A DNA stretch of 61,319 nt from IMG/VR virus record IMGVR_UViG_3300020045_016338, positions 1 to 61,319 of that record; one strand, given 5' to 3'. Position numbers and translations under genes: made by a program. Origin of the DNA: a virus (taxonomy: Duplodnaviria > Caudoviricetes). The number at the start of each line of letters is the position of its first letter. The stretch's first letter is position 1. Below the pieces are notes generated by a model. That model saw nothing but the letters and a program-made list of their open reading frames with translations, was not told the DNA's origin and did not search any database. Below, in pieces: positions 1 to 61,319 of the stretch.

Positions 1-60
1 GACAAGCGGTACCAGCATGTCAGGAACGTCTTGATCACGCCCATCAAGAAGGCCGTATGA
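1..60 (+). CDS. 3' end of small HTH protein (partial), paralogue of 1938-2201
   Basis: Frame 1 reads DKRYQHVRNVLITPIKKAV*, nearly identical to the C-terminus of the 1938-2201 protein. Confidence 0.8.
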   Translation, partial: DKRYQHVRNVLITPIKKAV

Positions 61-242
61 GGGCGGTCGGCATCATCATCGGGGCAGCGGTCATTACGAT
101 CGCTGTCCTACTCGGTCTAACGAAAATATTGTCAAGGACATACCACAATGTCAAATCGAACCAACGAGAACTTCCTGTACCCGCTCATGTCTGTCGAGAC
201 ACTGCGGTCGATCCAGGAACAGTTACTGGGCTTTGTAATTGA
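57..242 (+). CDS. Possible small membrane protein
   Basis: ATGA overlap with upstream stop; hydrophobic N-terminus; overlaps the next ORF by 95 nt. Confidence 0.4.
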   Translation: MRAVGIIIGAAVITIAVLLGLTKILSRTYHNVKSNQRELPVPAHVCRDTAVDPGTVTGLCN

Positions 243-372
243 TCTGACCCAGAACATCAACCATCCGAATGCGACCAATCAGGATCGGACGGAGGTCCTT
301 ACGGATCTAAAAGGACTGATTGATGAAGCAGTCATTATCGGATGGGCAATCGACGAAAAGGAAGGGAACTGA
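148..372 (+). CDS. Hypothetical protein
   Basis: AAGGA RBS upstream; 74 aa; tightly packed with next gene. Confidence 0.7.
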   Translation: MSNRTNENFLYPLMSVETLRSIQEQLLGFVIDLTQNINHPNATNQDRTEVLTDLKGLIDEAVIIGWAIDEKEGN

Positions 373-373
373 C

Positions 374-610
374 ATGACCCACGTTGACATCGACTATTCG
401 AGCCTACAGGGTGTGGCCAAACAGGAGGCCGCCCTCTGGGACATCAAGAACTGGATAGGCATTGAAAAGTTCGAACACCTGACCGCCGAACTCCGAAAAT
501 TCGATCGGGACGAAATGCCACTGGAACGAATGGCCATGCTGATGACTATTGCCGGGATCAGCGGATATCCGATCAGAGCATGGCACGAGTACATCTTCGA
601 CGGTAAGTAA
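374..610 (+). CDS. Hypothetical protein
   Basis: Likely start MTHVDID after AAGGGA; followed by a terminator. Confidence 0.7.
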   Translation: MTHVDIDYSSLQGVAKQEAALWDIKNWIGIEKFEHLTAELRKFDRDEMPLERMAMLMTIAGISGYPIRAWHEYIFDGK

Positions 611-627
611 CTGTCACCAGAACTACG

Positions 628-649
628 GAGGGGCTTCGGCCCCTCTTTT
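628..649 (+). terminator. Rho-independent terminator
   Basis: GAGGGGC-TTCG-GCCCCTC-TTTT. Confidence 0.85.
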
Positions 650-773
650 GGGCTATTTAGGGACCGTGCCAACTATGCGGACCGGGCCTTAACCTGACCG
701 TGCCCTTCATCGCTCGTGCTATAGAGCTGTGGCACTCGCCTGTTTCTGTCGCCTGGTTTCAAAATCTTAAGTG

Positions 774-825
774 CGCCCACTATTTGCCCACTTGCTTGAC
801 CTAATGAAATGCGATATATTATAAT
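774..825 (+). promoter_or_regulatory. Sigma70-like promoter with phage upstream element
   Basis: CGCCCACTATTTGCCCAC then TTGCTT-17-TATATT, or TTGACC-18-TATAAT. Confidence 0.7.
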
Positions 826-847
826 AAAGAATTGTTAGGGGATAACA

Positions 848-979
848 ATGGTAACGAATAACGGGAAGCCAAAGGTAGATGTGGTGGTAATGGCAGAAGG
901 TTTAGCGGTAGGTATCGAGGCAGTGCTGTTCTTCTTAGTCATGGTAGTGATCCTTTTGTTTGACGTAGGTTTTAATTAA
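848..979 (+). CDS. 43-aa single-TM peptide (below ORF-track cutoff)
   Basis: AGGGGA RBS; MVTNNGKPKVDVVVMAEGLAVGIEAVLFFLVMVVILLFDVGFN*. Confidence 0.55.
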   Translation: MVTNNGKPKVDVVVMAEGLAVGIEAVLFFLVMVVILLFDVGFN

Positions 980-986
980 CCTTACA

Positions 987-1038
987 AATATATAATACTA
1001 TACTTTATGAGGTCAATCACTAGGTCAAATGGTGGGCG
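987..1038 (-). promoter_or_regulatory. Leftward promoter, antisense to 848-979
   Basis: Minus strand CGCCCACCATTTGACCTAGTGA-TTGACC-18-TATATT, a mirror of the 774-825 promoter. Confidence 0.6.
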
Positions 1039-1188
1039 CCCTACTTTATTTTACAGGCGGGCTTTGCAGGTCTATAGACCGCACGGTCCCAAGCGCTCGA
1101 GACAGGTCGACCGGGCAGGTCTGACAGGTCATACTATTACCCGCCCGCCCGGTCCTTTTGGCACGGTCCGCACGGTCCCCTTTTGGGC

Positions 1189-1212
1189 AAAAGAAAAGGC
1201 CCCGAAGGGCCT
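1189..1212 (-). terminator. Rho-independent terminator
   Basis: Minus strand AGGCCC-TTC-GGGCCT followed by TTTCTTTT. Confidence 0.8.
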
Positions 1213-1299
1213 GATCCTTAGTTACAGGGTGTAAAGGATCGATGCGAAGACCGCAAGGATCAGTAGGGCTCCGAAGAGCCCGTCCCGATGTGTCATGCC

Positions 1300-1518
1300 T
1301 TATCCTTTCTTTGGTGTGAGGATGTCCTGGAGTAGCTGAAGCATCTTCAGGTCGTCCTGGAGTTGAGCGGCTAGCGCTGCCATGTCTTGCGCTTCGGCCA
1401 CATTGCAGAGTTCGGTCTGAATGTCCCTGCAAGTCATGAGGCAGAACTGTTGGAGGTCGTCTCGCATTGCACGAATCGTAGTGTCCGTGAAGCGCATGCG
1501 GATGAAAAGCTTGTCCAT
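1300..1518 (-). CDS. Hypothetical protein
   Basis: 72 aa; AAGGACAGGT upstream. Confidence 0.65.
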   Translation of the reverse strand: MDKLFIRMRFTDTTIRAMRDDLQQFCLMTCRDIQTELCNVAEAQDMAALAAQLQDDLKMLQLLQDILTPKKG

Positions 1519-1583
1519 GATGTTAGTTACCTGTCCTTTAGTTACTGGGAGTTCAGAGCATTCGCGCTCTGAATGATTAGTCC

Positions 1584-1790
1584 CTAGTGTGCGTTGGTCT
1601 TGTCACCGAACAGATCCGCGAGAATCAGTCGGTACAGCGCGGAGAGTTCGTTGTAGTACGCGAGCTCGTAGTTCTCGTCGTCCTCGAATCTCTCCATGTC
1701 ATACTTGGCATTGAGCTTAGCTACCAGTGGATCCTGATCCAGGATGGCTTTGATCGCATCGTACTGTGCCATGTTAGGAGCCTGTGTCAT
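1584..1790 (-). CDS. Hypothetical acidic protein
   Basis: Start MTQAPN after GAGGT. Confidence 0.65.
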   Translation of the reverse strand: MTQAPNMAQYDAIKAILDQDPLVAKLNAKYDMERFEDDENYELAYYNELSALYRLILADLFGDKTNAH

Positions 1791-1937
1791 ATCATCTACC
1801 TCGGTTGTGGAGGACTGGACTAGTCCGTTTGATGTATTAGGAGACGTCGCGAACTTCATTGCCCGCGACGCATTTTGTTACCGCGAGTAGAACCGCTATC
1901 GTTATGATAGCGGCTCCGATGATCGTGGCGATTAGTC

Positions 1938-2201
1938 TCATTTCGCCTTCTTGATCGGTGTGATCAGAACATTGCGTACATGCTGATAGCGCTTGTTGAG
2001 GAGCTTAGCGATCGCTCCGCGCGACATTCCGTGAGCTGCGAGACCGCGAATGGCTGAGCTCGTAGTCTTGAACTCTTCCATCGCACTCTCGAGCGTGTAT
2101 ACCTTCGGTTCGTCGGAGACCTGATCGATGATGACTTCAGAGACCAGCTCGACTTCGTTGGTTTCAACGGTAGCGAGAGCGTTGTTGTTGTTACGTGCCA
2201 T
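1938..2201 (-). CDS. Small HTH DNA-binding protein
   Basis: SAIRGLAAHGMSRGAIAKLLNKRYQHVRNVL HTH pattern; AAGGA RBS. Confidence 0.7.
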   Translation of the reverse strand: MARNNNNALATVETNEVELVSEVIIDQVSDEPKVYTLESAMEEFKTTSSAIRGLAAHGMSRGAIAKLLNKRYQHVRNVLITPIKKAK

Positions 2202-2229
2202 GGTAGTAGTATCCTTCATATAGCGACTT

Positions 2230-2760
2230 TGTCGCGTTGAGGTTGATTTTGGTAGAGTAACACATTTAGTTGGTATACTTTTCTTATATTACGAGATACT
2301 TACGTATCGTACGTTAGGATCTTATAATATATTAACAATGAGAAAGAGCTTAGTATGTAGAATTCTTTTCGTCTTACATACTATATAAAGTAACAAAGAT
2401 TTTTTTTTCTTTCTTTCTTCTGTTTCTTTATTAAATATAATATAGTATATTTTTTTATTTTTTTCAACATATACTTATTTAATTTACTATTTAATAAGTT
2501 AAAAAAAGTTAATAATTTTTAAGAACGGAATTTTCTTTTTAAGAAACTTCGCGCTTAGGGGTCAAACTATTCCTAGGGATTTTAATAGGCTTAAGAGGCA
2601 CTAATTACACGTGCAGTATTAGTATGATTGTACTCAGAGTCTGTGTTATATTATTAATGCACTCATTAGAGTTACCCGTACAGCGGATCCTTCTATCGCG
2701 GGAATTACCGCTACTGCACTCATGATATAACTGGCGCTCAAAAAAATTTTGGGTCGAAAA
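2230..2760. other. Very AT-rich non-coding region between divergent units (candidate ori or packaging region)
   Basis: Poly-T and poly-A tracts at about 2395-2545; no ORF of 60 aa or more. Confidence 0.55.
2703..2722. repeat. Dispersed repeat AATTACCGCTACTGCACTCA, copy 1
   Basis: 20/20 match to 32771-32790; 17-bp core at 45334-45350. Confidence 0.9.
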
Positions 2761-2768
2761 TTTGGGAC

Positions 2769-2797
2769 TTGAAAGGCCCTTGCTAATGCGCTATTAT
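2769..2797 (+). promoter_or_regulatory. Promoter for the packaging operon
   Basis: TTGAAA-17-TATTAT. Confidence 0.6.
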
Positions 2798-2827
2798 ATT
2801 ATAAAGAGGCAACACTGGGCTAACCAA

Positions 2828-3928
2828 ATGGCGCGAACAACCACTGTCCTAGATTTGACGTCCTCTGAATACTCCGCACAAGCTGAATACAAGCCGCAAA
2901 AGCAAGTGCAAGAACCCGAGTTTATTCAGGATCCGCGTCGATTGGTAGATCCCACGTTGGACGAAGCCAGTGAGCTCCCAGCAGGTGTAGAGCTTGCGTT
3001 CAAGAAGACTCTGCATGGTGCGTTTAAGAACGTCGATCCTGCGCGCGTTGGGACGCATGCTGACCTGATCGCACAGTTGACTCTGGCAATCCCATTAAAC
3101 GAATATGAACTCCCTCCTTTTGTCTACCGAGCTGATATGCTCGATATGGCATATGTCCTCGACACTATCCGTGCGTATCTGGGGCAGAAGAACCCTAGCA
3201 CCACCTCTACTTCTTCCTTTCCCGCTCGAAGCGCGGGTCCCGAAGAGATGCAAGCCCTGCAGCAACATTTGGATGCCGCTACTGTTGCGTTGAACTATTC
3301 CGAGGGCTACCCGCAGCTAGGGAACGGCCAACCATTTTGGGCAAAGTTGGAATTTGAGTCCAATGAAGCATATGCAATGTTCTTGGACTACGTCGCGCTC
3401 GAAGGTATTCGCCAACTCGAAAGTCTCCGCTCGTATAATCCGCGAGACTGTCGCGAAAATTATGCCCTTCATTTCTGGTATTTTCGCGCTAAAGCATTTG
3501 ACCTTTTCAAAGTAGCTGACCACCAGCGGAAACGTCTGACGCGGATGCTGAAGTCCGAAGACGATCATTATACCAAAGCAGAAGCAATTCTCAAGAAGGT
3601 CGTGGGCTACCTTGATGCGGTTGATCTGGAAGATGAAGCCTCTTCTATGGATCCTTCCAAAGCCGTTGCCATGATGGAAAAGCTGGTGAAGATTTCTCGT
3701 ATCAGTATTGGCCTCCCAGCTAACGGCGAATCCAAGGAAAGTGCTGGAAGGCGTACGATATCTCCAACTCGCGTTCTCATTGACGAAATCAACCAAGCAG
3801 GCTCCAGGAAAGCTGAATCTGCCGAGGATGGGTTCGATTTGCTGCTTGACGAGGATGACGATCTGGTCGATATGGCCCAGGATCTTATCATCCGCCGTCA
3901 GCAGCTTAGCCAGGATAACAGAAAGTAA
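2828..3928 (+). CDS. Probable terminase small subunit
   Basis: Directly upstream of TerL; ESNEAYAMFLDY...W..RAKAFD pattern typical of TerS-like proteins; start MARTTT preferred over TTG at 2762. Confidence 0.6.
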   Translation: MARTTTVLDLTSSEYSAQAEYKPQKQVQEPEFIQDPRRLVDPTLDEASELPAGVELAFKKTLHGAFKNVDPARVGTHADLIAQLTLAIPLNEYELPPFVYRADMLDMAYVLDTIRAYLGQKNPSTTSTSSFPARSAGPEEMQALQQHLDAATVALNYSEGYPQLGNGQPFWAKLEFESNEAYAMFLDYVALEGIRQLESLRSYNPRDCRENYALHFWYFRAKAFDLFKVADHQRKRLTRMLKSEDDHYTKAEAILKKVVGYLDAVDLEDEASSMDPSKAVAMMEKLVKISRISIGLPANGESKESAGRRTISPTRVLIDEINQAGSRKAESAEDGFDLLLDEDDDLVDMAQDLIIRRQQLSQDNRK

Positions 3929-3934
3929 CGTCGC

Positions 3935-5476
3935 ATGAAATTCATTAACGGGATTGATCCGCTTGATTCGGCTGCCAATCGTCAGATGGCGGCTCGTTTG
4001 GCGTCGCAGTGGAAGTTGACACCTGCAACTTTTGCACATGAAATCTCCCGCCATCAATGGATTCCGTCAAAGCACCTGATGTATATTTCCTCTCGTGTTG
4101 CCAAAGGTATTGCACGAGGTAATGCCCGTATCATTATCTCTGCCCCGCCTCGTCATGGAAAGAGCCAGCTGACTTCTATTTATACGCCTGCTTGGGTCCT
4201 AGAAAATTTTCCGCACTACAAGACCATTATCACTGGGTATGGCGCCGATCTGGTTACAGGCTTCTCACGTCAAGTACGTGATTTGTTCACGGACCAGTCA
4301 AATTTTGGGCTGCTCAATACCCGCATCAGGAAGGATGCAAGCCGTGTCGAACAGTTCCTTACTGACCAAGGTGGTGGCGTGTTTGCTGTTGGTCTTGGTG
4401 GCGCTATTACTGGTCGTGGTGCGCACGTATTGCTCATTGACGACTATATCAAGGAAATTAAAGAGGCACTTTCCCCAGCTTATCGCGATTATATTTGGAA
4501 TTGGTTTGTTACTACTGCTTTTACACGGCTTGAACCTGGTGGCAGTTGTATTATCATTGCAACTAGGTGGCATTCTGACGACTTGATCGGCCGCATTCTG
4601 AAGAATCTGCCTGAAGAAGGTTGGGAATATATTGAGATCCCTGCAATTGCCGAAGAAAATGACATTATTGGTAGAGCTGTGGGCGAAGCTCTATTCCCTG
4701 AACGATATCCTTTGAAGCGGCTTAAGGAACTTCAGGTAACTCTCGGGTCGGTCTTCTTTAAGGCACTGTTCCAACAGAAGCCTGTGGACGAATCCAAGAA
4801 GATTACTGACCGCAACTGGATTCAGATTATCCCCGAAATCGACTGGATCGCACGGAAAACGCATAGTTGGAAGCGTACACGCATGTGGGACTTTGCTGCC
4901 ACGAAAGATGGCGGCGACTATACCACTGGAACTCTGCTGGCATATGATATAACAACAGGTAATGTGTATGTTGAAAACGTGATTCGTCGCCAAATGTCTC
5001 CTGGACAAGTCGAGACATGTGTCGCACAAACCGCTGCAGCTGATGGATATGACGTTGCAGTGCGTATTGAGCAAGAACCCGGATCTTCTGGCAAAGCTCT
5101 CGTGCACCATTTTGCGACAAATGTGCTCAAGAACTACAAAGTTATTCCTGTTCCAGTTGTTACTAACAAGATCGCACGCGCACAGCCTTTTATTGCGGCA
5201 GCTGAAGCAGGCAAGATCTATTGCATTCTCGGCGGTTGGAACGAATCTTTCCTTAAGGAATTCGATGAATTTCCCGGCTCCGCACATGACGACCAAGTTG
5301 ACACAGCATCTGCAGGATATACCGAGTTGACAGGTAAGGTTGTGTATACAGCTGCCTGGGGAAGAAGTGGTGCATCTGGTAGTACGCGCAATTCGCATGC
5401 AATTGAACAAGCATCCCGTGAAAATGTGGTTAGTTTCTCGACCGGTAGAGTTACCGGGGCAACTTTTGGAAGGTAG
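3935..5476 (+). CDS. terL: Terminase large subunit
   Basis: Walker A PPRHGKS, Walker B LLIDD, TRWHSDD, nuclease motifs WDFA and HDDQVD. Confidence 0.95.
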   Translation: MKFINGIDPLDSAANRQMAARLASQWKLTPATFAHEISRHQWIPSKHLMYISSRVAKGIARGNARIIISAPPRHGKSQLTSIYTPAWVLENFPHYKTIITGYGADLVTGFSRQVRDLFTDQSNFGLLNTRIRKDASRVEQFLTDQGGGVFAVGLGGAITGRGAHVLLIDDYIKEIKEALSPAYRDYIWNWFVTTAFTRLEPGGSCIIIATRWHSDDLIGRILKNLPEEGWEYIEIPAIAEENDIIGRAVGEALFPERYPLKRLKELQVTLGSVFFKALFQQKPVDESKKITDRNWIQIIPEIDWIARKTHSWKRTRMWDFAATKDGGDYTTGTLLAYDITTGNVYVENVIRRQMSPGQVETCVAQTAAADGYDVAVRIEQEPGSSGKALVHHFATNVLKNYKVIPVPVVTNKIARAQPFIAAAEAGKIYCILGGWNESFLKEFDEFPGSAHDDQVDTASAGYTELTGKVVYTAAWGRSGASGSTRNSHAIEQASRENVVSFSTGRVTGATFGR

Positions 5477-5483
5477 GTGACCT

Positions 5484-6956
5484 ATGGCGATTTCTGAGAT
5501 GAAGGTCTTTTCAAGCGTAACCCATCTGATTGAGCGTGCAAAATTGGCTGCTCTCGGCGGTTTTGGGTTCGGAGGTGCTCGGGACTACTACAAAGTGCTT
5601 GGATATTCGCGTACCCTATCGCACGCAGACTTCATGAACAAATATCTGCGTCAAGATGTCGCACAACGCATCATCAATGCGCCGGTTGATGCTACTTGGC
5701 AGGATCCTCCACAGATTCTTACCAAGATCAATGGGACGACGAATGATGTCTGGCAAGAATGGGAGACATTTGCGCGGGAAAATGACATCTATATGCATCT
5801 GGCTAAGGCAGACCTCTTTGCAGGGCTGGGGTCACTCGCTATTCTTGTGGTGGGTTTCGATGATGGACGCAGACTTGATCAGCCTGTAGGGCGTGCAGCC
5901 TCAGGCAAACTACTTTATTTGCAGCCCTATCTTGAAGGCAGCGTCGATATTACCCAATTCGATACCGATATGCGCTCTCCGCGATTCGGCCAGCCGACGA
6001 TGTATACTGTTACGCCTGGAGATGTGATTCATTCCAAGACTGTTAGCTCTGGGGGCACAAAGCTTCGCGATAAGTTCGAGGTCCATTATACTCGAGTGTT
6101 ACATCTGGCCGACAATACGCTGGAAAACTCGGTTTATGGTCATTCCAGACTCGAACCGCTGTACAATACTCTCGATGACCTCATGAAGGTTACCGGCGGT
6201 TCTGCTGAAACGTATTGGCTCTTGGCCAATCGTGGCATGCATATCGACGTCGACAAGGATATGGATCTTCAGGCAGAAGATGCAAAGAACCTATCCGACG
6301 AAATCGATGAATATCAGCATCAGCTGCGCCGTGTTCTGCGTACTCGCGGTGTGACTGTTAAGAGTCTCGGCTCTGATGCAGCGGATCCAAAGAATGAATT
6401 CGGCGTGTTGATGTCATTGCTTTCTGCGGGTTCAGGACTTCCCCAACGTGTGATGATGGGGGCAGAAGCTGGACAGCTGGCATCCCAGCAAGATCGTGCA
6501 AATTGGGCAGCTCGAGTAGCTGAACGTATTGCAAAGTTCGCACAACCGAAAGTCCTGAAGCCTTTTGTCCAGATGATGGGAAATGCTGGAGTTATTAAGC
6601 TTCCACCCGTACTGGATTATTCATGGCCGGAAGCGTTTAAGATGAATCCGCTTGAACGTGCGCAGACTTCTGCTCAGATGGCTCGTTCGGCGACTAACGT
6701 CGCGAGAGCACTCTCAACAGCACAAACAGTCGGAGTTGATCTTCTGTCCGTCGAAGAGAGCCGTGCGATCATTGCCCCCACCACCAAGATGCCTGAATTT
6801 ATTGGTCCAGCTGTCGGGACGATGACTCCGCCAATTCAAGAGATGGATCCGCAGAAATTCGAGCCAACAGTACAGCCAGCAGCAGCAACAGCTGAGACTC
6901 CTGCTCCCGCTCCCGCTCCAGTTAAGCCTAAGGTTAAGCCCAAAGCGAAGGTGTAA
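5484..6956 (+). CDS. Portal protein (DUF1073-like)
   Basis: Follows TerL; 490 aa; VHYTRVLH, G.S.LEP.YN and GQLAS..D motifs. Confidence 0.85.
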   Translation: MAISEMKVFSSVTHLIERAKLAALGGFGFGGARDYYKVLGYSRTLSHADFMNKYLRQDVAQRIINAPVDATWQDPPQILTKINGTTNDVWQEWETFARENDIYMHLAKADLFAGLGSLAILVVGFDDGRRLDQPVGRAASGKLLYLQPYLEGSVDITQFDTDMRSPRFGQPTMYTVTPGDVIHSKTVSSGGTKLRDKFEVHYTRVLHLADNTLENSVYGHSRLEPLYNTLDDLMKVTGGSAETYWLLANRGMHIDVDKDMDLQAEDAKNLSDEIDEYQHQLRRVLRTRGVTVKSLGSDAADPKNEFGVLMSLLSAGSGLPQRVMMGAEAGQLASQQDRANWAARVAERIAKFAQPKVLKPFVQMMGNAGVIKLPPVLDYSWPEAFKMNPLERAQTSAQMARSATNVARALSTAQTVGVDLLSVEESRAIIAPTTKMPEFIGPAVGTMTPPIQEMDPQKFEPTVQPAAATAETPAPAPAPVKPKVKPKAKV

Positions 6957-7079
6957 CAGAGTACACCCACCACCTCTACATACCTTTCTTCCCCATCAGG
7001 TGCGCGGTCCCAGGCATATAGTTTGGGGCCGATATTGTATCTACCATACATTCTGGAGTATATTAAGTCCTCTTGATTT

Positions 7080-7109
7080 TTGACCAAAATTATGGTAAGA
7101 TATTATAAT
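7080..7109 (+). promoter_or_regulatory. Promoter for the three-gene cassette
   Basis: TTGACC-18-TATAAT. Confidence 0.65.
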
Positions 7110-7145
7110 GTCGGGTAAAAGGCTGTTTCAAGGCGGTGATGTATT

Positions 7146-7466
7146 GTGGAGTCATTACCTACTAAAGCGATTGATTATTTGCTTACCAACACCGTTTTAG
7201 GTGTTACAACCATTCTTTTTATGTATATTGCTTGGAAGTTATTGACCCGCTCTTGGGAGCGAGAAGCAGCGCATAAAATAGAGCTTGACGAAATTCGCCT
7301 GGAAATAGAAGAAATATATTCAGTGCATGCAACCGAAATTGCGTCACTAAATAAAGCATTGTATGACCAGCAGGAAAGACGTGTTGAGGAACTTAAAGCA
7401 GCTACTACAGCGCTAATTAAGTTCAATGATGCCAGCCTTGCGGTTTTAGCTAAAGCCGGAATATAA
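7146..7466 (+). CDS. Membrane-anchored coiled-coil protein
   Basis: N-terminal TM (VLGVTTILFMYIAW) followed by a heptad-like region. Confidence 0.65.
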   Translation: MESLPTKAIDYLLTNTVLGVTTILFMYIAWKLLTRSWEREAAHKIELDEIRLEIEEIYSVHATEIASLNKALYDQQERRVEELKAATTALIKFNDASLAVLAKAGI

Positions 7467-7469
7467 CAC

Positions 7470-7790
7470 ATGTTCATATCCGTGGTTAAATGGCTAATGC
7501 AGTTTAAAACCAGTTCCGTTGATGATAAATCAACTCAGGAAGGGCTTGAAGAGGTCCCGAAATCATCAGCATCAGCATCCGCATCAGCAAATACACATAA
7601 GCATACGCATGTACGTGCACCAGTGACGTTTGATACGGTCGAAACCGCTCGTTTACCGAGTGAACACCTAGAAGCCGAAACCAAACTGTACCTAGGCAAA
7701 TTTGTAATACAGATTATAGCTTTAGGAAACAGATCGGCTGAAATCAGGGAAACACTAGCCGAGGCTGCTCTCAATGGAAAAGATACCTGA
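7470..7790 (+). CDS. Hypothetical protein
   Basis: Packed between neighbours; SASASA low-complexity tract. Confidence 0.55.
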   Translation: MFISVVKWLMQFKTSSVDDKSTQEGLEEVPKSSASASASANTHKHTHVRAPVTFDTVETARLPSEHLEAETKLYLGKFVIQIIALGNRSAEIRETLAEAALNGKDT

Positions 7791-8289
7791 AATGAAACCA
7801 CCTTCTGCTAATATTGCATTTTGGATTGCTGTAGGCGGTATCCTGTCGTTTGGAATTCTGTATTACATCCTCCGCACTGACATTACTTCAATTGTGGCTT
7901 CATCGTTGAGCCTTGGCGTAGCGCTTATGCTCATTATTACTTGGGCGCCTGCATGCTACTCAGCAGTTAAACGCGGTTCGAGAGAAGGCAGAGATCTTTT
8001 GCGAATGGGCATATGGTTTACTGCTTTAGGGGTTCTACTCTCCCGTATTTATGTCATCATTTATGTTGTGCTTGATCGGCCGGATTGGCTGCTGTACACC
8101 CCGTTCAATTCGATAGGTGTTTGGACATATATCTGGGGAGCGGGAATGATTCTGCTTGCACCAGGAACAACGGAAGGGGTAATTCCCATGACCAATTTCT
8201 GGATTATTGCCTTCGCCATTGCCATTGGAATAGGCGTTTCATCATTTACTTTGGGCTTCTTTTTGGCGCAAATTACGACCGGAATTTGA
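7774..8289 (+). CDS. Multi-pass membrane protein (about 5 TM)
   Basis: Five hydrophobic segments in 171 aa. Confidence 0.7.
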   Translation: MEKIPEMKPPSANIAFWIAVGGILSFGILYYILRTDITSIVASSLSLGVALMLIITWAPACYSAVKRGSREGRDLLRMGIWFTALGVLLSRIYVIIYVVLDRPDWLLYTPFNSIGVWTYIWGAGMILLAPGTTEGVIPMTNFWIIAFAIAIGIGVSSFTLGFFLAQITTGI

Positions 8290-8340
8290 CCAGCGTACTG
8301 CCCATAAGATTTCCAAGCAAACGGACAACAAAAATTCCGG

Positions 8341-8369
8341 TTGCATTTTGACTAGAGAATGACTATAAT
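8341..8369 (+). promoter_or_regulatory. Head operon promoter
   Basis: TTGCAT-17-TATAAT. Confidence 0.65.
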
Positions 8370-8410
8370 GAACATTAAATACAGCCACTTGACTAGAATG
8401 GGCGAACCGA

Positions 8411-10072
8411 ATGCGTAGTGTAGCCTTTAAGGTACAGCAAGAAGATACCATTGAGCTCCGGACCGAATCGCATCTCGGTCGGGAGTTTCTTGTAGTACCT
8501 GTGGTAGCTTTGGTTGAAGGTGTTCTTCAAGGTATGAACGCTCCTGTTCCTGAATTGGCACTATCTTCAGAGTTCGGAAAAATTCCGGATGGCTGGAATG
8601 GTCGCCCAATCGTTATGAATCATCCAGTGGTTGATGGAGTTGCTGTATCGGCAAATTCGCCCGCTGTTTTGGAAGCATTTTCCTTTGGGATGATGTTCAA
8701 CACGCACGTCGAAGATAGCAAGCTGAAGTCCGAGGCATGGCTTGATGTCGCACGTGCTGCTGAAATTGGCGGAGAAATCCAGGAAACTGTCGAACGTATT
8801 CAAGCAGGCGAAATGGTCGAGATTTCGACAGGTCTGTGGACAGATACTGAAGAGAAGAAGGGCCGTTGGAACTCCAAGGAATACGGAGCTGTCTGGCATA
8901 ACATTGTGCCTGATCACCTGGCTTTTCTTTCCAAAGGTGTTAAAGGTGCTTGCTCTGTCGAAGACGGTTGCGGAACACCACGGATGAACGCCGCCACTTC
9001 CTCATTGACAACAGTAGCCAGATGGCAGGAGTATAAGATGACAACTTCCACTGAAGACTGTGGCTGTGAAGGCGCCAAGACAGGAACACCATGCACTTGT
9101 GCGGATCACGTTCACACCCACTCCCATGATGGAGAAGTGCATGCGCCGGCGCCCACAGACATTACGACTCCCGCCGAAGAATCAGAAGCCCCCGCTGTCG
9201 TCACTGTCTCCGCAACTGACATTGAAAGCGGCACGATTACTGCATCTCAAAGCGTCGGCAGTGTTCTCCTCGATCGTCTCGACCTGATTCCGCTGTCGAT
9301 TAATGCGGAGACACGAGTGCTTTCGTCTGAGGAGCCTGTTTTCTCCATTGCACGCCTCGTCGCCAATGCGATTCCCGATGGCATCATGGACGCCGACGTC
9401 CGCAAGCTTCTTTCCTATGAGCTGCGCAAGAATTCCTCGGATTGCTACGTGTACGGCTTTACCGCGTCCAAGGTGATCTACGAGACATGGAGCCGCGACT
9501 CCTATACCTATTCCATTATGCAACGTTCCTACACGATCGACGGAAGCAAACATGTCGAACTGATGGACGATGCTTCTGAAGTTCTCCTGATGACGGAGAT
9601 CATTCCTGCCGAAAGACAGCCCGGCACAAGTGATATGGCGGTCAATTCTCCCACAACCGAAGAGGAAACTCAAATGACAACCAACGCAGACGGCACGCCG
9701 ACGACCCCCGCCGAAACTGTTGTGACACCGGCTGCTTCTGCTCCGGTTGTCGCCAATGCTTCGCCTGCTCCGCGCACGATGGCCCAGTATCTCGACGAGA
9801 TGCCCACGGAAATGCGCGAATCGATGCAGATGGGCATGAAGCTGCTCTCCGACAAGAAAGCCGGTATCATCACCGCACTGAAAGCTTCCGGGCGTTGCAA
9901 GTTCTCGGATGAACAGCTCGCCGGCTATGATCTGGCCATGCTCGAAACCCTCGAAGCGCTCGCCAATGTGCAGCCGTCGTTCGAAGGCCGTGCAATGCCC
10001 CGGCAGCATTCGCAGAGCAACGACGACGTTGCACCTCCGATGCCTGAACTCTTCCCGGCCGCAGTGGCCTAA
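8411..10072 (+). CDS. Prohead protease (DUF2213-like) with scaffold-like C-terminus
   Basis: WNGRPIVMNHP, EISTG, PDHLAFL..G..GACS motifs; upstream of capsid genes. Confidence 0.85.
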   Translation: MRSVAFKVQQEDTIELRTESHLGREFLVVPVVALVEGVLQGMNAPVPELALSSEFGKIPDGWNGRPIVMNHPVVDGVAVSANSPAVLEAFSFGMMFNTHVEDSKLKSEAWLDVARAAEIGGEIQETVERIQAGEMVEISTGLWTDTEEKKGRWNSKEYGAVWHNIVPDHLAFLSKGVKGACSVEDGCGTPRMNAATSSLTTVARWQEYKMTTSTEDCGCEGAKTGTPCTCADHVHTHSHDGEVHAPAPTDITTPAEESEAPAVVTVSATDIESGTITASQSVGSVLLDRLDLIPLSINAETRVLSSEEPVFSIARLVANAIPDGIMDADVRKLLSYELRKNSSDCYVYGFTASKVIYETWSRDSYTYSIMQRSYTIDGSKHVELMDDASEVLLMTEIIPAERQPGTSDMAVNSPTTEEETQMTTNADGTPTTPAETVVTPAASAPVVANASPAPRTMAQYLDEMPTEMRESMQMGMKLLSDKKAGIITALKASGRCKFSDEQLAGYDLAMLETLEALANVQPSFEGRAMPRQHSQSNDDVAPPMPELFPAAVA

Positions 10073-10132
10073 CATCGCTTTAGGGCATGTCGCCCTAAGG
10101 TATTTTCTTCGACGTCATGAAAGGATATCGAA

Positions 10133-10555
10133 ATGGCTATCAATACCATCTTGCTCAAGGGCCGTGGCGTTCGTAAGGAAGCCAAAGCCGGCGGCACAAT
10201 CACTCCGGGCGATCTCGTACGCCTGAATTCGTCTGGTGCGCTGATCCGCAATGCTACCGCAGCTGGCCGAATCCAGTTCTGCGTTGCAGTCGAGAACGAC
10301 CTGATCGGCAAAGAAATCACGGATGACTATGTCTCCGGCGACTTCGTGCAGTCTGAAGTGCTTCGTCCGGGCGACCAGGCGTATTGCTTCGTTGCCGCGG
10401 CTGCTGCAGCCATCGTCATCGGCGATTTGCTGGAAGCTGATGCTGCCGGCGGTCTTCGCAAGCTTGCTTCGGGTCAACCGATTGCTTCTTCGCTTGATGC
10501 TCTCGACAACTCGGCCGGCGGTGCTAAGGCGCGCATTCGCGTCGACGTCATCTAA
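10133..10555 (+). CDS. Capsid decoration/cement protein
   Basis: 140 aa, Ala/Gly-rich, between protease and major capsid gene. Confidence 0.7.
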   Translation: MAINTILLKGRGVRKEAKAGGTITPGDLVRLNSSGALIRNATAAGRIQFCVAVENDLIGKEITDDYVSGDFVQSEVLRPGDQAYCFVAAAAAAIVIGDLLEADAAGGLRKLASGQPIASSLDALDNSAGGAKARIRVDVI

Positions 10556-10615
10556 CCGAAACAACAACGTCAACGTCGTATGCACGACTGACAGACACGA
10601 ACAAGGAGAATATCA

Positions 10616-11611
10616 ATGCTACAGATTGGCGATGCTGTAATCGGCAATGGTAATGGGGGTGGTGCCGCTTACGGCAATGTCGCCCAGGCCATGCTGCAAT
10701 CCGGTTTCAATGTGAACGCGTTGCGTCACAATGGGACCCTGCGCAAGGATGAGTGGATCCAGTACGACACTGCTGTCGTCGAGATTGCTCGTTCACGTCT
10801 GGTCGGCGTCGCCGATCTTCTGCGCAAAGGCCTTCGTTACCGTCTGCGCAATGCTCTGGGCACGACCCGCATCGAGTGGGAAAAGGTCTCGGACATGAAC
10901 GCGGCCGAAATCACGATGTCTGGGATCTCCGAATCGCAGAACGATCGTGTGACCTACGCGCTTGAAGGCATGCCCGTTCCGATCATCCACAAGGACTTCA
11001 ACATCAATACCCGCGTGCTCGAAGCTTCCCGCAAGACCGGCGAAGCGCTCGATACCACCCAGGCTCGTGTTGCTGCCCGCAAGGTCTCGGAAACCATCGA
11101 AACGATGCTGTTCTCCGGCGCCACCGTCCTCGGCTCCAACAACCCGATCTACGGTTACAAAACGGCTCCGAACCGTAACACCGGCTCGCTGACCGCTAAC
11201 TGGGCTACTGCGACTGGCGATCAGATCGTCGCTGACATCCTCACCATGATCGGTCGTCTGACTGGCGACAACATGTATGGTCCGTATGTCATCTACGTTC
11301 CGAACGATGCCTACGTCGGCCTGGGCCGCGATTTCAAGACCAACTCGGACAAGACGATCCTGTCCCGCATCTTGGAAATGCCGCTCATCGAAGCTATCGT
11401 CATGACCAAGGATCTGGCGACGGCCGAAGTCATCATGATTCAGCTGACCTCCGAAGTGGTCGACATGGTCGACGGTATGCAGCCCACCACTGTTCAGTGG
11501 GAAAGCCATGCAGGCTTCATCGTTCACTTCAAGGTGCTGGCGATCATGATTCCGCGCATCAGGAATGACTTCCTGCTGCAGTCTGGCATCGCCCACTACG
11601 TCTACCCGTAA
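10616..11611 (+). CDS. Major capsid protein (HK97 fold, encapsulin-like family)
   Basis: LRKDEW..D, PVPIIHKDF, GPYVIYV motifs; AAGGAG RBS. Confidence 0.85.
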   Translation: MLQIGDAVIGNGNGGGAAYGNVAQAMLQSGFNVNALRHNGTLRKDEWIQYDTAVVEIARSRLVGVADLLRKGLRYRLRNALGTTRIEWEKVSDMNAAEITMSGISESQNDRVTYALEGMPVPIIHKDFNINTRVLEASRKTGEALDTTQARVAARKVSETIETMLFSGATVLGSNNPIYGYKTAPNRNTGSLTANWATATGDQIVADILTMIGRLTGDNMYGPYVIYVPNDAYVGLGRDFKTNSDKTILSRILEMPLIEAIVMTKDLATAEVIMIQLTSEVVDMVDGMQPTTVQWESHAGFIVHFKVLAIMIPRIRNDFLLQSGIAHYVYP

Positions 11612-11618
11612 CGGATAT

Positions 11619-11654
11619 GATTAGCCCCTCTGCGTGAAAACGTACGGGCTAATC
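11619..11654 (+). terminator. Stem-loop after the capsid gene
   Basis: GATTAGCCC...GGGCTAATC; weak U-tail. Confidence 0.5.
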
Positions 11655-11684
11655 TTCCAGTTACTCAACCAACAGGAGGCCACG

Positions 11685-12140
11685 ATGGCTGATACCCCCA
11701 AGGCAAGCCCCAACGCTGCCGAAATCAAGAAGACCCAGACTGATCAGACTCCCGGTGCTGAAACGACTCAGGGCGCTGTGGTAACCGGCCAGACTGGCGG
11801 TCCGCAGACTTCCCTGGATGCGACGAATCCGTCCAATGTGCCAGCTGAACCGAAAGAACCCGTTACTTCGACTGAAGCTGGTGCTGGCAATTCGTCGACC
11901 GGTCAGTCGCTTGAAGTCGCTGACGGTCATGTGCTCGATATGCGTGATTCCGCTGATCGCGCTTACATGGCGAGCATGGCTGATGTCGATGAATGGCCCA
12001 AGCGTTTCGTTCTCGTCAACGGCAAACACGACGGCGTCGACAAGAATGGCGACAAGAAGACGTTCCTGCCTGGCGATTCGGTCATGTTGTCGGAAATGGG
12101 CTTCAAGTCCTTCGGCGACAAGTTCCGTCTCCCGAACTGA
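11685..12140 (+). CDS. Hypothetical virion-module protein
   Basis: AGGAGG RBS before MADTPK; low-complexity N-terminus. Confidence 0.7.
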   Translation: MADTPKASPNAAEIKKTQTDQTPGAETTQGAVVTGQTGGPQTSLDATNPSNVPAEPKEPVTSTEAGAGNSSTGQSLEVADGHVLDMRDSADRAYMASMADVDEWPKRFVLVNGKHDGVDKNGDKKTFLPGDSVMLSEMGFKSFGDKFRLPN

Positions 12141-12156
12141 CAGAAGGAAATAGGCC

Positions 12157-12558
12157 GTGGCTGTAACCCTTGCTGATTTGAAAGCGTTGTATCCGAGTGC
12201 ACTGACTGATCCTCAATATCAGACGGCTTTGGATACTGCTGAAATGATCGTGACGGAACAGCTGCGGCCTTCCTGCCCAATGACTGAAGCGCGATACGAC
12301 AAGGTTACTTTATATCTTGCCGCACATTTCGCTAGCGTTACGGCCAATTTTACTGCAGGCAACAGCGGGGCGCTGAAGTCCCAGAAGATTGGTGCAGCTT
12401 CTGAATCGTATGCTACCATCGGCGAAGGTGAATATGGGTATTCCACATCGCCTTGGGGCCAAGCCGCTATCCAGTTGGATACTTGCGGTATTTTGGCAGC
12501 TTCCGGAGCGAATAAAGGACTTAAGGCTCTCTTTACTGTTGTTGGAGATGCCTCATGA
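12157..12558 (+). CDS. Head-tail adaptor
   Basis: LYLAAH...S.YG/WGQ pattern of DUF4054-like adaptors; synteny. Confidence 0.7.
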   Translation: MAVTLADLKALYPSALTDPQYQTALDTAEMIVTEQLRPSCPMTEARYDKVTLYLAAHFASVTANFTAGNSGALKSQKIGAASESYATIGEGEYGYSTSPWGQAAIQLDTCGILAASGANKGLKALFTVVGDAS

Positions 12559-12884
12559 ATCTTTCACGGATGCTCAACCAGCAAGCCACGTATTGGGCAA
12601 GTCTTGGCCAAGATGAATATAGCAGGACTTCTTTTGCTGCCCCCACCACTATTGCTGTTCGGTGGGAAGATACCGCAGAAGTCATCCGTAACAAGAAGGG
12701 TGACGAGTATGTATCTAAGTCAACGGTGTTTTGCGCTACTGACTTTGCCTTAGATGGGTACTTGTATAACGGAGTAAGTGCCGAAGCTGACCCGAGAGTT
12801 GTTAGCGGGGCACATGAAATCATGCAGATTTCAAAAATTCCGGATCTTCGTAGCATGCAGGAATTGTTTACAGCATTTCTTTGA
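12555..12884 (+). CDS. Head closure protein
   Basis: TYW...D.Y....F..P..I.VRWED pattern; synteny. Confidence 0.65.
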   Translation: MNLSRMLNQQATYWASLGQDEYSRTSFAAPTTIAVRWEDTAEVIRNKKGDEYVSKSTVFCATDFALDGYLYNGVSAEADPRVVSGAHEIMQISKIPDLRSMQELFTAFL

Positions 12885-12895
12885 GGTTATGGCAT

Positions 12896-13360
12896 ATGGT
12901 GAAGCGTTTACATATTGGGGTAGGGCTACGGAGGCAACGTTCAACGCCTCTGTATCCGTCTGAGCCCGGGTATGTACAAGAGATGCGTGCTACCTCTAAA
13001 ATGCTTGTCGATGAACTCTTGTCCATTGTGGATCAGTTTGAAGACGTCTCCACCGAAGTCATGATGGAGGCTTTGCAACCCACGTTTGAAAAGGCGAAAT
13101 ATTACACGCCCAAAGATACGATGGAATTGGTGGAATCTGCATATCTTGTGTCGACGACTTTTCGTAGTAAGCCGCGTGTTGAAATGGGTTTTGCACGTGC
13201 TGGTAAGCCTCACTACGGCATTTATGTACATGAGATCGTAGAGTACCAACACGCTGAGCCTACCCGTGCGAAGTTTCTTGAGGCTGCGGTATTCGAAGAT
13301 TTGGATGACCTCTATCAACGGTTGGGCGCAGGCTATCGCACATTTATGGGAGGTACATAA
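12896..13360 (+). CDS. Neck protein (HK97 gp10-like)
   Basis: TPKDT.EL..S, Y.IYVHE, AKFLE motifs. Confidence 0.65.
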   Translation: MVKRLHIGVGLRRQRSTPLYPSEPGYVQEMRATSKMLVDELLSIVDQFEDVSTEVMMEALQPTFEKAKYYTPKDTMELVESAYLVSTTFRSKPRVEMGFARAGKPHYGIYVHEIVEYQHAEPTRAKFLEAAVFEDLDDLYQRLGAGYRTFMGGT

Positions 13361-13812
13361 TGTCATCTCCTACGATTATATTGGCGCGACTCCTTATCGA
13401 CAAAGGCGTGGGACTTCTGACAGGGACGCCAGTCCTTCCAGTCTGGAGTATTAAAATCGGCCGCAAGACCGAAACGCCTGCAAACCAGATTGTTCTGTAT
13501 GATACCGGCGGATCAAATCCTAATACCAAGTTCTCGCTGGATTTTGTACATGTACAAGCACTCGTAAGAGGCGTTGCTGAAGACTATCCAGGAGCGTATG
13601 CTAAGGCACGTGATGTCAAGGATGCGTTATTGGGCATCGATTCGCAAGACGTAGTGGTTGGAGCGGATACTGTCAGAGTCGTCGGAATAACGATGTTGGC
13701 AGATATTGCTTTCATAGGGTATGATAGCAACAACCGACCAGAGTTCACTATTAACTTTCGCCTACTGCAGGAACGCGTTCCAAGCGCCCTGTCGAACAGA
13801 GACTCTTTATAA
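13360..13812 (+). CDS. Tail terminator
   Basis: LYDTGG, VQALVRG, GYD.NNR..F..NF motifs. Confidence 0.7.
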   Translation: MSSPTIILARLLIDKGVGLLTGTPVLPVWSIKIGRKTETPANQIVLYDTGGSNPNTKFSLDFVHVQALVRGVAEDYPGAYAKARDVKDALLGIDSQDVVVGADTVRVVGITMLADIAFIGYDSNNRPEFTINFRLLQERVPSALSNRDSL

Positions 13813-13827
13813 CAGGAGACCATTACC

Positions 13828-14865
13828 ATGGCAAAGCGTATTCGCATTTCTGACGATAACGGCTCAAATTGGTACACTCTGCCAGGTAATACTGGGGAGC
13901 TATCTTTGGAAGCCGGTGAGATCGATGACACTATCTTCGATCAGGCATACCAATCTTCGCAGACTGGCCTTATCGGCTGGACTGTTTCTGCAAATGCCCT
14001 GTATAAGGGGTTCGCCGGCTATGTAGCCAAGATTCTCAAGCAGGGATCTTCAACTACCATGACAGCCGAGGCGATGTCGCTTGTCACAGGTAAGACCTAT
14101 AAGATTACTGCCGCTGCGAAACAGGTGATCAATCGTGCAGTTGCTTATACCGTCAAAGGGAATGGTATTGCGATTGCAGCGTCCAATATCGAATCGGTCG
14201 ATTTTCTTTTCGGCCGGGTGACATTCATCTCTTCGTATACCCCCGTTACGCCTATTACGATTGATGGGGCATATTTCCCCACGGTTGTGGTTGGGTGCTC
14301 CAACAGCTTTACGCTGACGCAGACGACTAACGCAGTCGATAATACCTGTATCGATACGGCGCAGACCAATTCAGGTCATCGCACTTTCGAAGCAGGGCTG
14401 AAGACTGTATCGCTCGAACTGCAGGGCGTGTACAAAGCGGCCAACGCATATCTTACGGCGCTGATTGCACGTTCGGAACTGATTATCGAAATCAATCCGG
14501 ATGGTAATTCGAAGAGTGTTGCCCGCGGCTTCTTCAAGCCTATCAACACGGGACAGTCGGGTGATGTCGGCGATCTCGAACAGCAGACTGTGCAGTTCAA
14601 TCTGGCAGTGCCGGATCAGACACTCCTACAGTATGCATTCCACTGGATTCATGCCAGTGACACTACCTTGAATACCGGCGTCCAGAAGATGCTGAATTCT
14701 TGGGAACTCGGTAGCATTATCGATATGCAGTATCTCCCCGATGGTACTTCTGGTTGGGCGGGTGATTGCATCGTTACCGATCTTACTTTGACTGGTGGCC
14801 TCGAAGCGATGAACGAGTTCGCCGTCAATCGTCAGGGTACAGGCGCTTTGACGGTTGTTCCTTAA
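13828..14865 (+). CDS. Major tail tube protein
   Basis: AGGAG RBS; Thr/Ser-rich 345 aa; C-terminal F....QGTGAL. Confidence 0.8.
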   Translation: MAKRIRISDDNGSNWYTLPGNTGELSLEAGEIDDTIFDQAYQSSQTGLIGWTVSANALYKGFAGYVAKILKQGSSTTMTAEAMSLVTGKTYKITAAAKQVINRAVAYTVKGNGIAIAASNIESVDFLFGRVTFISSYTPVTPITIDGAYFPTVVVGCSNSFTLTQTTNAVDNTCIDTAQTNSGHRTFEAGLKTVSLELQGVYKAANAYLTALIARSELIIEINPDGNSKSVARGFFKPINTGQSGDVGDLEQQTVQFNLAVPDQTLLQYAFHWIHASDTTLNTGVQKMLNSWELGSIIDMQYLPDGTSGWAGDCIVTDLTLTGGLEAMNEFAVNRQGTGALTVVP

Positions 14866-14878
14866 CTAGCATAGCATA

Positions 14879-14917
14879 CCGCGTCTCCTTTATTTTTTCT
14901 TCCCCGGGGAGACGCGG
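14879..14917 (+). terminator. Stem-loop after the major tail gene
   Basis: CCGCGTCTCC...GGAGACGCGG, 10-bp stem with pyrimidine-rich loop. Confidence 0.5.
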
Positions 14918-14972
14918 AAACATTGTATACGAAACATCGTTTAGCACTTCACAAATGTCATAGGAGGCAACC

Positions 14973-15359
14973 ATGACAAAAGAATCCGGAATTGAAACAC
15001 CTGCACCGAAAAGTCGCGACGAGATTCGCGCGCAAGTCTTCAGCAGTGCGCACAAGGTAAAATCGGAACAGATTCTGTTCTTCGGTTCAATCATCGAGAT
15101 TCGCCAGCCGACTCTCGGTGGTATTATCGATGCGCGCAGTAAAGCTGATGGCAATGTTGCAATTGTCGATACGCTTGTTGAACGTGCGTACGTTCCAGGC
15201 ACTGACACCAAAGTTTTCGAAGAAACTGATGCTGATGGGCTTAAAGCAATGCCTTTCGGTGCAGATTTCATTCGTGTAACGGAGGCGCTAACGCGACTGA
15301 CTGAAGTAAATTTTCCGACGCCAAAGCTGCCTTCCGAAGCAATCAATGGAAATACTTGA
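14973..15359 (+). CDS. Tail assembly chaperone (gpG-like)
   Basis: Between tail tube and tape measure genes; slippery site near 3' end. Confidence 0.75.
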   Translation: MTKESGIETPAPKSRDEIRAQVFSSAHKVKSEQILFFGSIIEIRQPTLGGIIDARSKADGNVAIVDTLVERAYVPGTDTKVFEETDADGLKAMPFGADFIRVTEALTRLTEVNFPTPKLPSEAINGNT

Positions 15360-15508
15360 CATTTGACCTAGCTTACGAGCTGGGGTATTCTATCGAGACC
15401 GTTGAAGCAATGACGCCTGAACGATTTACTGACTGGATTGCTTATTTTGCCGTACAAGGTGAAAAGAAGAAAGCAGCCGAACGTCGAAACGGATCAGGCA
15501 AACGATAA
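15308..15508 (+). CDS. -1 frameshift extension of the chaperone (gpGT-like)
   Basis: A AAT TTT at 15308-15314; -1 frame reads FSDAKAAF...LAYELGYSIETVEAMTPERFTDWIAYF...KR*. Confidence 0.75.
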   Translation, partial: KFSDAKAAFRSNQWKYLTFDLAYELGYSIETVEAMTPERFTDWIAYFAVQGEKKKAAERRNGSGKR

Positions 15509-15527
15509 GAGAGAGGCGGTGGTGTAG

Positions 15528-18500
15528 ATGGCTATTAATCTAGGCGATATCAATTTTGGTCTAGGGCCGGATACCCGCCGCCTTGAAGCTGCGCGACGGC
15601 TTATTGTGCAGTTTGGTCAAGACGTTAATCGTGCGGCAAAATTGCAAGCCGATGGCGCTCGTGCAGCTGAGGCAGCTCTTCGTCGTCAAGAAAGGGCCCT
15701 TGTTTCAGCTTCTCAGCAAGCGGCCAATCTAAATTCCGCCATTCGCCGTTCTGCAGGTTCGGAAAAGCTTATTGACGATGTCAACAGAGCATTCGAGCGA
15801 TTGTCCCGTGAGATGACTGCTGGAACGCAGACTGCTTTGCAATATCAGCGGTCTCAAGAAGGTTTCCAAGTTACTGTTGCTAGAGTTGCACGTGCGCTTA
15901 AAGAAGAGCAGCAGGCAATTCAACAGGCTGCGACTGCCCAAAAGGAAGCAGCTGCAATTGCAGTAAAATCAGCCAAAGAGATTGAGTCGGCGCAACGTAC
16001 CGCTGTTAAGCAGGCGTTCGACATGGCCCGAGCTCAAGAACAAGCCGCGATGCAAACATCGAAGGCTTTCTTCAATGCTGAGAAGAGTGTCACAGCTTTC
16101 AATGCTGCAGTCGCACGTGTTAAGGCTCCTACTTCATTGTCTGGACAAGCCAATAATCTAATGGCACAGTTCCAGAATGCATTTAATTCAGCTGGAACGT
16201 CAAAAACTGGGCAGATGCAGTCTATTCAGGCCTTTAAGAAAGGAATGGCAGAACTCTCGGTTGAACTTGACAAGTTCAAGGCTAAGGCAAGAGAAGCCGG
16301 CCGTTCTGGAATGGAAGAAAGCCTCCGTAGACTTGCTGACGTATCAGTGTTGGTATCTGGTCCAATGTCAGGTCTTGCGACCCGATTGCAGTTGATCTCA
16401 TCGTTGGCAGGACGAGTCTCGATAGCAACCGCTGCTATGGTTACTGGACTTGCTGCAGGTGCATATGCATTTGTACAGCTTGGCAAAGGCGCAATTGAAG
16501 CCAATAAAGGCTTCGAACGTATTGATATGGCTTTGACTTCATTGTCAGGCAGTTCAACTATTGCTGCAGTTCAAATGGCCAATCTTATGCGTACGTCTGA
16601 TACTGCGGGGACTTCGTTCCTATCTACTGCACAGATGTTCACGCAACTTGAAGCAGCATCTGCAGGAACAAATCTGGAAGGCGAAGCAACCAAGAAGCTG
16701 TTTGAACAGATTACCTTTGCATCTACTAAGATGGGACTATCGCAACAGGATCTTGAAGGCGCATTGCGTGCTGTTTCGCAGATCATGTCCAAGGGTACCG
16801 TTTCGGCAGAAGAACTTCGCGGGCAGTTGGGCGATAGAATTCCAGGTGCCGTCAACATCATGGCGAAGGCTTTGGGAGTCTCTACTGCCAAGCTTGGCGA
16901 ATTGATGAAGAAGGGGCAAGTGTCATCCGATGCACTGATCAAGTTTGGGGATGAATTGGCGCGGAGACTAGGAGTTGATACTACTAAGGCAATTGATAAC
17001 ACAGTTGCGGCAGAGAATCGACTTGAAACAGCACTATACCGTTTCAACAAGGCTTTGGATGAGAGTGTAGGATACTCTTTGGTATATAAAGCGGCACTTA
17101 AAGGACTAGTTGATGTAATTGACTGGTTTGCCACTAACATTGATGGAGTATTTAAAACAATTGGTGCTGCCGCTGGAGCTGCCGCTGCCGGGATGGCGTT
17201 GATGTATGCTCCAGCACTAATTTCGGGACTAACTGCTGTACTTGGATTGATACGCGGACTTGCAGTTGCAATGGTTACGTTTACTACTGCAACTCTCGCT
17301 AATCCTTTAGGCGCAATTGCAGGATTGCTTGTACGTCTAGCAATTGTTGCTTCAGGTGCAGCTGTCGGCTATGAACTTATGACAGCAGCAATCGGTGATA
17401 CCGCTTCTGCACATGCTGGAGCTATTCCTGAAGTCCGTCAGTATATTCGTGCCCAGGAAGATATGAAGTATTCCATTCGCGATACGACAATGGAATATAT
17501 CAAACAGCAGGAAGTAATGCTTCAAGGACTTAAGAACCAGATTAATCAGGTTCGTTTGTCTAAGCAACAAGCAGAAAAGACTCTGTTCTCGGAAGAGGGC
17601 GGATACACTATGGATCCGATTACCGGACAACCTATGTTGGATCCGACGTTGCAGGCTGCTGCTGCTGCAACCCTCAAGCAGACCGAAGGACAGTTGCAGA
17701 CGCTGAATGCCAGTGTTCGTCAAGCATCGGAAGATAATGCTAAACTGAATGAGATCCTCAAGAAGCAGACGGAGATTGAAAAGAAGCGATCTGATGGACT
17801 CTCCGACTTTACCGAAGGTACAAAGAAGAGCTCCTCGGCAGTCTCTAATGCAATGGATCAGGCGAACGACGATATTCGCAAAGTTCAAGCTGCTTTGGAA
17901 ATGCAAGGACTGCCAAAGTATATGCAGGAATGGGCACGTGTACAAGCGGGTATCAATGAAAGCATTGATCAATTCCGCGATAAGCTCGTGCAAGCTAAAG
18001 TACCATTGGATGTAATTAACGCTAAGACGGCCGAGTATGGAACTCTGCTGCGCAAGCTTAAAGAAGGCGAATATTACATCAAGACCACCACCTCCTCATG
18101 GGAAGCTTTGAGTGGCGTGTTGTCGAGGGGCATGGATAATGCAATGTCCACAATGGTTGATGATATCATGAACGGTGTTTCAGCAATGGAAACACTTCGT
18201 AATGTCGGTAAAGCCGTTGTTGCTGATTTGCTAAAGACCTTCTTGCAGTTGTCTATTGTTAACCCTTTGAAGAATGCCCTATTTGGAGGGGATACTTCTT
18301 CCGGGATGCCTTTCCAAACGCTATCAGGCGGTTTGATTGGATCGCTATTCGGAGGGCTTGGAGGTGCTGTTAATGGAGGAGGCGCAGGAGCACATCTTGC
18401 AGGCGGTACTCCTAACTGGAAAGGCGGAATGACTTGGGTTGGTGAGAATGGGCCTGAACGAGTTTCATTACCTCGAGGTAGTCGTGTAACCCCCACACAT

Positions 18501-18722
18501 CGTAGTAGTGGGCGTAACGCGGGTAATGGAACATCGGAAATTGTCATTACATTCGATAATGACGGCTTTAAGAGTTATGTTAAAAAAGCCGCAGATGCAG
18601 CCGCCACTGAAAAAACAGCTATAGGCCTTCAAAAGGGGTTGGATCATTACGGCGAAACAAAGTTTGGCGACCATTTCGAAAAACACATCAAACATCGCCG
18701 TTGGCGGGGAGCGACTAAATAA
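15528..18722 (+). CDS. Tape measure protein
   Basis: 1064 aa, Ala-rich; QIMSKGTVSAEELRGQLGDRIPGA and VGENGPE motifs. Confidence 0.92.
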   Translation: MAINLGDINFGLGPDTRRLEAARRLIVQFGQDVNRAAKLQADGARAAEAALRRQERALVSASQQAANLNSAIRRSAGSEKLIDDVNRAFERLSREMTAGTQTALQYQRSQEGFQVTVARVARALKEEQQAIQQAATAQKEAAAIAVKSAKEIESAQRTAVKQAFDMARAQEQAAMQTSKAFFNAEKSVTAFNAAVARVKAPTSLSGQANNLMAQFQNAFNSAGTSKTGQMQSIQAFKKGMAELSVELDKFKAKAREAGRSGMEESLRRLADVSVLVSGPMSGLATRLQLISSLAGRVSIATAAMVTGLAAGAYAFVQLGKGAIEANKGFERIDMALTSLSGSSTIAAVQMANLMRTSDTAGTSFLSTAQMFTQLEAASAGTNLEGEATKKLFEQITFASTKMGLSQQDLEGALRAVSQIMSKGTVSAEELRGQLGDRIPGAVNIMAKALGVSTAKLGELMKKGQVSSDALIKFGDELARRLGVDTTKAIDNTVAAENRLETALYRFNKALDESVGYSLVYKAALKGLVDVIDWFATNIDGVFKTIGAAAGAAAAGMALMYAPALISGLTAVLGLIRGLAVAMVTFTTATLANPLGAIAGLLVRLAIVASGAAVGYELMTAAIGDTASAHAGAIPEVRQYIRAQEDMKYSIRDTTMEYIKQQEVMLQGLKNQINQVRLSKQQAEKTLFSEEGGYTMDPITGQPMLDPTLQAAAAATLKQTEGQLQTLNASVRQASEDNAKLNEILKKQTEIEKKRSDGLSDFTEGTKKSSSAVSNAMDQANDDIRKVQAALEMQGLPKYMQEWARVQAGINESIDQFRDKLVQAKVPLDVINAKTAEYGTLLRKLKEGEYYIKTTTSSWEALSGVLSRGMDNAMSTMVDDIMNGVSAMETLRNVGKAVVADLLKTFLQLSIVNPLKNALFGGDTSSGMPFQTLSGGLIGSLFGGLGGAVNGGGAGAHLAGGTPNWKGGMTWVGENGPERVSLPRGSRVTPTHRSSGRNAGNGTSEIVITFDNDGFKSYVKKAADAAATEKTAIGLQKGLDHYGETKFGDHFEKHIKHRRWRGATK

Positions 18723-19366
18723 TGGCAAATCCATTGTTCATAAGTCAATTCTTTAACACCCTTGACTTCTTGGAAGTTTCATTCGCTTTGAAGCGGTATG
18801 AAGTCGGCCAGATCTTGAAAGGCGGCCAAAGCTTTGGCGCACGAATGGGTAAGCCACGTTGGATGATTTCCGGCGTGTTGCGATCGGAAAAGTTGTCTGA
18901 TCAGGTGCAATTGGAAGCACGTTTTGGACTACTTGAAGGTATGGCTGGATCCTTCTTTGCTTTTGATCCCCGCAAACCTTATCCGATAAATGACCCGACA
19001 GGATCTATTTTTACCGCAGGTGGTGCAAGTTGCCAAATCTCTGCAATTAACAGCACAGGGGATGGCGTCAAGTTTTCGGGGCTGCCCTCGAACTACAATA
19101 TCCAGTTTGGCGACTATTTCAGTATTGCGACTGGAACAATGACATATTTGTTCAGGAGTCAGACTTCGGTCACAGCGACTGGAACATCTACCGCCACATT
19201 TGCTATTGTTGAACCCCTTCTTATGACTGGTATCGCAGTTGGTAATGCGGTCAATTTTGTTAAACCTCAGGGGATCTTTAAACTGCCCCCTTCTGGAATT
19301 AAGTTCCCATCTTCCGCTGGAAATCGTTCCGACGGTATTTCATTCGAAGCATTACAGGTGCTTTAA
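18722..19366 (+). CDS. Distal tail protein
   Basis: Follows tape measure; F.AFDPR.PYP..DP motif. Confidence 0.6.
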   Translation: MANPLFISQFFNTLDFLEVSFALKRYEVGQILKGGQSFGARMGKPRWMISGVLRSEKLSDQVQLEARFGLLEGMAGSFFAFDPRKPYPINDPTGSIFTAGGASCQISAINSTGDGVKFSGLPSNYNIQFGDYFSIATGTMTYLFRSQTSVTATGTSTATFAIVEPLLMTGIAVGNAVNFVKPQGIFKLPPSGIKFPSSAGNRSDGISFEALQVL

Positions 19367-20073
19367 TGCGTTCAATGCCTACAGATCTATTGAACTATTT
19401 TCTCGCTCGTAAGATGGTAATCGAGGAGAAATTTCTTTGGGTATATGGTCGTAATCCTACGACTAATGCCATTGAAGAGTTTGGCTTTTGGACGGGCGAT
19501 CAAACTATAACTATTACAGTCACCAATCGACTAGGCGCCAATGTTACGCGTAATTACGTAGGATCTGGAACGATTATTACTGCGCCCGTAATTGTAGGTA
19601 CTCCGTCATTGGGTACGCAGAATGCAATTACGTTCGAACTCTCTGGAATTATTGACTATGTTAAGGACAGTTTGCGTGGTAAGAATATTCGTAATGCCTC
19701 GTGCGAAGTACATATTCTTTATCGACATGAAGACACTGATTTGGCGATTGCACCTCCTGAACTTGTTTATATAGGTCAAGGAGACGGGGCTACAGAACAT
19801 ACCAATGCTTTGTCGTATGACGGTAATGAAGCTGCGGCAATTCCTACATTCACTTTTACCATTATCCCGCATATCAGAGGGTTTCGGAAGAATTTTAAAA
19901 CACGTTCATACCAGCATGGATTAGAACGTGCAGGAGATACTTTCTTTAAATTCTGCGGTACTTCATGGATGTGGCGTATATGGTGGGGTGCAGGACGTAA
20001 GTCACATAAAGACAAGCCCAAGAAGAATCGGCGTACTGATGGGTATACTCCCGATTCATGGGGCCGCGATTAA
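19366..20073 (+). CDS. Tail tip/hub protein
   Basis: GFWTGD...Y.G.G pattern; synteny. Confidence 0.55.
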   Translation: MRSMPTDLLNYFLARKMVIEEKFLWVYGRNPTTNAIEEFGFWTGDQTITITVTNRLGANVTRNYVGSGTIITAPVIVGTPSLGTQNAITFELSGIIDYVKDSLRGKNIRNASCEVHILYRHEDTDLAIAPPELVYIGQGDGATEHTNALSYDGNEAAAIPTFTFTIIPHIRGFRKNFKTRSYQHGLERAGDTFFKFCGTSWMWRIWWGAGRKSHKDKPKKNRRTDGYTPDSWGRD

Positions 20074-20101
20074 TTGATTAATGTGCTGTAGGAGGCAAGT
20101 T

Positions 20102-20545
20102 ATGGCAATCATCAAGTTAGTAAATTGGTACACAAATCTGGTTAACCTGATTGATGAGCGTCGTACAACGCCTTTTGAACCTGGGTATCATGATTGTGGA
20201 CTTTGGGCGTCAGACTGTGTAAAGGCTATGACAGGGGTTGATCTTGCCGCACAGTTTCGGGGACAGTATACCACTATTGAAGAGGGACTTGCCTTATTGC
20301 AAGCAGCTGGGTATGCAGATCAAGTTGAATTTGCGGCGGCTGAATTTCGCGAATGCGGGCCTACATATGTACAAAGTGGTGACATTGCAGCAATCTCGAC
20401 ACCCATTGGATGGGCGACAGGCGTTGTAATGGGGCATATTGTATATGTTGTAACCCCAGGGGATGGGGGATTGGGTATTTTGTCAATCAGTCGCGTTGAA
20501 CGGGCGTTTCAAATTCCAGTGCAGGGTGAATTAGATGAAGCGTAA
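20102..20545 (+). CDS. Tail-associated NlpC/P60-like protein (DUF6950-like)
   Basis: F..G.HDC..WA...V.AMTG.D and GDIA motifs. Confidence 0.7.
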   Translation: MAIIKLVNWYTNLVNLIDERRTTPFEPGYHDCGLWASDCVKAMTGVDLAAQFRGQYTTIEEGLALLQAAGYADQVEFAAAEFRECGPTYVQSGDIAAISTPIGWATGVVMGHIVYVVTPGDGGLGILSISRVERAFQIPVQGELDEA

Positions 20546-23500
20546 TTATAACAGGCTCCTACGCCGCCTTCAGCGCGTTATTTACCGACTACAATCACCC
20601 CAAGCCCTTTTCATGTGGCTTATGGGTATTGTGCTTTTTGTTCCGATAACCGCCGAAGCTGCCCCTATCTTTACGATCCTGTTGACTGCTGTCGGCATGT
20701 CTGGTACGGCGTTGACAATAACTGCATCTATTCTTGGATGGGCTGCAACAGCTGTTGCTGGGTATCTGATCTCATCACTGTTCGTCGAAGAACCTAAAGA
20801 TCCGGGAGTTCGTCAGGACGTTGCGACAGGTGAAAAAGTTGGACAATCTTTTCTGGTCGGATACTATGCTACCGCAGGATCCCTTGTCTATATGGGAAGC
20901 TGGGGTAAAATAGGTAAGACGCCTAACGGGTATCTTACGCAGATTATGTGCATCTCTGACCTTCCATGTACTGCGATGCATGATGAGGTATATATTGATG
21001 ACAAGCCTTGCGTAATAGACCAAACTGCAACTGTCGTAATCGATGGTGTCAATGTAGGGTATCCAGTCACTACGTTTAGAGAGGGATCAACTGACTGGAT
21101 GTGGATCAAGTTCAAAAGTGGTTCGCAGACCACTGCCGATACTTACCTCACTACCAAGTTTGGAACAGGTTCACGTGTAATCAATTCTGCCTTTGTGGGT
21201 AAAGGGCGGTGCTATGTAATTGTAACTACTCGGTATAATCGGGACAAGTTTGAACAGTTTCCATCTGTTCTTCCTGCCTTCGACGGGTTTCCGCTGTTTG
21301 ATCTGCGTAATGGTGCGCACGATTATAACTCGTATAACACGCATGCATTCTCCGCAAACAACAAGGTTATTCATTACAACCTGATGCGCGGAATCTTTTA
21401 TGATGGAGAGTGGGTATTTGGCGGGCAAGATGTTAGTGGTGGTCCGCTACCCGCATATCTGTTTGATGCGACTACTTGGACTGCCGCAATGAATGCATGT
21501 GATGAGAATATTTCATTGGCAGCAGGGGGTACAGAAAAGCGTTTCCGCATGGGCGCCGAAATCTTTTTTAATGATGAGCCCACAGACGTCTATGAACAGA
21601 TCGATCTCAACACTACTGGACGTACATCTGAGTATGGCGGCATTTATAAAACATACGTTGGCGCGTATGGTGCAGCGGTATATTCATTTGATGACTCCTC
21701 AATTTTGGCGACTTATGACACTGAAAATACTTTTGTTCCGTCTCAGGACTCAATGTATAACAGGGTTGTTGGAAGTTATTCCGAGCCGGACGAAGGATGG
21801 CAGCTCAAAGCATTTAAGGCTAAGACTAAAGCAGCATATTTAACTGAAGACAACGGCCAAATATATGAAAAGAATATTACCCTTGGGTACACATATCGGA
21901 GCACACAAGCACAACGAATTGCATTGGCTATGCTTAAAGAGTCGCGTAACAACGTAACTCATCTATTTGCATTGCCGGCTGATGCATTTCGCTTGGAGCC
22001 TTTGGATATTGTATCCTTTACTTCGACGGGATACCAGTATACGAACAAAAAGTTTATTTGCGGCCAGATTCAACGTTTTGCAGAGGGGTACATTGTCGTA
22101 TCCTTGCGCGAAATCAATGACGCTGATAATGATTGGGTGCCTTCAACCGATGAAGACCCAAAAAGTGTTGGTGTACTTGATGAAGTATTCCCTGCTACTC
22201 AGACACTGTCGTTTTCTGCTAATCCATATGGCATCAAAAACAATGCTGGCACATTCAAGCGGCCGGGTCTGAAACTCAACTGGACTGTGGATGATGATGA
22301 TGTCGATTGCCGTGCAGTACGCTATCAGGTGCGGTTGCTCGACACCTCTTATGAAGTTTGCACCGGCCGTGTAGATTTTGATGAGGGGCGTGCCATCATC
22401 AGTGAAGGCATTGAACGTAATGAAGCTTATCAGGTACGTGCGCGGATCATTCCATATTCGGATCGTAAAACTGCTTGGTCAGCTTGGCAGACAGTGTCGG
22501 CTACCGAATACGGACCTATCACTGAGGATGATGTTGATTCCACACCTCCGCCTGCTATGCCCGATAATCCGGTATGGCTCCCGACTGTTTCTAATCGTCC
22601 GCAAGTTACGTCGGATGCTTCAAGGGATGAAGATGGTAAGATTATTATCACTGTCACTGTCGCCTTTGTGGAACATGCCAACCGACGCATCAATTACGAA
22701 GTCCGGGTCGCTATCGGGGCGGTGATCAAGTATTTCCCTGCCAAATCTTCACCGATCGAATTCAAAGCGCGATCAGGTATTGCTCTTGATATACGCGTGC
22801 GGCCAATCTCTACTTTTGGGGTCTTGGGGACTCTATCTGCAGCCACTACATTTACTCCCAGTAAAAATAGTACTGCTCCTGCTGACCCGACTAATTTCAC
22901 TGCAACGTCTATTGCAGGAGGAGATGCACGGTATGGAAAGATTATGTTGGAGTGGGATTACCCCGTAGAAGCGGACTATGGCTATACACGCATTCGCTGG
23001 AAGAATGACTCTGATTTTACAGGTTCAACTACCCTTAAGAATATTAAAGGCGATGGGTGGGTAGTCGGTAATCTTGGCAACAACGTCACAAAGTATTTCT
23101 GGATCCAGCATTTCGACACGTCGGGTAATCCATCTGGACGCACGCCTGCAGGTAATGGTCGTCGAGGTGACACGCGTAGAATAGAGACTGATGATGTTGG
23201 TACAGGCGAAATTAAGGAAGACAACGTTGGGACTAATGCAGTCTCCAGAACTAAGATTAAAGATCTGGCAGTTGATACAGGTAAGCTTGATGATCTAGCA
23301 GTAAAAACCGGCAAGCTTGATGATGAAGCATCAACCACTGCCAAGATCCAAAAAGGTGCGGTAACTTACTACAAGAGTAAGTCTGGAAAGTATGTTGGCA
23401 GTTGGACTTCAGCTACATCGGTTGGCCCCTTTCAAATATTTGGAGCGGGTAATATTCGCTTCACTAACCCATCCGGAGCTGTTGAATTTGTATCCATTGA

Positions 23501-23819
23501 CTATAAGATCAATTTGCGGATGTCTGCTGGTACGGGTATCGCAAAATCAATTTCTGCCTCGGTTATTCTGTATAAACAGCGTCTGGGAAGTTCCAAGAAA
23601 GTTCCGGTACATACTTTGAGGCTGTCATTGAAGAATAAGAAAGGTTCTAGTGCTGCAAAGGTTAAAACCTTGATAGGTAAGGCTCTTATTATAACCGGAA
23701 AGCCTGTTAAGGGGTCTACGTCAATATTTACAGCAGCTGTAAGAATTACTGGCGGTAATGCTACGTATGATATCGACGTAAAGAAGTATGTTGTGCTGGT
23801 TTCGGTAAACAAACGGTAG
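20535..23819 (+). CDS. Central tail tip / host-specificity protein
   Basis: 1094 aa; tip-attachment-like core (TQAQRIA, LEPLD), FN3-like region, 10-aa repeats. Confidence 0.8.
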   Translation: MKRNYNRLLRRLQRVIYRLQSPQALFMWLMGIVLFVPITAEAAPIFTILLTAVGMSGTALTITASILGWAATAVAGYLISSLFVEEPKDPGVRQDVATGEKVGQSFLVGYYATAGSLVYMGSWGKIGKTPNGYLTQIMCISDLPCTAMHDEVYIDDKPCVIDQTATVVIDGVNVGYPVTTFREGSTDWMWIKFKSGSQTTADTYLTTKFGTGSRVINSAFVGKGRCYVIVTTRYNRDKFEQFPSVLPAFDGFPLFDLRNGAHDYNSYNTHAFSANNKVIHYNLMRGIFYDGEWVFGGQDVSGGPLPAYLFDATTWTAAMNACDENISLAAGGTEKRFRMGAEIFFNDEPTDVYEQIDLNTTGRTSEYGGIYKTYVGAYGAAVYSFDDSSILATYDTENTFVPSQDSMYNRVVGSYSEPDEGWQLKAFKAKTKAAYLTEDNGQIYEKNITLGYTYRSTQAQRIALAMLKESRNNVTHLFALPADAFRLEPLDIVSFTSTGYQYTNKKFICGQIQRFAEGYIVVSLREINDADNDWVPSTDEDPKSVGVLDEVFPATQTLSFSANPYGIKNNAGTFKRPGLKLNWTVDDDDVDCRAVRYQVRLLDTSYEVCTGRVDFDEGRAIISEGIERNEAYQVRARIIPYSDRKTAWSAWQTVSATEYGPITEDDVDSTPPPAMPDNPVWLPTVSNRPQVTSDASRDEDGKIIITVTVAFVEHANRRINYEVRVAIGAVIKYFPAKSSPIEFKARSGIALDIRVRPISTFGVLGTLSAATTFTPSKNSTAPADPTNFTATSIAGGDARYGKIMLEWDYPVEADYGYTRIRWKNDSDFTGSTTLKNIKGDGWVVGNLGNNVTKYFWIQHFDTSGNPSGRTPAGNGRRGDTRRIETDDVGTGEIKEDNVGTNAVSRTKIKDLAVDTGKLDDLAVKTGKLDDEASTTAKIQKGAVTYYKSKSGKYVGSWTSATSVGPFQIFGAGNIRFTNPSGAVEFVSIDYKINLRMSAGTGIAKSISASVILYKQRLGSSKKVPVHTLRLSLKNKKGSSAAKVKTLIGKALIITGKPVKGSTSIFTAAVRITGGNATYDIDVKKYVVLVSVNKR

Positions 23820-23830
23820 AAGGTGATTGC

Positions 23831-24245
23831 TATGACAATGGAAGTTCTTTACTACATTACCGCTACCGGGGAAATTTCCGGATCAGCTCAATACGAAGAT
23901 GACACTTTGCCGGCGACAATAGACGCTGATATAGATCCACTGACGGAGGATTGGATCCTTGGTTCTGGGGATTATGACGAGGATTATATAACAGGAGGAG
24001 TTGTTACAGAACGCCCGCAGATTGTCGATTACAATGAAATTACTCTGCAGGCTAATGGAGTGACAAACCTTGACTTCGTACTACCCACTGGAACCAAGGT
24101 AACATACAACAATGCAACTGTAACTTCCACGGCGTCTGAACATTTTCAAGTACGCTCTGTTCTCAACGGAGAGTTCGTATTTGACTTTGATCCGCCCTTC
24201 CCCTACCGGCAGCTCCAACTCACGGTGATTTTCAATGCTGTATGA
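23831..24245 (+). CDS. Tail-associated hypothetical protein
   Basis: YY...TGEI..S start typical of small tail accessory proteins. Confidence 0.6.
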
Positions 24246-27200
24246 TCTTGTACAAAAAGCCGCACCAACTAGTGTTACAGGGCTTTCCAAGCCGAAAGCA
24301 AATCGGATCAGCTATACTGAAGTGACCGATGAGCGCTTGGACTTCTATGTAATCTACAAGTATGCCAGCTCGTCAGATGCGGCAAGCCATATCAATATCC
24401 TCGAGACGATCGTTACCTATGAGACGATCTATTCCGATCATTCCAACATGACTGCAGGCGTTGCTTATTGGTATCGAGTCAGCTACTACGACACCGATGT
24501 CAATGAATCGTTGAAGTCAACAGCCATTTCGGTCACCTATCAGGCAATTCTCGACACGGACACGTCACAAGATGATCCTAATGTGCCGACGGTGGCACTG
24601 GCGTCCTATACTGGTGATTACGATAACGATGGAGACATCGATACAGGTCTTACCATCACTGCAACTCCTGGAACGGTTGACGCAACTCATCCGAAGGCTG
24701 TGAGTTATGTGGTACAACTCTGGAAGTCGGCAACCAGCGGTGGAACCTATGTGTTCCACAAGCGTTATCCTATGCCCGAAACCGTGCTTGAGGTTGAAGT
24801 CCCTCAGAAATGGTTCTACAAAGCAATCATTAAGGCAGTCGGATGGAATGGGGTTGCTTCGGCCTTTTCGACGCTACCTGTTGGAGCTACTGGAGTCCAA
24901 CCAGCGCAGTACCTTGGTAGCATCCCGACGCCAGCAGCACCAACGATCACGCCAGTCGCAAACGGTATGGCTATTTCATGGCCGGATCCGTCTATCGCTG
25001 CCCCGACCTACAAGACGCACAAGGAGACAATCGTCTTCGTTGGGGGTGTAGAAGTATGGCGCGGCGCTGGTACGAAATTTACCGATACGACTGCCAGGAC
25101 TGTCGACACGAGCTACACCTACACCCTGCAGAACGTTGACAAACAGGGACGAGTAGGAACGGTTAGCAGTGGGACTGCGGCTGTTTATCGTGCAGTTCGC
25201 GATACGGACACTTCGCAAGACGATCCTAATCCTCCATCTGTTTCCCTCGCCTCGTACACAGGTGATGCAGATAACGATGGAGACATTGACACTGGCTTAA
25301 CGATCACGGTTACGCCGGGTGCTGTTGATGCCACACATCCGAAAGCGGTCAGCTATATTGTTCAGCTTTGGAAATCAACCTCTAGTGGCGGATCGTATTC
25401 ATTCTTCAAGCGCTATCCGATGCCGGAAACGGTCCTGGAGGTTGCTGTTCCGCAGAAGTGGTTCTACAAGGCAGCTGTGCGTGCGGTCAGTTTTAATGGT
25501 ATTGTGTCTACGCTAACGACTTTGCCTGTAGGTGCGACTGGCATACAGCCTGCACAATACCTAGGATCTATTCCTACCCCCGCTGCTCCGAGTGTTACGC
25601 CAGTTGCAAATGGTATGCAGATCGCGTGGACTGCTCCTGCGTACTCGACGCATAAAGAAACGATCGTATTCGCAGATGGTGTCGAAGTTTGGCGGGGTGC
25701 AGGTACTCGGTATATCGACGTTACACTTCGTTCTATTGGCACATCCTACACATACACTTTGCAGAACGTAGATAAGCAAAACCGTGTTGGAAGTGTGAGT
25801 TCTGGGGCTGCGGCTGTTTATCGGGGGCTGAGTGGTAACGAAAGCAACACTCTCGACGTCTCGGTGATGGCCGAGAATAACGATCTCAGCCTTGGTCCGA
25901 ACATCGGTTGGTCAAACTCTACCCTGATTGTAAGTGATCCAACAAATGCCTATAAGGGTGAGTACGTTATCAAGAGAGCCTATACAGGCGCTGCATCCAG
26001 TACTACAAACCGGAATAAATACCTCTTTCCTGTGAGAGCAGGAGAAGTGTATTACATTGGAGGTATGCTTAAGACGGATGCTTCTTGGGCGGGCAGCTCG
26101 TATTACTACCGGATTAGTTTTTGCACGGATGCCACTGGTGCGACAGAAGTTGCAACAGCCAATGGGCCGATAAACACTACCGTAAACACCAGCTGGTTTG
26201 AGACTGGTGGATTTGTAACAGTCCCTACAACCTCAACGATTGCTTATGCTCGTATAGAATTTGTCACACTCAACCAGACCGCAGGAACTGTCTTCGGATC
26301 TCATTGCTACTGCCGTGCGGAAACCTCCAAGAGCGTTATGCCTGGAGGCATTTTGCAGACACAAGCTGACCAGTCTGCCCCATCTATCCCAACAGTCTCA
26401 CTCGCCTCATATACCGGGGATATTGATGCTGATGGTGACGTGGACACAGGACTCACTATTACGGTCACCCCAGGTGTCGTGGATGCAACGTATCCAAAGG
26501 CTGTCGGTTACATTGTTCAGCTTTGGAAATCAACGACGAGCGGGGGGACATATACGCTTCACCGCAGAGTTCCGATGTCGGAAACGGTTACTGAAGTCAA
26601 GACGGCACAGAAATATTTCTACAAGGCAATCGTGAAGGCCATTAGCTTCAGTGGTGTGGTTTCTACGTTCTCCACGCTACCTTCTGGTACAACTGGAGAA
26701 GTACAACCAGCTAAGTATCTGGGATCTATTCCGACACCCTCGGCTCCGTCGGTCACTCCTATCGCTAACGGAATGTTGATCGCTTGGGCTGATCCTATCA
26801 TTGCAACTCCAGCATTTACCAACCATAAAGAAACCATCGTCTTTGTTGGCGGGGTGGAAATCTGGAGAGGCAAGGGTACTAAGTTCACGGACACCACGAT
26901 CCGAACGGTTGGCACCTCGTACACGTATACCCTTCAGAATGTTGATACACAATCGAGGGTTGGGAGCGTGAGCTCTGGGACAGCGATTGCCTACCGTGCA
27001 GCGAGCTCTGTTGAAATCGGAGTGGGTGCTGTAACCGCGAGCAACATTGGTCCTGATGCAGTTACCAGTGTTAGCTTGTCATCGTTTGACACATCGAATA
27101 TGGTCCGCGACCCTCAGTGTCTGCACCCATCACTTTGGGCCACAAATAGTGGAATAATTGCCTCGACTGCTACCGGCTTGATCTCCGCAAGTACAAATCG

Positions 27201-30200
27201 TCTGACTAGCACGGCAAATACCGCAACTGTGTGGATAAGCTCTCTTGATACAGATATTGCTGTCGAGGTTGGTCGAGCATACTACGCATCCGCATTTATA
27301 GACATGAATACTGGTACGGCAAACATGCGGTTTATGATCCAATGGTTTTCCATGGACATCTCCGGTGTGACAACCTTGATTGCCACCGATACGCTATTCA
27401 ATGGTTCGGTCTCAAGTTGGTTGGCTGTTAGCGGCGTTGCGGTTGCTCCCGCAAATGCGCGACGTGCTAAGATCCTGGTCCAGAAAGACGCCACGGCAAC
27501 CGCGCTCGACTTCACCTTCCACAGCCCCACCTTTCGTAAGGCGACAGACTCCACGACGCTGACCACTGGTTATGGTTCTAACCAGTTTGAAAACGCTGAT
27601 TTTGTCGCGGGCACAACTGGTTGGGGGATGCGTGCCTCTAACTTACCCGCGAACTTTGCACTCAGCCTGCGTACCGACACTTATGGTGTTGGGTACGGCT
27701 CTCTGCAAGTCTACCAGAACAATGGCACAACAGCTGTATACTACGATGCATGCCAATACAACCATTTGGGGGTCAGGCATTTTCCAATAACTCCCGCCAA
27801 GACATACGAGGCATCTGTTTACTACCTTGGACATCGTTACGATTCAGTTGTGCTGTATCTCCAATGGTTGGACAAAGATAAGGGGCATCTCTCTTTCTCT
27901 AACCTTGACTCCGCAACAACTCCTCGGGATAGCAACCCGGTTAGCCTCTTGTCCAACTATGGGCGCATGTGGGGTAAGGCTGTTGCGCCGACAGGGGCTG
28001 CTTACTGCATACCGTTCTTCCGTCATGGAGGTACACTTTCTGGGCAGGCTGATAGTTATGTCTGGTGGAACAGACCATTGTTCGGAGAATGTAACCCCAA
28101 CCAGCTCGAGGCGTCGCCGTGGGTTCCTGGCCCTCTTACGATAGTCTCGTCCGGGTATACGGATCCAACTCCTCCTCCAGTACCGTCTGTCTCTCTTGCC
28201 TCGTATACCGGCGATGCCGATAATGATGGTACGGTTGACACTGGCCTCACGGTAACGGTCACCCCCGGTACTGCGACCACTGTAGACCCGGTCAGTTACA
28301 TCGTACAGCTGTGGCGTTGCGACACCATAGGTGGAACCTATGTGTTCCACAAAAGGTATCCAATGCCTGAGACTGTTCGAGAAATTGAAGTCCCTCAACG
28401 GTATTTCTACAAAGCGATCGTAAAGGCCGTCAGCTTCAGTGGAGCTGTTTCTGCATTCTCGACGCTGCCGGGGGGATCTACAGGTGTACAGCCTGCCAAG
28501 TATCTCGGAACGATCCCAACACCTTCAGCCCCTGCAGTGACTCCTATTGCCGGTGGAATGTTGATTGCCTGGCCTGATCCAAAGATCGCAACGCCTGCGT
28601 ACACCGCACATAAGGAGACGATTGTATTCGTCGGCGGCGTGGAAGTCTGGAGAGGTGCTGGAACTAAATTTACCGACCCAACTATTCGTACTGCCGGTAC
28701 ATCCTACACGTATACTCTTCAAAATGTGGATGTACAGGATCGCGTTGGAACTGTGAGCTCAGGAACGGCGGCAACCTATCGATTGATCGCAGCAACTGAC
28801 ACTACGCAGACTGCTCTGGCTGTACCTGGAAATATACCAGTACTGACTCAGACTAGTCAGGATATCGACGGGGATGGATCAACGGACATCGCAATTTCTG
28901 TTACGTACACGACAGTTGCTGGGGCGACGTCCCATGAGCTTGAAATCAGCACATGTACCACTGTTGGTGGAACGTATGTAGTTCAGGAAATTATCCCTGC
29001 CACTGTCTCCCTCAGTAAGGAATTTGCTGCACTCACTACCCTGTATTACAAGGTTCGTTCTCGTGGGGTAGGATTCAATGGTGTCGCTGGTGGATGGTCA
29101 AATCCATCGACCGCATTGAAGCCAGTGAAACCAGCGAACACTGTACCAACTGTCGGTACACCAACCGTTGTTGCCTTCGCAGGCTTCAATCGTGTAACAG
29201 CACCGACTGTGGCAATCAGCAATCTGAAAAGATACAATGTGTACTCATACATCGGGACAACAACTACCCCTGGTTCAGCAGTACTGGTTGGATCAATCAC
29301 TGCAGGTAATCCCTTCGATGACGCTCGTACACTACTGGTGGATGGGAATACATGCTGGTATTATCTGACTGCAGTGGACAGCTGGGATAATGAAAGCGCA
29401 GCTAAATCTACAGGAGCGAGCACAGTATACCGAATCGTTGAACCTGGAGATGTGTCCTCAGATGCGATCATTCCCTCAAAGGTATTTCCGCGAGACTTCA
29501 CGAAATTGAATCGTGATTCGGAAATGATCGAATTGGCTAATTATACGTTTACTAACGCACCGACAACTGCGCGTATTGTTAATACAACAATGGGTCCAAG
29601 TCGGTTTGCCATTTCCATGACACGAACTGGCTCAGCTGTAGACACCTACATGTACGGGACTAAAGATACTCCTGTGGAGGAATTTACTAGGTATTTGTTC
29701 TCAGGATATGTCAATATTCCTGCATCAACTGTTGCACTCATTTATGTCGAATGGTATAATGTTGATGTGAGCGGGATTCCTAGCAATCTTATATCCACAT
29801 CAGCTGGCATAGCAGTTGCATCAGCTGCTGGAATTTCATCATTTGATGAAGTCTTCGTTGCTCCTGCTGCTGCACAGGCCGCTAGACTTGTAATTGAATT
29901 TACTGGGGGAACCACGACCAGTAATTTCCGGGTGGCTTCACTATGCTTTAGACGTATGATACATTCCCATGACTATGTTGATAGGTCAATTGACAACAAC
30001 AAACTTAATGGCTTACCACTAAACTATCTCAGCGGCTTTGAACTCTCTAATTATGGGCCGGATCCGGTAAATGATATTGAGGTCGAAGTAGGTGAGTGTG
30101 CTAGTTCCGCCGGTGACCGTATTGTACTCGCTACATCCCTTGTAAAACGGTTGGATGCAGCATGGGCAGCTGGAGACAATGGAGGAGGGCTTGATACCGG

Positions 30201-30741
30201 AACAATTGCAAACGCGGTATACCATGTGTTTGCCATTCGCAACCCAACAACAGGGGTTTCGGATATAATATTTTCGACCGGTGTTACTGCACCAACTGTA
30301 ATGCCATCCGGATACACACAGTCGAGACGCATCGGATCGATCATTCGAGTTGGAGGGACTATCCTACCCTTCTCCCAGAAGGGGGATGAATTCTTGCTAG
30401 TAACAGGAATACTTGATGTTAACGTTACTACACTGGGGACATCTGAGACCAGTCAATTACTAACAGTACCGACTGGTATCAAGGTTAATGCATTGGTCCG
30501 AATCAATGGTAGTAATGCATCTAGCTGGGCAGTGGCTGTTTCCAGCTATGATGAAGCGAATTTGCCGCCTAGCTTTGCAGGTGGTGTCGTTGACATCGGA
30601 GGAGGAGCTGGTGTCGCCAGTGCAACTCCTAAACAGGTACGTACTACCACTGCAGGGCTGGTGCGTTCAAGATCATCTGCAGCTTCTACCACGCTGCGTA
30701 TCCTCACCTATGGGTGGATCGACACCCGCGGTAAGGGTTAA
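24235..30741 (+). CDS. Large modular tail fibre with internal repeats
   Basis: 2168 aa; four about 216-aa repeats plus one degenerate copy; CBM-like inserts; C-terminal Y...RRIGSI fibre domain. Confidence 0.85.
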   Translation: MLYDLVQKAAPTSVTGLSKPKANRISYTEVTDERLDFYVIYKYASSSDAASHINILETIVTYETIYSDHSNMTAGVAYWYRVSYYDTDVNESLKSTAISVTYQAILDTDTSQDDPNVPTVALASYTGDYDNDGDIDTGLTITATPGTVDATHPKAVSYVVQLWKSATSGGTYVFHKRYPMPETVLEVEVPQKWFYKAIIKAVGWNGVASAFSTLPVGATGVQPAQYLGSIPTPAAPTITPVANGMAISWPDPSIAAPTYKTHKETIVFVGGVEVWRGAGTKFTDTTARTVDTSYTYTLQNVDKQGRVGTVSSGTAAVYRAVRDTDTSQDDPNPPSVSLASYTGDADNDGDIDTGLTITVTPGAVDATHPKAVSYIVQLWKSTSSGGSYSFFKRYPMPETVLEVAVPQKWFYKAAVRAVSFNGIVSTLTTLPVGATGIQPAQYLGSIPTPAAPSVTPVANGMQIAWTAPAYSTHKETIVFADGVEVWRGAGTRYIDVTLRSIGTSYTYTLQNVDKQNRVGSVSSGAAAVYRGLSGNESNTLDVSVMAENNDLSLGPNIGWSNSTLIVSDPTNAYKGEYVIKRAYTGAASSTTNRNKYLFPVRAGEVYYIGGMLKTDASWAGSSYYYRISFCTDATGATEVATANGPINTTVNTSWFETGGFVTVPTTSTIAYARIEFVTLNQTAGTVFGSHCYCRAETSKSVMPGGILQTQADQSAPSIPTVSLASYTGDIDADGDVDTGLTITVTPGVVDATYPKAVGYIVQLWKSTTSGGTYTLHRRVPMSETVTEVKTAQKYFYKAIVKAISFSGVVSTFSTLPSGTTGEVQPAKYLGSIPTPSAPSVTPIANGMLIAWADPIIATPAFTNHKETIVFVGGVEIWRGKGTKFTDTTIRTVGTSYTYTLQNVDTQSRVGSVSSGTAIAYRAASSVEIGVGAVTASNIGPDAVTSVSLSSFDTSNMVRDPQCLHPSLWATNSGIIASTATGLISASTNRLTSTANTATVWISSLDTDIAVEVGRAYYASAFIDMNTGTANMRFMIQWFSMDISGVTTLIATDTLFNGSVSSWLAVSGVAVAPANARRAKILVQKDATATALDFTFHSPTFRKATDSTTLTTGYGSNQFENADFVAGTTGWGMRASNLPANFALSLRTDTYGVGYGSLQVYQNNGTTAVYYDACQYNHLGVRHFPITPAKTYEASVYYLGHRYDSVVLYLQWLDKDKGHLSFSNLDSATTPRDSNPVSLLSNYGRMWGKAVAPTGAAYCIPFFRHGGTLSGQADSYVWWNRPLFGECNPNQLEASPWVPGPLTIVSSGYTDPTPPPVPSVSLASYTGDADNDGTVDTGLTVTVTPGTATTVDPVSYIVQLWRCDTIGGTYVFHKRYPMPETVREIEVPQRYFYKAIVKAVSFSGAVSAFSTLPGGSTGVQPAKYLGTIPTPSAPAVTPIAGGMLIAWPDPKIATPAYTAHKETIVFVGGVEVWRGAGTKFTDPTIRTAGTSYTYTLQNVDVQDRVGTVSSGTAATYRLIAATDTTQTALAVPGNIPVLTQTSQDIDGDGSTDIAISVTYTTVAGATSHELEISTCTTVGGTYVVQEIIPATVSLSKEFAALTTLYYKVRSRGVGFNGVAGGWSNPSTALKPVKPANTVPTVGTPTVVAFAGFNRVTAPTVAISNLKRYNVYSYIGTTTTPGSAVLVGSITAGNPFDDARTLLVDGNTCWYYLTAVDSWDNESAAKSTGASTVYRIVEPGDVSSDAIIPSKVFPRDFTKLNRDSEMIELANYTFTNAPTTARIVNTTMGPSRFAISMTRTGSAVDTYMYGTKDTPVEEFTRYLFSGYVNIPASTVALIYVEWYNVDVSGIPSNLISTSAGIAVASAAGISSFDEVFVAPAAAQAARLVIEFTGGTTTSNFRVASLCFRRMIHSHDYVDRSIDNNKLNGLPLNYLSGFELSNYGPDPVNDIEVEVGECASSAGDRIVLATSLVKRLDAAWAAGDNGGGLDTGTIANAVYHVFAIRNPTTGVSDIIFSTGVTAPTVMPSGYTQSRRIGSIIRVGGTILPFSQKGDEFLLVTGILDVNVTTLGTSETSQLLTVPTGIKVNALVRINGSNASSWAVAVSSYDEANLPPSFAGGVVDIGGGAGVASATPKQVRTTTAGLVRSRSSAASTTLRILTYGWIDTRGKG

Positions 30742-30775
30742 CACAACATAACACCAACAGAAAGGACAAATTATT

Positions 30776-31099
30776 ATGGACTACAAAAATGTGTCAAGAC
30801 CTTCTGCCTTGAAAAGCGTTGAGACCCCTCTCGATGGAACGGAAGGGGCTGCAATTAGTGCAATCGGGCTCGATAGATCGGAGGATCCAGATTTTCCGGT
30901 ACAGTTGGACATAGTGTATCGAAATGAACAAACCTTAGTAATTCCGGTACATGCGGATGGCAGAGCGGAAATAGGTTATATACTCAAGGACACAGTTGAA
31001 GCTTTCGATTGCCGTTCTTGGTTCATGTCTACCTATGCTCCTGAACCTACACCTGAAACTGTTCCAGAAGGTGGTGATGTGCCTTCTGAAAGTAGCTAA
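30776..31099 (+). CDS. Hypothetical protein (possible fibre chaperone)
   Basis: AAGGA RBS; follows the fibre gene. Confidence 0.6.
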   Translation: MDYKNVSRPSALKSVETPLDGTEGAAISAIGLDRSEDPDFPVQLDIVYRNEQTLVIPVHADGRAEIGYILKDTVEAFDCRSWFMSTYAPEPTPETVPEGGDVPSESS

Positions 31100-31167
31100 C
31101 TAAAGCAGAGCAGTGCAGTGCAGTGCATACATGCATGAACGTTGATTAACTTACCTAGGAGGTAATT

Positions 31168-32328
31168 ATGATTAAGGCAATTACAGTACTCAATGCTTTG
31201 AAGTTGTCCGGAGTTAATTCGGTATACATTAAGGCTATCCAGAACGCTGATGACACGAATCTCTGGGCTCAATGGGATATCTCTACTGATCTGCGTATGG
31301 CAATGTATCTGTCGCAGATTTTGACCGAGAGTGGCGGGCTTCGTTCTATTCGCGAGAACATGAGCTATTCGGCATCGCAGATCTCAAAGGTCTTCGGCGT
31401 CAATAAACACTCGGCTGCAGTCACCACAACCGAAGCTGCAAAGCTTGCACACAATCCGCAGGCACTTGCAGAACGCGTATATGGACTTGGCAATCCGCGG
31501 AAAGCACGTGAGCTCGGCAACACCCGTCCCGGAGACGGATATAAAATGCGTGGCGGAGGCCCTCTGCAAACAACTGGGGGTAATTCCTATAAACATGCGG
31601 GTGAACTCATCGGGATTGATCTCTATGGTAATCCTGATCTGATTGCAGATCCGCGGTATATTCTTCAGCCCTCACTTATCTTTTGGCGTGAACGTGGTTG
31701 CAACGTCCCCGCAGATGCTAACGACATTGCATCGCTCACCCGCAAGATTAACGGCGGTATGAATGGGTATGCAGATCGTGTTGCATGGTTTAACCGCATC
31801 TGGAAAATTATTCAGGCATCTCCCACCACCTCTACCGAAGAGTCCCCAATAAGTGTCGGTACGGGCGATCCTGAAATAAGAGCACTGCAATATGCCCTTA
31901 ATACGCTCGGCGCCAACCCTCGGCTCAAAGAAGATGGGATCATGGGTAAAGCGACTGAGACTGCTGTACGAGCATTTCAAAGAGCAAACAAGCTCCACGT
32001 CGATGGGATTGTTGGGCCAGTAACGCAAGCGGCCATTGATGCACGTATGTCGCCTGGGAAAGTTGCGCCTCTTTTGTCGACGACTCAAGAGCCTATCGTA
32101 GAACATGCAACTGCACGTAACCTAGGAGCCAGTTTGACTGCTGTTAGTGTAGTCGCTGAACAAGGGCTTAGCAAAGTCCAACAGGTAAAAGAGATGCTTG
32201 GCGACAATATCTATCTCCAAGTAGGTTTGGGCGTTGTGCTTCTAGCGGGCCTTGGATTTATTCTCTATGCCTACATCAGCAAATATATGCGTGAGAACAC
32301 CACGATTCTTCTTGGCAAGGAGGACTAA
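31168..32328 (+). CDS. Endolysin: GH19-like domain, PG-binding domain and C-terminal TM
   Basis: ESGGL..RENMSY, LGN...GDG.K.RG.G..Q.TG, TRKINGG.NG; DGIMG..T..AVRAFQ...L.VDGIVG; hydrophobic C-terminal helix. Confidence 0.9.
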   Translation: MIKAITVLNALKLSGVNSVYIKAIQNADDTNLWAQWDISTDLRMAMYLSQILTESGGLRSIRENMSYSASQISKVFGVNKHSAAVTTTEAAKLAHNPQALAERVYGLGNPRKARELGNTRPGDGYKMRGGGPLQTTGGNSYKHAGELIGIDLYGNPDLIADPRYILQPSLIFWRERGCNVPADANDIASLTRKINGGMNGYADRVAWFNRIWKIIQASPTTSTEESPISVGTGDPEIRALQYALNTLGANPRLKEDGIMGKATETAVRAFQRANKLHVDGIVGPVTQAAIDARMSPGKVAPLLSTTQEPIVEHATARNLGASLTAVSVVAEQGLSKVQQVKEMLGDNIYLQVGLGVVLLAGLGFILYAYISKYMRENTTILLGKED

Positions 32329-32331
32329 CCA

Positions 32332-32565
32332 ATGGATACACTCATAACTATTGGTATGGGCCTTGCTACAGTCGTTGGAATGATTCTTTCGGCACTATTC
32401 TTCGGCGAGAAGCGAGGCCGCGATAAAGAAGTCAAGAAGCAACTGGCAAAGTCTCTCGAAAACGAAAGGACACGGAACAATGTTGAAGATCAAGTACGGC
32501 GTGCTCATGTCGATGTTACTGATGCCGGTGTTGACGGCTTGCACGACAAATTCTACCGGGACTGA
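32332..32565 (+). CDS. i-spanin-like protein
   Basis: N-terminal TM plus short coiled coil after the endolysin. Confidence 0.65.
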   Translation: MDTLITIGMGLATVVGMILSALFFGEKRGRDKEVKKQLAKSLENERTRNNVEDQVRRAHVDVTDAGVDGLHDKFYRD

Positions 32566-32683
32566 ATGCGCTGGGTGGAGGAGTCTTTCTCCCAGTCGTT
32601 CGGATACTACTGAAACACAATTGCAGATCAAGGTGCATAACGCCTATGGTGTGCAGATAGGATGCTGGAAGGAACCCAAGTAA
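32480..32683 (+). CDS. o-spanin-like lipoprotein
   Basis: Lipobox LTAC; overlaps the i-spanin in another frame. Confidence 0.7.
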   Translation: MLKIKYGVLMSMLLMPVLTACTTNSTGTECAGWRSLSPSRSDTTETQLQIKVHNAYGVQIGCWKEPK

Positions 32684-32709
32684 GCCTCCTACATGGGCTA
32701 CTGACAGCA

Positions 32710-32736
32710 GAAGAGAGGGCTCATCACCCTCTCTTC
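32710..32736. terminator. Hairpin between the convergent arms
   Basis: GAAGAGAGGG-CTCATCA-CCCTCTCTTC. Confidence 0.7.
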
Positions 32737-32770
32737 ACTTTATTCAGGCAGTGCACAAACTAGCCGAAGC

Positions 32771-32790
32771 AATTACCGCTACTGCACTCA
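32771..32790. repeat. Dispersed repeat, copy 2
   Basis: Identical to 2703-2722. Confidence 0.9.
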
Positions 32791-32973
32791 GTCGTCGGGA
32801 TTGGTGGCCGATGGAGATTGGGAATCACTGAATGAAGGCATTGAGATAGGCTTCAATACTTCCAGCGTGTCGGCAATTCGCTTCAGGCTGATAGCGATCG
32901 ATGACCAGATATACTGTTCACGCAAGTCATCATTCGCTTCAGGTTCTAAGTGCTTTACAATTGGCGATACCAT
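32788..32973 (-). CDS. Hypothetical protein
   Basis: GGAGG RBS; SIAISLKRIAD motif. Confidence 0.65.
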   Translation of the reverse strand: MVSPIVKHLEPEANDDLREQYIWSSIAISLKRIADTLEVLKPISMPSFSDSQSPSATNPDD

Positions 32974-32982
32974 GTTGGCCTC

Positions 32983-33645
32983 CTATTTGCCGACTTTGGA
33001 TAGTGCAAGGAATTCCTGTCGCAGTTCAGGGACTTCACGGAACTTCCCGCTTAGGCGAGAGGTAACAGTTTCAGATCCAGCATCACGTACTCCTCGAAGA
33101 CGTACACAGTAATGTTCGGCGCGTATAACAACGGCGACATCATCAGTGTCCAGGATGTACCGAAGAGCTGCAGCGACTTGTTCTGTAAGCCTCTCTTGGA
33201 TCTGCGGCCTCCGTGCGAAGAAGTCCACCACCCGGTTGAATTTGGAAAGCCCAAGAACTTTATCCCCGGGCACATATCCGATAGTAGCCTTACCCACAAA
33301 GGGCAGGAAGTGGTGCTCACACAAGGACATAACGTTGATGTTGTCGACAGCAACCATCTCCTGATAATGCATTTTGTTCTCAACGGTGGTAGATTTGGGA
33401 AAGTGGCCATAGTCAAGCCCCGTGAAGATTTCATCGCAATACATCTTGGCGACACGCTTCGGGGTATCCTTCAAGCTGTCGTCATCACGATCGAGGCCGA
33501 GGTGATTCATTATACCAGCAAACTGCTCGCAAATGACTCCCTTGGCATCAACGCTTCGGTCAATATTCACCATAGGAGTCTCAAGCCCGAGGGCTTTCAA
33601 CAACTCATGGATTTCCATCCCAAGATTCTTGTCATATTCTGCCAT
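32983..33645 (-). CDS. folE: GTP cyclohydrolase I
   Basis: TPKRVAKM, SLCEHHFLPF, GLSKFNR, RRPQIQERLT, HYC..RG. Confidence 0.97.
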   Translation of the reverse strand: MAEYDKNLGMEIHELLKALGLETPMVNIDRSVDAKGVICEQFAGIMNHLGLDRDDDSLKDTPKRVAKMYCDEIFTGLDYGHFPKSTTVENKMHYQEMVAVDNINVMSLCEHHFLPFVGKATIGYVPGDKVLGLSKFNRVVDFFARRPQIQERLTEQVAAALRYILDTDDVAVVIRAEHYCVRLRGVRDAGSETVTSRLSGKFREVPELRQEFLALSKVGK

Positions 33646-33728
33646 GTGATAGTCTCCTCTGATTCTTTCTTCCCCATTAGGGGACCGCAAACATTGTATA
33701 CACAATCATTGTTTGTTTGGGTGATTGG

Positions 33729-34574
33729 TTAGATCTTCGAGTTTCGGAACTTATAGTGGAGATGCATCAAGTCGGGATGTGCCTCCATAATCATGTCTTG
33801 ATAGAGTGCTGGGTAGCGAATGAGAAACTGGTCAGCCACATTTCCGAAGGCTTCGACGATTTCGATCTCGGCGCCGGGAGATGTACGATTCTCAATGACA
33901 TGCCGCCATGCACGATGATTGCCGGTGACGATGATGTTGGTATTGACACCGCCAGGAACCATCCGACGCATTGCAGAGGTCAACGACTTCTTAATGTGAA
34001 AGGACACACCATCATTGTCAATGCCCCAATCATGAATCATATCATTGATAGCCGTTTTTGCATGAGCACTAATTTCTGAAACGTTATCAACAAACTGTTG
34101 TTGCGCCTCTTGTATCCAAGTTTCACGCTCTTCACCTAAGTACTCTTTATTATGGTCGAAGAGTTCTCCAAGTGCCGAGGTTAAATCAGGAATCCAGACG
34201 TCAAAGGAATCCAGTCGAACGAACCGCTGACTTTCTTGGCTGTATGCCATTCCAGGCCGATGACGAACGAGTTCGTGCGTGAGGATACGACTCACATCGC
34301 AGAAGGCGACTGAGGTAGAAGAATGCTCGAAAATACTGCCATGCTTCTGCTTCATGACATTGCCGAGATATTCCCAGTTACCTTCCCGAACCTTGGTGAT
34401 ATTCGGATTCAGTTCGGTGCCGAAGCTCTTGTAGCACAGCCTCCCAGCGACCTCGGAAAGAACAGCTGCAGCATTCCCGGTGTTCGTATTCCAAGTAGGG
34501 GCGCCGAGATGATTGAGCAGCCCATCGAGCCCGTCGTGTACGATACCCGTTTCTGCGATGATGAATGCCTTCAT
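33729..34574 (-). CDS. thyX: Flavin-dependent thymidylate synthase
   Basis: AGRLCYKS, HGSIFEH, THELVRHR...SQESQRFV. Confidence 0.95.
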   Translation of the reverse strand: MKAFIIAETGIVHDGLDGLLNHLGAPTWNTNTGNAAAVLSEVAGRLCYKSFGTELNPNITKVREGNWEYLGNVMKQKHGSIFEHSSTSVAFCDVSRILTHELVRHRPGMAYSQESQRFVRLDSFDVWIPDLTSALGELFDHNKEYLGEERETWIQEAQQQFVDNVSEISAHAKTAINDMIHDWGIDNDGVSFHIKKSLTSAMRRMVPGGVNTNIIVTGNHRAWRHVIENRTSPGAEIEIVEAFGNVADQFLIRYPALYQDMIMEAHPDLMHLHYKFRNSKI

Positions 34575-34576
34575 AG

Positions 34577-35242
34577 TTAGCGCCCCCAGCCAGAAGATTT
34601 CGTTTCCTTGATCCACTTATGCGCGACCTCCAGCAACATCGGAGCGCCTGCAGAATTGCTGTTGACGATCGGACGATCATCAATCAGCGTACCTTGATGC
34701 TGCGCGTCGACGAGGATAGCAGCGCATGCCATGATGTGACCGAGATGCTTGATACCAGAGTCATCCGCGCAATCTTCGCCGTCGAGATAGTCCATGCAGT
34801 GACGCTTGATTGCTGCGATGTAGGTACGAGCCTGAATCGGCTCAACGCGCCAATTGTAGGGACCATACTTCGTCGCACCATCCATCAAGGCTAGAGCCAT
34901 GTGGATTTCGGCCGCCGGCGGAATCAGAGTCAAATCGACTTTTGCCGCGCCGATCTTATCTTTCGGATTAACGCCGACTTCACCATTGGCATTCTTCAGA
35001 CCGATGACGCGATTTCGCCCTATCAGATCTTTCTGCTCAGCCTTTGGCATTGCAGGTGCAGGAGGTATAGGCGACATAGCGAAATCGTCTACCGCTGCTG
35101 CACTCATGAAAGTCTGGTCGTCCAGATCAATATCGGGTTTTGCCTCGTTTGATGACAGGCCCAGCTTGCCGAGCACCATCTGCTCGTCGACTGTTTCCAT
35201 CGCTTGTTTCAGGCCGTTCTGCTGATCGGTTGCTCGTACCAT
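34577..35242 (-). CDS. dATP/dGTP diphosphohydrolase-domain protein (DUF5664-like)
   Basis: NPKD..G..K, GATKYGPYNWR, Y.AA..RH, D.DSG..HL.H..AC, DDRP. Confidence 0.85.
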   Translation of the reverse strand: MVRATDQQNGLKQAMETVDEQMVLGKLGLSSNEAKPDIDLDDQTFMSAAAVDDFAMSPIPPAPAMPKAEQKDLIGRNRVIGLKNANGEVGVNPKDKIGAAKVDLTLIPPAAEIHMALALMDGATKYGPYNWRVEPIQARTYIAAIKRHCMDYLDGEDCADDSGIKHLGHIMACAAILVDAQHQGTLIDDRPIVNSNSAGAPMLLEVAHKWIKETKSSGWGR

Positions 35243-35329
35243 TGTCTTCTTCCTTTTCCTTTGGTTGATGTTGTTGATCATTGACTTCGTAGGCTAACGC
35301 AGGCCAATATGGATGAACAAATGCCCACA

Positions 35330-37726
35330 CTAACCGCATTTAGAATAACCGCATTGCATGCAGTGCATGCATCCTTCTTCACGAACGAACGTAGGAGCTT
35401 GGCACTTGGGGCATACTTCACCCAATGCATAGCTTTGCTTACCATCTTTTCTGGGAACTTCAGTTATTGTCGGTGCATCGCCAGTCTGCAAATGCTGTTC
35501 CAGAATATTACCAATCTGTGCGGGAAGTGATCCTACATATCTTCCTTTTACCCACGCTCCCCCATTCACAGATTGGATCTGCTTGAGTTCCTGTGGTACA
35601 AACGATATATCTCCCCCCTTACGGAAGATGGCAGTGATCATAAGCGATAGCGCTGTAGTCCATTCAGAATGGGTTCCATCCTTGGAGGTAATAAATACTT
35701 CGTAGGGATGCCCATTCATCATGGAGTTGATGGTAAGATAGAATGCAGCTCCATGGTTAGGCCATTTAACTTTATATGTAGTCCCGTGAAGCACGTCGGG
35801 ACGATCGATAATTTCTCCGAAGAGAGTGGTGGTTCCATTTCCTGCGTTACTCGTGGTGCCATCATCCACGGCCGAAAGTATTGATCCACGAACATCAGAT
35901 GGTCTGTACGTAGTGCACCCTTTGCATCCAGACTGGTATGCAAGGCTGTAGACTGTGACAAATTCGGCATAGGTGATATCCTTTGCTACATTCGTGGTCT
36001 TCGACACCGATGCATCGATCCATCGCTGGATACGGCTCTGCATTAGAATATGGTCGTGAATGTTAAGGTCTTCGATGCTAACGAAGTACGAAGGTAGCTG
36101 ATCGAGTGGCCCCTTGTTGATATCGACATACGGCTGATTCATGTAGTACCAGAGCCGTGCTCCATACTGCATGTTCTTATAGGTCTTGAATGTTTCGCCA
36201 TCAGCCTGACGCACCTTGCGATCCATGATCCACATGTATGCAGGCTCCAACCCACCAGCTGGATTGAGATACACGATGGAAGTCGTTCCAGTCGGTGCAA
36301 CAGTATTCAGCACCAGATTGCGAATGCCATACTTGCGGATCTCGTCCTTCATGTGGGTGGGAAGTTTGCTTGCAATACTCTGGCCGCCGTTACCCTCGAG
36401 ATATTCTTCGATATGTCCGACAAGCGCTGGCGCCATACCACGTTCTTTGGCCAACTCGATAGATTCCTCATAGCTGGCAATCATGATAGTATATGCAACT
36501 TTGTCGGCAAATTCTTGAGCACGGATACTGCCATAACGAATCCGCAACTGCACCAACGCATCAGCGAGTCCAGTGAACCCCAATCCGATACGTCGTTTCG
36601 CCATCTGTTCGAGTCGCTGCTCTTCAAGTGGATACCGGGTTACATCGATGACATTGTCGAGGAAACGAATGCCAATCTTGACGATAGTCTTCAGCAGACT
36701 CCAGTTGAATGCCGCCGAATCGCTGAACGGATCCATAACCATTCGTGCCAAATTCGGATGACCAAGATTGCAGGTCGCATGAGGAGGCAGAGGCTGTTCA
36801 CCGCACGGATTTGTGCAGGCGATCTCTTCGCAGAAATATAGGTTGTTGGTATCGTTAACCCGATCGATGAAGATAACCCCCGGCTCCGAATACTCATAAG
36901 TGTTCTTGGTAATCATCTCGTGCAGTTCGCGAGCCTTCCAAGTGGAATACACGTACTGCTGTACACCATCGTCATCGACGAAATCCAGGTCGATAAGTGC
37001 CTCGGAACGATTTGCAGGAGGAACATTGAAATGTAGCATCCATTCTTCATCCTCAGCGACGGCTTCCATGAAAGCGTCGGAGACGAGAACGCTGACGTTA
37101 AAATTTGTCAACTCGCCCTTCTTCTGCTTGGCAATAATGAATGCGGGCAAATCTGGATGCGTATCACGCAGAGTGCCCATCATTGCCCCACGACGATCGC
37201 CAGAAGACCGAATCGTCTCGCACCACGTATTCCAGCCGCGCATAAACGGCAAAATGCCAGAGGAGACAGAATTGGTCCGATAGACAATTGCACCTGCTGG
37301 ACGAATGGTAGAGAAGTCTGTCCCCATCCCACCGCCTTGTTGCATCGTCAACATCGTATTATCATGTCCGATAAGAATCGAATCCATGGAGTCTTCGATC
37401 TTGCCGTTGACAAAGCAATTCATCAACGTAACACGCTTCGCTGTCCCAGCACCCGCAAGAATACGACCTGCAGGCATCCAGAGATAATTGCGCATTGCAT
37501 CCGCCGCGATATGCTTGGCATATTCATCATCGTCGTTGAGATAGATGCCTTCGCAAACACGTCCAACGATATCATTCCAGGCCCCTTCATTCTCGTAGGC
37601 GTATTTACCGATCATGACATCTTCGATCAACGGATTTTTTTCGGTCTGAATCTTCATTGCCAGCTGTAGATGTACAGGATCGATAACGTTAACAAAAGGT
37701 ACATGCGTGGTGTGCTCTTTAGACAT
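35330..37726 (-). CDS. nrdJ: Class II (B12-dependent) ribonucleotide reductase
   Basis: PAGRIL, NCFV, RRGAMM, TNPCGEQPL, CNLG, APTGT; no small-subunit gene; C-terminal Zn ribbon. Confidence 0.9.
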   Translation of the reverse strand: MSKEHTTHVPFVNVIDPVHLQLAMKIQTEKNPLIEDVMIGKYAYENEGAWNDIVGRVCEGIYLNDDDEYAKHIAADAMRNYLWMPAGRILAGAGTAKRVTLMNCFVNGKIEDSMDSILIGHDNTMLTMQQGGGMGTDFSTIRPAGAIVYRTNSVSSGILPFMRGWNTWCETIRSSGDRRGAMMGTLRDTHPDLPAFIIAKQKKGELTNFNVSVLVSDAFMEAVAEDEEWMLHFNVPPANRSEALIDLDFVDDDGVQQYVYSTWKARELHEMITKNTYEYSEPGVIFIDRVNDTNNLYFCEEIACTNPCGEQPLPPHATCNLGHPNLARMVMDPFSDSAAFNWSLLKTIVKIGIRFLDNVIDVTRYPLEEQRLEQMAKRRIGLGFTGLADALVQLRIRYGSIRAQEFADKVAYTIMIASYEESIELAKERGMAPALVGHIEEYLEGNGGQSIASKLPTHMKDEIRKYGIRNLVLNTVAPTGTTSIVYLNPAGGLEPAYMWIMDRKVRQADGETFKTYKNMQYGARLWYYMNQPYVDINKGPLDQLPSYFVSIEDLNIHDHILMQSRIQRWIDASVSKTTNVAKDITYAEFVTVYSLAYQSGCKGCTTYRPSDVRGSILSAVDDGTTSNAGNGTTTLFGEIIDRPDVLHGTTYKVKWPNHGAAFYLTINSMMNGHPYEVFITSKDGTHSEWTTALSLMITAIFRKGGDISFVPQELKQIQSVNGGAWVKGRYVGSLPAQIGNILEQHLQTGDAPTITEVPRKDGKQSYALGEVCPKCQAPTFVREEGCMHCMQCGYSKCG

Positions 37727-37759
37727 GATAAACTCCTGAACGGGTGTTATTGTTGTTTG

Positions 37760-38104
37760 TTACTTAGGTGGTTGAGACGTTGGCGGATTTTTCGCATTAA
37801 ATCTGCCTGTGGCAATTTTTCCGTTAGACGGGAATGCCAAGATAGTAGCAGAGGTGGTGGCCTGCGTTTCCGGGGATTTATTAAGGAGTTGTTCCCCATG
37901 GATAATATTTCTTCGCAAGTCGAATGCTTGTACATGAAGCGGACTTCCGACTGCGGTATTAGCAATAATGCACGAAAGACTTTCAAGGGCTTTTTGAGTG
38001 GGAATTTTCTCTGCGGAAGTCCCTTGCCATGCTCCTGAGACCTTCCAGAATAGCGATTGTAGTTCCTGCTGCGTATAATGCTGTTGATGCATGAGATTCT
38101 CCAT
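37760..38104 (-). CDS. Hypothetical protein
   Basis: 114 aa directly downstream of a promoter; may be leaderless. Confidence 0.55.
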   Translation of the reverse strand: MENLMHQQHYTQQELQSLFWKVSGAWQGTSAEKIPTQKALESLSCIIANTAVGSPLHVQAFDLRRNIIHGEQLLNKSPETQATTSATILAFPSNGKIATGRFNAKNPPTSQPPK

Positions 38105-38114
38105 CTTACATTAT

Positions 38115-38160
38115 ATTATATACTTTGACACTCTAGTCAATCAAGTGGCAAAATGATGGT
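38115..38160 (-). promoter_or_regulatory. Extended phage promoter
   Basis: ACCATCATTTTGCCAC-TTGATT-18-TATAAT. Confidence 0.7.
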
Positions 38161-38164
38161 AGGT

Positions 38165-40573
38165 CTAAATTAAAAGATGGGCGGAGTCTTCCAGAAACTT
38201 CGATAGCTTGTCCATCGAACCCCAGCGCATTCCCGCTTTACAGTCTGCTTGGAACGGAATACGAGTAATGCCCCAATCAATTGGTACCTGTTCCATCTCC
38301 GCTTTGGTAATAGCAGCGGCTTGTCGTATAATCTCACGATCCAGGGGAGCTTCCAGAATAACCGAGTCGTGTACGGTGTTGACGATCGTAGTGTCATATT
38401 CCTCTTTAAGACGCCTCTGTACACGCATGCCTCCATGGATTGTAATGGTACTGGCAGTACTCTGATGCGGGAAGTTGGCGGCTTCATTTTGCATGCCGAC
38501 CAAAACTTCCGGCGATACAATTTGGAACCTCTTTTTATGGCCGAAACATGTTACCAGATTTTGCCCGCGCAATGGAGCATTTCGGCACAGCTCGATAAAT
38601 TTCCAGGCGTCAGGAAACTTTCTGGCCCAACCACTTAACATACGAGCCGCTTCCTGTGGTGTATCTTCAATTTGTTCCGCAAGCCCAAACGATGTAATGC
38701 CATAGACGATACCGAAGTTGACGTTCTTGGAACGCATCTTCTGCTCTTCGACGATACGGTCAATCGGATTGGCTTCAGAGATGTACCATTTATTTCGGTA
38801 CTTCTCGATAAGGTGCTCGTCCCAGTCTGATGCCATCCCGTAAAGTTCTTTGCGCACTTCTTCGTGCAGGCCTTTAGAGTCGGGGTCAACGTAGATGTTG
38901 CAGAGAGCCTCATCGCCTGATAGCGCGGCCAGCGAACGAAGCTCCGCCTGGTTAAGGTCGACTTCGATAAAGCAATATCCTGGTCTGGGAATAAACTGAC
39001 CACGTAGAGCGGGGTCGCGTGGAATGTTTTGAAGGTTTGGATCGCGGCATGCGAGACGACCCGTAGCAGTGCCGTGAAGAAGGTATGACGGGTGTACGCG
39101 GCCATCCGAGGCGATGTTCTCGAGAGCAGGCGTGACATAAGTAGTTAATCCTTTGTTGATTTTCCGGTACTTGCGAAGCGCAAGAACTACTGGGACATCA
39201 GGAAGCTTGTCAAGCGTCTTAGCGTCGGTACTTCTTTCCTTCGAAGGTATTTTGAGCGTATTATACAGTAGGTCAACAAGCTGTGCAGGGGAGTTGGGAT
39301 TGATTGGACCGTAACCTGAATCAATAGCGATCTGGTTGATTGTATCGCGATGCCCCTGCGCACGACTACCATAGTCTGCTGCATTCTCGGCTACTCGCTG
39401 TGTGTCAACCATCATCCCACACTTTTCGATCTCTGCCAAGTAATGCGAGGCAGGAATCAAGGTTTTCGTGTAGAGTCTCTCACTTCCCTTATCAGCCGCC
39501 ACAAGTGGACGGAGAACTCCATGCAAATTGAAAGTATTGGCAATATCGTATACCATGTACTTAAAAAGTACTGGCCAAGGAATTACATCATAGGAATCAT
39601 TCTTCTTCTTGTGCTGGTCGAGTACGCCTTTCCAATCAGGGCTTCCCAACCAATCAGAGGAGAGTGTTTCAAGGTCGTGTATACCTCGAGTCTCATCCAA
39701 TGAATAGGATTGAAGCATTGTGTCTTCATCAACACGAGCTTGTTGTCCAATCGCGTGGTAGAACTTGACGTCGAACTTGCCATTCTGCCAGCAGTATTGA
39801 ACCTTCTCTTTCGGTTCATCCCACATAGGTGCAAGGTTCTTGGTAAAGTTTTGTGTCTGGGAAATATCCCGCTTCTTACCTGGAATAACATATACATGTT
39901 TACCGTCGAGCGAGAATCCCTGACATAAGATATGATTGTCAAGGAATGAGAATCCGCTTGTTTCAACGTCTCCCGCAATCAGTCCTTCATGCTTGCGAAC
40001 AAGTCCCAGGAAATGATTGACATGATGAATGCTCTTGCAAATCTCCCAGGTAGGATATTCGAATACTCTCGGTTTCCCACCATTTGCCAAACGCATCGCA
40101 TAGGCAACATCCATCTTGAACTGCCGAAACGACCCATTACCTCTCAACAAATATGCAGGATGGGTAGCTGCTACGATTCCCACTTCAGCGAGTGGACTTT
40201 CAAAGAGTTGACCACGAACTTTGGTAATCTTGAGAGAATGGTCTCCCGTCAGTGCCCAGAGAGCTGCATTACCTAATGCTAGAATAACTCGTCGCGGATG
40301 CTTCTTTACTTCTGCCTGTACGTCCTTACGATATTGTTCCACAAGATTGTGGACTTTTTCCTGTTTGCTATCCTTATTATCCCCTTGTACCATGTGGGGA
40401 ATAACGTTAGTAAAGAAAGGAGCAGGATACTCTGCATACTGCTTTAGTGCTTCTTCCAGAATCATACCAGAGGGCCCAACGAAGGGCAGTTTCTGCTTCA
40501 TTTCTTGTGTACCGGGAGCTTCGCCTATAATCAGAAACGACGAATCCTCAGGCCCTTTGGTATAATGTGGCAT
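38165..40573 (-). CDS. Family A DNA polymerase with N-terminal uracil-DNA-glycosylase-like domain
   Basis: GEAPG..E...PFVGPSG and HPAYLLR (UDG); DVET, NGKFD (3'-5' exo); TGRL, DLNQAELR, K.VNFGIVYG, VHDS (PolA). Confidence 0.95.
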   Translation of the reverse strand: MPHYTKGPEDSSFLIIGEAPGTQEMKQKLPFVGPSGMILEEALKQYAEYPAPFFTNVIPHMVQGDNKDSKQEKVHNLVEQYRKDVQAEVKKHPRRVILALGNAALWALTGDHSLKITKVRGQLFESPLAEVGIVAATHPAYLLRGNGSFRQFKMDVAYAMRLANGGKPRVFEYPTWEICKSIHHVNHFLGLVRKHEGLIAGDVETSGFSFLDNHILCQGFSLDGKHVYVIPGKKRDISQTQNFTKNLAPMWDEPKEKVQYCWQNGKFDVKFYHAIGQQARVDEDTMLQSYSLDETRGIHDLETLSSDWLGSPDWKGVLDQHKKKNDSYDVIPWPVLFKYMVYDIANTFNLHGVLRPLVAADKGSERLYTKTLIPASHYLAEIEKCGMMVDTQRVAENAADYGSRAQGHRDTINQIAIDSGYGPINPNSPAQLVDLLYNTLKIPSKERSTDAKTLDKLPDVPVVLALRKYRKINKGLTTYVTPALENIASDGRVHPSYLLHGTATGRLACRDPNLQNIPRDPALRGQFIPRPGYCFIEVDLNQAELRSLAALSGDEALCNIYVDPDSKGLHEEVRKELYGMASDWDEHLIEKYRNKWYISEANPIDRIVEEQKMRSKNVNFGIVYGITSFGLAEQIEDTPQEAARMLSGWARKFPDAWKFIELCRNAPLRGQNLVTCFGHKKRFQIVSPEVLVGMQNEAANFPHQSTASTITIHGGMRVQRRLKEEYDTTIVNTVHDSVILEAPLDREIIRQAAAITKAEMEQVPIDWGITRIPFQADCKAGMRWGSMDKLSKFLEDSAHLLI

Positions 40574-40582
40574 TTTCTTCCC

Positions 40583-40900
40583 CTAGATGAAATGAATTAC
40601 TTGTTCTTCGCCGTGTATAATCTTGGTCCGAAGGAGATAGTCGATATATTCTCTAACCCGCGGATTATAAGAATCTTCCGGAATGTTAAAGAACACTACC
40701 CGTTTGACTCTACTACCAGCTAGTCCTGCATATCGTGAGATATAACGGGCATTAACGTGTGGAATAGCTCGAGCAACTATGTCACGATGGGTTTCATTCT
40801 CGCAGACATAAAGACACTCCCATATACCATCAGGCGGCTTTCCGTAGGGAGCTTCCGAAGTACGCGGCAATGTCAGCGATAGTTTCCCCTCGCCTATCAT
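40583..40900 (-). CDS. Hypothetical protein
   Basis: ATGA coupling to the upstream gene. Confidence 0.6.
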   Translation of the reverse strand: MIGEGKLSLTLPRTSEAPYGKPPDGIWECLYVCENETHRDIVARAIPHVNARYISRYAGLAGSRVKRVVFFNIPEDSYNPRVREYIDYLLRTKIIHGEEQVIHFI

Positions 40901-41679
40901 TGTGCCACCCAACGGATCATCTGCCGGTAGTTCTCCAGCATCAGCTCGTTAAACTTGGTATTCGGATCATCCCACCATTTTCCGCGGGAAGGAAGATCGG
41001 CATCAAGACCCATTGACATCCGGAGGCCGAGCGAAGCCGCACGAATAGGGACCGCTGAATCAATACCGGAGACGGCATGATGGCGAGCGGAAAGGACATC
41101 GTCAACGATATCATCGGAGAAGCCCAGAAGGTGTATATTACGATGCTTATTAAGCACTCTGACAATATCGATTGCTTCACGACGTGACCCCAATCCTTTG
41201 ATGTTGTAGTTGCGCGGAATACCCCACCAGCCAATACGCATATCGTCGGCGAAAGCTTCTGCACAACGAGCAAACTCACCAGGCGTCTTGCCTTGCGGAA
41301 CAATCATGAACGAATATTCGAACAGTCTGTTGCCGAAATATGCCGTCCAGATATCGAGAGCGGCCAAACAAGAATCAATCGTTGCATCGCAATCCAGCAA
41401 TACATCCGGCAGAACGATGACATTGGCTCCAACAATTTTGGCAGCTTCGAGAACTACTGCCTTGTCAACAGCATGCCCGAGTTCAATGACGGAGTTGTCG
41501 AGGATGATAGTCTTGGAGAAATATTTGCTGAACTGCTTGAAGGTTTCAGCATATTCTTTTGGATGCGCCAATACATCATGTGCCAACGGCAGATGATATG
41601 CAACAGCACTGGATAGCTTTGAACGCGCTAACAACTTATCCAGAATGTGAATAGGGCAGACAGGTGCGAATCTCGCCAT
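40897..41679 (-). CDS. Divergent TGT/DpdA-like TIM-barrel protein (putative deazaguanine transglycosylase)
   Basis: ILDNS, LPDV, VPQG, IHLLG, GIDS in the order of TGT-family motifs; adjacent to queE. Confidence 0.6.
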   Translation of the reverse strand: MARFAPVCPIHILDKLLARSKLSSAVAYHLPLAHDVLAHPKEYAETFKQFSKYFSKTIILDNSVIELGHAVDKAVVLEAAKIVGANVIVLPDVLLDCDATIDSCLAALDIWTAYFGNRLFEYSFMIVPQGKTPGEFARCAEAFADDMRIGWWGIPRNYNIKGLGSRREAIDIVRVLNKHRNIHLLGFSDDIVDDVLSARHHAVSGIDSAVPIRAASLGLRMSMGLDADLPSRGKWWDDPNTKFNELMLENYRQMIRWVAQ

Positions 41680-41684
41680 GTATA

Positions 41685-41897
41685 TTACTCCTCATTGAAG
41701 TCTGTGCTGACTTCCGCTTGAATTGCAGTTTCGATAGATTCCAGCTGTACTTTGAGCGTACCGATTCGGACCAAAGCATCGGGGTAATTAAAGCTCTCGA
41801 GCATGTCGAGAATTTCATCACATGCCTCTTTGATATCCTCTAGTACATCCTCAGCCAGAAATGCATTGGCATTGTCATTTTCCTCTTTATCAGTCAT
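41685..41897 (-). CDS. Small acidic protein
   Basis: 20 D/E against 4 K/R in 70 aa. Confidence 0.65.
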   Translation of the reverse strand: MTDKEENDNANAFLAEDVLEDIKEACDEILDMLESFNYPDALVRIGTLKVQLESIETAIQAEVSTDFNEE

Positions 41898-41900
41898 GCG

Positions 41901-42686
41901 TTACACTCCCATCTTGTTTGCCCAGATCAGCGTATGCAGCTGGGGCAGAAAACGGAATTTAGATAGGATTGGGTCGTGTTGAATATCCTCGTAGAGAACC
42001 CGGAAAGAGCTTAATAACCCCTTTACGAGTTCATCGTTGGTAATACCGTCATCGAGCCCTGGAGGATAAGTGTTGCCGAGCGATAGAAACCACTCATCTG
42101 CAGCAAACACATTTTCAAATTCTCGGAATATTTCTTTTGCGAAGTCTAAATCTCGCTGGTCGAAGACTACGATCTTCATGCAACGCTTTTTCATCATCGA
42201 AGAAGTCGCTTGCACAAAGTCACGCAACACCTTGATATTAGTAACTTCTCCCATTCCCGGACCTTTAGGAGAGATAGTCAAGTAATCGACTTCATTGACC
42301 CACATTGGTGACAGCGTCCCCTGCGTTTCAACATTGATCTTCATACCTTGATACTGCAGGAGATCGACGAGTCGCATAAGTCCGTGGATACAAGGATTGC
42401 CTCCAGAGAAGGTCACCCAAGATGGTCCAGGCTTATCATCAATATGTTTCCATAATGCTGCAGCAATTTCATCTTGCGTCAACATCATCGCATTGGCTTT
42501 AACGCTCCTAGGGTCTACCGCATGCATCGAATCGCACATAGCGCAGCGATAATCACACAACCCAAAGCGAAGGAAATATGTCTGGTAACCAACTTGTGCC
42601 CCTTCGCCTTGCACAGTCGGTCCGAAGATTTCCATCAACGGAATCTTCTTCTGCGGGATCATGTTGTCTTCGCTTTGTGTGCCCAT
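41901..42686 (-). CDS. queE: 7-carboxy-7-deazaguanine synthase (radical SAM)
   Basis: EIFGPTVQGEG, CDYRCAMCDS, SGGNP, ETQG, SPK, LPQLH. Confidence 0.95.
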   Translation of the reverse strand: MGTQSEDNMIPQKKIPLMEIFGPTVQGEGAQVGYQTYFLRFGLCDYRCAMCDSMHAVDPRSVKANAMMLTQDEIAAALWKHIDDKPGPSWVTFSGGNPCIHGLMRLVDLLQYQGMKINVETQGTLSPMWVNEVDYLTISPKGPGMGEVTNIKVLRDFVQATSSMMKKRCMKIVVFDQRDLDFAKEIFREFENVFAADEWFLSLGNTYPPGLDDGITNDELVKGLLSSFRVLYEDIQHDPILSKFRFLPQLHTLIWANKMGV

Positions 42687-43204
42687 TATACTGCCCTCAA
42701 CGAAGACTGATTGACTGGAGTTGCTGGTACTCGAATGACTTTCGCCGAGTTACCAGCATGTTCGCGAACTTCCACCTGTGCCAATACACAGCGGGGGGCA
42801 TAGCCATTAGAGGTCAGCCACATATCGGCGTAATGCCAGATTGCTTCAGCGAACTTTTCGCATCCGCAAGCAGGTAAGATCCGCATGTCGATGATTTTGG
42901 CCTCGTGCATTTCGAGGAAAGTACCCAACTTGGGATCATCCTCGGCAATTACGGTCTTATGGTCGAAAGTATCTTCCAGCCACCCCTTGAGGGATTTAAG
43001 ACTTCCGAAATCAACCACCCAGTTACGTGCATCCAACTCTGTCGCCTCGAACGTAAAGATAACTTCCAGGCTGTAGCCGTGGAGGAATCGGCAATGCGAT
43101 TCAGCGCGCCACTGGCGAAAACAGCAAGAAAGACCTACACTGTGTGTGTAAGTCTTCGTTGACTGGTATTTCAAGGTTGGTTCTGCTTCTGCGTCGTTAC
43201 CCAT
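42686..43204 (-). CDS. queD: 6-carboxytetrahydropterin synthase
   Basis: HCRFLHGY, WVVDFG.LK, FDH, V.V.E motifs. Confidence 0.92.
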   Translation of the reverse strand: MGNDAEAEPTLKYQSTKTYTHSVGLSCCFRQWRAESHCRFLHGYSLEVIFTFEATELDARNWVVDFGSLKSLKGWLEDTFDHKTVIAEDDPKLGTFLEMHEAKIIDMRILPACGCEKFAEAIWHYADMWLTSNGYAPRCVLAQVEVREHAGNSAKVIRVPATPVNQSSLRAV

Positions 43205-43442
43205 TGTAGGGCTCCCACTCCTGCTGATTCGGTACAATCGCTACCGAAAAGATTTCTTTATAGACGTGCGATCGGAGCCGCGAAATAACTCCGTCGTCGG
43301 GCTTTTCGATATTGACATACACATCATTGACATACGCGAATATGCGAGTACCGAAAATGAGCACATCAGGATTCACCGTGAATGGGGCGAGCACAATACG
43401 CTTTACCAAATGCCCCGAATCTGTAAGTAGGGTTGCATACAT
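43197..43442 (-). CDS. Hypothetical protein
   Basis: AGGAG RBS; between queC and queD. Confidence 0.6.
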   Translation of the reverse strand: MYATLLTDSGHLVKRIVLAPFTVNPDVLIFGTRIFAYVNDVYVNIEKPDDGVISRLRSHVYKEIFSVAIVPNQQEWEPYNG

Positions 43443-43507
43443 GACATTCTCCTGTTGAAAAGGAAAGAGCCTAGGCCACTTCTAGCCCAGACTCACCGCT
43501 ACCTCAC

Positions 43508-44359
43508 TTAGGCAGCATACACTGTGGGATCAGGAACGCCGGCGCAGACGAATGCGTTCTTGCGAGCACGACACGTCGGGCACTTGCCGCAATGGATCTC
43601 GCCGTTATCGTAGCAAGACCAGGTATCGCCCCAACGAACACCGCACTTCTCGCCGAGAGCAACAACTTCAGCCTTCTCGAGCCACTGCAATGGCGTCGCC
43701 AACCGAATCGTATTGTAGGAGCCCGTGTAGATCGCGTTGGCCATGCTCCCATTGAATTCCGGCGTGCAATCAGGATATGCCCAGTTCGCAGAGTCTTCAG
43801 CGTGAGCACCATAATAAATAGTCACCAAATCTTTGGCTTCCTCGGTCGCTATCTGCTTGGCTTCCGGATTCCCTTCCCACAGTGCTTCTTCCTTCGCAAT
43901 CTCGGCGTTAACGTACCGCTGAGCGAAAGCCGTCAAGGCCGACAACATCAGACCGTTGCGAAAAGGAACGTAGGATGGCGAGACACCCTTCAGCTCGGAG
44001 TAGTCCTTGTCAACCATGTCCATCGTGCCGACAGATTCTGCCGACAGAAGAATTTCCTTGCCGGAGAGAAGATTGCCGATGTCGAGAATCGTATGCTTGA
44101 TGCCGAGACGCTTGCAGGTATCAGCTGCGAAGATCAGTTCACGCTTGTGACGTTGACCGTAGTTGATGGAGACCGCTTCGACCCAGGGGATCTCAACGTG
44201 ACTTCCATCATGCTTCCGAAGAGTTTCGGCGATGATGTCTTTGTCACCATAGCTGAATTCGATACCAGGATCTTCCGGCATGTTGTCGAAGATGGCCTTG
44301 TGCAGGCATGTGGTGGAATCAAGACCACCGGAGAGAAGAACGAATGCTTTCTTTTGCAT
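43508..44359 (-). CDS. queC: 7-cyano-7-deazaguanine synthase
   Basis: SGGLDSTT, YGQRH, YVPFRN, YPDC, TWSCY...CG.CPTC..R. Confidence 0.96.
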   Translation of the reverse strand: MQKKAFVLLSGGLDSTTCLHKAIFDNMPEDPGIEFSYGDKDIIAETLRKHDGSHVEIPWVEAVSINYGQRHKRELIFAADTCKRLGIKHTILDIGNLLSGKEILLSAESVGTMDMVDKDYSELKGVSPSYVPFRNGLMLSALTAFAQRYVNAEIAKEEALWEGNPEAKQIATEEAKDLVTIYYGAHAEDSANWAYPDCTPEFNGSMANAIYTGSYNTIRLATPLQWLEKAEVVALGEKCGVRWGDTWSCYDNGEIHCGKCPTCRARKNAFVCAGVPDPTVYAA

Positions 44360-44397
44360 GGGCTTGTTCCCTTATTGTTTTGGGTTGTGGAGTGGGC

Positions 44398-44688
44398 CTA
44401 CTCGAGGTCTCGGGTGGAGAAGTTCCGAGGAGGTCCGTTTTCTCTATGAGTTACTGGGGGAGTATTCGCATTCCCCTGCTCAAGATACCGCCGGAGTTCA
44501 TCTTCGTAGATGATCCAAGACCCACCTAGCTTGACACTGTGGAAGTGGGCTTGGAGCCGATGCTTCCGTATTGTCTGGTATGTGACCCCCAGGGCTTTCG
44601 CCAGATTGTTGAGGGTCACATACTTTCGGCCGAGCAGCTCTTCCAATGGCAGCTTCTCAAGCACACTAGTCGGCTTGAGCTCTTCCAT
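44398..44688 (-). CDS. Excisionase/MerR-like HTH protein
   Basis: LAKALGVTYQTIRK...KLGGSW.I. Confidence 0.75.
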   Translation of the reverse strand: MEELKPTSVLEKLPLEELLGRKYVTLNNLAKALGVTYQTIRKHRLQAHFHSVKLGGSWIIYEDELRRYLEQGNANTPPVTHRENGPPRNFSTRDLE

Positions 44689-44699
44689 TGCGGATGTTC

Positions 44700-45188
44700 T
44701 TAGAAGAACGAGTCGCCGGAGGGAGCACCACCTTCAGCGGGAGCCAGGATCGACTGGATACGTGCCTGGGGTTCGCCGTTGTAGTCTTCGTGCTTGATCT
44801 TCAGGCGCACAGCCTTGCCCAGGAGAATGCCGTCATCGGCGATCTTCTGCGGATTGAAGGGGCCGGCAAAGATGGTCGGATCGATGCGATTGAGGGCCGT
44901 CTTCGTACCGGCAAGCGCGGCCGCGGAGAAGGAAGCGTAGAAGTAGAGCTTGCGACCGTTGTAGTCGCCGCCGTTGATCTCGAACTGAAACTCGAACATC
45001 GGCTTGCCGGAGTTCTTCGAAATCTTGTATTCGCAGGAATCGACGACAGCGTCGTAGATGCCTTTGGGAATCGCCTCGAAGCGCATTTCCTCGATATTGG
45101 AAAGGTCGATCATGACGCTGCCGCCATCTTCGAATACTGCCGAGGAATATGTGTCTTCAGAGACTTCAGCTGCTTTGGTCTTGGCCAT
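44700..45188 (-). CDS. Single-stranded DNA-binding protein (DUF669-like)
   Basis: IPKGIY.A, SKNSGKPM, Y.GRKL; aromatic tail GDSFF. Confidence 0.75.
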   Translation of the reverse strand: MAKTKAAEVSEDTYSSAVFEDGGSVMIDLSNIEEMRFEAIPKGIYDAVVDSCEYKISKNSGKPMFEFQFEINGGDYNGRKLYFYASFSAAALAGTKTALNRIDPTIFAGPFNPQKIADDGILLGKAVRLKIKHEDYNGEPQARIQSILAPAEGGAPSGDSFF

Positions 45189-45333
45189 GGAAAATTCCTT
45201 TTGTTGGCTTTCGTTTCGTTGCTTTGTTGCGAGGTTTCGGTAAGCGAACCTAATCACTAGTTCCCTGGAGAGCCTCTTCCAGTATAGGGTAACGTCAGCG
45301 CTGTCACGGCCCGAATCGTTTGGCTGCTAACGC

Positions 45334-45350
45334 TACCGCTACTGCACTCA
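45334..45350. repeat. Dispersed repeat, copy 3 (17 bp)
   Basis: TACCGCTACTGCACTCA. Confidence 0.85.
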
Positions 45351-46313
45351 CTTCAACAGTTTGATGTCCTTCATGATGGAGGCCATCGACGGATTGTCGA
45401 AGTAAGGATGGGGGTAAACAGAGCGCCGATTCTTGGCGTCGAATTTGGGGCCGGACGAAATCGGCTGGATGTAAACACGCCGAGCTGCTTCGATTTGACC
45501 TTCAGGAACCGCACCAACAGTAATCCAGCCGACGATGTCGACAAATCCCTGCACTTGCGCCGAAAGCTTGCCGGTAAGAGCAGGAGTGTAGTGGTGGCGC
45601 TTCTGTTCGTCTTGGGTATACTGCTCAGCGCATGTCATGAGCACATGCATCGGCAGATTGCGAAAGGCACGAACCAGCAGTTTGACCATTTCGTTGTTTT
45701 TGCGGAACTCAGGCCAACCAGCGGTATCGATGTCTTCGTGAATGACTTTCTCGGAATCGATGCCAAGAATACCGTAGGTGCAATAGACCTCGATTTCAGT
45801 CAGCGAATCCAGGATGACGGTACGGAAACGTGGCGCCACAGGAATCTCGGCAAGCGGAATACCCGAGACCTGGGAATACAGCTGCTTCATCTTGACTTCG
45901 TCGTTGCGGTCACGAGCAGCACAGTAGGCTGTCAGAAACTCGTTAATCTGGGCGACTGCCTTGAAAGTCGTCACCTTGATTTCGAAGATGCCTTCAGGAT
46001 TCTTGATGCGAGGCGAATCGGCGATTGTCATCGAGCCGGATTCTGCCGAAATCAGAAGGACATCACACATCTCGGGAACATCGACAGCTGTTGCGAACAG
46101 TTCTGTTTTGCCGGCGCCATGACGCCCGTAGACGATCATCTTGATCCAACGTTCCACACTGTGAAATGGCTTGATTTGAAAAGGTGCGTTGACTACGCGA
46201 TGAGCATTCGTAGCCTTCGAAGGATCCCCACTGTTGGGGTTCACGGCCTGCGCAGAGACATTCGTATTCGGAGCGGATGCCGGCTTTGGCATCGCAGCAT
46301 TGACTTCAGCCAT
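45348..46313 (-). CDS. Sak4-like AAA ATPase/recombinase
   Basis: YGRHGAGKT, VILDSLT, AKNR; between exonuclease and SSB. Confidence 0.8.
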   Translation of the reverse strand: MAEVNAAMPKPASAPNTNVSAQAVNPNSGDPSKATNAHRVVNAPFQIKPFHSVERWIKMIVYGRHGAGKTELFATAVDVPEMCDVLLISAESGSMTIADSPRIKNPEGIFEIKVTTFKAVAQINEFLTAYCAARDRNDEVKMKQLYSQVSGIPLAEIPVAPRFRTVILDSLTEIEVYCTYGILGIDSEKVIHEDIDTAGWPEFRKNNEMVKLLVRAFRNLPMHVLMTCAEQYTQDEQKRHHYTPALTGKLSAQVQGFVDIVGWITVGAVPEGQIEAARRVYIQPISSGPKFDAKNRRSVYPHPYFDNPSMASIMKDIKLLK

Positions 46314-46317
46314 TTTG

Positions 46318-47547
46318 TTAATCCTTCAGGTTCAGCGTTACGCTTGGGGTTAAAACATCCATCCAGTCATCTTTAGCCTGTGGAAGATACTTGCGCCAGC
46401 GGTCATACTCTTTGTCACGCGGCTGCATCAGTATGTCCAATTCGTATTGGTAGTCCGATCCATCATCGAGCGATGTGCATGCACCGTTAAACGGACACAT
46501 ATATTGGCACGTGCGATCAGGATTCGGATATAGTGCGAGATTGGGATTCAACATCTCCTCGACCTCGAGAAGGATCTTAACGCCTTCTGCCTCACATTGA
46601 TGGGCATTACGGCGAGCTCTATCACGACGGACAAACTTATCGCTGTCCATATCTTCCTGTCCCACGAGATAATCAAGCATGTCACGATAGTCTGTGGGAG
46701 CCTTTTCAACAGAACCATAAATATTGGTCATCACACGACGTAACGAACGATGGGTAATCAGCTGGTCTTTCGCCTGCGATAGTCGTCCATTAGATAATAG
46801 TCGCGGTTCGTGCGGCAATTCTTTTCGATGCTGCTGGTATATAACACCGGTAATTGGGCGTCCATAAATGAGGTTTCCTGCCCAGCAGTATGAAGAGACT
46901 TGGGTATCATTGTCAAGATGGAGGGTCTGGATAGTTTTTGCGGATTTATATTCCACAATCCAAAGTTGTCCATGTTCGTCTTCGATAACTCGGTCCAACG
47001 TTCCGGAATAATCAACTCGATCGTACCCATACGCAGTTGCGTCAAAGGGTAACTCGACACGAAAGTTGACCTCTAATTGGGGGACGCCGTTGAAGACATA
47101 AGTCTTGAGAGGGTCGCGATTGCGCATCCAATCGTCAGTGTAATACGATAGCATGCCTGTGGCGAGTGTTGTAAGCTCGTCGATGTCCGCAGGGAGGCGG
47201 TTAACATCACGTCGGGCAGCTCGTTTAGTCGCCTCGACATAAATCTGGAAAGCTTCTGCAGCTGATCCCCACTTTTGAGCGCCGTGAAAATCTTCCAATG
47301 CAAAGTGAAAGCCTGTTCCCATCCACAACGGCGCGGGATTTTGCTTGACGCCAAGATTCCCACGAAGGTGAGAGCTCCATCCCCAGCGTCTCCGACATTT
47401 CCGATATGAGATTCGATCCGATGTACGGATAACAGCCACGCGAGGAGCATTATTTCCGATTTCAAAGTCTGCCGGGCGCGCATCAAATTCATACGCAGCA
47501 GGATTCCAGGTGTCGTTTGTTGAGTCATAAGTACTCATCCGCATCAA
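46318..47547 (-). CDS. PD-(D/E)XK exonuclease (Cas4/AddB-like)
   Basis: C.R.W, GTGFH.ALE, GTLD...IVEYKS, Q...Y, C...CPF...C. Confidence 0.8.
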   Translation of the reverse strand: MMRMSTYDSTNDTWNPAAYEFDARPADFEIGNNAPRVAVIRTSDRISYRKCRRRWGWSSHLRGNLGVKQNPAPLWMGTGFHFALEDFHGAQKWGSAAEAFQIYVEATKRAARRDVNRLPADIDELTTLATGMLSYYTDDWMRNRDPLKTYVFNGVPQLEVNFRVELPFDATAYGYDRVDYSGTLDRVIEDEHGQLWIVEYKSAKTIQTLHLDNDTQVSSYCWAGNLIYGRPITGVIYQQHRKELPHEPRLLSNGRLSQAKDQLITHRSLRRVMTNIYGSVEKAPTDYRDMLDYLVGQEDMDSDKFVRRDRARRNAHQCEAEGVKILLEVEEMLNPNLALYPNPDRTCQYMCPFNGACTSLDDGSDYQYELDILMQPRDKEYDRWRKYLPQAKDDWMDVLTPSVTLNLKD

Positions 47548-47635
47548 TTCCCATCAAAATCATTACTTATCAATATATATCAATTTAGAAAGTCCATCAA
47601 TGGGCTTTAAAAAGTCCCTTAATGCACTATAAATC

Positions 47636-48544
47636 TTAATCGCCGGACAGATCTTGGCCTTCGATGGTCATTCCTTTCGGCGCACAGCCTGGTTGGCGCA
47701 CTTCAAGAAATTCCATCTTATATCTTTTGACCATTGCCAAGCGAAGATGCGGTTGATATCGCGCTACAATCTTGGCCAACAACTCGTATGTAATGGCAAG
47801 ACCAAAACATCCGGTCAATTGATAGCGAGGGGCACGCCTCCAACGCTTTTGGGATTCAACATGGCGTTTCCACCAGTGGCTCCAGAGTTTCATCGGCTCT
47901 TCCCAGTTGGTATAGAAGACAGGAAAATCTTGATACTTACCGTCGATCTCTACCATCTGCATATGCCGCAGAGGAAACTGTCCTTCACAGCGAGCAAATT
48001 TCTCTTCAGGCGTCAATTCACGTTCGTACGTGGTAATTTCTTGATAGCCGGGGGGACATTTAGTATGCCAAGGACCTCGTAATACAGCTTTACGCCCATC
48101 TTTCATGGTAATAGGGAAGTGCCGACCGCCATATCCCTCGGATTGGCTCGTCGCCCATCGCTTTTCGGTCTCAGCGATGCGCACATTATAGTCAGGCGTC
48201 CCGTTAGCTTTCTTTCCCCACTCCAGAAACTTGGTTTCGTAGTCAATTTCCGACAATAAGTCGTTATGACTATGCCACTTCACTCGCCCCTCGCTCTCGG
48301 CGATGTAGAGTTTGCGCCCCTTATCATATTCGTAGAGCCACTCGCCATCGAATGCAGTGCCATCATGGAGTACATCAACGTCAGGCGGATTAGAATACTG
48401 CTCCATCCAGTCGATTCTGGCGTCGAGAACCCACTTGGGCAACTCGAAAGGCCATTCAGGCATTGGATATGGCGACCATTCCTGGTTCTGGGAGATGCCA
48501 TGTTGCACAATCATCGTTTGAGCAGCCGAGAGTCCATAGGTCAT
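47636..48544 (-). CDS. Hypothetical protein
   Basis: Likely start MTYGLS just after the upstream stop; GYGGR.F.I and L.GPW motifs. Confidence 0.6.
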   Translation of the reverse strand: MTYGLSAAQTMIVQHGISQNQEWSPYPMPEWPFELPKWVLDARIDWMEQYSNPPDVDVLHDGTAFDGEWLYEYDKGRKLYIAESEGRVKWHSHNDLLSEIDYETKFLEWGKKANGTPDYNVRIAETEKRWATSQSEGYGGRHFPITMKDGRKAVLRGPWHTKCPPGYQEITTYERELTPEEKFARCEGQFPLRHMQMVEIDGKYQDFPVFYTNWEEPMKLWSHWWKRHVESQKRWRRAPRYQLTGCFGLAITYELLAKIVARYQPHLRLAMVKRYKMEFLEVRQPGCAPKGMTIEGQDLSGD

Positions 48545-48545
48545 G

Positions 48546-48890
48546 TTAAATCTTCCAGTCTCTTGCATACCGGCAGTTGCTCGGTAGAGGTTCAAAGAAA
48601 GGCTTGATCTGTTCCTGCGAATATCCAGCAAGTCCACAACCAACAGGTGTGATAGCAAACAGCTTATCCGGATTGTTTTCAGCAAACCGTTTAAAGGTCA
48701 TGATATGCTGCTCAATTACATCTAAAGGTAACGACCGTAAATGTCGGTCCTTCGTAGGAATGGCATAACTATCCCCTTGAAGTCCTTGTCCTTGTCCATA
48801 AATGGCCCCACGTTTCTGTCTCGCATAGAGAGCGGCGCCTTTACCATGACGCCCTGCCAAATTGGACCCGAAGACGAAAACAATTCCCAT
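48546..48890 (-). CDS. A1S_2505-like, macrodomain-like protein
   Basis: VFVFGSNLAGRHGKGAA, SYAIPT, T.VGCGLAG. Confidence 0.75.
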   Translation of the reverse strand: MGIVFVFGSNLAGRHGKGAALYARQKRGAIYGQGQGLQGDSYAIPTKDRHLRSLPLDVIEQHIMTFKRFAENNPDKLFAITPVGCGLAGYSQEQIKPFFEPLPSNCRYARDWKI

Positions 48891-48891
48891 G

Positions 48892-49155
48892 TCAATCGAG
48901 TCCTGTTTCGGGGCGCGCCATTCTGACGAGCGTTGCCATCACTTCGAATGACTTCGCAAGTTCCTCACGCCGCTTGGCAGTTTTCGGCAGCCAGAATGTA
49001 ATACAGCTGCGATCATCGTCTTCCGGAGGATGATGCAACCGCTCACTCGAGTGTAACATGAACTGTACACCAGAATATATGAGCCCTGTGTTGGACACTT
49101 TCTCGATGGTGTGCAGTTCGTTAGCAATTTCCTGACTGTAGACGTTTACACGCAT
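48892..49155 (-). CDS. Hypothetical protein
   Basis: GAGGA RBS before MRVNVYSQE. Confidence 0.65.
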   Translation of the reverse strand: MRVNVYSQEIANELHTIEKVSNTGLIYSGVQFMLHSSERLHHPPEDDDRSCITFWLPKTAKRREELAKSFEVMATLVRMARPETGLD

Positions 49156-49277
49156 TTTGGGATCCTCGATTTGACCTCTTGGGCCTGTTTCTAATCCTGT
49201 ACAAAAAATCCTACCTGATTTTAATAGGACATCCAACCCCCAAACCGAGCTTCAAACGATCGGTACTTGCGGGAACA

Positions 49278-49661
49278 TTAAAGCTCTCGGCGAATTACGT
49301 CTACAGCCTTCTTGGCAAGCTTTTTGCTCATGGTCTCGACGGAATCATTGTATGAAACCACATCTCCTAAGACAACCACAAAGTCCTCGGCGATAAGCTG
49401 TTCCAAAGCATCGAACTGCACGCTTTTCGTCTTGTCAAGGTATTCGACGGTGGAACGTTCGACAAACCAGTTGTTCAAGATAAACCGAATGTATGCCCAT
49501 CTCCCAAAAAAATAGACAACACCACAGAGCGCTACGACGGCCAAAGAAGATATGTATTCCTGCGGTGAATTCATTGCCGTAATAAGCACTACGCCAATAT
49601 ACAGCGGAATATCGAAAGCAGCCCATTGTGCCTTGGACTTAACCCATTCCATGATCTTCAT
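49278..49661 (-). CDS. Two-TM membrane protein
   Basis: Two hydrophobic N-terminal segments; ATGA coupling. Confidence 0.65.
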   Translation of the reverse strand: MKIMEWVKSKAQWAAFDIPLYIGVVLITAMNSPQEYISSLAVVALCGVVYFFGRWAYIRFILNNWFVERSTVEYLDKTKSVQFDALEQLIAEDFVVVLGDVVSYNDSVETMSKKLAKKAVDVIRREL

Positions 49662-51091
49662 TGGTTAATCTCCTGGGTGTTATCTTTGTGCGATCCAATC
49701 GTCACAGAGATGAACTTGTTTTTGATGTTCATTGTTTCCGCCAGCGTTTCATCATAAGTATCACGGTAGCAATAGTAGTTGGCAAGTATCGGGTTCACAC
49801 CTTCTTGCGGAAGCAACCGATCCTCGGCCTGTTTGTTTTCGTTGGGATCCCATGAGTACCCGATAAAATGGGATTCGGTTGCCGGTTCAAGCGAAAACGC
49901 TTGGGCATACTTAATTGTACAGATAATGATGCCTTTGGTGTGTCTGAACGCCTTAATTCGCGCATTCAACTCTTCGGGCTCTAAACCACCTTGCAATAAC
50001 TGCACCGATGACGGTTCAAAACCTGCTTCAATCAAGCGCTGGCGATAAAATGGAAGAGCCTTTGCAAATTCGGTGAATACGACAGTATGTCTGTCTTCAG
50101 GGGTAACATCGTCATCTGTCAGCCGTTCGACTAGGTGTTCAAATGCTTCACCGACGCCAAGAGATGGATCCAACATGGCGGGGCAGGCCATAATTTGTCG
50201 GAAACGTAGAGTCGCCTCGAGCGAGTTCGCTGCAACGATAAGCGTCTCCCCTGACCATGCAAATCCTGACTCAAGTAAGCTATCATACAAGCGAATCTGC
50301 TGCTTATTAAGGTCGACCTTGACAAGCGCTCGTTGAATGCGTGGTATGTTCGGAGCTTCAATATGCCGGAATCGCCTTCTAGAGTAGCGATCAAGTACTG
50401 TATACCATCCTGGAAGGTCACGCGGTCCAATAATTTCCTTACCAAATGTGCCATCAATGATCTCCATGAAGCGACTAGCAAACTGCCAATAGGATGTGAA
50501 TACTCTAGGAGCTATTACATTCAGGTTTGCCCAGAAGTCTAAGGGACCACCTTTACTTGCCATAGTTCCACTTAATGCATGATATCGATGACACCATGGC
50601 ATATTAACAAACTGCTTGATTGCTGCGACGGTTCCATTCTTCCGGTTCTTCATCCGAATATGCACTTCGTCGGCAATAACAGTGTCAAACTTTAGACCGC
50701 TTTTAAGTGTGGACGGCAACCACAGGAGAGGACTGTCATTCTGCATAACAGCGTAAGTACAAATATAAATGGTAATTGCGGCCGTTCTTGGCTTCAGCCA
50801 AAGCGCTTTGCGTTGTTCTTTGGCTTTTCCGCCATTCCCTCGTACCAACCGAATCTCAAATGTTCGATTGGTCTGGCCAGGAAAGATTTCTTCAATATGT
50901 TGGAGCCATACTCCCATGGCGTTCTTAGAACAGACGATCAACACGCATGTCGTCTTTTCATCTTTTGCCATGACAACACTCGAAACGACGGTTTTACCCA
51001 TTCGCGGATCATATAGCATGAAAGACTTGGGGTTAGCCAAGAACCATGGTATATCATCGATTTGGTACCGTCGATTCGAGTCAAATGACAT
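49658..51091 (-). CDS. SF2 (SNF2-like) helicase
   Basis: RMGKT, DEVH, LSGT, QAEDRL. Confidence 0.85.
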   Translation of the reverse strand: MSFDSNRRYQIDDIPWFLANPKSFMLYDPRMGKTVVSSVVMAKDEKTTCVLIVCSKNAMGVWLQHIEEIFPGQTNRTFEIRLVRGNGGKAKEQRKALWLKPRTAAITIYICTYAVMQNDSPLLWLPSTLKSGLKFDTVIADEVHIRMKNRKNGTVAAIKQFVNMPWCHRYHALSGTMASKGGPLDFWANLNVIAPRVFTSYWQFASRFMEIIDGTFGKEIIGPRDLPGWYTVLDRYSRRRFRHIEAPNIPRIQRALVKVDLNKQQIRLYDSLLESGFAWSGETLIVAANSLEATLRFRQIMACPAMLDPSLGVGEAFEHLVERLTDDDVTPEDRHTVVFTEFAKALPFYRQRLIEAGFEPSSVQLLQGGLEPEELNARIKAFRHTKGIIICTIKYAQAFSLEPATESHFIGYSWDPNENKQAEDRLLPQEGVNPILANYYCYRDTYDETLAETMNIKNKFISVTIGSHKDNTQEINQ

Positions 51092-51429
51092 TAGTGACGT
51101 TCTTTCGTTGGGATCGCAGGTTCTTCACGCTTCGCATAGCGATCGTTGTGAATGATCGTCGCCACGCGCCCATCTTCTTCGACACGAAAGTTGTACAGCT
51201 CTTCCTGCAATATCCGCAGATCACGCCATAGCCGTTGAATCGCACATTTGCCATCGTATGTAACAGATGGCGCCATTTCCATTGAACGTAGTGCTGATTC
51301 AATCAGTTTGGATGACCCATAAAGAGCATTATGCTTGCACAGATATACCTTACGCTCATGGACTGCTTGCGCTTTTGGTCCCATAACAGGAAGTCCTCCC
51401 CTTAATCTTTGCCGCGGGAACGTCATCAC
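51091..51429 (-). CDS. Hypothetical protein
   Basis: Coupled to both neighbours. Confidence 0.55.
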   Translation of the reverse strand: MMTFPRQRLRGGLPVMGPKAQAVHERKVYLCKHNALYGSSKLIESALRSMEMAPSVTYDGKCAIQRLWRDLRILQEELYNFRVEEDGRVATIIHNDRYAKREEPAIPTKERH

Positions 51430-51737
51430 GCATTTTCCTGCATGAGCTGCAAAAGCTTTTCTTTGCGCTGTTTCACTTCCTCACGTTCGGCAGTGATCCT
51501 GTCGATCATGAGCTGACGCGATGCCAGCTTCTTTTCACGACGAACTCCTGGAGCATTCTTCCGCAGCTTCGGCTGTGTCGGATAGTGTGCATGCGGAGCC
51601 CGAAACTGCAAACCGTTCGTAATGTTTTGATACGGCATATTCGGAACGATGATCTCGTTGTCGCGCGGCTGGGCACCCATGAGATAGAACGAATAGGTAA
51701 GCTGCTGGGCGATGTTGGCCTTGGTCTTGGTACGCAT
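51426..51737 (-). CDS. Hypothetical basic protein
   Basis: AAAGGT RBS; coupled. Confidence 0.55.
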   Translation of the reverse strand: MRTKTKANIAQQLTYSFYLMGAQPRDNEIIVPNMPYQNITNGLQFRAPHAHYPTQPKLRKNAPGVRREKKLASRQLMIDRITAEREEVKQRKEKLLQLMQENA

Positions 51738-51738
51738 G

Positions 51739-52113
51739 TTAGATACCTTTCCTTTTGTTAATGAAGCCGATCAGAGCTTCAAGTTTACCGAAGTGAGTTT
51801 TGTTCTCGTACCGCCACCTTCTTGATGACGGCCAGAAGTCGAGTAGTCCTTTAGGAAGAACTGCCTGATAGTGGTATTCTGTACAGACGCGAAATTTGAT
51901 ATCGGTGCGTTCTTCTAGCAGCCGTAGACCGCCTTGCTCCCATTGAGAGAAGCGTTCCTGCTTGCGCCGTTTCTTGTCTTCGTTCCACGCGTGATAGAAC
52001 TCCGATGAGCCCTCTTCAGCATCTGTTTCGAGGACATGCACAATATACTGAGGCTTCGGAGGATTCTTCGCCAAGTAGTTCTGGCGTGAACGTTCTCTGT
52101 CGGCTTTACTCAT
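51739..52113 (-). CDS. Hypothetical protein
   Basis: ATGA coupling; DFWPSS.RW motif. Confidence 0.6.
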   Translation of the reverse strand: MSKADRERSRQNYLAKNPPKPQYIVHVLETDAEEGSSEFYHAWNEDKKRRKQERFSQWEQGGLRLLEERTDIKFRVCTEYHYQAVLPKGLLDFWPSSRRWRYENKTHFGKLEALIGFINKRKGI

Positions 52114-52397
52114 GCGAGTTCCCCTTCGTCCTGGAAAGGTGGAGGAGACCACTTCTGCTTGTCGAAATGATATGTCCACCGTTTACCGACTAGCTGCTGC
52201 TGACAAAAGAGTCTGACCATATCCCGATGGCGGCAAGATGTTCTACCACCTGCAGGGCAACTACAAATATACAAACCCATGCCAATCTCTGAAACATGGT
52301 GTGTTCCCTCAAGATTGAGGTCCTCATCGAACTTTTGGACTTCGAAGTAGGTTGGACCACTTCCTTGATTGACTGTGTAGACATTTGCCTTACCCAT
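52110..52397 (-). CDS. SWIM-type zinc-finger protein
   Basis: CSCPAGGRTSCRH; start MGKAN after AAGGTG. Confidence 0.6.
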   Translation of the reverse strand: MGKANVYTVNQGSGPTYFEVQKFDEDLNLEGTHHVSEIGMGLYICSCPAGGRTSCRHRDMVRLFCQQQLVGKRWTYHFDKQKWSPPPFQDEGELA

Positions 52398-52464
52398 AAT
52401 GTTCACCTTGTGTAAACGTAACCCACTGTAGGGCCATAGTACTAAACCTACTGCACTCACATAA

Positions 52465-52740
52465 AAGACGGAGTGGGCAAGAGATGCGACCAGCGCCAAT
52501 ACCCACTCCAACTAGCCTTCCCACCTGTTCGTGAGCTACGCGCACTCGGGGGCCTAATACCACAGAATCAGATTGCCGTAGAAGACCCTGCTCTACACCG
52601 GTTCAAGGTATTTTTACGACTCCATCCCTCAACGTAGTCTGCTGGCTAGTATTCAAGAAAAGGCGGGAGGATTCTACAACCGGGGACAAATTGGAATCCT
52701 CCCTATCTAGCCGCCCAAAGGGGAGGATGGCGACTAGATG
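52465..52740 (-). ncRNA. Candidate structured RNA(s)
   Basis: Two hairpins with UCCCC loops, an about 135-nt closed domain and a terminal hairpin with U-tail. Confidence 0.4.
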
Positions 52741-52752
52741 TTCAAAGACGCA

Positions 52753-53892
52753 TTACTGCGAAGCTGAATCGCTGCCGTCGGCGATATCACCGCTCTTGCC
52801 AGAGCTGATGCCCTTGAGCTGATCGAGAAGCGCGCCGATTGCGGGATTCTTCGCAGCCAGAGCTTCATAGTCGATCATCTTACGGGCACGTTCGACTTCG
52901 GCATCGAGCTGCTGCTTGAGGGAAGAAGCCTTCTTGAGGCGGTCCATCAGAGCATCATAGCTCTTCGTATCGATCGTATCGACAATGAACTTGGTAGCTT
53001 TGGAGCTACGGCCTGCGACAGCACTGATCACGCGAACGATCACGAGCCCGTTGCTGGGTGAATCGACCACGACGAGATCGCCTTCCTTGTGCGAATCCAT
53101 CGTGCTCAAGTAGTCATAGCTCTGCATCGAGCCTGCGAATCGCACAGATACCGTGAAAATATTACCGATGAGGGATAGAACGTCCATGTTAAGGTCCTTT
53201 TTCTTTAGGGAGGGTATTTTCATGTTCATGCTCATGCCTGCGAAGCCGATAAGATATTGCTTAATCTTCTTAGCATCCCAGGTAGGATCTTCAGGAGCCG
53301 ACGGATCATCACAGATGATGAGTTCCGAGCAACGATATTTAGCCTTGAGCCTTTGATTCATACCACCTGCATTTGCATATGACGGAATGTCCACATACCC
53401 ATCAAGGTGAGATGTCTCTCCGTAATATCGGCTGAAGTACTGCGGGCCCTCAAGATATGTTTGAACACAGAACAACGTGTTCAGTCGGCGCCGATAGAAC
53501 TCAGGATGCTCTTTGGCCTCGACTTCACCAAGATGTACCCAGCACTCTGGATCCAGAATCTTGGCAAGCGCAATCCAGGTCTCCCGATAGGGATTCTGTC
53601 TTTCAGACAACTCGTACCATTCACGATACGTCTTGCGGAAGCCGCCGGCGCGCTTGATTTCCAACGGTGACGGATTCGGCCAAGAATAATCAGCTTTCTC
53701 GCCGCTGAACATCATGCGATTGACTATGTGGTCTGTGTATTCGCTCATTGGGTTGTCCACCTTGAAAGCCATTTTGACGGTTGCACCATCTTTAGACACA
53801 GTACAAGAATCGATGGTACAGTTATATATTCCGGGAGGAAACATCTCCTCCGCAGGTTTAGCTGGTACGATATGCGCCAATCGCCGAACCAT
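52753..53892 (-). CDS. Multi-domain hypothetical protein (internal starts at 53748 and 53187)
   Basis: Open frame; C-terminal domain with YDY...GDLVVVDSP motif and its own RBS; true start uncertain. Confidence 0.55.
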   Translation of the reverse strand: MVRRLAHIVPAKPAEEMFPPGIYNCTIDSCTVSKDGATVKMAFKVDNPMSEYTDHIVNRMMFSGEKADYSWPNPSPLEIKRAGGFRKTYREWYELSERQNPYRETWIALAKILDPECWVHLGEVEAKEHPEFYRRRLNTLFCVQTYLEGPQYFSRYYGETSHLDGYVDIPSYANAGGMNQRLKAKYRCSELIICDDPSAPEDPTWDAKKIKQYLIGFAGMSMNMKIPSLKKKDLNMDVLSLIGNIFTVSVRFAGSMQSYDYLSTMDSHKEGDLVVVDSPSNGLVIVRVISAVAGRSSKATKFIVDTIDTKSYDALMDRLKKASSLKQQLDAEVERARKMIDYEALAAKNPAIGALLDQLKGISSGKSGDIADGSDSASQ

Positions 53893-54049
53893 TCGCGGAC
53901 TGATTACGCCGAAGCTCTCGATCTTCATCGCGCCATCCGTCTCGCCAAGAAATCCAGGAGTCAGATTTCGGGTTGTTGGGATTGTCATCAATCTTTCCTC
54001 CTTGGGCACGCCACTGACGCCCCGATTCGTAATCACCAAGTCCGGCCAT
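53858..54049 (-). CDS. Rmf/CrpP-fold-like small protein
   Basis: AAGGAG RBS, TGATG coupling; G....A.G....NP......W..W.DGW pattern. Confidence 0.5.
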   Translation of the reverse strand: MAGLGDYESGRQWRAQGGKIDDNPNNPKSDSWISWRDGWRDEDRELRRNQSANGSAIGAYRTS

Positions 54050-54453
54050 CAGCTTTTCTCCTTGCCGAAGATGCGATCGAACTGCTCCGCAAACTTCTGG
54101 TCGCCATTGTACAACTGCATCATGATTTCGTCCTGCGCAAGTTGCGTCAATTCGCATTCGTGTACAATGCTACTAAAAGAATTCACCGCATAGCTAACGG
54201 TAGATTCCTTAATAAGACCATTGCGTAACAAACACGCATAGATCCCTTCGTTCTCAGAATAGTCTTTAACGAAGATGTGCCCATCGCGAGGCTTGATGCC
54301 GAAATCCCAAAGACAGACGGTTACTACCATTGCTGGCGCACGCGTCTCGGCGAGATCCAAAGTAAGAGCAAGGCTGTTGTCGGCTGCGTATTTACCGAAG
54401 CGCAGTACAACTTTATCTCCCTTGCCCCACTTGGTATTCAGTTCCATCAACAT
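54049..54453 (-). CDS. DUF4313-like protein
   Basis: Y...SLAL.L, TV.L, F.KDYSENEG. Confidence 0.6.
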   Translation of the reverse strand: MLMELNTKWGKGDKVVLRFGKYAADNSLALTLDLAETRAPAMVVTVCLWDFGIKPRDGHIFVKDYSENEGIYACLLRNGLIKESTVSYAVNSFSSIVHECELTQLAQDEIMMQLYNGDQKFAEQFDRIFGKEKS

Positions 54454-54489
54454 AGCAATCCCATTGCGGTTAATTCATCTTACAAATAT

Positions 54490-54534
54490 AATATACAAAC
54501 TTTCACAAAATTCCTCAAGAGGCAAAATGATGGT
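54490..54534 (-). promoter_or_regulatory. Extended phage promoter
   Basis: ACCATCATTTTGCCTC-TTGAGG-17-TATATT. Confidence 0.75.
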
Positions 54535-54561
54535 CGCCATAAACTTTTATTTACCTGTTAA

Positions 54562-55101
54562 TCACGAAGGCTTTCGCTGATTAGCACGTTGCTGTTTTGC
54601 AGTGGCCCAACGAAGTTGTCGGGTAACTCCATCTGCTTGGTAAGGCTGGTAACCAAGGTCGTTATCAATTCGATCAATGCTATACTCTGGCCCTGGCCGC
54701 GGACCGATATATTCGAGGAAAGCTCGAAAGCCGTCTTCACCTCGATCTTTATGCCACTCAGCGCAAACTCCAATGCCACGACCACCGTAATGTTTGTAGG
54801 CTTCATGCCTCGGATCCTCACAGCGAACATGCATCATATTCCAGATGCGATAATGCTCGAAATAAATGGTCTTGATGGTTTTGTCTTTACATCCGCAATG
54901 TTGCTTGGGACCAACTTTTCTGGTCAGATAATATGCGGGTATTGTCATACGCTTACCGCATGAACATTCCACACGCCACCGCAACTTGAGATTGACGGAC
55001 TTTGTCTTGGTATCGTCAGCAACTCGCTGGATCAATTCCAACTCACCAAACTTATCCCCTGCTACAAGTTTGTGCTTCCGCGGCTTAACTGCGATTACCA
55101 T
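54562..55101 (-). CDS. Free-standing HNH-type homing endonuclease
   Basis: C.CG, CGC, W..M..RC, YGGRGI.VC.EW, SIDRIDND, RWAT..Q..N. Confidence 0.85.
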   Translation of the reverse strand: MVIAVKPRKHKLVAGDKFGELELIQRVADDTKTKSVNLKLRWRVECSCGKRMTIPAYYLTRKVGPKQHCGCKDKTIKTIYFEHYRIWNMMHVRCEDPRHEAYKHYGGRGIGVCAEWHKDRGEDGFRAFLEYIGPRPGPEYSIDRIDNDLGYQPYQADGVTRQLRWATAKQQRANQRKPS

Positions 55102-55333
55102 AAATTTAAGTCCTTATGAACAGGGGAAGGAAGAAAAGAAAAAGAGGCCGAAGTATCACTCCGATTAAGCCTTAAACCTAGGCACCTTAGTTTACCACTA
55201 CCACGTGGATTCGAATTGGTGTCGCTGAGCCTACACGACGTCTATGTAACCTATGTTCCTGGACAAGCCTAAGCTTATGTCTTGAACAAGCGCCTGGCTC
55301 TTGGACGCCTCCTTGGTTACACAGGTAACTAAA

Positions 55334-55546
55334 TCAGCACCATCGATACTGACATTCCGTCGACAAGACGTAACGGCCGTCATTGAGCTTGATGATCATC
55401 TTTCCTGGCTCTTCGACGTCTTCGCGAACGATGCGTCCGAGGATAGTTTCCGAGGTGTCGTAATTGAAACACACTCGTACAACGCATCCGACTCGATCGC
55501 TCTGCTTCGGAAACTTGTTGAAGCCAACATTGTCATGTACGCCCAT
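55334..55546 (-). CDS. Hypothetical protein
   Basis: GGGAGG RBS; FPKQ...V.VCF.YD...GR.VL.TECQY. Confidence 0.65.
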   Translation of the reverse strand: MGVHDNVGFNKFPKQSDRVGCVVRVCFNYDTSETILGRIVREDVEEPGKMIIKLNDGRYVLSTECQYRWC

Positions 55547-55557
55547 ACTAACCTCCC

Positions 55558-55953
55558 CTATTTAACGACTTCGTACTTTTCGTTCAGCTGACCGCCGCGA
55601 CGAAGAGCACCGATGTAATTATCGATCCTGCAACGCTCGAGCACAAAGCTCAGAGAACCTGCAGTCTCATCGTTGACATATTCATCCCGACGAACTCCGA
55701 GCATGTAGAGCTTTTCCTTTGTCGTGAGCCCCTTCATCGAGACCCGAAACAACTGCCAATCTTCCGCGCCGTCTTCGAAATAGACAGCATGCCGAATTTC
55801 TTCATTCGACCACGTGCGAATCTGATCAGCATAGATCCACTTCGTGATCATATTCGAATTGCTCCCAGCCATATTGCCGAGATATTCCTTCTGACACTCG
55901 TAGATCTGCGACGCAGAGAACTTCTTGTCCCACTCTTTAAATTCCTTAGCCAT
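55558..55953 (-). CDS. Hypothetical protein
   Basis: GAGG RBS; downstream of a promoter. Confidence 0.65.
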   Translation of the reverse strand: MAKEFKEWDKKFSASQIYECQKEYLGNMAGSNSNMITKWIYADQIRTWSNEEIRHAVYFEDGAEDWQLFRVSMKGLTTKEKLYMLGVRRDEYVNDETAGSLSFVLERCRIDNYIGALRRGGQLNEKYEVVK

Positions 55954-56001
55954 GGTAGCAGCCTCTATGTTGTAGTTAGCCTTTAATTCAGCTTATAATA
56001 A

Positions 56002-56046
56002 AGTATACAACACTTTTTGAGATTCCTCAAGAGGCAAAACGATGGT
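56002..56046 (-). promoter_or_regulatory. Extended phage promoter
   Basis: ACCATCGTTTTGCCTC-TTGAGG-17-TATACT. Confidence 0.75.
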
Positions 56047-56555
56047 CAGCTCGGGCGAAAAAGAATGTAGTAACTGCCATGGCGAACAGCATCTCGAGCA
56101 TGCCGAAGTCCCTTCTCATAAAAGCCCCATGACTTCAATTTGTCATCGGTGCAAAAGTTCTTGGCGATCTGGGCAGTCTGCTGCGAATATGTCAGCTTCC
56201 GTTGAATGCACAAAGTAAGGATTGATCCAATGATCTGCACGGTCGGAATTTGGGACCAAGAATGGTCAGAACTCTTCCACTCATATACCGCATATGTTTC
56301 ATGCACAACATGTGAAATACCTGGATACGCATTAAACATCGCAGACATATTCTCCACACACAATTCCAGTGGCCAAGTAGCTATTTGCCCTTGATCTATA
56401 AGAATAGCCTCTCCCCCTGTTTCACACTTCCAAACTGCCCAACCAGTAGTCTCTCCTGGATCGAGCGAAAGCAGCCATCCATCAAATGCCACAACTTTCT
56501 TGGCATTATGTACCGCTGCACGGAATTTATTAAACTGTTGTGACAAATTACCCAT
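56046..56555 (-). CDS. RuvC-like Holliday junction resolvase
   Basis: LSLDPGETTGWA, VV.E, H.RDA.RH; start MGNLSQ after AGAGGA. Confidence 0.75.
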   Translation of the reverse strand: MGNLSQQFNKFRAAVHNAKKVVAFDGWLLSLDPGETTGWAVWKCETGGEAILIDQGQIATWPLELCVENMSAMFNAYPGISHVVHETYAVYEWKSSDHSWSQIPTVQIIGSILTLCIQRKLTYSQQTAQIAKNFCTDDKLKSWGFYEKGLRHARDAVRHGSYYILFRPS

Positions 56556-56578
56556 AGTGACTAGTCCTCTTGACTTGA

Positions 56579-56613
56579 CAAAAAACCCCCCAGGTATTAA
56601 CTGGAGGGCTTTT
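56579..56613 (-). terminator. Rho-independent terminator
   Basis: Minus strand AAAGCCCTCCAG-TTAATAC-CTGGGGGGTTTTTT. Confidence 0.7.
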
Positions 56614-56640
56614 GTATGCACTGGTCGACGAGCAGGAAAA

Positions 56641-57054
56641 TCAGATCGTGGAGGCGTCGGCGTCGGCCGGCGAAGCATCAGAAGCAGTGGACGGAATCGA
56701 ATCAGCCGTCTTCGGCGGACCGCCATCGACCTTCTTGGTCGCAGCGAACACGATCTGGTAGGGAACCTTCTTGCCGGTGATCTCGCTCAGATGCCGAGCG
56801 ATGGCGCCGCGGTCGAACTTCTTGCCTTCGGGGTTGTTGGAGGTGACTTCGCCCGTCCAGAGCTCGAGGATGTAATCCTTGCGCTTGACGACGTCGGTGG
56901 TTCCAGGCCGGGTGACGAACTTGAAACGCTCATCGGCCTTGTTTTCTTCGACGGCGGCAGGAGCGGCATCGGCGACGGGAGCACTGGATTCGGTCGGCAG
57001 CATTTCATCATTCGAAGGTTCGGTGTGCGCTTCCGCGCGTTCATTTCGTGCCAT
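56641..57054 (-). CDS. Small DNA-binding protein with HTH related to 1938-2201
   Basis: AGGAGG RBS; RGAIARHL...YQIV resembles RGAIAKLL...YQHV. Confidence 0.6.
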   Translation of the reverse strand: MARNERAEAHTEPSNDEMLPTESSAPVADAAPAAVEENKADERFKFVTRPGTTDVVKRKDYILELWTGEVTSNNPEGKKFDRGAIARHLSEITGKKVPYQIVFAATKKVDGGPPKTADSIPSTASDASPADADASTI

Positions 57055-57182
57055 TTTGGCCTCCTGGTTTCAATGCCCAACAGCGGACATTTTCTAGTTC
57101 ATTTTTAATACGCATTGGTAACTATAGCAGCAACTTCAATACGCATCAACATTTATTAATATACAGCAGCTTTGCAGTCATT

Positions 57183-59615
57183 TCAAGCTTTATTTGATGG
57201 TCTTTCTTTAGGCGCCCCTATGATTTTATAGAGTTGGCGGTTGTTTTGCATTCGATCCTCATAGATATTAGCCACACTCCCAACAAGGCTTTTATGGTTC
57301 TTAAGATACCTCCCCAACTTCCTGGAATTGATCAATATTTCGCATTTACTGAACTCATCCTGCATCTCAGCCCATTCAGAAATACTCGCGGCTGTAAAGG
57401 TCGACGTATTCTTTGATGATTGACACCAATTCCAATGGTACTTAGCAAACATCTGAATGCCTTCAAATGCCCAGTCTGTATCAGTCATTACACGTTCAGT
57501 AATGTTGTTAAGGTACGGAGCAATCCAGCTTGCATCAATACCAAACAACTTGGCCATGACAATGAAAGATTGTTCCACATTCATCAGGCGGTGTTTGCTC
57601 TGATATCGCATATTCCATGCACCTGCTTTGATCTCTTTGAAGAACAAATGCAGCACATAGAAATGATGCGCCAACCACGCCTCTCGTCCACCGAATCGAG
57701 CCAACTGCTTGGTAATCCAGTTTGCGTCGTATTGCAAGTCACCACTACCCGCTTGCAAGTCCAACGATTTATCCAGCTCAATAATCAAAGACCGTTGAAT
57801 AATGTCAGTGTTCATAAATGGTTGCTGAATAGCCGTGATTCCAAACACAATATTGACAGGTAATTCCAACAGTTCGTTATTGGTATAGTACTTACGCATT
57901 TCCACAGTTGGATGCGGTTCAGTCACCATACGACACATTTCGTCAGATAGCCGTTGCCGAAGAGATTTGTCAACCATCTGTACGTTGTCTGTCACATGGA
58001 GACCGCCAGCATTCACAATAGATGAGTACCAATCTTTCATGTCAGATGGAGCATTACGCATCTTCGGCTTGCCAGTTTGCATTTCAAGGCGCAACACCTG
58101 CAATGTAGATTTGCCAGAGCCTGCTTCGCCAAGAGTCATCTCGATCGGCAGCTGAGTACCTCTCCACTTATAAAGCCACGGTGAAACATAGAACAGCAAC
58201 GATGTCATGATACGCTGCTTATCCTTGTCTTTCAACCGTACCTCATTAAGCACATCGCCCCACCAATTGGTCAGTCCCTCAGGCCCTGTCTTAACTTGGG
58301 CATTCCATTCGGAGATGAGATTCGGCACCTCTATAGGCTCTACCATTTCGGCTTCGAACAGAATATTGTCATCGCCATTATTAAAGATGGTCAATCCTTC
58401 TGCATCGATACGAACATACTGCCCATCTGAAATCTGCATAATTACACAATCTGCATTAACATCAGGCCGCGCAAATACTTTATAGGGCGTCGCATACGAG
58501 ATTGGTTGTTCACCAGTAAAGTGGGAACCAATCCACTGCATGACACGATGGTCAGCTGCACCGAGTCCAAACTTCTGGTAAAGATACTGCCCGAACGCTG
58601 TCTCGGTAAGCTCATTCGGTTGCCCTGTAAATTTGGTACGCATGAGCTTATGCGACTTCATGTCAAAGAAATATGACTGCTTCTCTGCCTTAGAAATGAG
58701 GCGTAGTCCCATAGCATCAAGTTCCGACAGAATAGCAATAGCTACCTGTTGCATCTCTTTACGGGACATCTTCATCTTCTGCAGTCGCTTGTTCAAGTAG
58801 TCCCGAATATTCGGGTGCCGCGGAAATGCAGACGGTTTCTCCAAACATGCAGCAACCAACAAACGAAAATCGTCAGGTCGTGATATTATGAAGTCATCGA
58901 TAGCAGTCTTCTCCATCGTATTGACATCCAGTGGCAATATGATCTGGCGAATCTTTTCAAAGGCAATTCCTCTGAACCGCAGCTCAAATCCAAGCTGTGC
59001 GGCAGCTCTCTGCACTTGCGAGTTTGTGCCATGCAGATGGTCAGAGTCATAGACAATAATAACTGTCTTTCCCTCGCGGGTAATATAGTCTAGAAGATCC
59101 TGCAACCCGAGAGCCAACGGTGACATATGGTCTTCCGTCATCTCTTCGCCAGGAGGCATCTTCGCTTTGACTTTCTTGGCTTCCCCTTCCTTACCCTCTT
59201 TCAGGGACATTTCACCTTCTACCGAAAGAGTAACAATGCGATTGCGCCAACTATCAACACCACCAAATGCGATACAAGGATATCCTCGACGAGTTGCCAA
59301 GCACGCTTTCTTTTCACCCTCGGTAATGTAGATGACATTCGACTTCTGTGCAGCCGCGAAAAATCCTTTGGGGAAGTAGACATGGTTGGGAGCCTCTTTA
59401 GGTTGCTTGTACTTCGGGTCAGAATCAAACAATTTTACCCGATAGAACGGTACAGGCTTCCCAAGCATCGAGAAATATGGGATAACATACCCGTCGATAG
59501 AAAATGGCGTATTAGTCGCTGCTTTCTCCGGATTCGAAATCTGCCGTACATTCATGTCTTCCGGCGTAAGATCTGACAGAGCCAAATCAGCCGCTAACCG
59601 TTCTTTAAATTGCAT
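57183..59615 (-). CDS. Primase (TOPRIM, DUF3854-like) fused to P-loop helicase
   Basis: KYKQP, ITEGEKKA, GGVDSW, YDSD; Walker A GEAGSGKST. Confidence 0.85.
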   Translation of the reverse strand: MQFKERLAADLALSDLTPEDMNVRQISNPEKAATNTPFSIDGYVIPYFSMLGKPVPFYRVKLFDSDPKYKQPKEAPNHVYFPKGFFAAAQKSNVIYITEGEKKACLATRRGYPCIAFGGVDSWRNRIVTLSVEGEMSLKEGKEGEAKKVKAKMPPGEEMTEDHMSPLALGLQDLLDYITREGKTVIIVYDSDHLHGTNSQVQRAAAQLGFELRFRGIAFEKIRQIILPLDVNTMEKTAIDDFIISRPDDFRLLVAACLEKPSAFPRHPNIRDYLNKRLQKMKMSRKEMQQVAIAILSELDAMGLRLISKAEKQSYFFDMKSHKLMRTKFTGQPNELTETAFGQYLYQKFGLGAADHRVMQWIGSHFTGEQPISYATPYKVFARPDVNADCVIMQISDGQYVRIDAEGLTIFNNGDDNILFEAEMVEPIEVPNLISEWNAQVKTGPEGLTNWWGDVLNEVRLKDKDKQRIMTSLLFYVSPWLYKWRGTQLPIEMTLGEAGSGKSTLQVLRLEMQTGKPKMRNAPSDMKDWYSSIVNAGGLHVTDNVQMVDKSLRQRLSDEMCRMVTEPHPTVEMRKYYTNNELLELPVNIVFGITAIQQPFMNTDIIQRSLIIELDKSLDLQAGSGDLQYDANWITKQLARFGGREAWLAHHFYVLHLFFKEIKAGAWNMRYQSKHRLMNVEQSFIVMAKLFGIDASWIAPYLNNITERVMTDTDWAFEGIQMFAKYHWNWCQSSKNTSTFTAASISEWAEMQDEFSKCEILINSRKLGRYLKNHKSLVGSVANIYEDRMQNNRQLYKIIGAPKERPSNKA

Positions 59616-59629
59616 TGCCCGCTCCTTGC

Positions 59630-60013
59630 TTACGCAGTAGCTGTTGTGGTGGGGGTGGTTGCGGCTTCGACGTGAGTCATCTTGGCGTTCGGATAATGTT
59701 CAGGGTTCAGCTGCAGAATCGTATACGACTGCGAACGCCCAGATGGTGTCGACCAAGTCTCGTACGACTGCAGGATACGCCCTTCACGTACCATAGCATT
59801 GAAGATCGGTTTCCAGATCGACGGTTGCAGAGAAGTCCCCATCCCAACCTGGAGCATCGAATTCGAGATCCGCGGATAGATCATCATCACGTGGCGGATC
59901 TTCTCACGAATCGTATTCTCGGTATTCATCAATTCGCCACTCTGTGGCTCGTCATGATCAGTCATTAACATCTCCTGTAAGTAAGTGAAGTGGAAGTGGA
60001 AGTAGTACCCCAA
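59630..60013 (-). CDS. Winged-HTH-like hypothetical protein (start probably near 59971)
   Basis: AGGAG before MLMTD; I...IYPRIS.SMLQ.G...GR....Y. Confidence 0.55.
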   Translation of the reverse strand: MGYYFHFHFTYLQEMLMTDHDEPQSGELMNTENTIREKIRHVMMIYPRISNSMLQVGMGTSLQPSIWKPIFNAMVREGRILQSYETWSTPSGRSQSYTILQLNPEHYPNAKMTHVEAATTPTTTATA

Positions 60014-60073
60014 TATAACATACTATATTTTAAAGTCAATAGCAACTGTTATATTGAGGCATTAAATTCTCGG

Positions 60074-60448
60074 TTATTCTTCGTTACCGTCGCCGTCAGC
60101 CTTCTTCGGCAATTCGATGTCAGCACGAGCTGCAATCGCTTCTTTGTAGATGCCTTCTAGCTTCTTGAGGTCTTTCATTTCCTCTCGAACTTTACCCAGC
60201 ATATCGACGAGTCCTCCAGGCGTCGCATTTGCCAGATTCGGCATCACGAAGTTTGCCTTCTTACCGTTGACACGGGGCGTCTTCATTGTAACGGTAACAC
60301 TCTCCGTCGACAACGCCTTGAGCATCTTGGCATCGTGGGCGAACATCTCCTTGACCAGCGTCGAGCTAATTCGCACAACCGGCGAACTCGTTACTGTCAG
60401 TACAAAGTCTTCCCCTTTAATAGGGTCCAAAGTTTTAGCCATTGTCAT
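60074..60448 (-). CDS. Hypothetical protein
   Basis: AGGAG RBS; coupled. Confidence 0.6.
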   Translation of the reverse strand: MTMAKTLDPIKGEDFVLTVTSSPVVRISSTLVKEMFAHDAKMLKALSTESVTVTMKTPRVNGKKANFVMPNLANATPGGLVDMLGKVREEMKDLKKLEGIYKEAIAARADIELPKKADGDGNEE

Positions 60449-60786
60449 TCATCTCCTGTTGTTGTTGCGGTTATTGCTGTTGTAAATGGATCAATTCCAT
60501 GTACTCGAAAATACGGAGGGGTAACCCGCCGATAGAATCGAAAGTGCCTCTTGAAAGCAGGCTCTCCGACACCGAAACGAAATACGCTCGGCACAAAATA
60601 ATCTTCGGCTTTATTCACGTACACAAGCTGAAGCAGTGCAGGTACTTCATAATATACTGCCCAGTAATACCCTGAGTAAACATCTGTCTGTTTAAGGAAT
60701 TCGGTACTATCGATGATCGAAGCAGCAACTTCTTCGTTCCTGAGCGCATCGACATCTTCAACCGTCAACGGTGTTTGCTTGGTCAT
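60445..60786 (-). CDS. Hypothetical protein
   Basis: ATGA coupling. Confidence 0.55.
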   Translation of the reverse strand: MTKQTPLTVEDVDALRNEEVAASIIDSTEFLKQTDVYSGYYWAVYYEVPALLQLVYVNKAEDYFVPSVFRFGVGEPAFKRHFRFYRRVTPPYFRVHGIDPFTTAITATTTGDE

Positions 60787-61160
60787 ACCTTCCCACTCCA
60801 CATAAGTTTGACCGGAAAGACTTCCATGTCTTCCTTTTTCCGTTCAGGTTTCGAGACTATATTTACCGTTTCATAGTCGTCGCGATTTCCTTCCCAGTCA
60901 TACGTAGTCTCACTGCTGAAATGGAATTCCCCTTTCAGCCAGGTGTTCAATGCAATCTTAGCTGACCGTTCCGAATAGAAGATACGCATCTTGAACGCAT
61001 CATCTGTAGGGTCTATCGGTTCAGCGAAGCTTCCGCCTCTTCCGTTGCGCCCAGAGGGTTCAGGAATTACAAAGCCATCCGACTTTCGCCGAATAGCATA
61101 ATACTTGGCGATATACAACGATCCGCCGTGCGGCATCTCACACTTTTTATGTTCAGGCAT
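60783..61160 (-). CDS. Hypothetical protein
   Basis: AAGGAGAGG RBS. Confidence 0.6.
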   Translation of the reverse strand: MPEHKKCEMPHGGSLYIAKYYAIRRKSDGFVIPEPSGRNGRGGSFAEPIDPTDDAFKMRIFYSERSAKIALNTWLKGEFHFSSETTYDWEGNRDDYETVNIVSKPERKKEDMEVFPVKLMWSGKV

Positions 61161-61171
61161 AGAACCTCTCC

Positions 61172-61318
61172 TTAAAATGGAACGTCGTCGGTGACATCGG
61201 GATACTTCGACACCATTACGACTTCGACATCGACCTGCGGTTCAGGCGCTACATACTTCTCGACATACTTATCGTCGATTCCTGCTGCCATCATTGCATT
61301 AACACACTGCTGCATAAC
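61172..61318 (-). CDS. 3' end of a partial ORF ending DVTDDVPF
   Basis: Open frame runs off the window end; stop at 61172-61174. Confidence 0.55.
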   Translation of the reverse strand, partial: VMQQCVNAMMAAGIDDKYVEKYVAPEPQVDVEVVMVSKYPDVTDDVPF

Positions 61319-61319
61319 A

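Follow-up and report, generated by a model that had tools for sequence, protein, structure and literature searches.

Putative terminator-GGACC box units at the meeting point of two convergent early operons in a siphovirus-like phage genome, and a possible rearrangement scar between them

Intergenic units in which a terminator is combined with a conserved inverted repeat (operator) and an early promoter are repeated in the early region of phage phiC31. Convergent, overlapping RNAs are a feature of type I toxin-antitoxin loci such as fst/par and txpA/ratA. In coliphage 186, each of two facing promoters leads into a full operon, and the pair constitutes the lysis-lysogeny switch. Face-to-face promoters, with transcriptional interference between convergent promoters, are described for coliphages 186 and P2 in a published report (PMC5001618). 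The stoperators of the cluster A mycobacteriophages are described, in another report (PMC9283540), as short intergenic protein-binding sites of which the orientation follows transcription, and are proposed there to stop elongating RNA polymerase. Here we describe a phage locus that shares some features with each of these systems.

The window analysed was the whole 61,319-nt stretch, which is the entire IMG/VR virus genome record (61319 b, classed as linear; CheckV completeness estimate, 100%). PHROG matches gave a siphovirus-type gene layout, with a rightward structural module (including portal and head protein genes) and a leftward replication/nucleotide module (DNA polymerase, ribonucleotide reductase, thymidylate synthase, QueD/QueE-like, and GTP cyclohydrolase genes); the PHROG/profile search of the record returned neither an integrase nor a repressor family. 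As judged from the terminase, the nearest cultured relatives were the Brevundimonas phages MaInes and StAshley (approximately 40% identity). A DNA-level search of GenBank phages with positions 1-2400 gave no match, and a search of viral contigs for an exact 30-mer from the left operon gave no second copy. When the ends of the record were compared, no end overlap or terminal repeat and no inverted terminal repeat was found, and the first and last 3 kb showed no similarity to each other. The plus-strand frame open at the right end of the record was unlike the N-terminus of the HTH proteins described below, and was antisense to a better ORF. A first-pass annotation had described positions 628-1212 as a mirror-symmetric, insulated cassette around an unannotated 43-aa membrane peptide. 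All of the elements that it listed (two terminators, the repeats, two facing promoters with a shared upstream element, and the 43-aa ORF) were read directly in the sequence, although the 43-aa product was already on record as a predicted protein of this contig.

The cassette lies in a 611-bp gap (611-1221) between two convergent operons of small genes (Table 1), which are best read as early operons of a siphovirus-like phage meeting head-on at the gap. At the head of each operon stands one of two paralogous HTH genes, with a tiny membrane ORF behind it; ORFs of this kind recur in these early operons. The order on the plus strand (from 1 to 610) was the end of HTH', TM', the 74-aa gene, and the 78-aa gene, and that on the minus strand (from 2219 to 1222) was HTH93, TM34, the 91-aa gene, the 72-aa gene, and the 24-aa membrane-like ORF. 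The HTH' fragment was 94% identical to the C-terminus of HTH93 (profile match, E 7e-9), and TM' and TM34 were 60% identical over 25 aa; these paralogous HTH and small membrane genes form inverted repeats (2-125 and 1873-1996, 73% identity), so that the mirror symmetry extends well beyond the cassette. Full-length homologs of the 78-aa gene were present in L199, L178, and L185 (35-41% identity), where the L-numbers are labels of the relatives' viral-contig loci. The 74-aa protein had no family match in the profile libraries; a likeness to the 91-aa protein of L004, noted by eye, found no support in BLASTP at E up to 1 and was dropped. We consider it somewhat probable that two convergent early operons meet here, each closed by the terminator-box units of its phage group, and that the centre is the scar of an inversion or an inverted duplication.

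Table 1. Coordinates of the features of the junction region and of marker genes in the record
Feature	Position	Strand or module	Basis or remarks
HTH' 3' end (19 codons and stop), cut by contig end	1..60	+	DKRYQHVRNVLITPIKKAV translation
TM', small membrane ORF after HTH', overlaps next gene	57..242	+	ORF list
74-aa gene, left operon	148..372	+	ORF list; codon score 0.167
78-aa gene, last of left operon	374..610	+	Homologs in relatives
Left intrinsic terminator	627..650	+	Hairpin 627-645, -17.2 kcal/mol, z -2.78, then T-run
Left box array	661..703	+	GGACCGTGC at 661 and GGACCGGGC at 679 (exact); TGACCGTGC at 695 (one mismatch)
Left upstream element (inverted repeat I2) and sigma70-like promoter facing right	770..825	+	
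5' hairpin of rightward transcript	831..849	+	AGGGGA Shine-Dalgarno-like bases in loop
35-aa ORF	835..942	-	RBS, ATG, and first codons like HTH-family gene starts; codon score 0.172
43-aa hydrophobic orphan ORF	848-979	+	ORF list; codon score 0.146
Right sigma70-like promoter (tandem TTGACC) and upstream element, facing left	987..1045	-	
Right box array	1081..1178	-	Exact boxes at 1081, 1147, 1161, and 1170; near-match (one mismatch) at 1108 (+)
Right intrinsic terminator	1189..1212	-	-14.7 kcal/mol hairpin and T-run
24-aa membrane-like ORF, last of right operon	1222..1296	-	ORF list
72-aa and 91-aa genes, right operon	1300..1859	-	Codon scores 0.139 and 0.182
TM34, small membrane ORF after HTH93	1837..1941	-	ORF list, hydropathy
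HTH93, canonical 'RYQHVRNVL' HTH gene	1938..2219	-	Divergent from p388 (388-aa)/terminase genes
Large terminase	3935-5476	Rightward structural module	PHROG match
Tape measure	15528-18722	Rightward structural module	PHROG match
Endolysin	31168-32328	Rightward module	PHROG match
Primase-like (primase-helicase) 810-aa protein	57183-59615	Leftward module	Profile matches

The motif R(Y/F)QH.R.V is invariant among the HTH proteins. Comparison with profiles gave only sub-threshold matches, to HTH_23/HTH_29, and a PDB sequence search with the HTH profile was uninformative, returning designed repeat proteins and weak homeobox matches alone; in the protein atlas, HTH93 starts at residue 6. A scan of viral contigs with the HTH profile yielded 65 loci. 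With HTH93 as the tblastn query, 73 of the 76 relatives' loci gave matches, the number of HTH paralogs per relative being one to four, and a homolog of the 388-aa protein was present in 67 of the 76, mostly, by the coordinates listed, on the strand opposite the HTH genes. All HTH genes were co-directional in 70 of the 73 loci with HTH matches. The exceptions were L181 and L182 (same arrangement) and L194, in which the convergent HTH operons sit well inside long contigs.

Both terminators of the gap directly follow the last ORFs of their operons, and each has the hairpin and T-run of an intrinsic terminator. The statement of the first-pass annotation that they block transcription from outside agrees with this layout, in which the two predicted terminators face inward and would close the flanking operons. 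Behind each terminator is an array of short boxes. The arrays contain all six exact copies of GGACCGKGC in the record, for which 0.81 copies were expected in 61319 b, and none of 100 shuffles reached six. With up to one mismatch allowed, the record-wide count (13) was below the shuffle mean (18.95), so that nothing beyond the exact form and its clustering is remarkable. From the hairpin to the start of the first box is 15 nt on the left and 18 nt on the right, and the boxes are oriented with transcription (plus-strand boxes after the plus operon, minus-strand boxes after the minus operon). Within the record the boxes occur in this gap alone and at none of the other terminators.

For the relatives, 56 dereplicated loci were scanned with a simple terminator finder. 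GGACCGKG was present in 23 of the 76 loci (40 distinct sites, including the six of the record), and many of the sites in the relatives were directly behind a terminator. On the strand of the HTH genes, GGACC was found within 30 nt after the T-tail at 32 of the 98 terminator-like sites (background, 2.7%; p 5e-26), and since these 98 sites include false positives within genes, the true fraction should be higher; on the opposite strand it followed 3 of the 59 terminator-like sites. The composite was present at least once in 27 of the 56 loci. The distance from the hairpin end to the box was 17-18 nt in 21 of the 32 cases, although the hairpin sequences differ. A scan of viral contigs with a degenerate two-box pattern gave at least 120 unrelated matches and was unusable. 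In several relatives, a GC-rich segment of 100-250 bp came after the boxes and led to a promoter with a 5' hairpin behind it; the gene that came next was in many cases an HTH paralog. The promoters behind the boxes had two TTGAC motifs 11 bp apart and TATAAT, and such a module led into the next gene in L138, L192, L143/L140, L004, and L007.

The same unit was found at convergent junctions. In the genome of MaInes (69 kb), a short HTH operon, with the HTH protein MAINES_00460, converges on a long opposing operon, and the junction, at 20.9-21.1 kb of the record, consists of a terminator, GGACCGGTCC, approximately 110 bp, GGACCGGTCC again, and a terminator on the other strand, the boxes being 16-18 nt from each hairpin. 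This palindrome occurs at these two sites only in the MaInes genome, with up to one mismatch allowed. Among the literature matches listed for it, none had a phage context; in the report on MaInes (PMC10070969), the phage is presented with its morphotype, genome statistics, and genus grouping. At the L181 junction, two terminators stand back to back, and the plus-strand one is followed by a GGACC box. Judged from the MaInes and L181 junctions, the outer layers of the mirror are what a convergent junction ordinarily looks like in this phage group. The terminator and GGACC unit is the standard early-operon end of the group, and neither the repeats nor the terminators are peculiar to the cassette.

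The restriction of the boxes to this gap counts against our reading to some extent, because it would also fit a unique DNA site, that is, a replication origin (iterons around a transcribed centre) or a packaging signal to which the terminase or the 388-aa protein would bind. No second inverted array of these boxes exists in the genome, and the terminase gene is 2.7 kb away; the MaInes box likewise occurs only at its junction; and several long contigs of relatives end 0.1-3.5 kb from HTH genes. However, the ends of these contigs do not coincide with boxes, and the one relative with a direct terminal repeat (127-b overlap) was read as an assembly overlap. Relatives can have several box clusters per early region, and the fixed 17-18 nt spacing to the terminators points to a role in transcription. 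The centre of the cassette is not AT-rich (41% GC, against 48.7% for the whole genome), whereas a 542-bp zone of 30% GC lies at 2220-2761, next to the terminase operon, between HTH93 and the 388-aa/terminase genes. There is no AT-rich element at the repeats, the primase-helicase gene is at 57183-59615, and the arrangement is not conserved in the relatives. We regard a DNA site as very unlikely, and neither the replication origin nor the packaging signal suggested in the first-pass annotation finds support.

Inside the terminators, the two arms (611-850 and the reverse complement of 977-1230) showed a mean column identity of 72%, which bears out the mirror symmetry; the longest exact inverted pair within the cassette was 12 nt (661/1158). 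The promoter-like sites were TTGACC-18-TATAAT on the plus strand (796-825; 11/12 match to the consensus) and TTGACC-18-TATATT on the minus strand (1016-987; 10/12), so that both predicted promoters have the hexamers and spacing of sigma70 promoters. The element CGCCCAC(T/C)ATTTG lies upstream of both; scanned as CACYATTTGMC, this element was not enriched record-wide (4.0 matches expected, 5 found). Over 72 nt, the right promoter and the element upstream of it were 76% identical to a promoter of L193; similar tandem TTGAC promoters were found in L138 and L192, and a similar upstream element in L007. Given the box-promoter modules of the relatives and the likeness to the L193 promoter, each arm appears to be one terminator-box-promoter module. 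The hairpin at the start of the rightward transcript (-4.6 kcal/mol, z -6.2) has a counterpart of similar kind in L138 (AATTGTTAGG, also after the promoter).

The two promoters are of consensus grade and face each other, which makes it plausible that sense and antisense transcripts overlap. This could indicate a working pair, in which a 43-aa membrane peptide (a toxin, a holin-like protein, or an exclusion factor) is controlled by an overlapping antisense RNA. The two promoters would give an overlap of approximately 150 nt, and nowhere else in the record do two strong promoter-like sites face each other within 400 bp. Shine-Dalgarno-like bases are in the loop of the 5' hairpin, the core of the peptide is hydrophobic (Kyte-Doolittle 19-residue maximum 2.96, residues 19-37), its codon score is gene-like, and very small membrane ORFs are a recurrent feature of the early operons. 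Against this, the peptide had no match in Pfam, PHROGs, NCBIfam, or PADLOC; its single match among 5.8 billion protein clusters was itself; and tblastn against the 76 relatives' loci gave no match. An Rfam scan of 1-3000 (E up to 1) also gave none. When the two predicted central transcripts were folded, their structure was no better than that of shuffles (z 0.33 and 1.29), and only weak hairpins were found after the two promoters (-6.4 and -8.2 kcal/mol; z -0.7 and -1.9), neither of them a convincing terminator for a short transcript. Head-on strong promoter pairs numbered five in the 56 relatives' loci, which is approximately the chance number estimated from site density, so the idea of an enrichment was rejected; moreover, none of the convergent junctions examined in the relatives had head-on promoters. 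The minus-strand ORF is as gene-like in codon score as the peptide, and matches the starts of HTH genes. We consider a working sense/antisense pair unlikely.

Measured against type I toxin-antitoxin loci, the small (<60 aa) hydrophobic ORF is present, whereas family membership and conservation of the pair are lacking; with no homolog, family, Rfam match, structure above background, or convincing inner terminators, the toxin-antitoxin-like locus proposed in the first-pass annotation was abandoned. Of the sense/antisense switch that it offered as another possibility, the consensus-grade facing promoters stood, and the remainder was weakened by a peptide with no homolog, RNAs with no structure above background, and an ORF that appears to be antisense to a truncated HTH-type start. 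Conservation in related phages, which it had proposed as a check, was found for the outer terminator-box symmetry at convergent junctions, but neither for the 43-aa ORF nor for the head-on promoters.

The origin of the centre is suggested by the minus strand, on which the promoter is followed by approximately 50 nt, AAGGA, and then ATG ACT AAG AAG AAC. In blastn, this start matched the start of an HTH gene of L008 (86% of 29 nt) and that of the third HTH gene of L198 (83% of 30 nt), these matches being short (29-30 nt; E 0.006-0.07). The protein starts were MTKKNS (35-aa ORF), MSKKNT (L008), MTKNNT (L198), and MARNNN (HTH93). The pattern M[STA][KR][KN]N was found in 2 of 81 HTH frames and in 0 of 5945 other frames of the relatives; as the pattern was derived from the same examples, only its empty background is informative. 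Codon usage cannot decide between the two central ORFs, because both scores are gene-like (real genes, 0.18 ± 0.09; 0-4.6% of stop-free non-coding frames reach the values of the 43-aa and 35-aa ORFs). We read the minus ORF as, probably, some 20 initial codons of an HTH-type gene continued by the reverse complement of the left module, and the plus ORF as approximately nine hydrophilic codons (MVTNNGKPK) continued by the reverse complement of the truncated HTH-type gene. The Val-rich 'membrane' core would then be what a Thr/Ser/Ala-rich N-terminus yields when read in antisense, and the 43-aa ORF at best represents a young orphan gene.

The collision of two truncated gene starts points to the centre as the scar of an inversion or an inverted duplication, with a junction that we infer to lie near 873 ± 10. 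A rearrangement scar, flanked by two modules that would act as insulators, is thus the most likely nature of the cassette. Each operon end would consist of an intrinsic terminator and one or more GGACC(G/A)G(G/T)C boxes approximately 15-18 nt after the hairpin; here each unit would further include a tandem-TTGACC promoter and the opening codons of an HTH-type gene. The promoters would fire head-on across approximately 150 bp because the two modules face each other, and the 43-aa and 35-aa ORFs would be truncated gene starts running into each other's antisense strand. By one route, an inversion would have broken two co-directional HTH genes, each within its N-terminal coding part; by the other, an inverted duplication would have been centred near 880. 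Under the inversion model, the second junction should be approximately 100-160 b beyond the left end of the contig, near where the contig stops. Against a scar, the hexamers of both promoters are near-consensus despite the 28% divergence of the arms, which could mean selection for the head-on pair, and the 43-aa ORF combines a promoter-like site, Shine-Dalgarno-like bases, and a gene-like codon score.

The position of the contig end also bears on another explanation, namely that the inverted left part is an amplification or assembly chimera, or one state of an inversion polymorphism in the population, the left operon being co-directional in the real genome, as in most relatives. The inverted block starts approximately 870-885 b from the left end of the contig, which stops inside HTH', within an estimated 100-160 b of the expected second inversion junction, and both central ORFs resemble gene starts that were interrupted at a single point. 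The closeness of the contig end to the expected junction, and the fact that the HTH genes run in one direction in most relatives (70/73 loci), speak for this explanation. However, the arms are only 72% identical, which argues against a simple fold-back of one locus; there is no long exact inverted repeat at the junction; and both convergent HTH operons and mirrored terminator-box junctions are seen in the interior of long contigs and in a cultured phage. We judge a chimera or a polymorphism improbable.

As for how the terminator-box units might work, the HTH paralogs are the obvious candidates for box-binding proteins, because they co-occur with the boxes throughout the group. With a protein bound approximately 10 bp past the point of release, a polymerase that pauses on the U-tract would run into it with its leading edge, and the polymerase so halted would terminate more strongly, which would insulate the neighbouring operons from each other. 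The boxes are absent from the promoter regions of the HTH genes themselves and present at the MaInes junction, which has no downstream promoters, and this distribution favours a role in termination. Under the scar reading, the central transcripts would be by-products; the head-on promoters would give overlapping transcripts and transcriptional interference, with no sign of selection for it. A bolder proposal is that GGACC boxes dock HTH proteins and so reinforce terminators group-wide, and that here they enclose promoters that express or silence a newborn hydrophobic micro-protein. We hold this combination to be unlikely; if true, it would mean a protein-reinforced terminator/insulator across apparently lytic siphoviruses, including cultured Brevundimonas phages, and a micro-protein born from the antisense strand of a broken gene.

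The terminator-GGACC composite is the more interesting result than the cassette itself, and since the cassette is probably a scar, its reading as a toxin-antitoxin locus or an origin should be set aside until data support it. The phage group that would share this operon ending is large and for the most part uncultured, and is marked by a small HTH gene divergent from the terminase operon; MaInes is a cultured phage that carries a terminator-box junction. The centre would be a case of a rearrangement that placed a promoter and an RBS before the antisense strand of a broken gene, giving a hydrophobic ORF.

Among known systems, the record resembles 186 and P2 in having two promoters firing at each other over a short distance. 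It differs from 186 in that its promoters lead only to ORFs of 35-43 codons and that the arrangement is not conserved in the relatives. With fst/par and txpA/ratA it shares a small hydrophobic ORF overlapped by a possible antisense transcript, and lacks a family match, a conserved RNA structure, defined terminators, and ORF conservation. The phiC31 units would be alike in that a terminator, a short conserved repeat, and an early promoter are repeated between genes, whereas the sequence is different, the phage group is different, and the group of the record is apparently lytic. The stoperators differ in four respects: the GGACC boxes keep a fixed distance of 17-18 nt from the intrinsic terminators that precede them; their length is 9-10 bp, and they are partly palindromic (perfectly in MaInes); their range is the early HTH region and not the whole genome (exact copies in 661-1178 only); and neither a stoperator-domain repressor nor an integrase was found. 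In turn, the boxes are oriented intergenic sites matching transcription, and, compared with the L5 gp71 repressor sites, they follow operon ends on the transcribed strand in a similar manner (32/98 against 3/59). If a phage protein does bind the boxes, this would be protein-assisted termination or insulation outside the mycobacteriophage stoperator system, and the cluster A stoperators would seem to be the closest known parallel to the terminator-box composite.

A gene of the HTH class was directly followed by a tiny membrane-like ORF in the window and in several of the related phages, including the cultured Brevundimonas phage MaInes, and the HTH gene and the micro-membrane-protein gene thus look like a conserved pair (see the table below). 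Note that, as for the left small membrane ORF of the window, an overlap of 95 nt with the next gene was observed, whereas its 34-aa paralog, located after the HTH gene HTH93, had no such overlap; the stop codon of the left ORF may have been lost, or this ORF may have been called longer than it is.

Coordinates of the features in the window and in the relatives
Feature	Genome	Position	Strand	Remark
HTH gene, truncated	window	1-60	+	left end
Tiny membrane-like ORF	window	57-242	+	left ORF
Gene next to left ORF	window	148-372
Tiny membrane-like ORF	window	1222-1296
Tiny membrane-like ORF	window	1837-1941	-	34 aa
Low-GC intergenic zone	window	2220-2761		542 bp; 29.7% GC
2168-aa ORF	window	24235-30741		tail module end
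GTP cyclohydrolase, QueE-like and QueD-like genes	window	32983-33705, 41901-43237
Terminator-like hairpin, then GAGGACTAGTCAC	window	~56608	-
Tiny membrane-like ORF	L007	2378-2503
Tiny membrane-like ORF	L181	3658-3734
CAGGGCTTTA-like 10-nt repeats	L181	4395-4460		tandem
Tiny membrane-like ORF	L202	4199-4324

The completeness of the record was rated as 100%, yet the HTH gene at the left end was cut 19 codons before the stop. A wrap-around between the left and right ends was looked for and was not found. In several long relatives, the HTH genes were also located 0.1-3.5 kb from the contig ends. Loci L130 and L132 were on one metagenome contig of 118578 b with two terminase copies at a spacing of 61023 b; this contig, from a relative with 67% terminase identity, was assembled in a concatemer-like form, which implies that the map is circular or permuted, with a length of ~61.0 kb. 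The low-GC zone separates the divergent HTH93 and 388-aa/terminase genes; long runs of T and several promoter-like sites were observed in it. As an origin or packaging region, this zone is a stronger candidate than the mirror-symmetric cassette (628-1212). In L181, the HTH gene and the 388-aa homolog are separated by a promoter region, and the tandem repeats were located there.

The GGACTAGTCC palindrome may be a second box type, since it was found again adjoining the GGACC boxes (short repeats 3' of the early-operon terminators) in many relatives (L140, L143, L144, L149, L154, L155, L161, and L163). The 2168-aa ORF had no PHROG match at E <= 0.001. The presence of the GTP cyclohydrolase, QueE-like, and QueD-like genes suggests that the phage DNA carries 7-deazaguanine modification.

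Follow-up and report, generated by a model that had tools for sequence, protein, structure and literature searches.

Genes at the locus

The window, by which we mean the whole stretch of DNA analyzed, is a 61.3-kb IMG/VR record (61,319 nt) of an uncultured phage, 100% complete according to CheckV. At 40897–41679, on the minus strand, it carries an ORF with an ATG start that encodes a 260-aa DpdA3-type protein of minimal TGT fold, a predicted 7-deazaguanine (preQ0) base-exchange enzyme. Immediately upstream, and also on the minus strand, are three genes for preQ0 synthesis. They encode a QueE-like radical SAM enzyme (7-carboxy-7-deazaguanine synthase; 41901–42686; PHROG 2076, E = 1.4e-42, with a sub-threshold match to Pfam Radical_SAM), a QueD-like 6-carboxytetrahydropterin synthase (42686–43237; Pfam PTPS, E = 6.7e-17; PHROG 2389, E = 5.8e-43), and a 283-aa QueC (7-cyano-7-deazaguanine synthase; 43508–44359; Pfam QueC, E = 1e-47). 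The QueC protein scores 137.6 bits against TIGR00364, below the cut-off of 150.3, and is matched in three stretches, which indicates that it carries an insert. The gene for FolE, GTP cyclohydrolase I, which provides the first step to preQ0, is located 7 kb downstream of the target gene (32983–33705, minus strand; Pfam PF01227, E = 7.3e-64). QueF is absent from the genome, the apparent match being a weak T-fold echo inside folE.

On its downstream side, the target gene precedes a family-A DNA polymerase gene whose product has an N-terminal UDG-superfamily domain (38165–40573, minus strand; Pfam DNA_pol_A, E = 5.9e-62; UDG, E = 3.6e-17). Two orphan ORFs of the same strand flank the target gene: one of 109 aa between it and polA, overlapping it by 16 nt (40583–40912), and an acidic one of 70 aa between queE and the target gene (41685–41897). 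Neither matches Pfam, PHROGs, or NCBIfam, and tblastn against 80 related loci found no match to any of the three small ORFs nearby (109, 70, and 81 aa). A possible accessory gene, at 34577–35281 on the minus strand, encodes a protein with a MazZ-like dATP/dGTP diphosphohydrolase domain (Pfam PF18909, E = 7.8e-28; PHROG 801, E = 3.4e-27); PurZ is absent from the genome. The window contains no tRNA gene, and phmmer searches of it with four kinase, phosphoribosyltransferase (PRTase), or MazG queries detected no small nucleotide kinase; a PRTase is absent too. Its Walker-A motifs are restricted to the terminase, a primase/helicase-like ORF, an AAA_24 ORF, and two unlikely ORFs, and no dpdB-like ATPase was found next to the target gene. 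An earlier note on this DNA had regarded the target as the only candidate insertion enzyme near the que genes, which holds for the complete genome: no frame, including that of the target, matches Pfam TGT (PF01702) even at E ≤ 10, and the target is the sole DUF6610-like match.

A conserved family of short proteins

The five motifs that the note had read in TGT order are genuine. They occupy residues 59–68 (ILDNSVIELG), 90–93 (LPDV), 127–130 (VPQG), 182–186 (IHLLG), and 205–208 (GIDS) of the target. An alignment of 105 relatives shows no variation at D61, P91, R166, H183, G186, D207, and S208 and at least 90% conservation of N62, S63, E66, L67, G68, D92, Q129, and G130; the motifs are therefore not due to chance. 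D61, D92, D207, H183, G186, R166, and T100 are also invariant in a set of 44 sequences that includes the proteins of phages phiST, CP220, and BSP7. As the note had likewise observed, a Zn-type Cys/His cluster is missing, since only C139 among the four cysteines of the target is conserved (90%). The family is acidic, with a median pI of 5.9 and a pI above 7 in only 10 of the 105 relatives.

A word-indexed search with the target retrieved 354 relatives at E ≤ 1e-3, and an exhaustive HMMER search 1669 cluster representatives at the same threshold, 655 of them at E ≤ 1e-10. Searches of Pfam, PHROGs, and NCBIfam with the target returned no family beyond a sub-threshold match to DUF6610. With the single protein sequence, the PDB gave nothing meaningful, the best match being an SH3 protein (E = 0.35).

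Predicted fold and catalytic residues

The AlphaFold2 model of the target (pLDDT 93.9, pTM 0.92) consists of alternating strand-helix units. As modeled, the protein is a bare single-domain (beta/alpha)8 barrel, a member of the TGT superfamily cut down to its catalytic core, in which the Zn subdomain and nucleic-acid-binding insertions are absent. Foldseek against the PDB returned TGT or archaeosine TGT chains for all 50 of the matches listed (best E = 5e-7). In an independent search of 48,161 representative chains (VIA), the four leading matches were ArcTGT (Z = 15.5), TGT (15.1), DpdA 7ui4 (14.8, over 239 residues), and QTRT2 (14.2). Class II aldolases, at 14.2–14.0, draw level with the last of these, and TGTs are favored over generic TIM barrels by a small margin. 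The best matches among solved structures are TGT-family enzymes. Among the predicted viral structures of BFVD, the phiST protein M4SLA5 (259 aa), equal in length to the translation of CGPG_00065, is the second-best match (E = 1e-12, TM 0.73/0.73). Other matches include a DpdA2-type protein of phage nt-1 and phage queuine tRNA-ribosyltransferases.

A broad family profile compared with the PDB gave marginal matches, of which the best was DpdA 7ui4 (E = 0.0058), followed by chains of Zymomonas mobilis TGT (E of about 0.45). In these profile alignments, the IDS aspartate of the target falls on the active-site-loop aspartate of both enzymes. The chain and published numberings differ by 20; in the latter, the DpdA positions aligned are His181, Leu236, and Asp256, to which base binding and the role of nucleophile are ascribed (PMC10164549). 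The HLLG loop of the target aligns with Leu236 and its IDS aspartate, D207, with Asp256. The invariant D207 matches the nucleophile aspartate of the TGT superfamily, located in the loop past the seventh strand. The motif spacing of the target, 61-92-129-185-207, can be compared with 95-130-181-236-256 in DpdA. Judging from their order, spacing, and invariance, D61 is the putative general acid/base and D92 the putative base-binding aspartate.

The target also differs from the characterized enzymes. It shares with the bacterial DpdA of Salmonella Montevideo (PDB 7ui4; PMC10164549) the TIM-barrel core, the HLLG loop, and the IDS aspartate, whereas the solved chain of the latter has 413 residues and includes insertions specific to DpdA as well as a structural Zn site, compared with 260 residues and no Cys cluster in the target. 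The Zn site is reported to be a conserved feature of bacterial DpdA and TGTs alike (PMC10164549). Bacterial and archaeosine TGTs are the best solved-structure matches, with an alignment of the nucleophile-bearing catalytic loop that runs on through the P-x-R after it; they are only 10–14% identical to the target, which, unlike them, has neither a Zn subdomain nor tRNA-binding C-terminal domains and is not matched by PF01702. The fold, the alignment of the catalytic motifs, and the gene context support the TGT/DpdA-like character proposed in the note.

Homology to DpdA3 and position within the family

The founding DpdA3 is CGPG_00065 of Cellulophaga phage phiST (Cui, Hutinet et al., NAR 2023, PMC10516641). 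Aligned by hhalign with this protein, our family profile gives a full-length match over 238 columns with a probability of 97.9% and E = 4.1e-13. The family HMM detects the proteins of phiST (E = 6.1e-17), Campylobacter phage CP220 (1.0e-14), Bacillus phage BSP7 (3.5e-31), and Brevundimonas phage MaInes (4.8e-76); it does not find the DpdA4 of Halovirus HVTV-1. The CP220 homolog, at 54660–55451 of FN667788, shares the DNS..ELG motif (in the form D-N-S/G..E-L-G), which is a hallmark of DpdA3. A tblastn search with phiST DpdA3 reaches proteins of the BSP7 group (E = 1e-5 to 8e-5) that the target matches as well, and the PSI-BLAST definition of Cui et al. would probably join this group with the target and phiST. 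The target and the DpdA3 proteins of phiST and CP220 are alike in being single-domain barrels of about 260 aa with the same motif set, encoded by phage genes beside 7-deazaguanine synthesis genes and unrecognized by Pfam TGT, PHROGs, and NCBIfam. The target is thus a DpdA3-type protein, a new member of a type described in 2023 and not a new kind of enzyme. A new DpdA subfamily, one reading of the suggestion in the note of a distinct one, is not supported in view of this full-length homology.

Sequence identity is low, about 18–19% to phiST DpdA3 and about 18–23% to phiST and CP220 taken together. In a quick maximum likelihood tree of 63 rows, phiST, CP220, and BSP7 belong to a 24-row clade (SH-aLRT 98). 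The target lies in the other part, in a large unannotated branch beside this clade of named references, outside it; the tree is rooted on a single very long DpdA4 branch, and those of phiST and CP220 are long too. Homology places the target with a described DpdA type, while the tree sets it next to the reference clade and not within it. In literature searches, Cui et al. 2023 was the only deazaguanine-related paper found that names DpdA3, the other matches being unrelated yeast papers.

Genomic context of related genes

We counted neighboring genes in related IMG/VR loci with enough flanking sequence. At least one que or folE gene is present in 57 of 60 such loci, and polA lies within 2.5 kb downstream of the DpdA3-type gene in 66 of 74. 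The same arrangement is found in the GenBank phages MaInes, Youna2, and BSP7. The target's branch is separate from and larger than that of phiST and CP220, and its genes characteristically stand just before a family-A polymerase. The target phage also has the full preQ0 pathway, QueC included, in contrast to phiST and the Campylobacter phages; as described by Cui et al. (PMC10516641), phiST does not have the full pathway and Campylobacter phages stop at CDG.

In the BSP7/phiST branch, a P-loop gene lies upstream. In phiST, an AAA_18 kinase-like gene precedes the DpdA3 gene and a MazG-like gene lies two genes further upstream, whereas the target phage has neither a kinase-like nor a MazG-like gene adjacent. 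In BSP7 and Youna2, a small gene with only weak P-loop matches is directly upstream. Its homologs occupy the same position in three related loci (L086, L073, and L071) and lie further upstream in a fourth (L082); three others (L080, L085, and L072) have a MazG-like gene directly upstream. MazG proper, as defined by Pfam, occurs in 2 of 24 DpdA3-bearing records and a PRTase in 9 of 24. Of the 80 related loci, 7 have the MazZ-like gene, as do 2 of 23 other records (that of L055 left out). It is confined to the sub-lineage of the target and is no family-wide partner.

Proposed mechanism and substrate

The best overall explanation of these data, to which we assign a probability of about 85%, is a DpdA3-type enzyme that exchanges guanine for a 7-deazaguanine base, so that the phage DNA is modified. 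With FolE, QueD, QueE, and QueC of its own, the phage would convert GTP to preQ0. The target gene, immediately ahead of the polymerase gene, is probably expressed as part of the replication module, and its product would then swap guanine for the 7-deazaguanine base, presumably preQ0, using the double displacement known from TGT and DpdA. D207 would be the nucleophile, forming a covalent ribosyl-enzyme intermediate; D61 would serve as general acid/base, and the base would be held by D92, Q129, and the HLLG loop. In the resulting phage DNA, dPreQ0 or a derivative would take the place of G, perhaps in full, and confer protection from restriction.

We consider the chances slightly better than even that the exchange takes place on DNA itself. 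Insertion after replication is the published view (PMC10516641), still expressed in the introduction of a 2025 article (PMC12783734). Cui et al. (PMC10516641) report that they did not succeed in testing DpdA3 and DpdA4 in E. coli, and the exchange activity of bacterial DpdA was measured, in the assays cited, with DpdB and ATP present (PMC10164549).

The note had also raised the possibility of a nucleotide substrate, which we regard as tentative and rather unlikely. The family and the chemistry would be the same, with a free deoxynucleotide as substrate: the MazZ-like protein would convert dGTP to dGMP, preQ0 would be swapped in on dGMP, host or phage kinases would raise the product to the triphosphate, and the adjacent polymerase would incorporate it. 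Modification would then be pre-replicative, and the replacement of G complete. Several features are consistent with such a route. An acidic family without nucleic-acid-binding insertions is a poor match for an enzyme that binds DNA on its own, and the target is a bare barrel also devoid of the Zn subdomain. The PF18909 gene, for which no PurZ offers another explanation in this genome, is a weak hint in the same direction. Linkage between the DpdA3-type gene and the polymerase is tight, and the kinase-like, P-loop, MazG-like, and PRTase genes of phiST, BSP7, Youna2, and other loci and records are circumstantial hints. However, the window encodes no small nucleotide kinase or PRTase, the MazZ-like gene and MazG proper are rare in the loci and records counted above, and a PRTase could equally salvage the released guanine. 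To our knowledge, the characterized TGT and DpdA enzymes all act on polynucleotides. Our literature searches found no report of a nucleotide-level route. Extended to the whole type, this reading would mean that DpdA3-type enzymes, the target among them, are not DNA transglycosylases but deoxynucleotide base-exchange enzymes that act ahead of replication and convert dGMP to a 7-deaza-dGMP analogue, with dGMP supplied here by the MazZ-like dGTP diphosphohydrolase; we find this generalization doubtful.

Alternative assignments

Whichever the substrate, assignment to DpdA3 has to be weighed against kinship with DpdA4 or a separate sixth DpdA subfamily, which we judge improbable. DUF6610, the family that Cui et al. 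named DpdA4 (PMC10516641), is the sole Pfam match of the target and is matched by 5 of the 105 relatives at E ≤ 0.01; the position of the target outside the clade of phiST and CP220 and its low identity to phiST DpdA3 point the same way. Like the target, the DpdA4 of HVTV-1, gp69, is a distant TGT-like protein encoded next to viral que genes, and the two resemble each other weakly, in both directions of comparison, across a central part of the barrel that starts at the PQG/PHG motif, includes the HLLG loop, and ends at the catalytic aspartate. However, the target scores only 15.4 bits against DUF6610 (PF20314; E = 0.015), below the cut-off of 27 bits, and gp69, from an archaeal virus, differs in its length of 386 aa and its long acidic N-terminal extension. 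DpdA4 was the first assignment considered, on the basis of the DUF6610 match, and was dropped when hhalign gave a probability of 10% for gp69 (E = 0.003, a partial alignment of 121 columns) versus 97.9% for phiST DpdA3. The DpdA3 proteins of phiST and CP220, of the same size and with the same motifs, are found over their full length at E = 1e-14 to 1e-17, and proteins of the BSP7 group are matched directly by both the target and phiST DpdA3.

A TIM-barrel enzyme of another chemistry, for example aldolase-like or acting on sugar phosphates, located near que genes by chance, is very improbable: class II aldolases and OMP decarboxylases nearly reach the TGT level (Z = 14.2–13.8) and no curated family model matches the target, but the sequence-aware ranking of Foldseek contains only TGT-family chains among the 50 matches listed, the PDB profile search is led by DpdA and TGT, whose catalytic loops align with that of the target, the BFVD matches include DpdA3, DpdA2-type, and queuine tRNA-ribosyltransferase proteins, and linkage to que genes is found in 57 of 60 loci.

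Annotation of DpdA3-type genes in phage genomes

As a DpdA3-type protein, the target adds a member to an anti-restriction system that is already known, and the practical value of this assignment lies in annotation. The family is very large, and no Pfam, PHROG, or NCBIfam model covers its members, which are labeled in GenBank as "hypothetical" or, wrongly, as "integrase," "polynucleotide kinase," or "NadR." Recognizing a member marks a phage as very probably modified with 7-deazaguanine, a modification that bears on sensitivity to restriction and Cas9, on sequencing behavior, and on cloning. The target phage adds one datum on the site of exchange, DNA versus nucleotides, in the form of a dATP/dGTP diphosphohydrolase-like gene without PurZ. 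The Brevundimonas phage paper mentions neither deazaguanine nor queuosine. Cultured Brevundimonas phages belong to the same branch of the family as the target.

Assignment of the Window Protein to DpdA3

The gene at 40897–41679 (minus strand) starts with ATG and encodes a 260-aa protein whose N-terminus aligns with the N-termini of its relatives. An earlier note had proposed a divergent TGT/DpdA-like enzyme with LDNS..ELG in place of DSG. The five motifs on which it relied are present at residues 59–68, 90–93, 127–130, 182–186, and 205–208, and their conservation through 105 aligned relatives shows that they are not due to chance. D61, P91, R166, H183, G186, D207, and S208 are invariant in this alignment, and conservation reaches 90% or more at most of the other motif positions. 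There is indeed no Cys cluster: among four Cys, C139 alone is conserved. A word-indexed search retrieved 354 relatives at E ≤ 1e-3, the nearest with 66% identity, and an exhaustive search 1669 cluster representatives at the same threshold (655 of those at ≤ 1e-10).

The AlphaFold2 model, computed with the alignment of relatives as input (pLDDT 93.9, pTM 0.92), has strands alternating with helices. All 50 matches listed by Foldseek against the PDB are bacterial or archaeosine TGTs (best E 5e-7, query TM ~0.6). An independent structure search against all representative chains ranked archaeosine TGT (ArcTGT) first (Z 15.5), followed by bacterial TGT (Z 15.1), the DNA preQ0 insertase DpdA (7ui4, Z 14.8), and QTRT2 (Z 14.2). 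Because class II aldolases come next after these TGT-family chains (Z 14.2–14.0), the predicted fold by itself identifies a TIM barrel that resembles TGT before others, and nothing beyond that.

The sole Pfam signal is DUF6610 (15.4 bits for a cut-off of 27), which Cui, Hutinet et al. (NAR 2023, PMC10516641) equate with DpdA4 of Halovirus HVTV-1. We rejected this assignment, as the signal is below cut-off, the HVTV-1 DpdA4 (HVTV1_69) reaches only 10% hhalign probability against the family profile, in an alignment confined to its central region, and the family HMM has no match in HVTV-1. The evidence for DpdA3 is much stronger. Among predicted viral structures, the second-best match is a 259-aa protein of Cellulophaga phage phiST (E 1e-12, TM 0.73 both ways), the same phage and length as CGPG_00065 (259 aa), presented as the founding DpdA3 by Cui et al. 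(PMC10516641). CGPG_00065 aligns with the family profile at 97.9% probability (hhalign, E 4.1e-13) over 238 columns, end to end and with all motifs in register. The family HMM matches proteins of phiST (E 6.1e-17), Bacillus phage BSP7 (3.5e-31), and Brevundimonas phage MaInes (4.8e-76), and a 263-aa ORF of Campylobacter phage CP220 (E 1.0e-14). As the first motif of the CP220 protein is L-D-N-S-L-F-E-L-G, like that of the window protein, DNS..ELG is a DpdA3 trait. Proteins of the BSP7 group are matched directly both by the phiST DpdA3 (tblastn) and by the window protein, so that pairwise searches bridge the two ends of the family. The TGT/DpdA-like character previously proposed is thus supported, but not the tentative distinct subfamily: the gene is a further representative of the already described DpdA3 type.

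Besides the window protein, the 63 sequences of a quick maximum-likelihood tree comprised 56 relatives from IMG/VR and five proteins from GenBank, with the DpdA4 of HVTV-1 serving as outgroup; of 80 related loci, obtained by a pattern scan of IMG/VR, near-duplicates and fragments were omitted. Its root is unsafe, as phiST, CP220, and the outgroup all form very long branches; with this limit, phiST, CP220, BSP7, and Youna2 belong to one 24-sequence clade (SH-aLRT 98), and the window protein lies outside it, in a 7-sequence group (SH-aLRT 99) with loci L007, L009, L011, L012, and L016. In our reading, both parts make up a single family, a broadly defined DpdA3, and the window protein is a member of a large branch of it, of which we found no discussion in the literature searched.

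Genetic Organization

The 61,319-bp IMG/VR record is 100% complete according to CheckV. Its replication and nucleotide-metabolism genes form a single minus-strand module enclosing the DpdA3-type gene. They are, in order, genes for a PD-(D/E)XK nuclease, an AAA_24 ATPase, and a DUF669 protein, queC (43508–44359), an 81-aa ORF (43197–43442), queD (42686–43237), queE (41901–42686), a 70-aa ORF (41685–41897), the DpdA3-type gene, a 109-aa ORF (40583–40912), a family-A polymerase gene (38165–40573) with an N-terminal UDG-superfamily domain (E 3.6e-17), a ribonucleotide reductase large-subunit homologue (35330–37726), a MazZ-like diphosphohydrolase gene (34577–35281; PHROG 801), a thyX homologue (33729–34616), and folE (32983–33705). 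The reductase homologue has a TSCPD domain at its C-terminus (E 1e-10), and its tail is rich in Cys. The 109-, 70-, and 81-aa ORFs have no family match and are either fast-evolving genes or non-genes.

With the window's own proteins as tblastn queries (E ≤ 1e-5), polA was detected in 72 of the 80 related loci, folE in 62, queC in 61, queE in 55, queD in 28, the reductase gene in 20, thyX in eight, the MazZ-like gene in seven, and each of the three small ORFs in none. As many loci are short, the following counts are restricted to those with sufficient flank: polA lies at most 2.5 kb downstream on the same strand in 66/74 (median gap 206 nt), and 57/60 hold one or more que or folE genes. The GenBank phages MaInes, Youna2, and BSP7 share the gene order of the window, their DpdA3-type gene being labelled "hypothetical". 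In Bacillus phages BSTP12, BSTP5, and BSTP10 (MW354678, MW354669, and MW354677), it is overlain by the annotations "NadR trifunctional protein", "putative integrase/recombinase", and "polynucleotide kinase", which look like misannotations.

Predicted Catalytic Residues and Substrate

Across 44 sequences from both branches, D61, D92, D207, H183, G186, R166, T100, and L32 are invariant. When this alignment is searched as a profile against the PDB, bacterial DpdA 7ui4 ranks first (E 0.0058), ahead of Zymomonas TGT chains (E ~0.45); it also ranks first with a narrower family profile (E 0.22). P-Q-G aligns with A-H-G of 7ui4, H-L-L-G with H-L-L-G, and I-D-S with I-D-S; in TGT, the last aligns with the loop preceding P-T-R. 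The DpdA residues facing these motifs are His181, Leu236, and Asp256, numbered as the printed chain count minus 20, an offset deduced from three residue coincidences. In DpdA, His181 binds the base, Leu236 stacks on it, and Asp256 is the nucleophile (PMC10164549). D61 and D92 correspond to DpdA Asp95 and Asp130 by order and spacing, not by residue-level alignment.

Most likely, FolE, QueD, QueE, and QueC of the phage would make preQ0, and the DpdA3-type barrel would then replace guanine by this base through the double displacement of TGT and DpdA. No QueF was found in the window, nor any other TGT, leaving this protein, as previously claimed, the sole candidate insertion enzyme near the que genes. 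QueC (283 aa) matches QueC models in three separate stretches, and its score falls short of the TIGR00364 cut-off (137.6 bits for 150.3). It thus bears an insert and is perhaps not an exact functional equivalent, so that a base other than preQ0 could be the end product.

Exchange on a free nucleotide instead of DNA is a less likely alternative, although several features suit it at least as well. To our knowledge, all characterized relatives act on polynucleotides, which counts against it, as does the published view of post-replicative insertion (PMC10516641; PMC12783734). In its favor, the window protein is a bare acidic barrel without Zn subdomain or insertions, and the MazZ-like protein matches PF18909 (E 7.8e-28), yet PurZ (PF00709) is absent from the window genome. 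PF18909 represents the N-terminal domain of a dATP/dGTP diphosphohydrolase from 2-aminoadenine phages, and its match spans residues 105–203 of this 234-aa protein, whose first ~100 residues have no match. In phiST (HQ634192), two genes annotated as hypothetical (46381–46860 and 47175–47762, minus strand) lie upstream of dpdA3: immediately upstream CGPG_00066, AAA_18 P-loop kinase-like (29.8 bits for a cut-off of 29.4), and two genes further CGPG_00068, MazG-like pyrophosphohydrolase (27.2 bits for 22). In the BSP7/phiST branch, the DpdA3-type gene directly follows that of a conserved ~180-aa protein (BSP7_056, 5363–5926; L002, 5399–5950; L086, 9459–9998; L073, 8583–9164; L071, 9364–9927), whose N-terminus has weak P-loop (Septin-model) matches in BSP7 and Youna2. 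L086, L073, and L071 are the three IMG/VR loci with a homologue of this small P-loop gene directly upstream, and a MazG-like ORF takes this place in three others. Nine of 24 DpdA3-bearing records encode a phosphoribosyltransferase (PF00156, above cut-off: L001, L006, L012, L013, L014, L028, L056, L082, and L083), which could make the 7-deazaguanine ribonucleotide or salvage released guanine; that of MaInes adjoins folE and is annotated as xanthine phosphoribosyltransferase. However, these accessory genes are patchy (MazZ-like in 2/23 other records, MazG in 2/24), the small kinase belongs to the other branch, and neither a kinase, a counterpart of the ~180-aa protein, nor a phosphoribosyltransferase was found in the window. 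The literature searched held no proposal or test of a nucleotide-level route, and among the deazaguanine-related papers found, "DpdA3" occurs in Cui et al. 2023 (PMC10516641) only.

Heavy or complete G replacement is expected in the window phage, since all G is replaced in the DpdA3 phages with DNA analyses reported by Cui et al. (PMC10516641), whose DpdA3 activity assays are described as having failed. Such replacement would confer restriction resistance. A second modification, on thymidine, is conceivable, as UDG-fused PolA enzymes are reported from phages with T-modified genomes (2026, PMC13697223) and the window encodes a ThyX homologue. In a winter "ssDNA virome" prepared after dsDNA-specific DNase, all 17 contigs aligned to the dsDNA phages MaInes and StAshley, whose GC content is ~50%, compared with 59–66% in the other Brevundimonas phages listed (PMC10070969). 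Both phages carry a DpdA3-type gene, and one possible explanation is that their DNA is modified and therefore withstood the nuclease.
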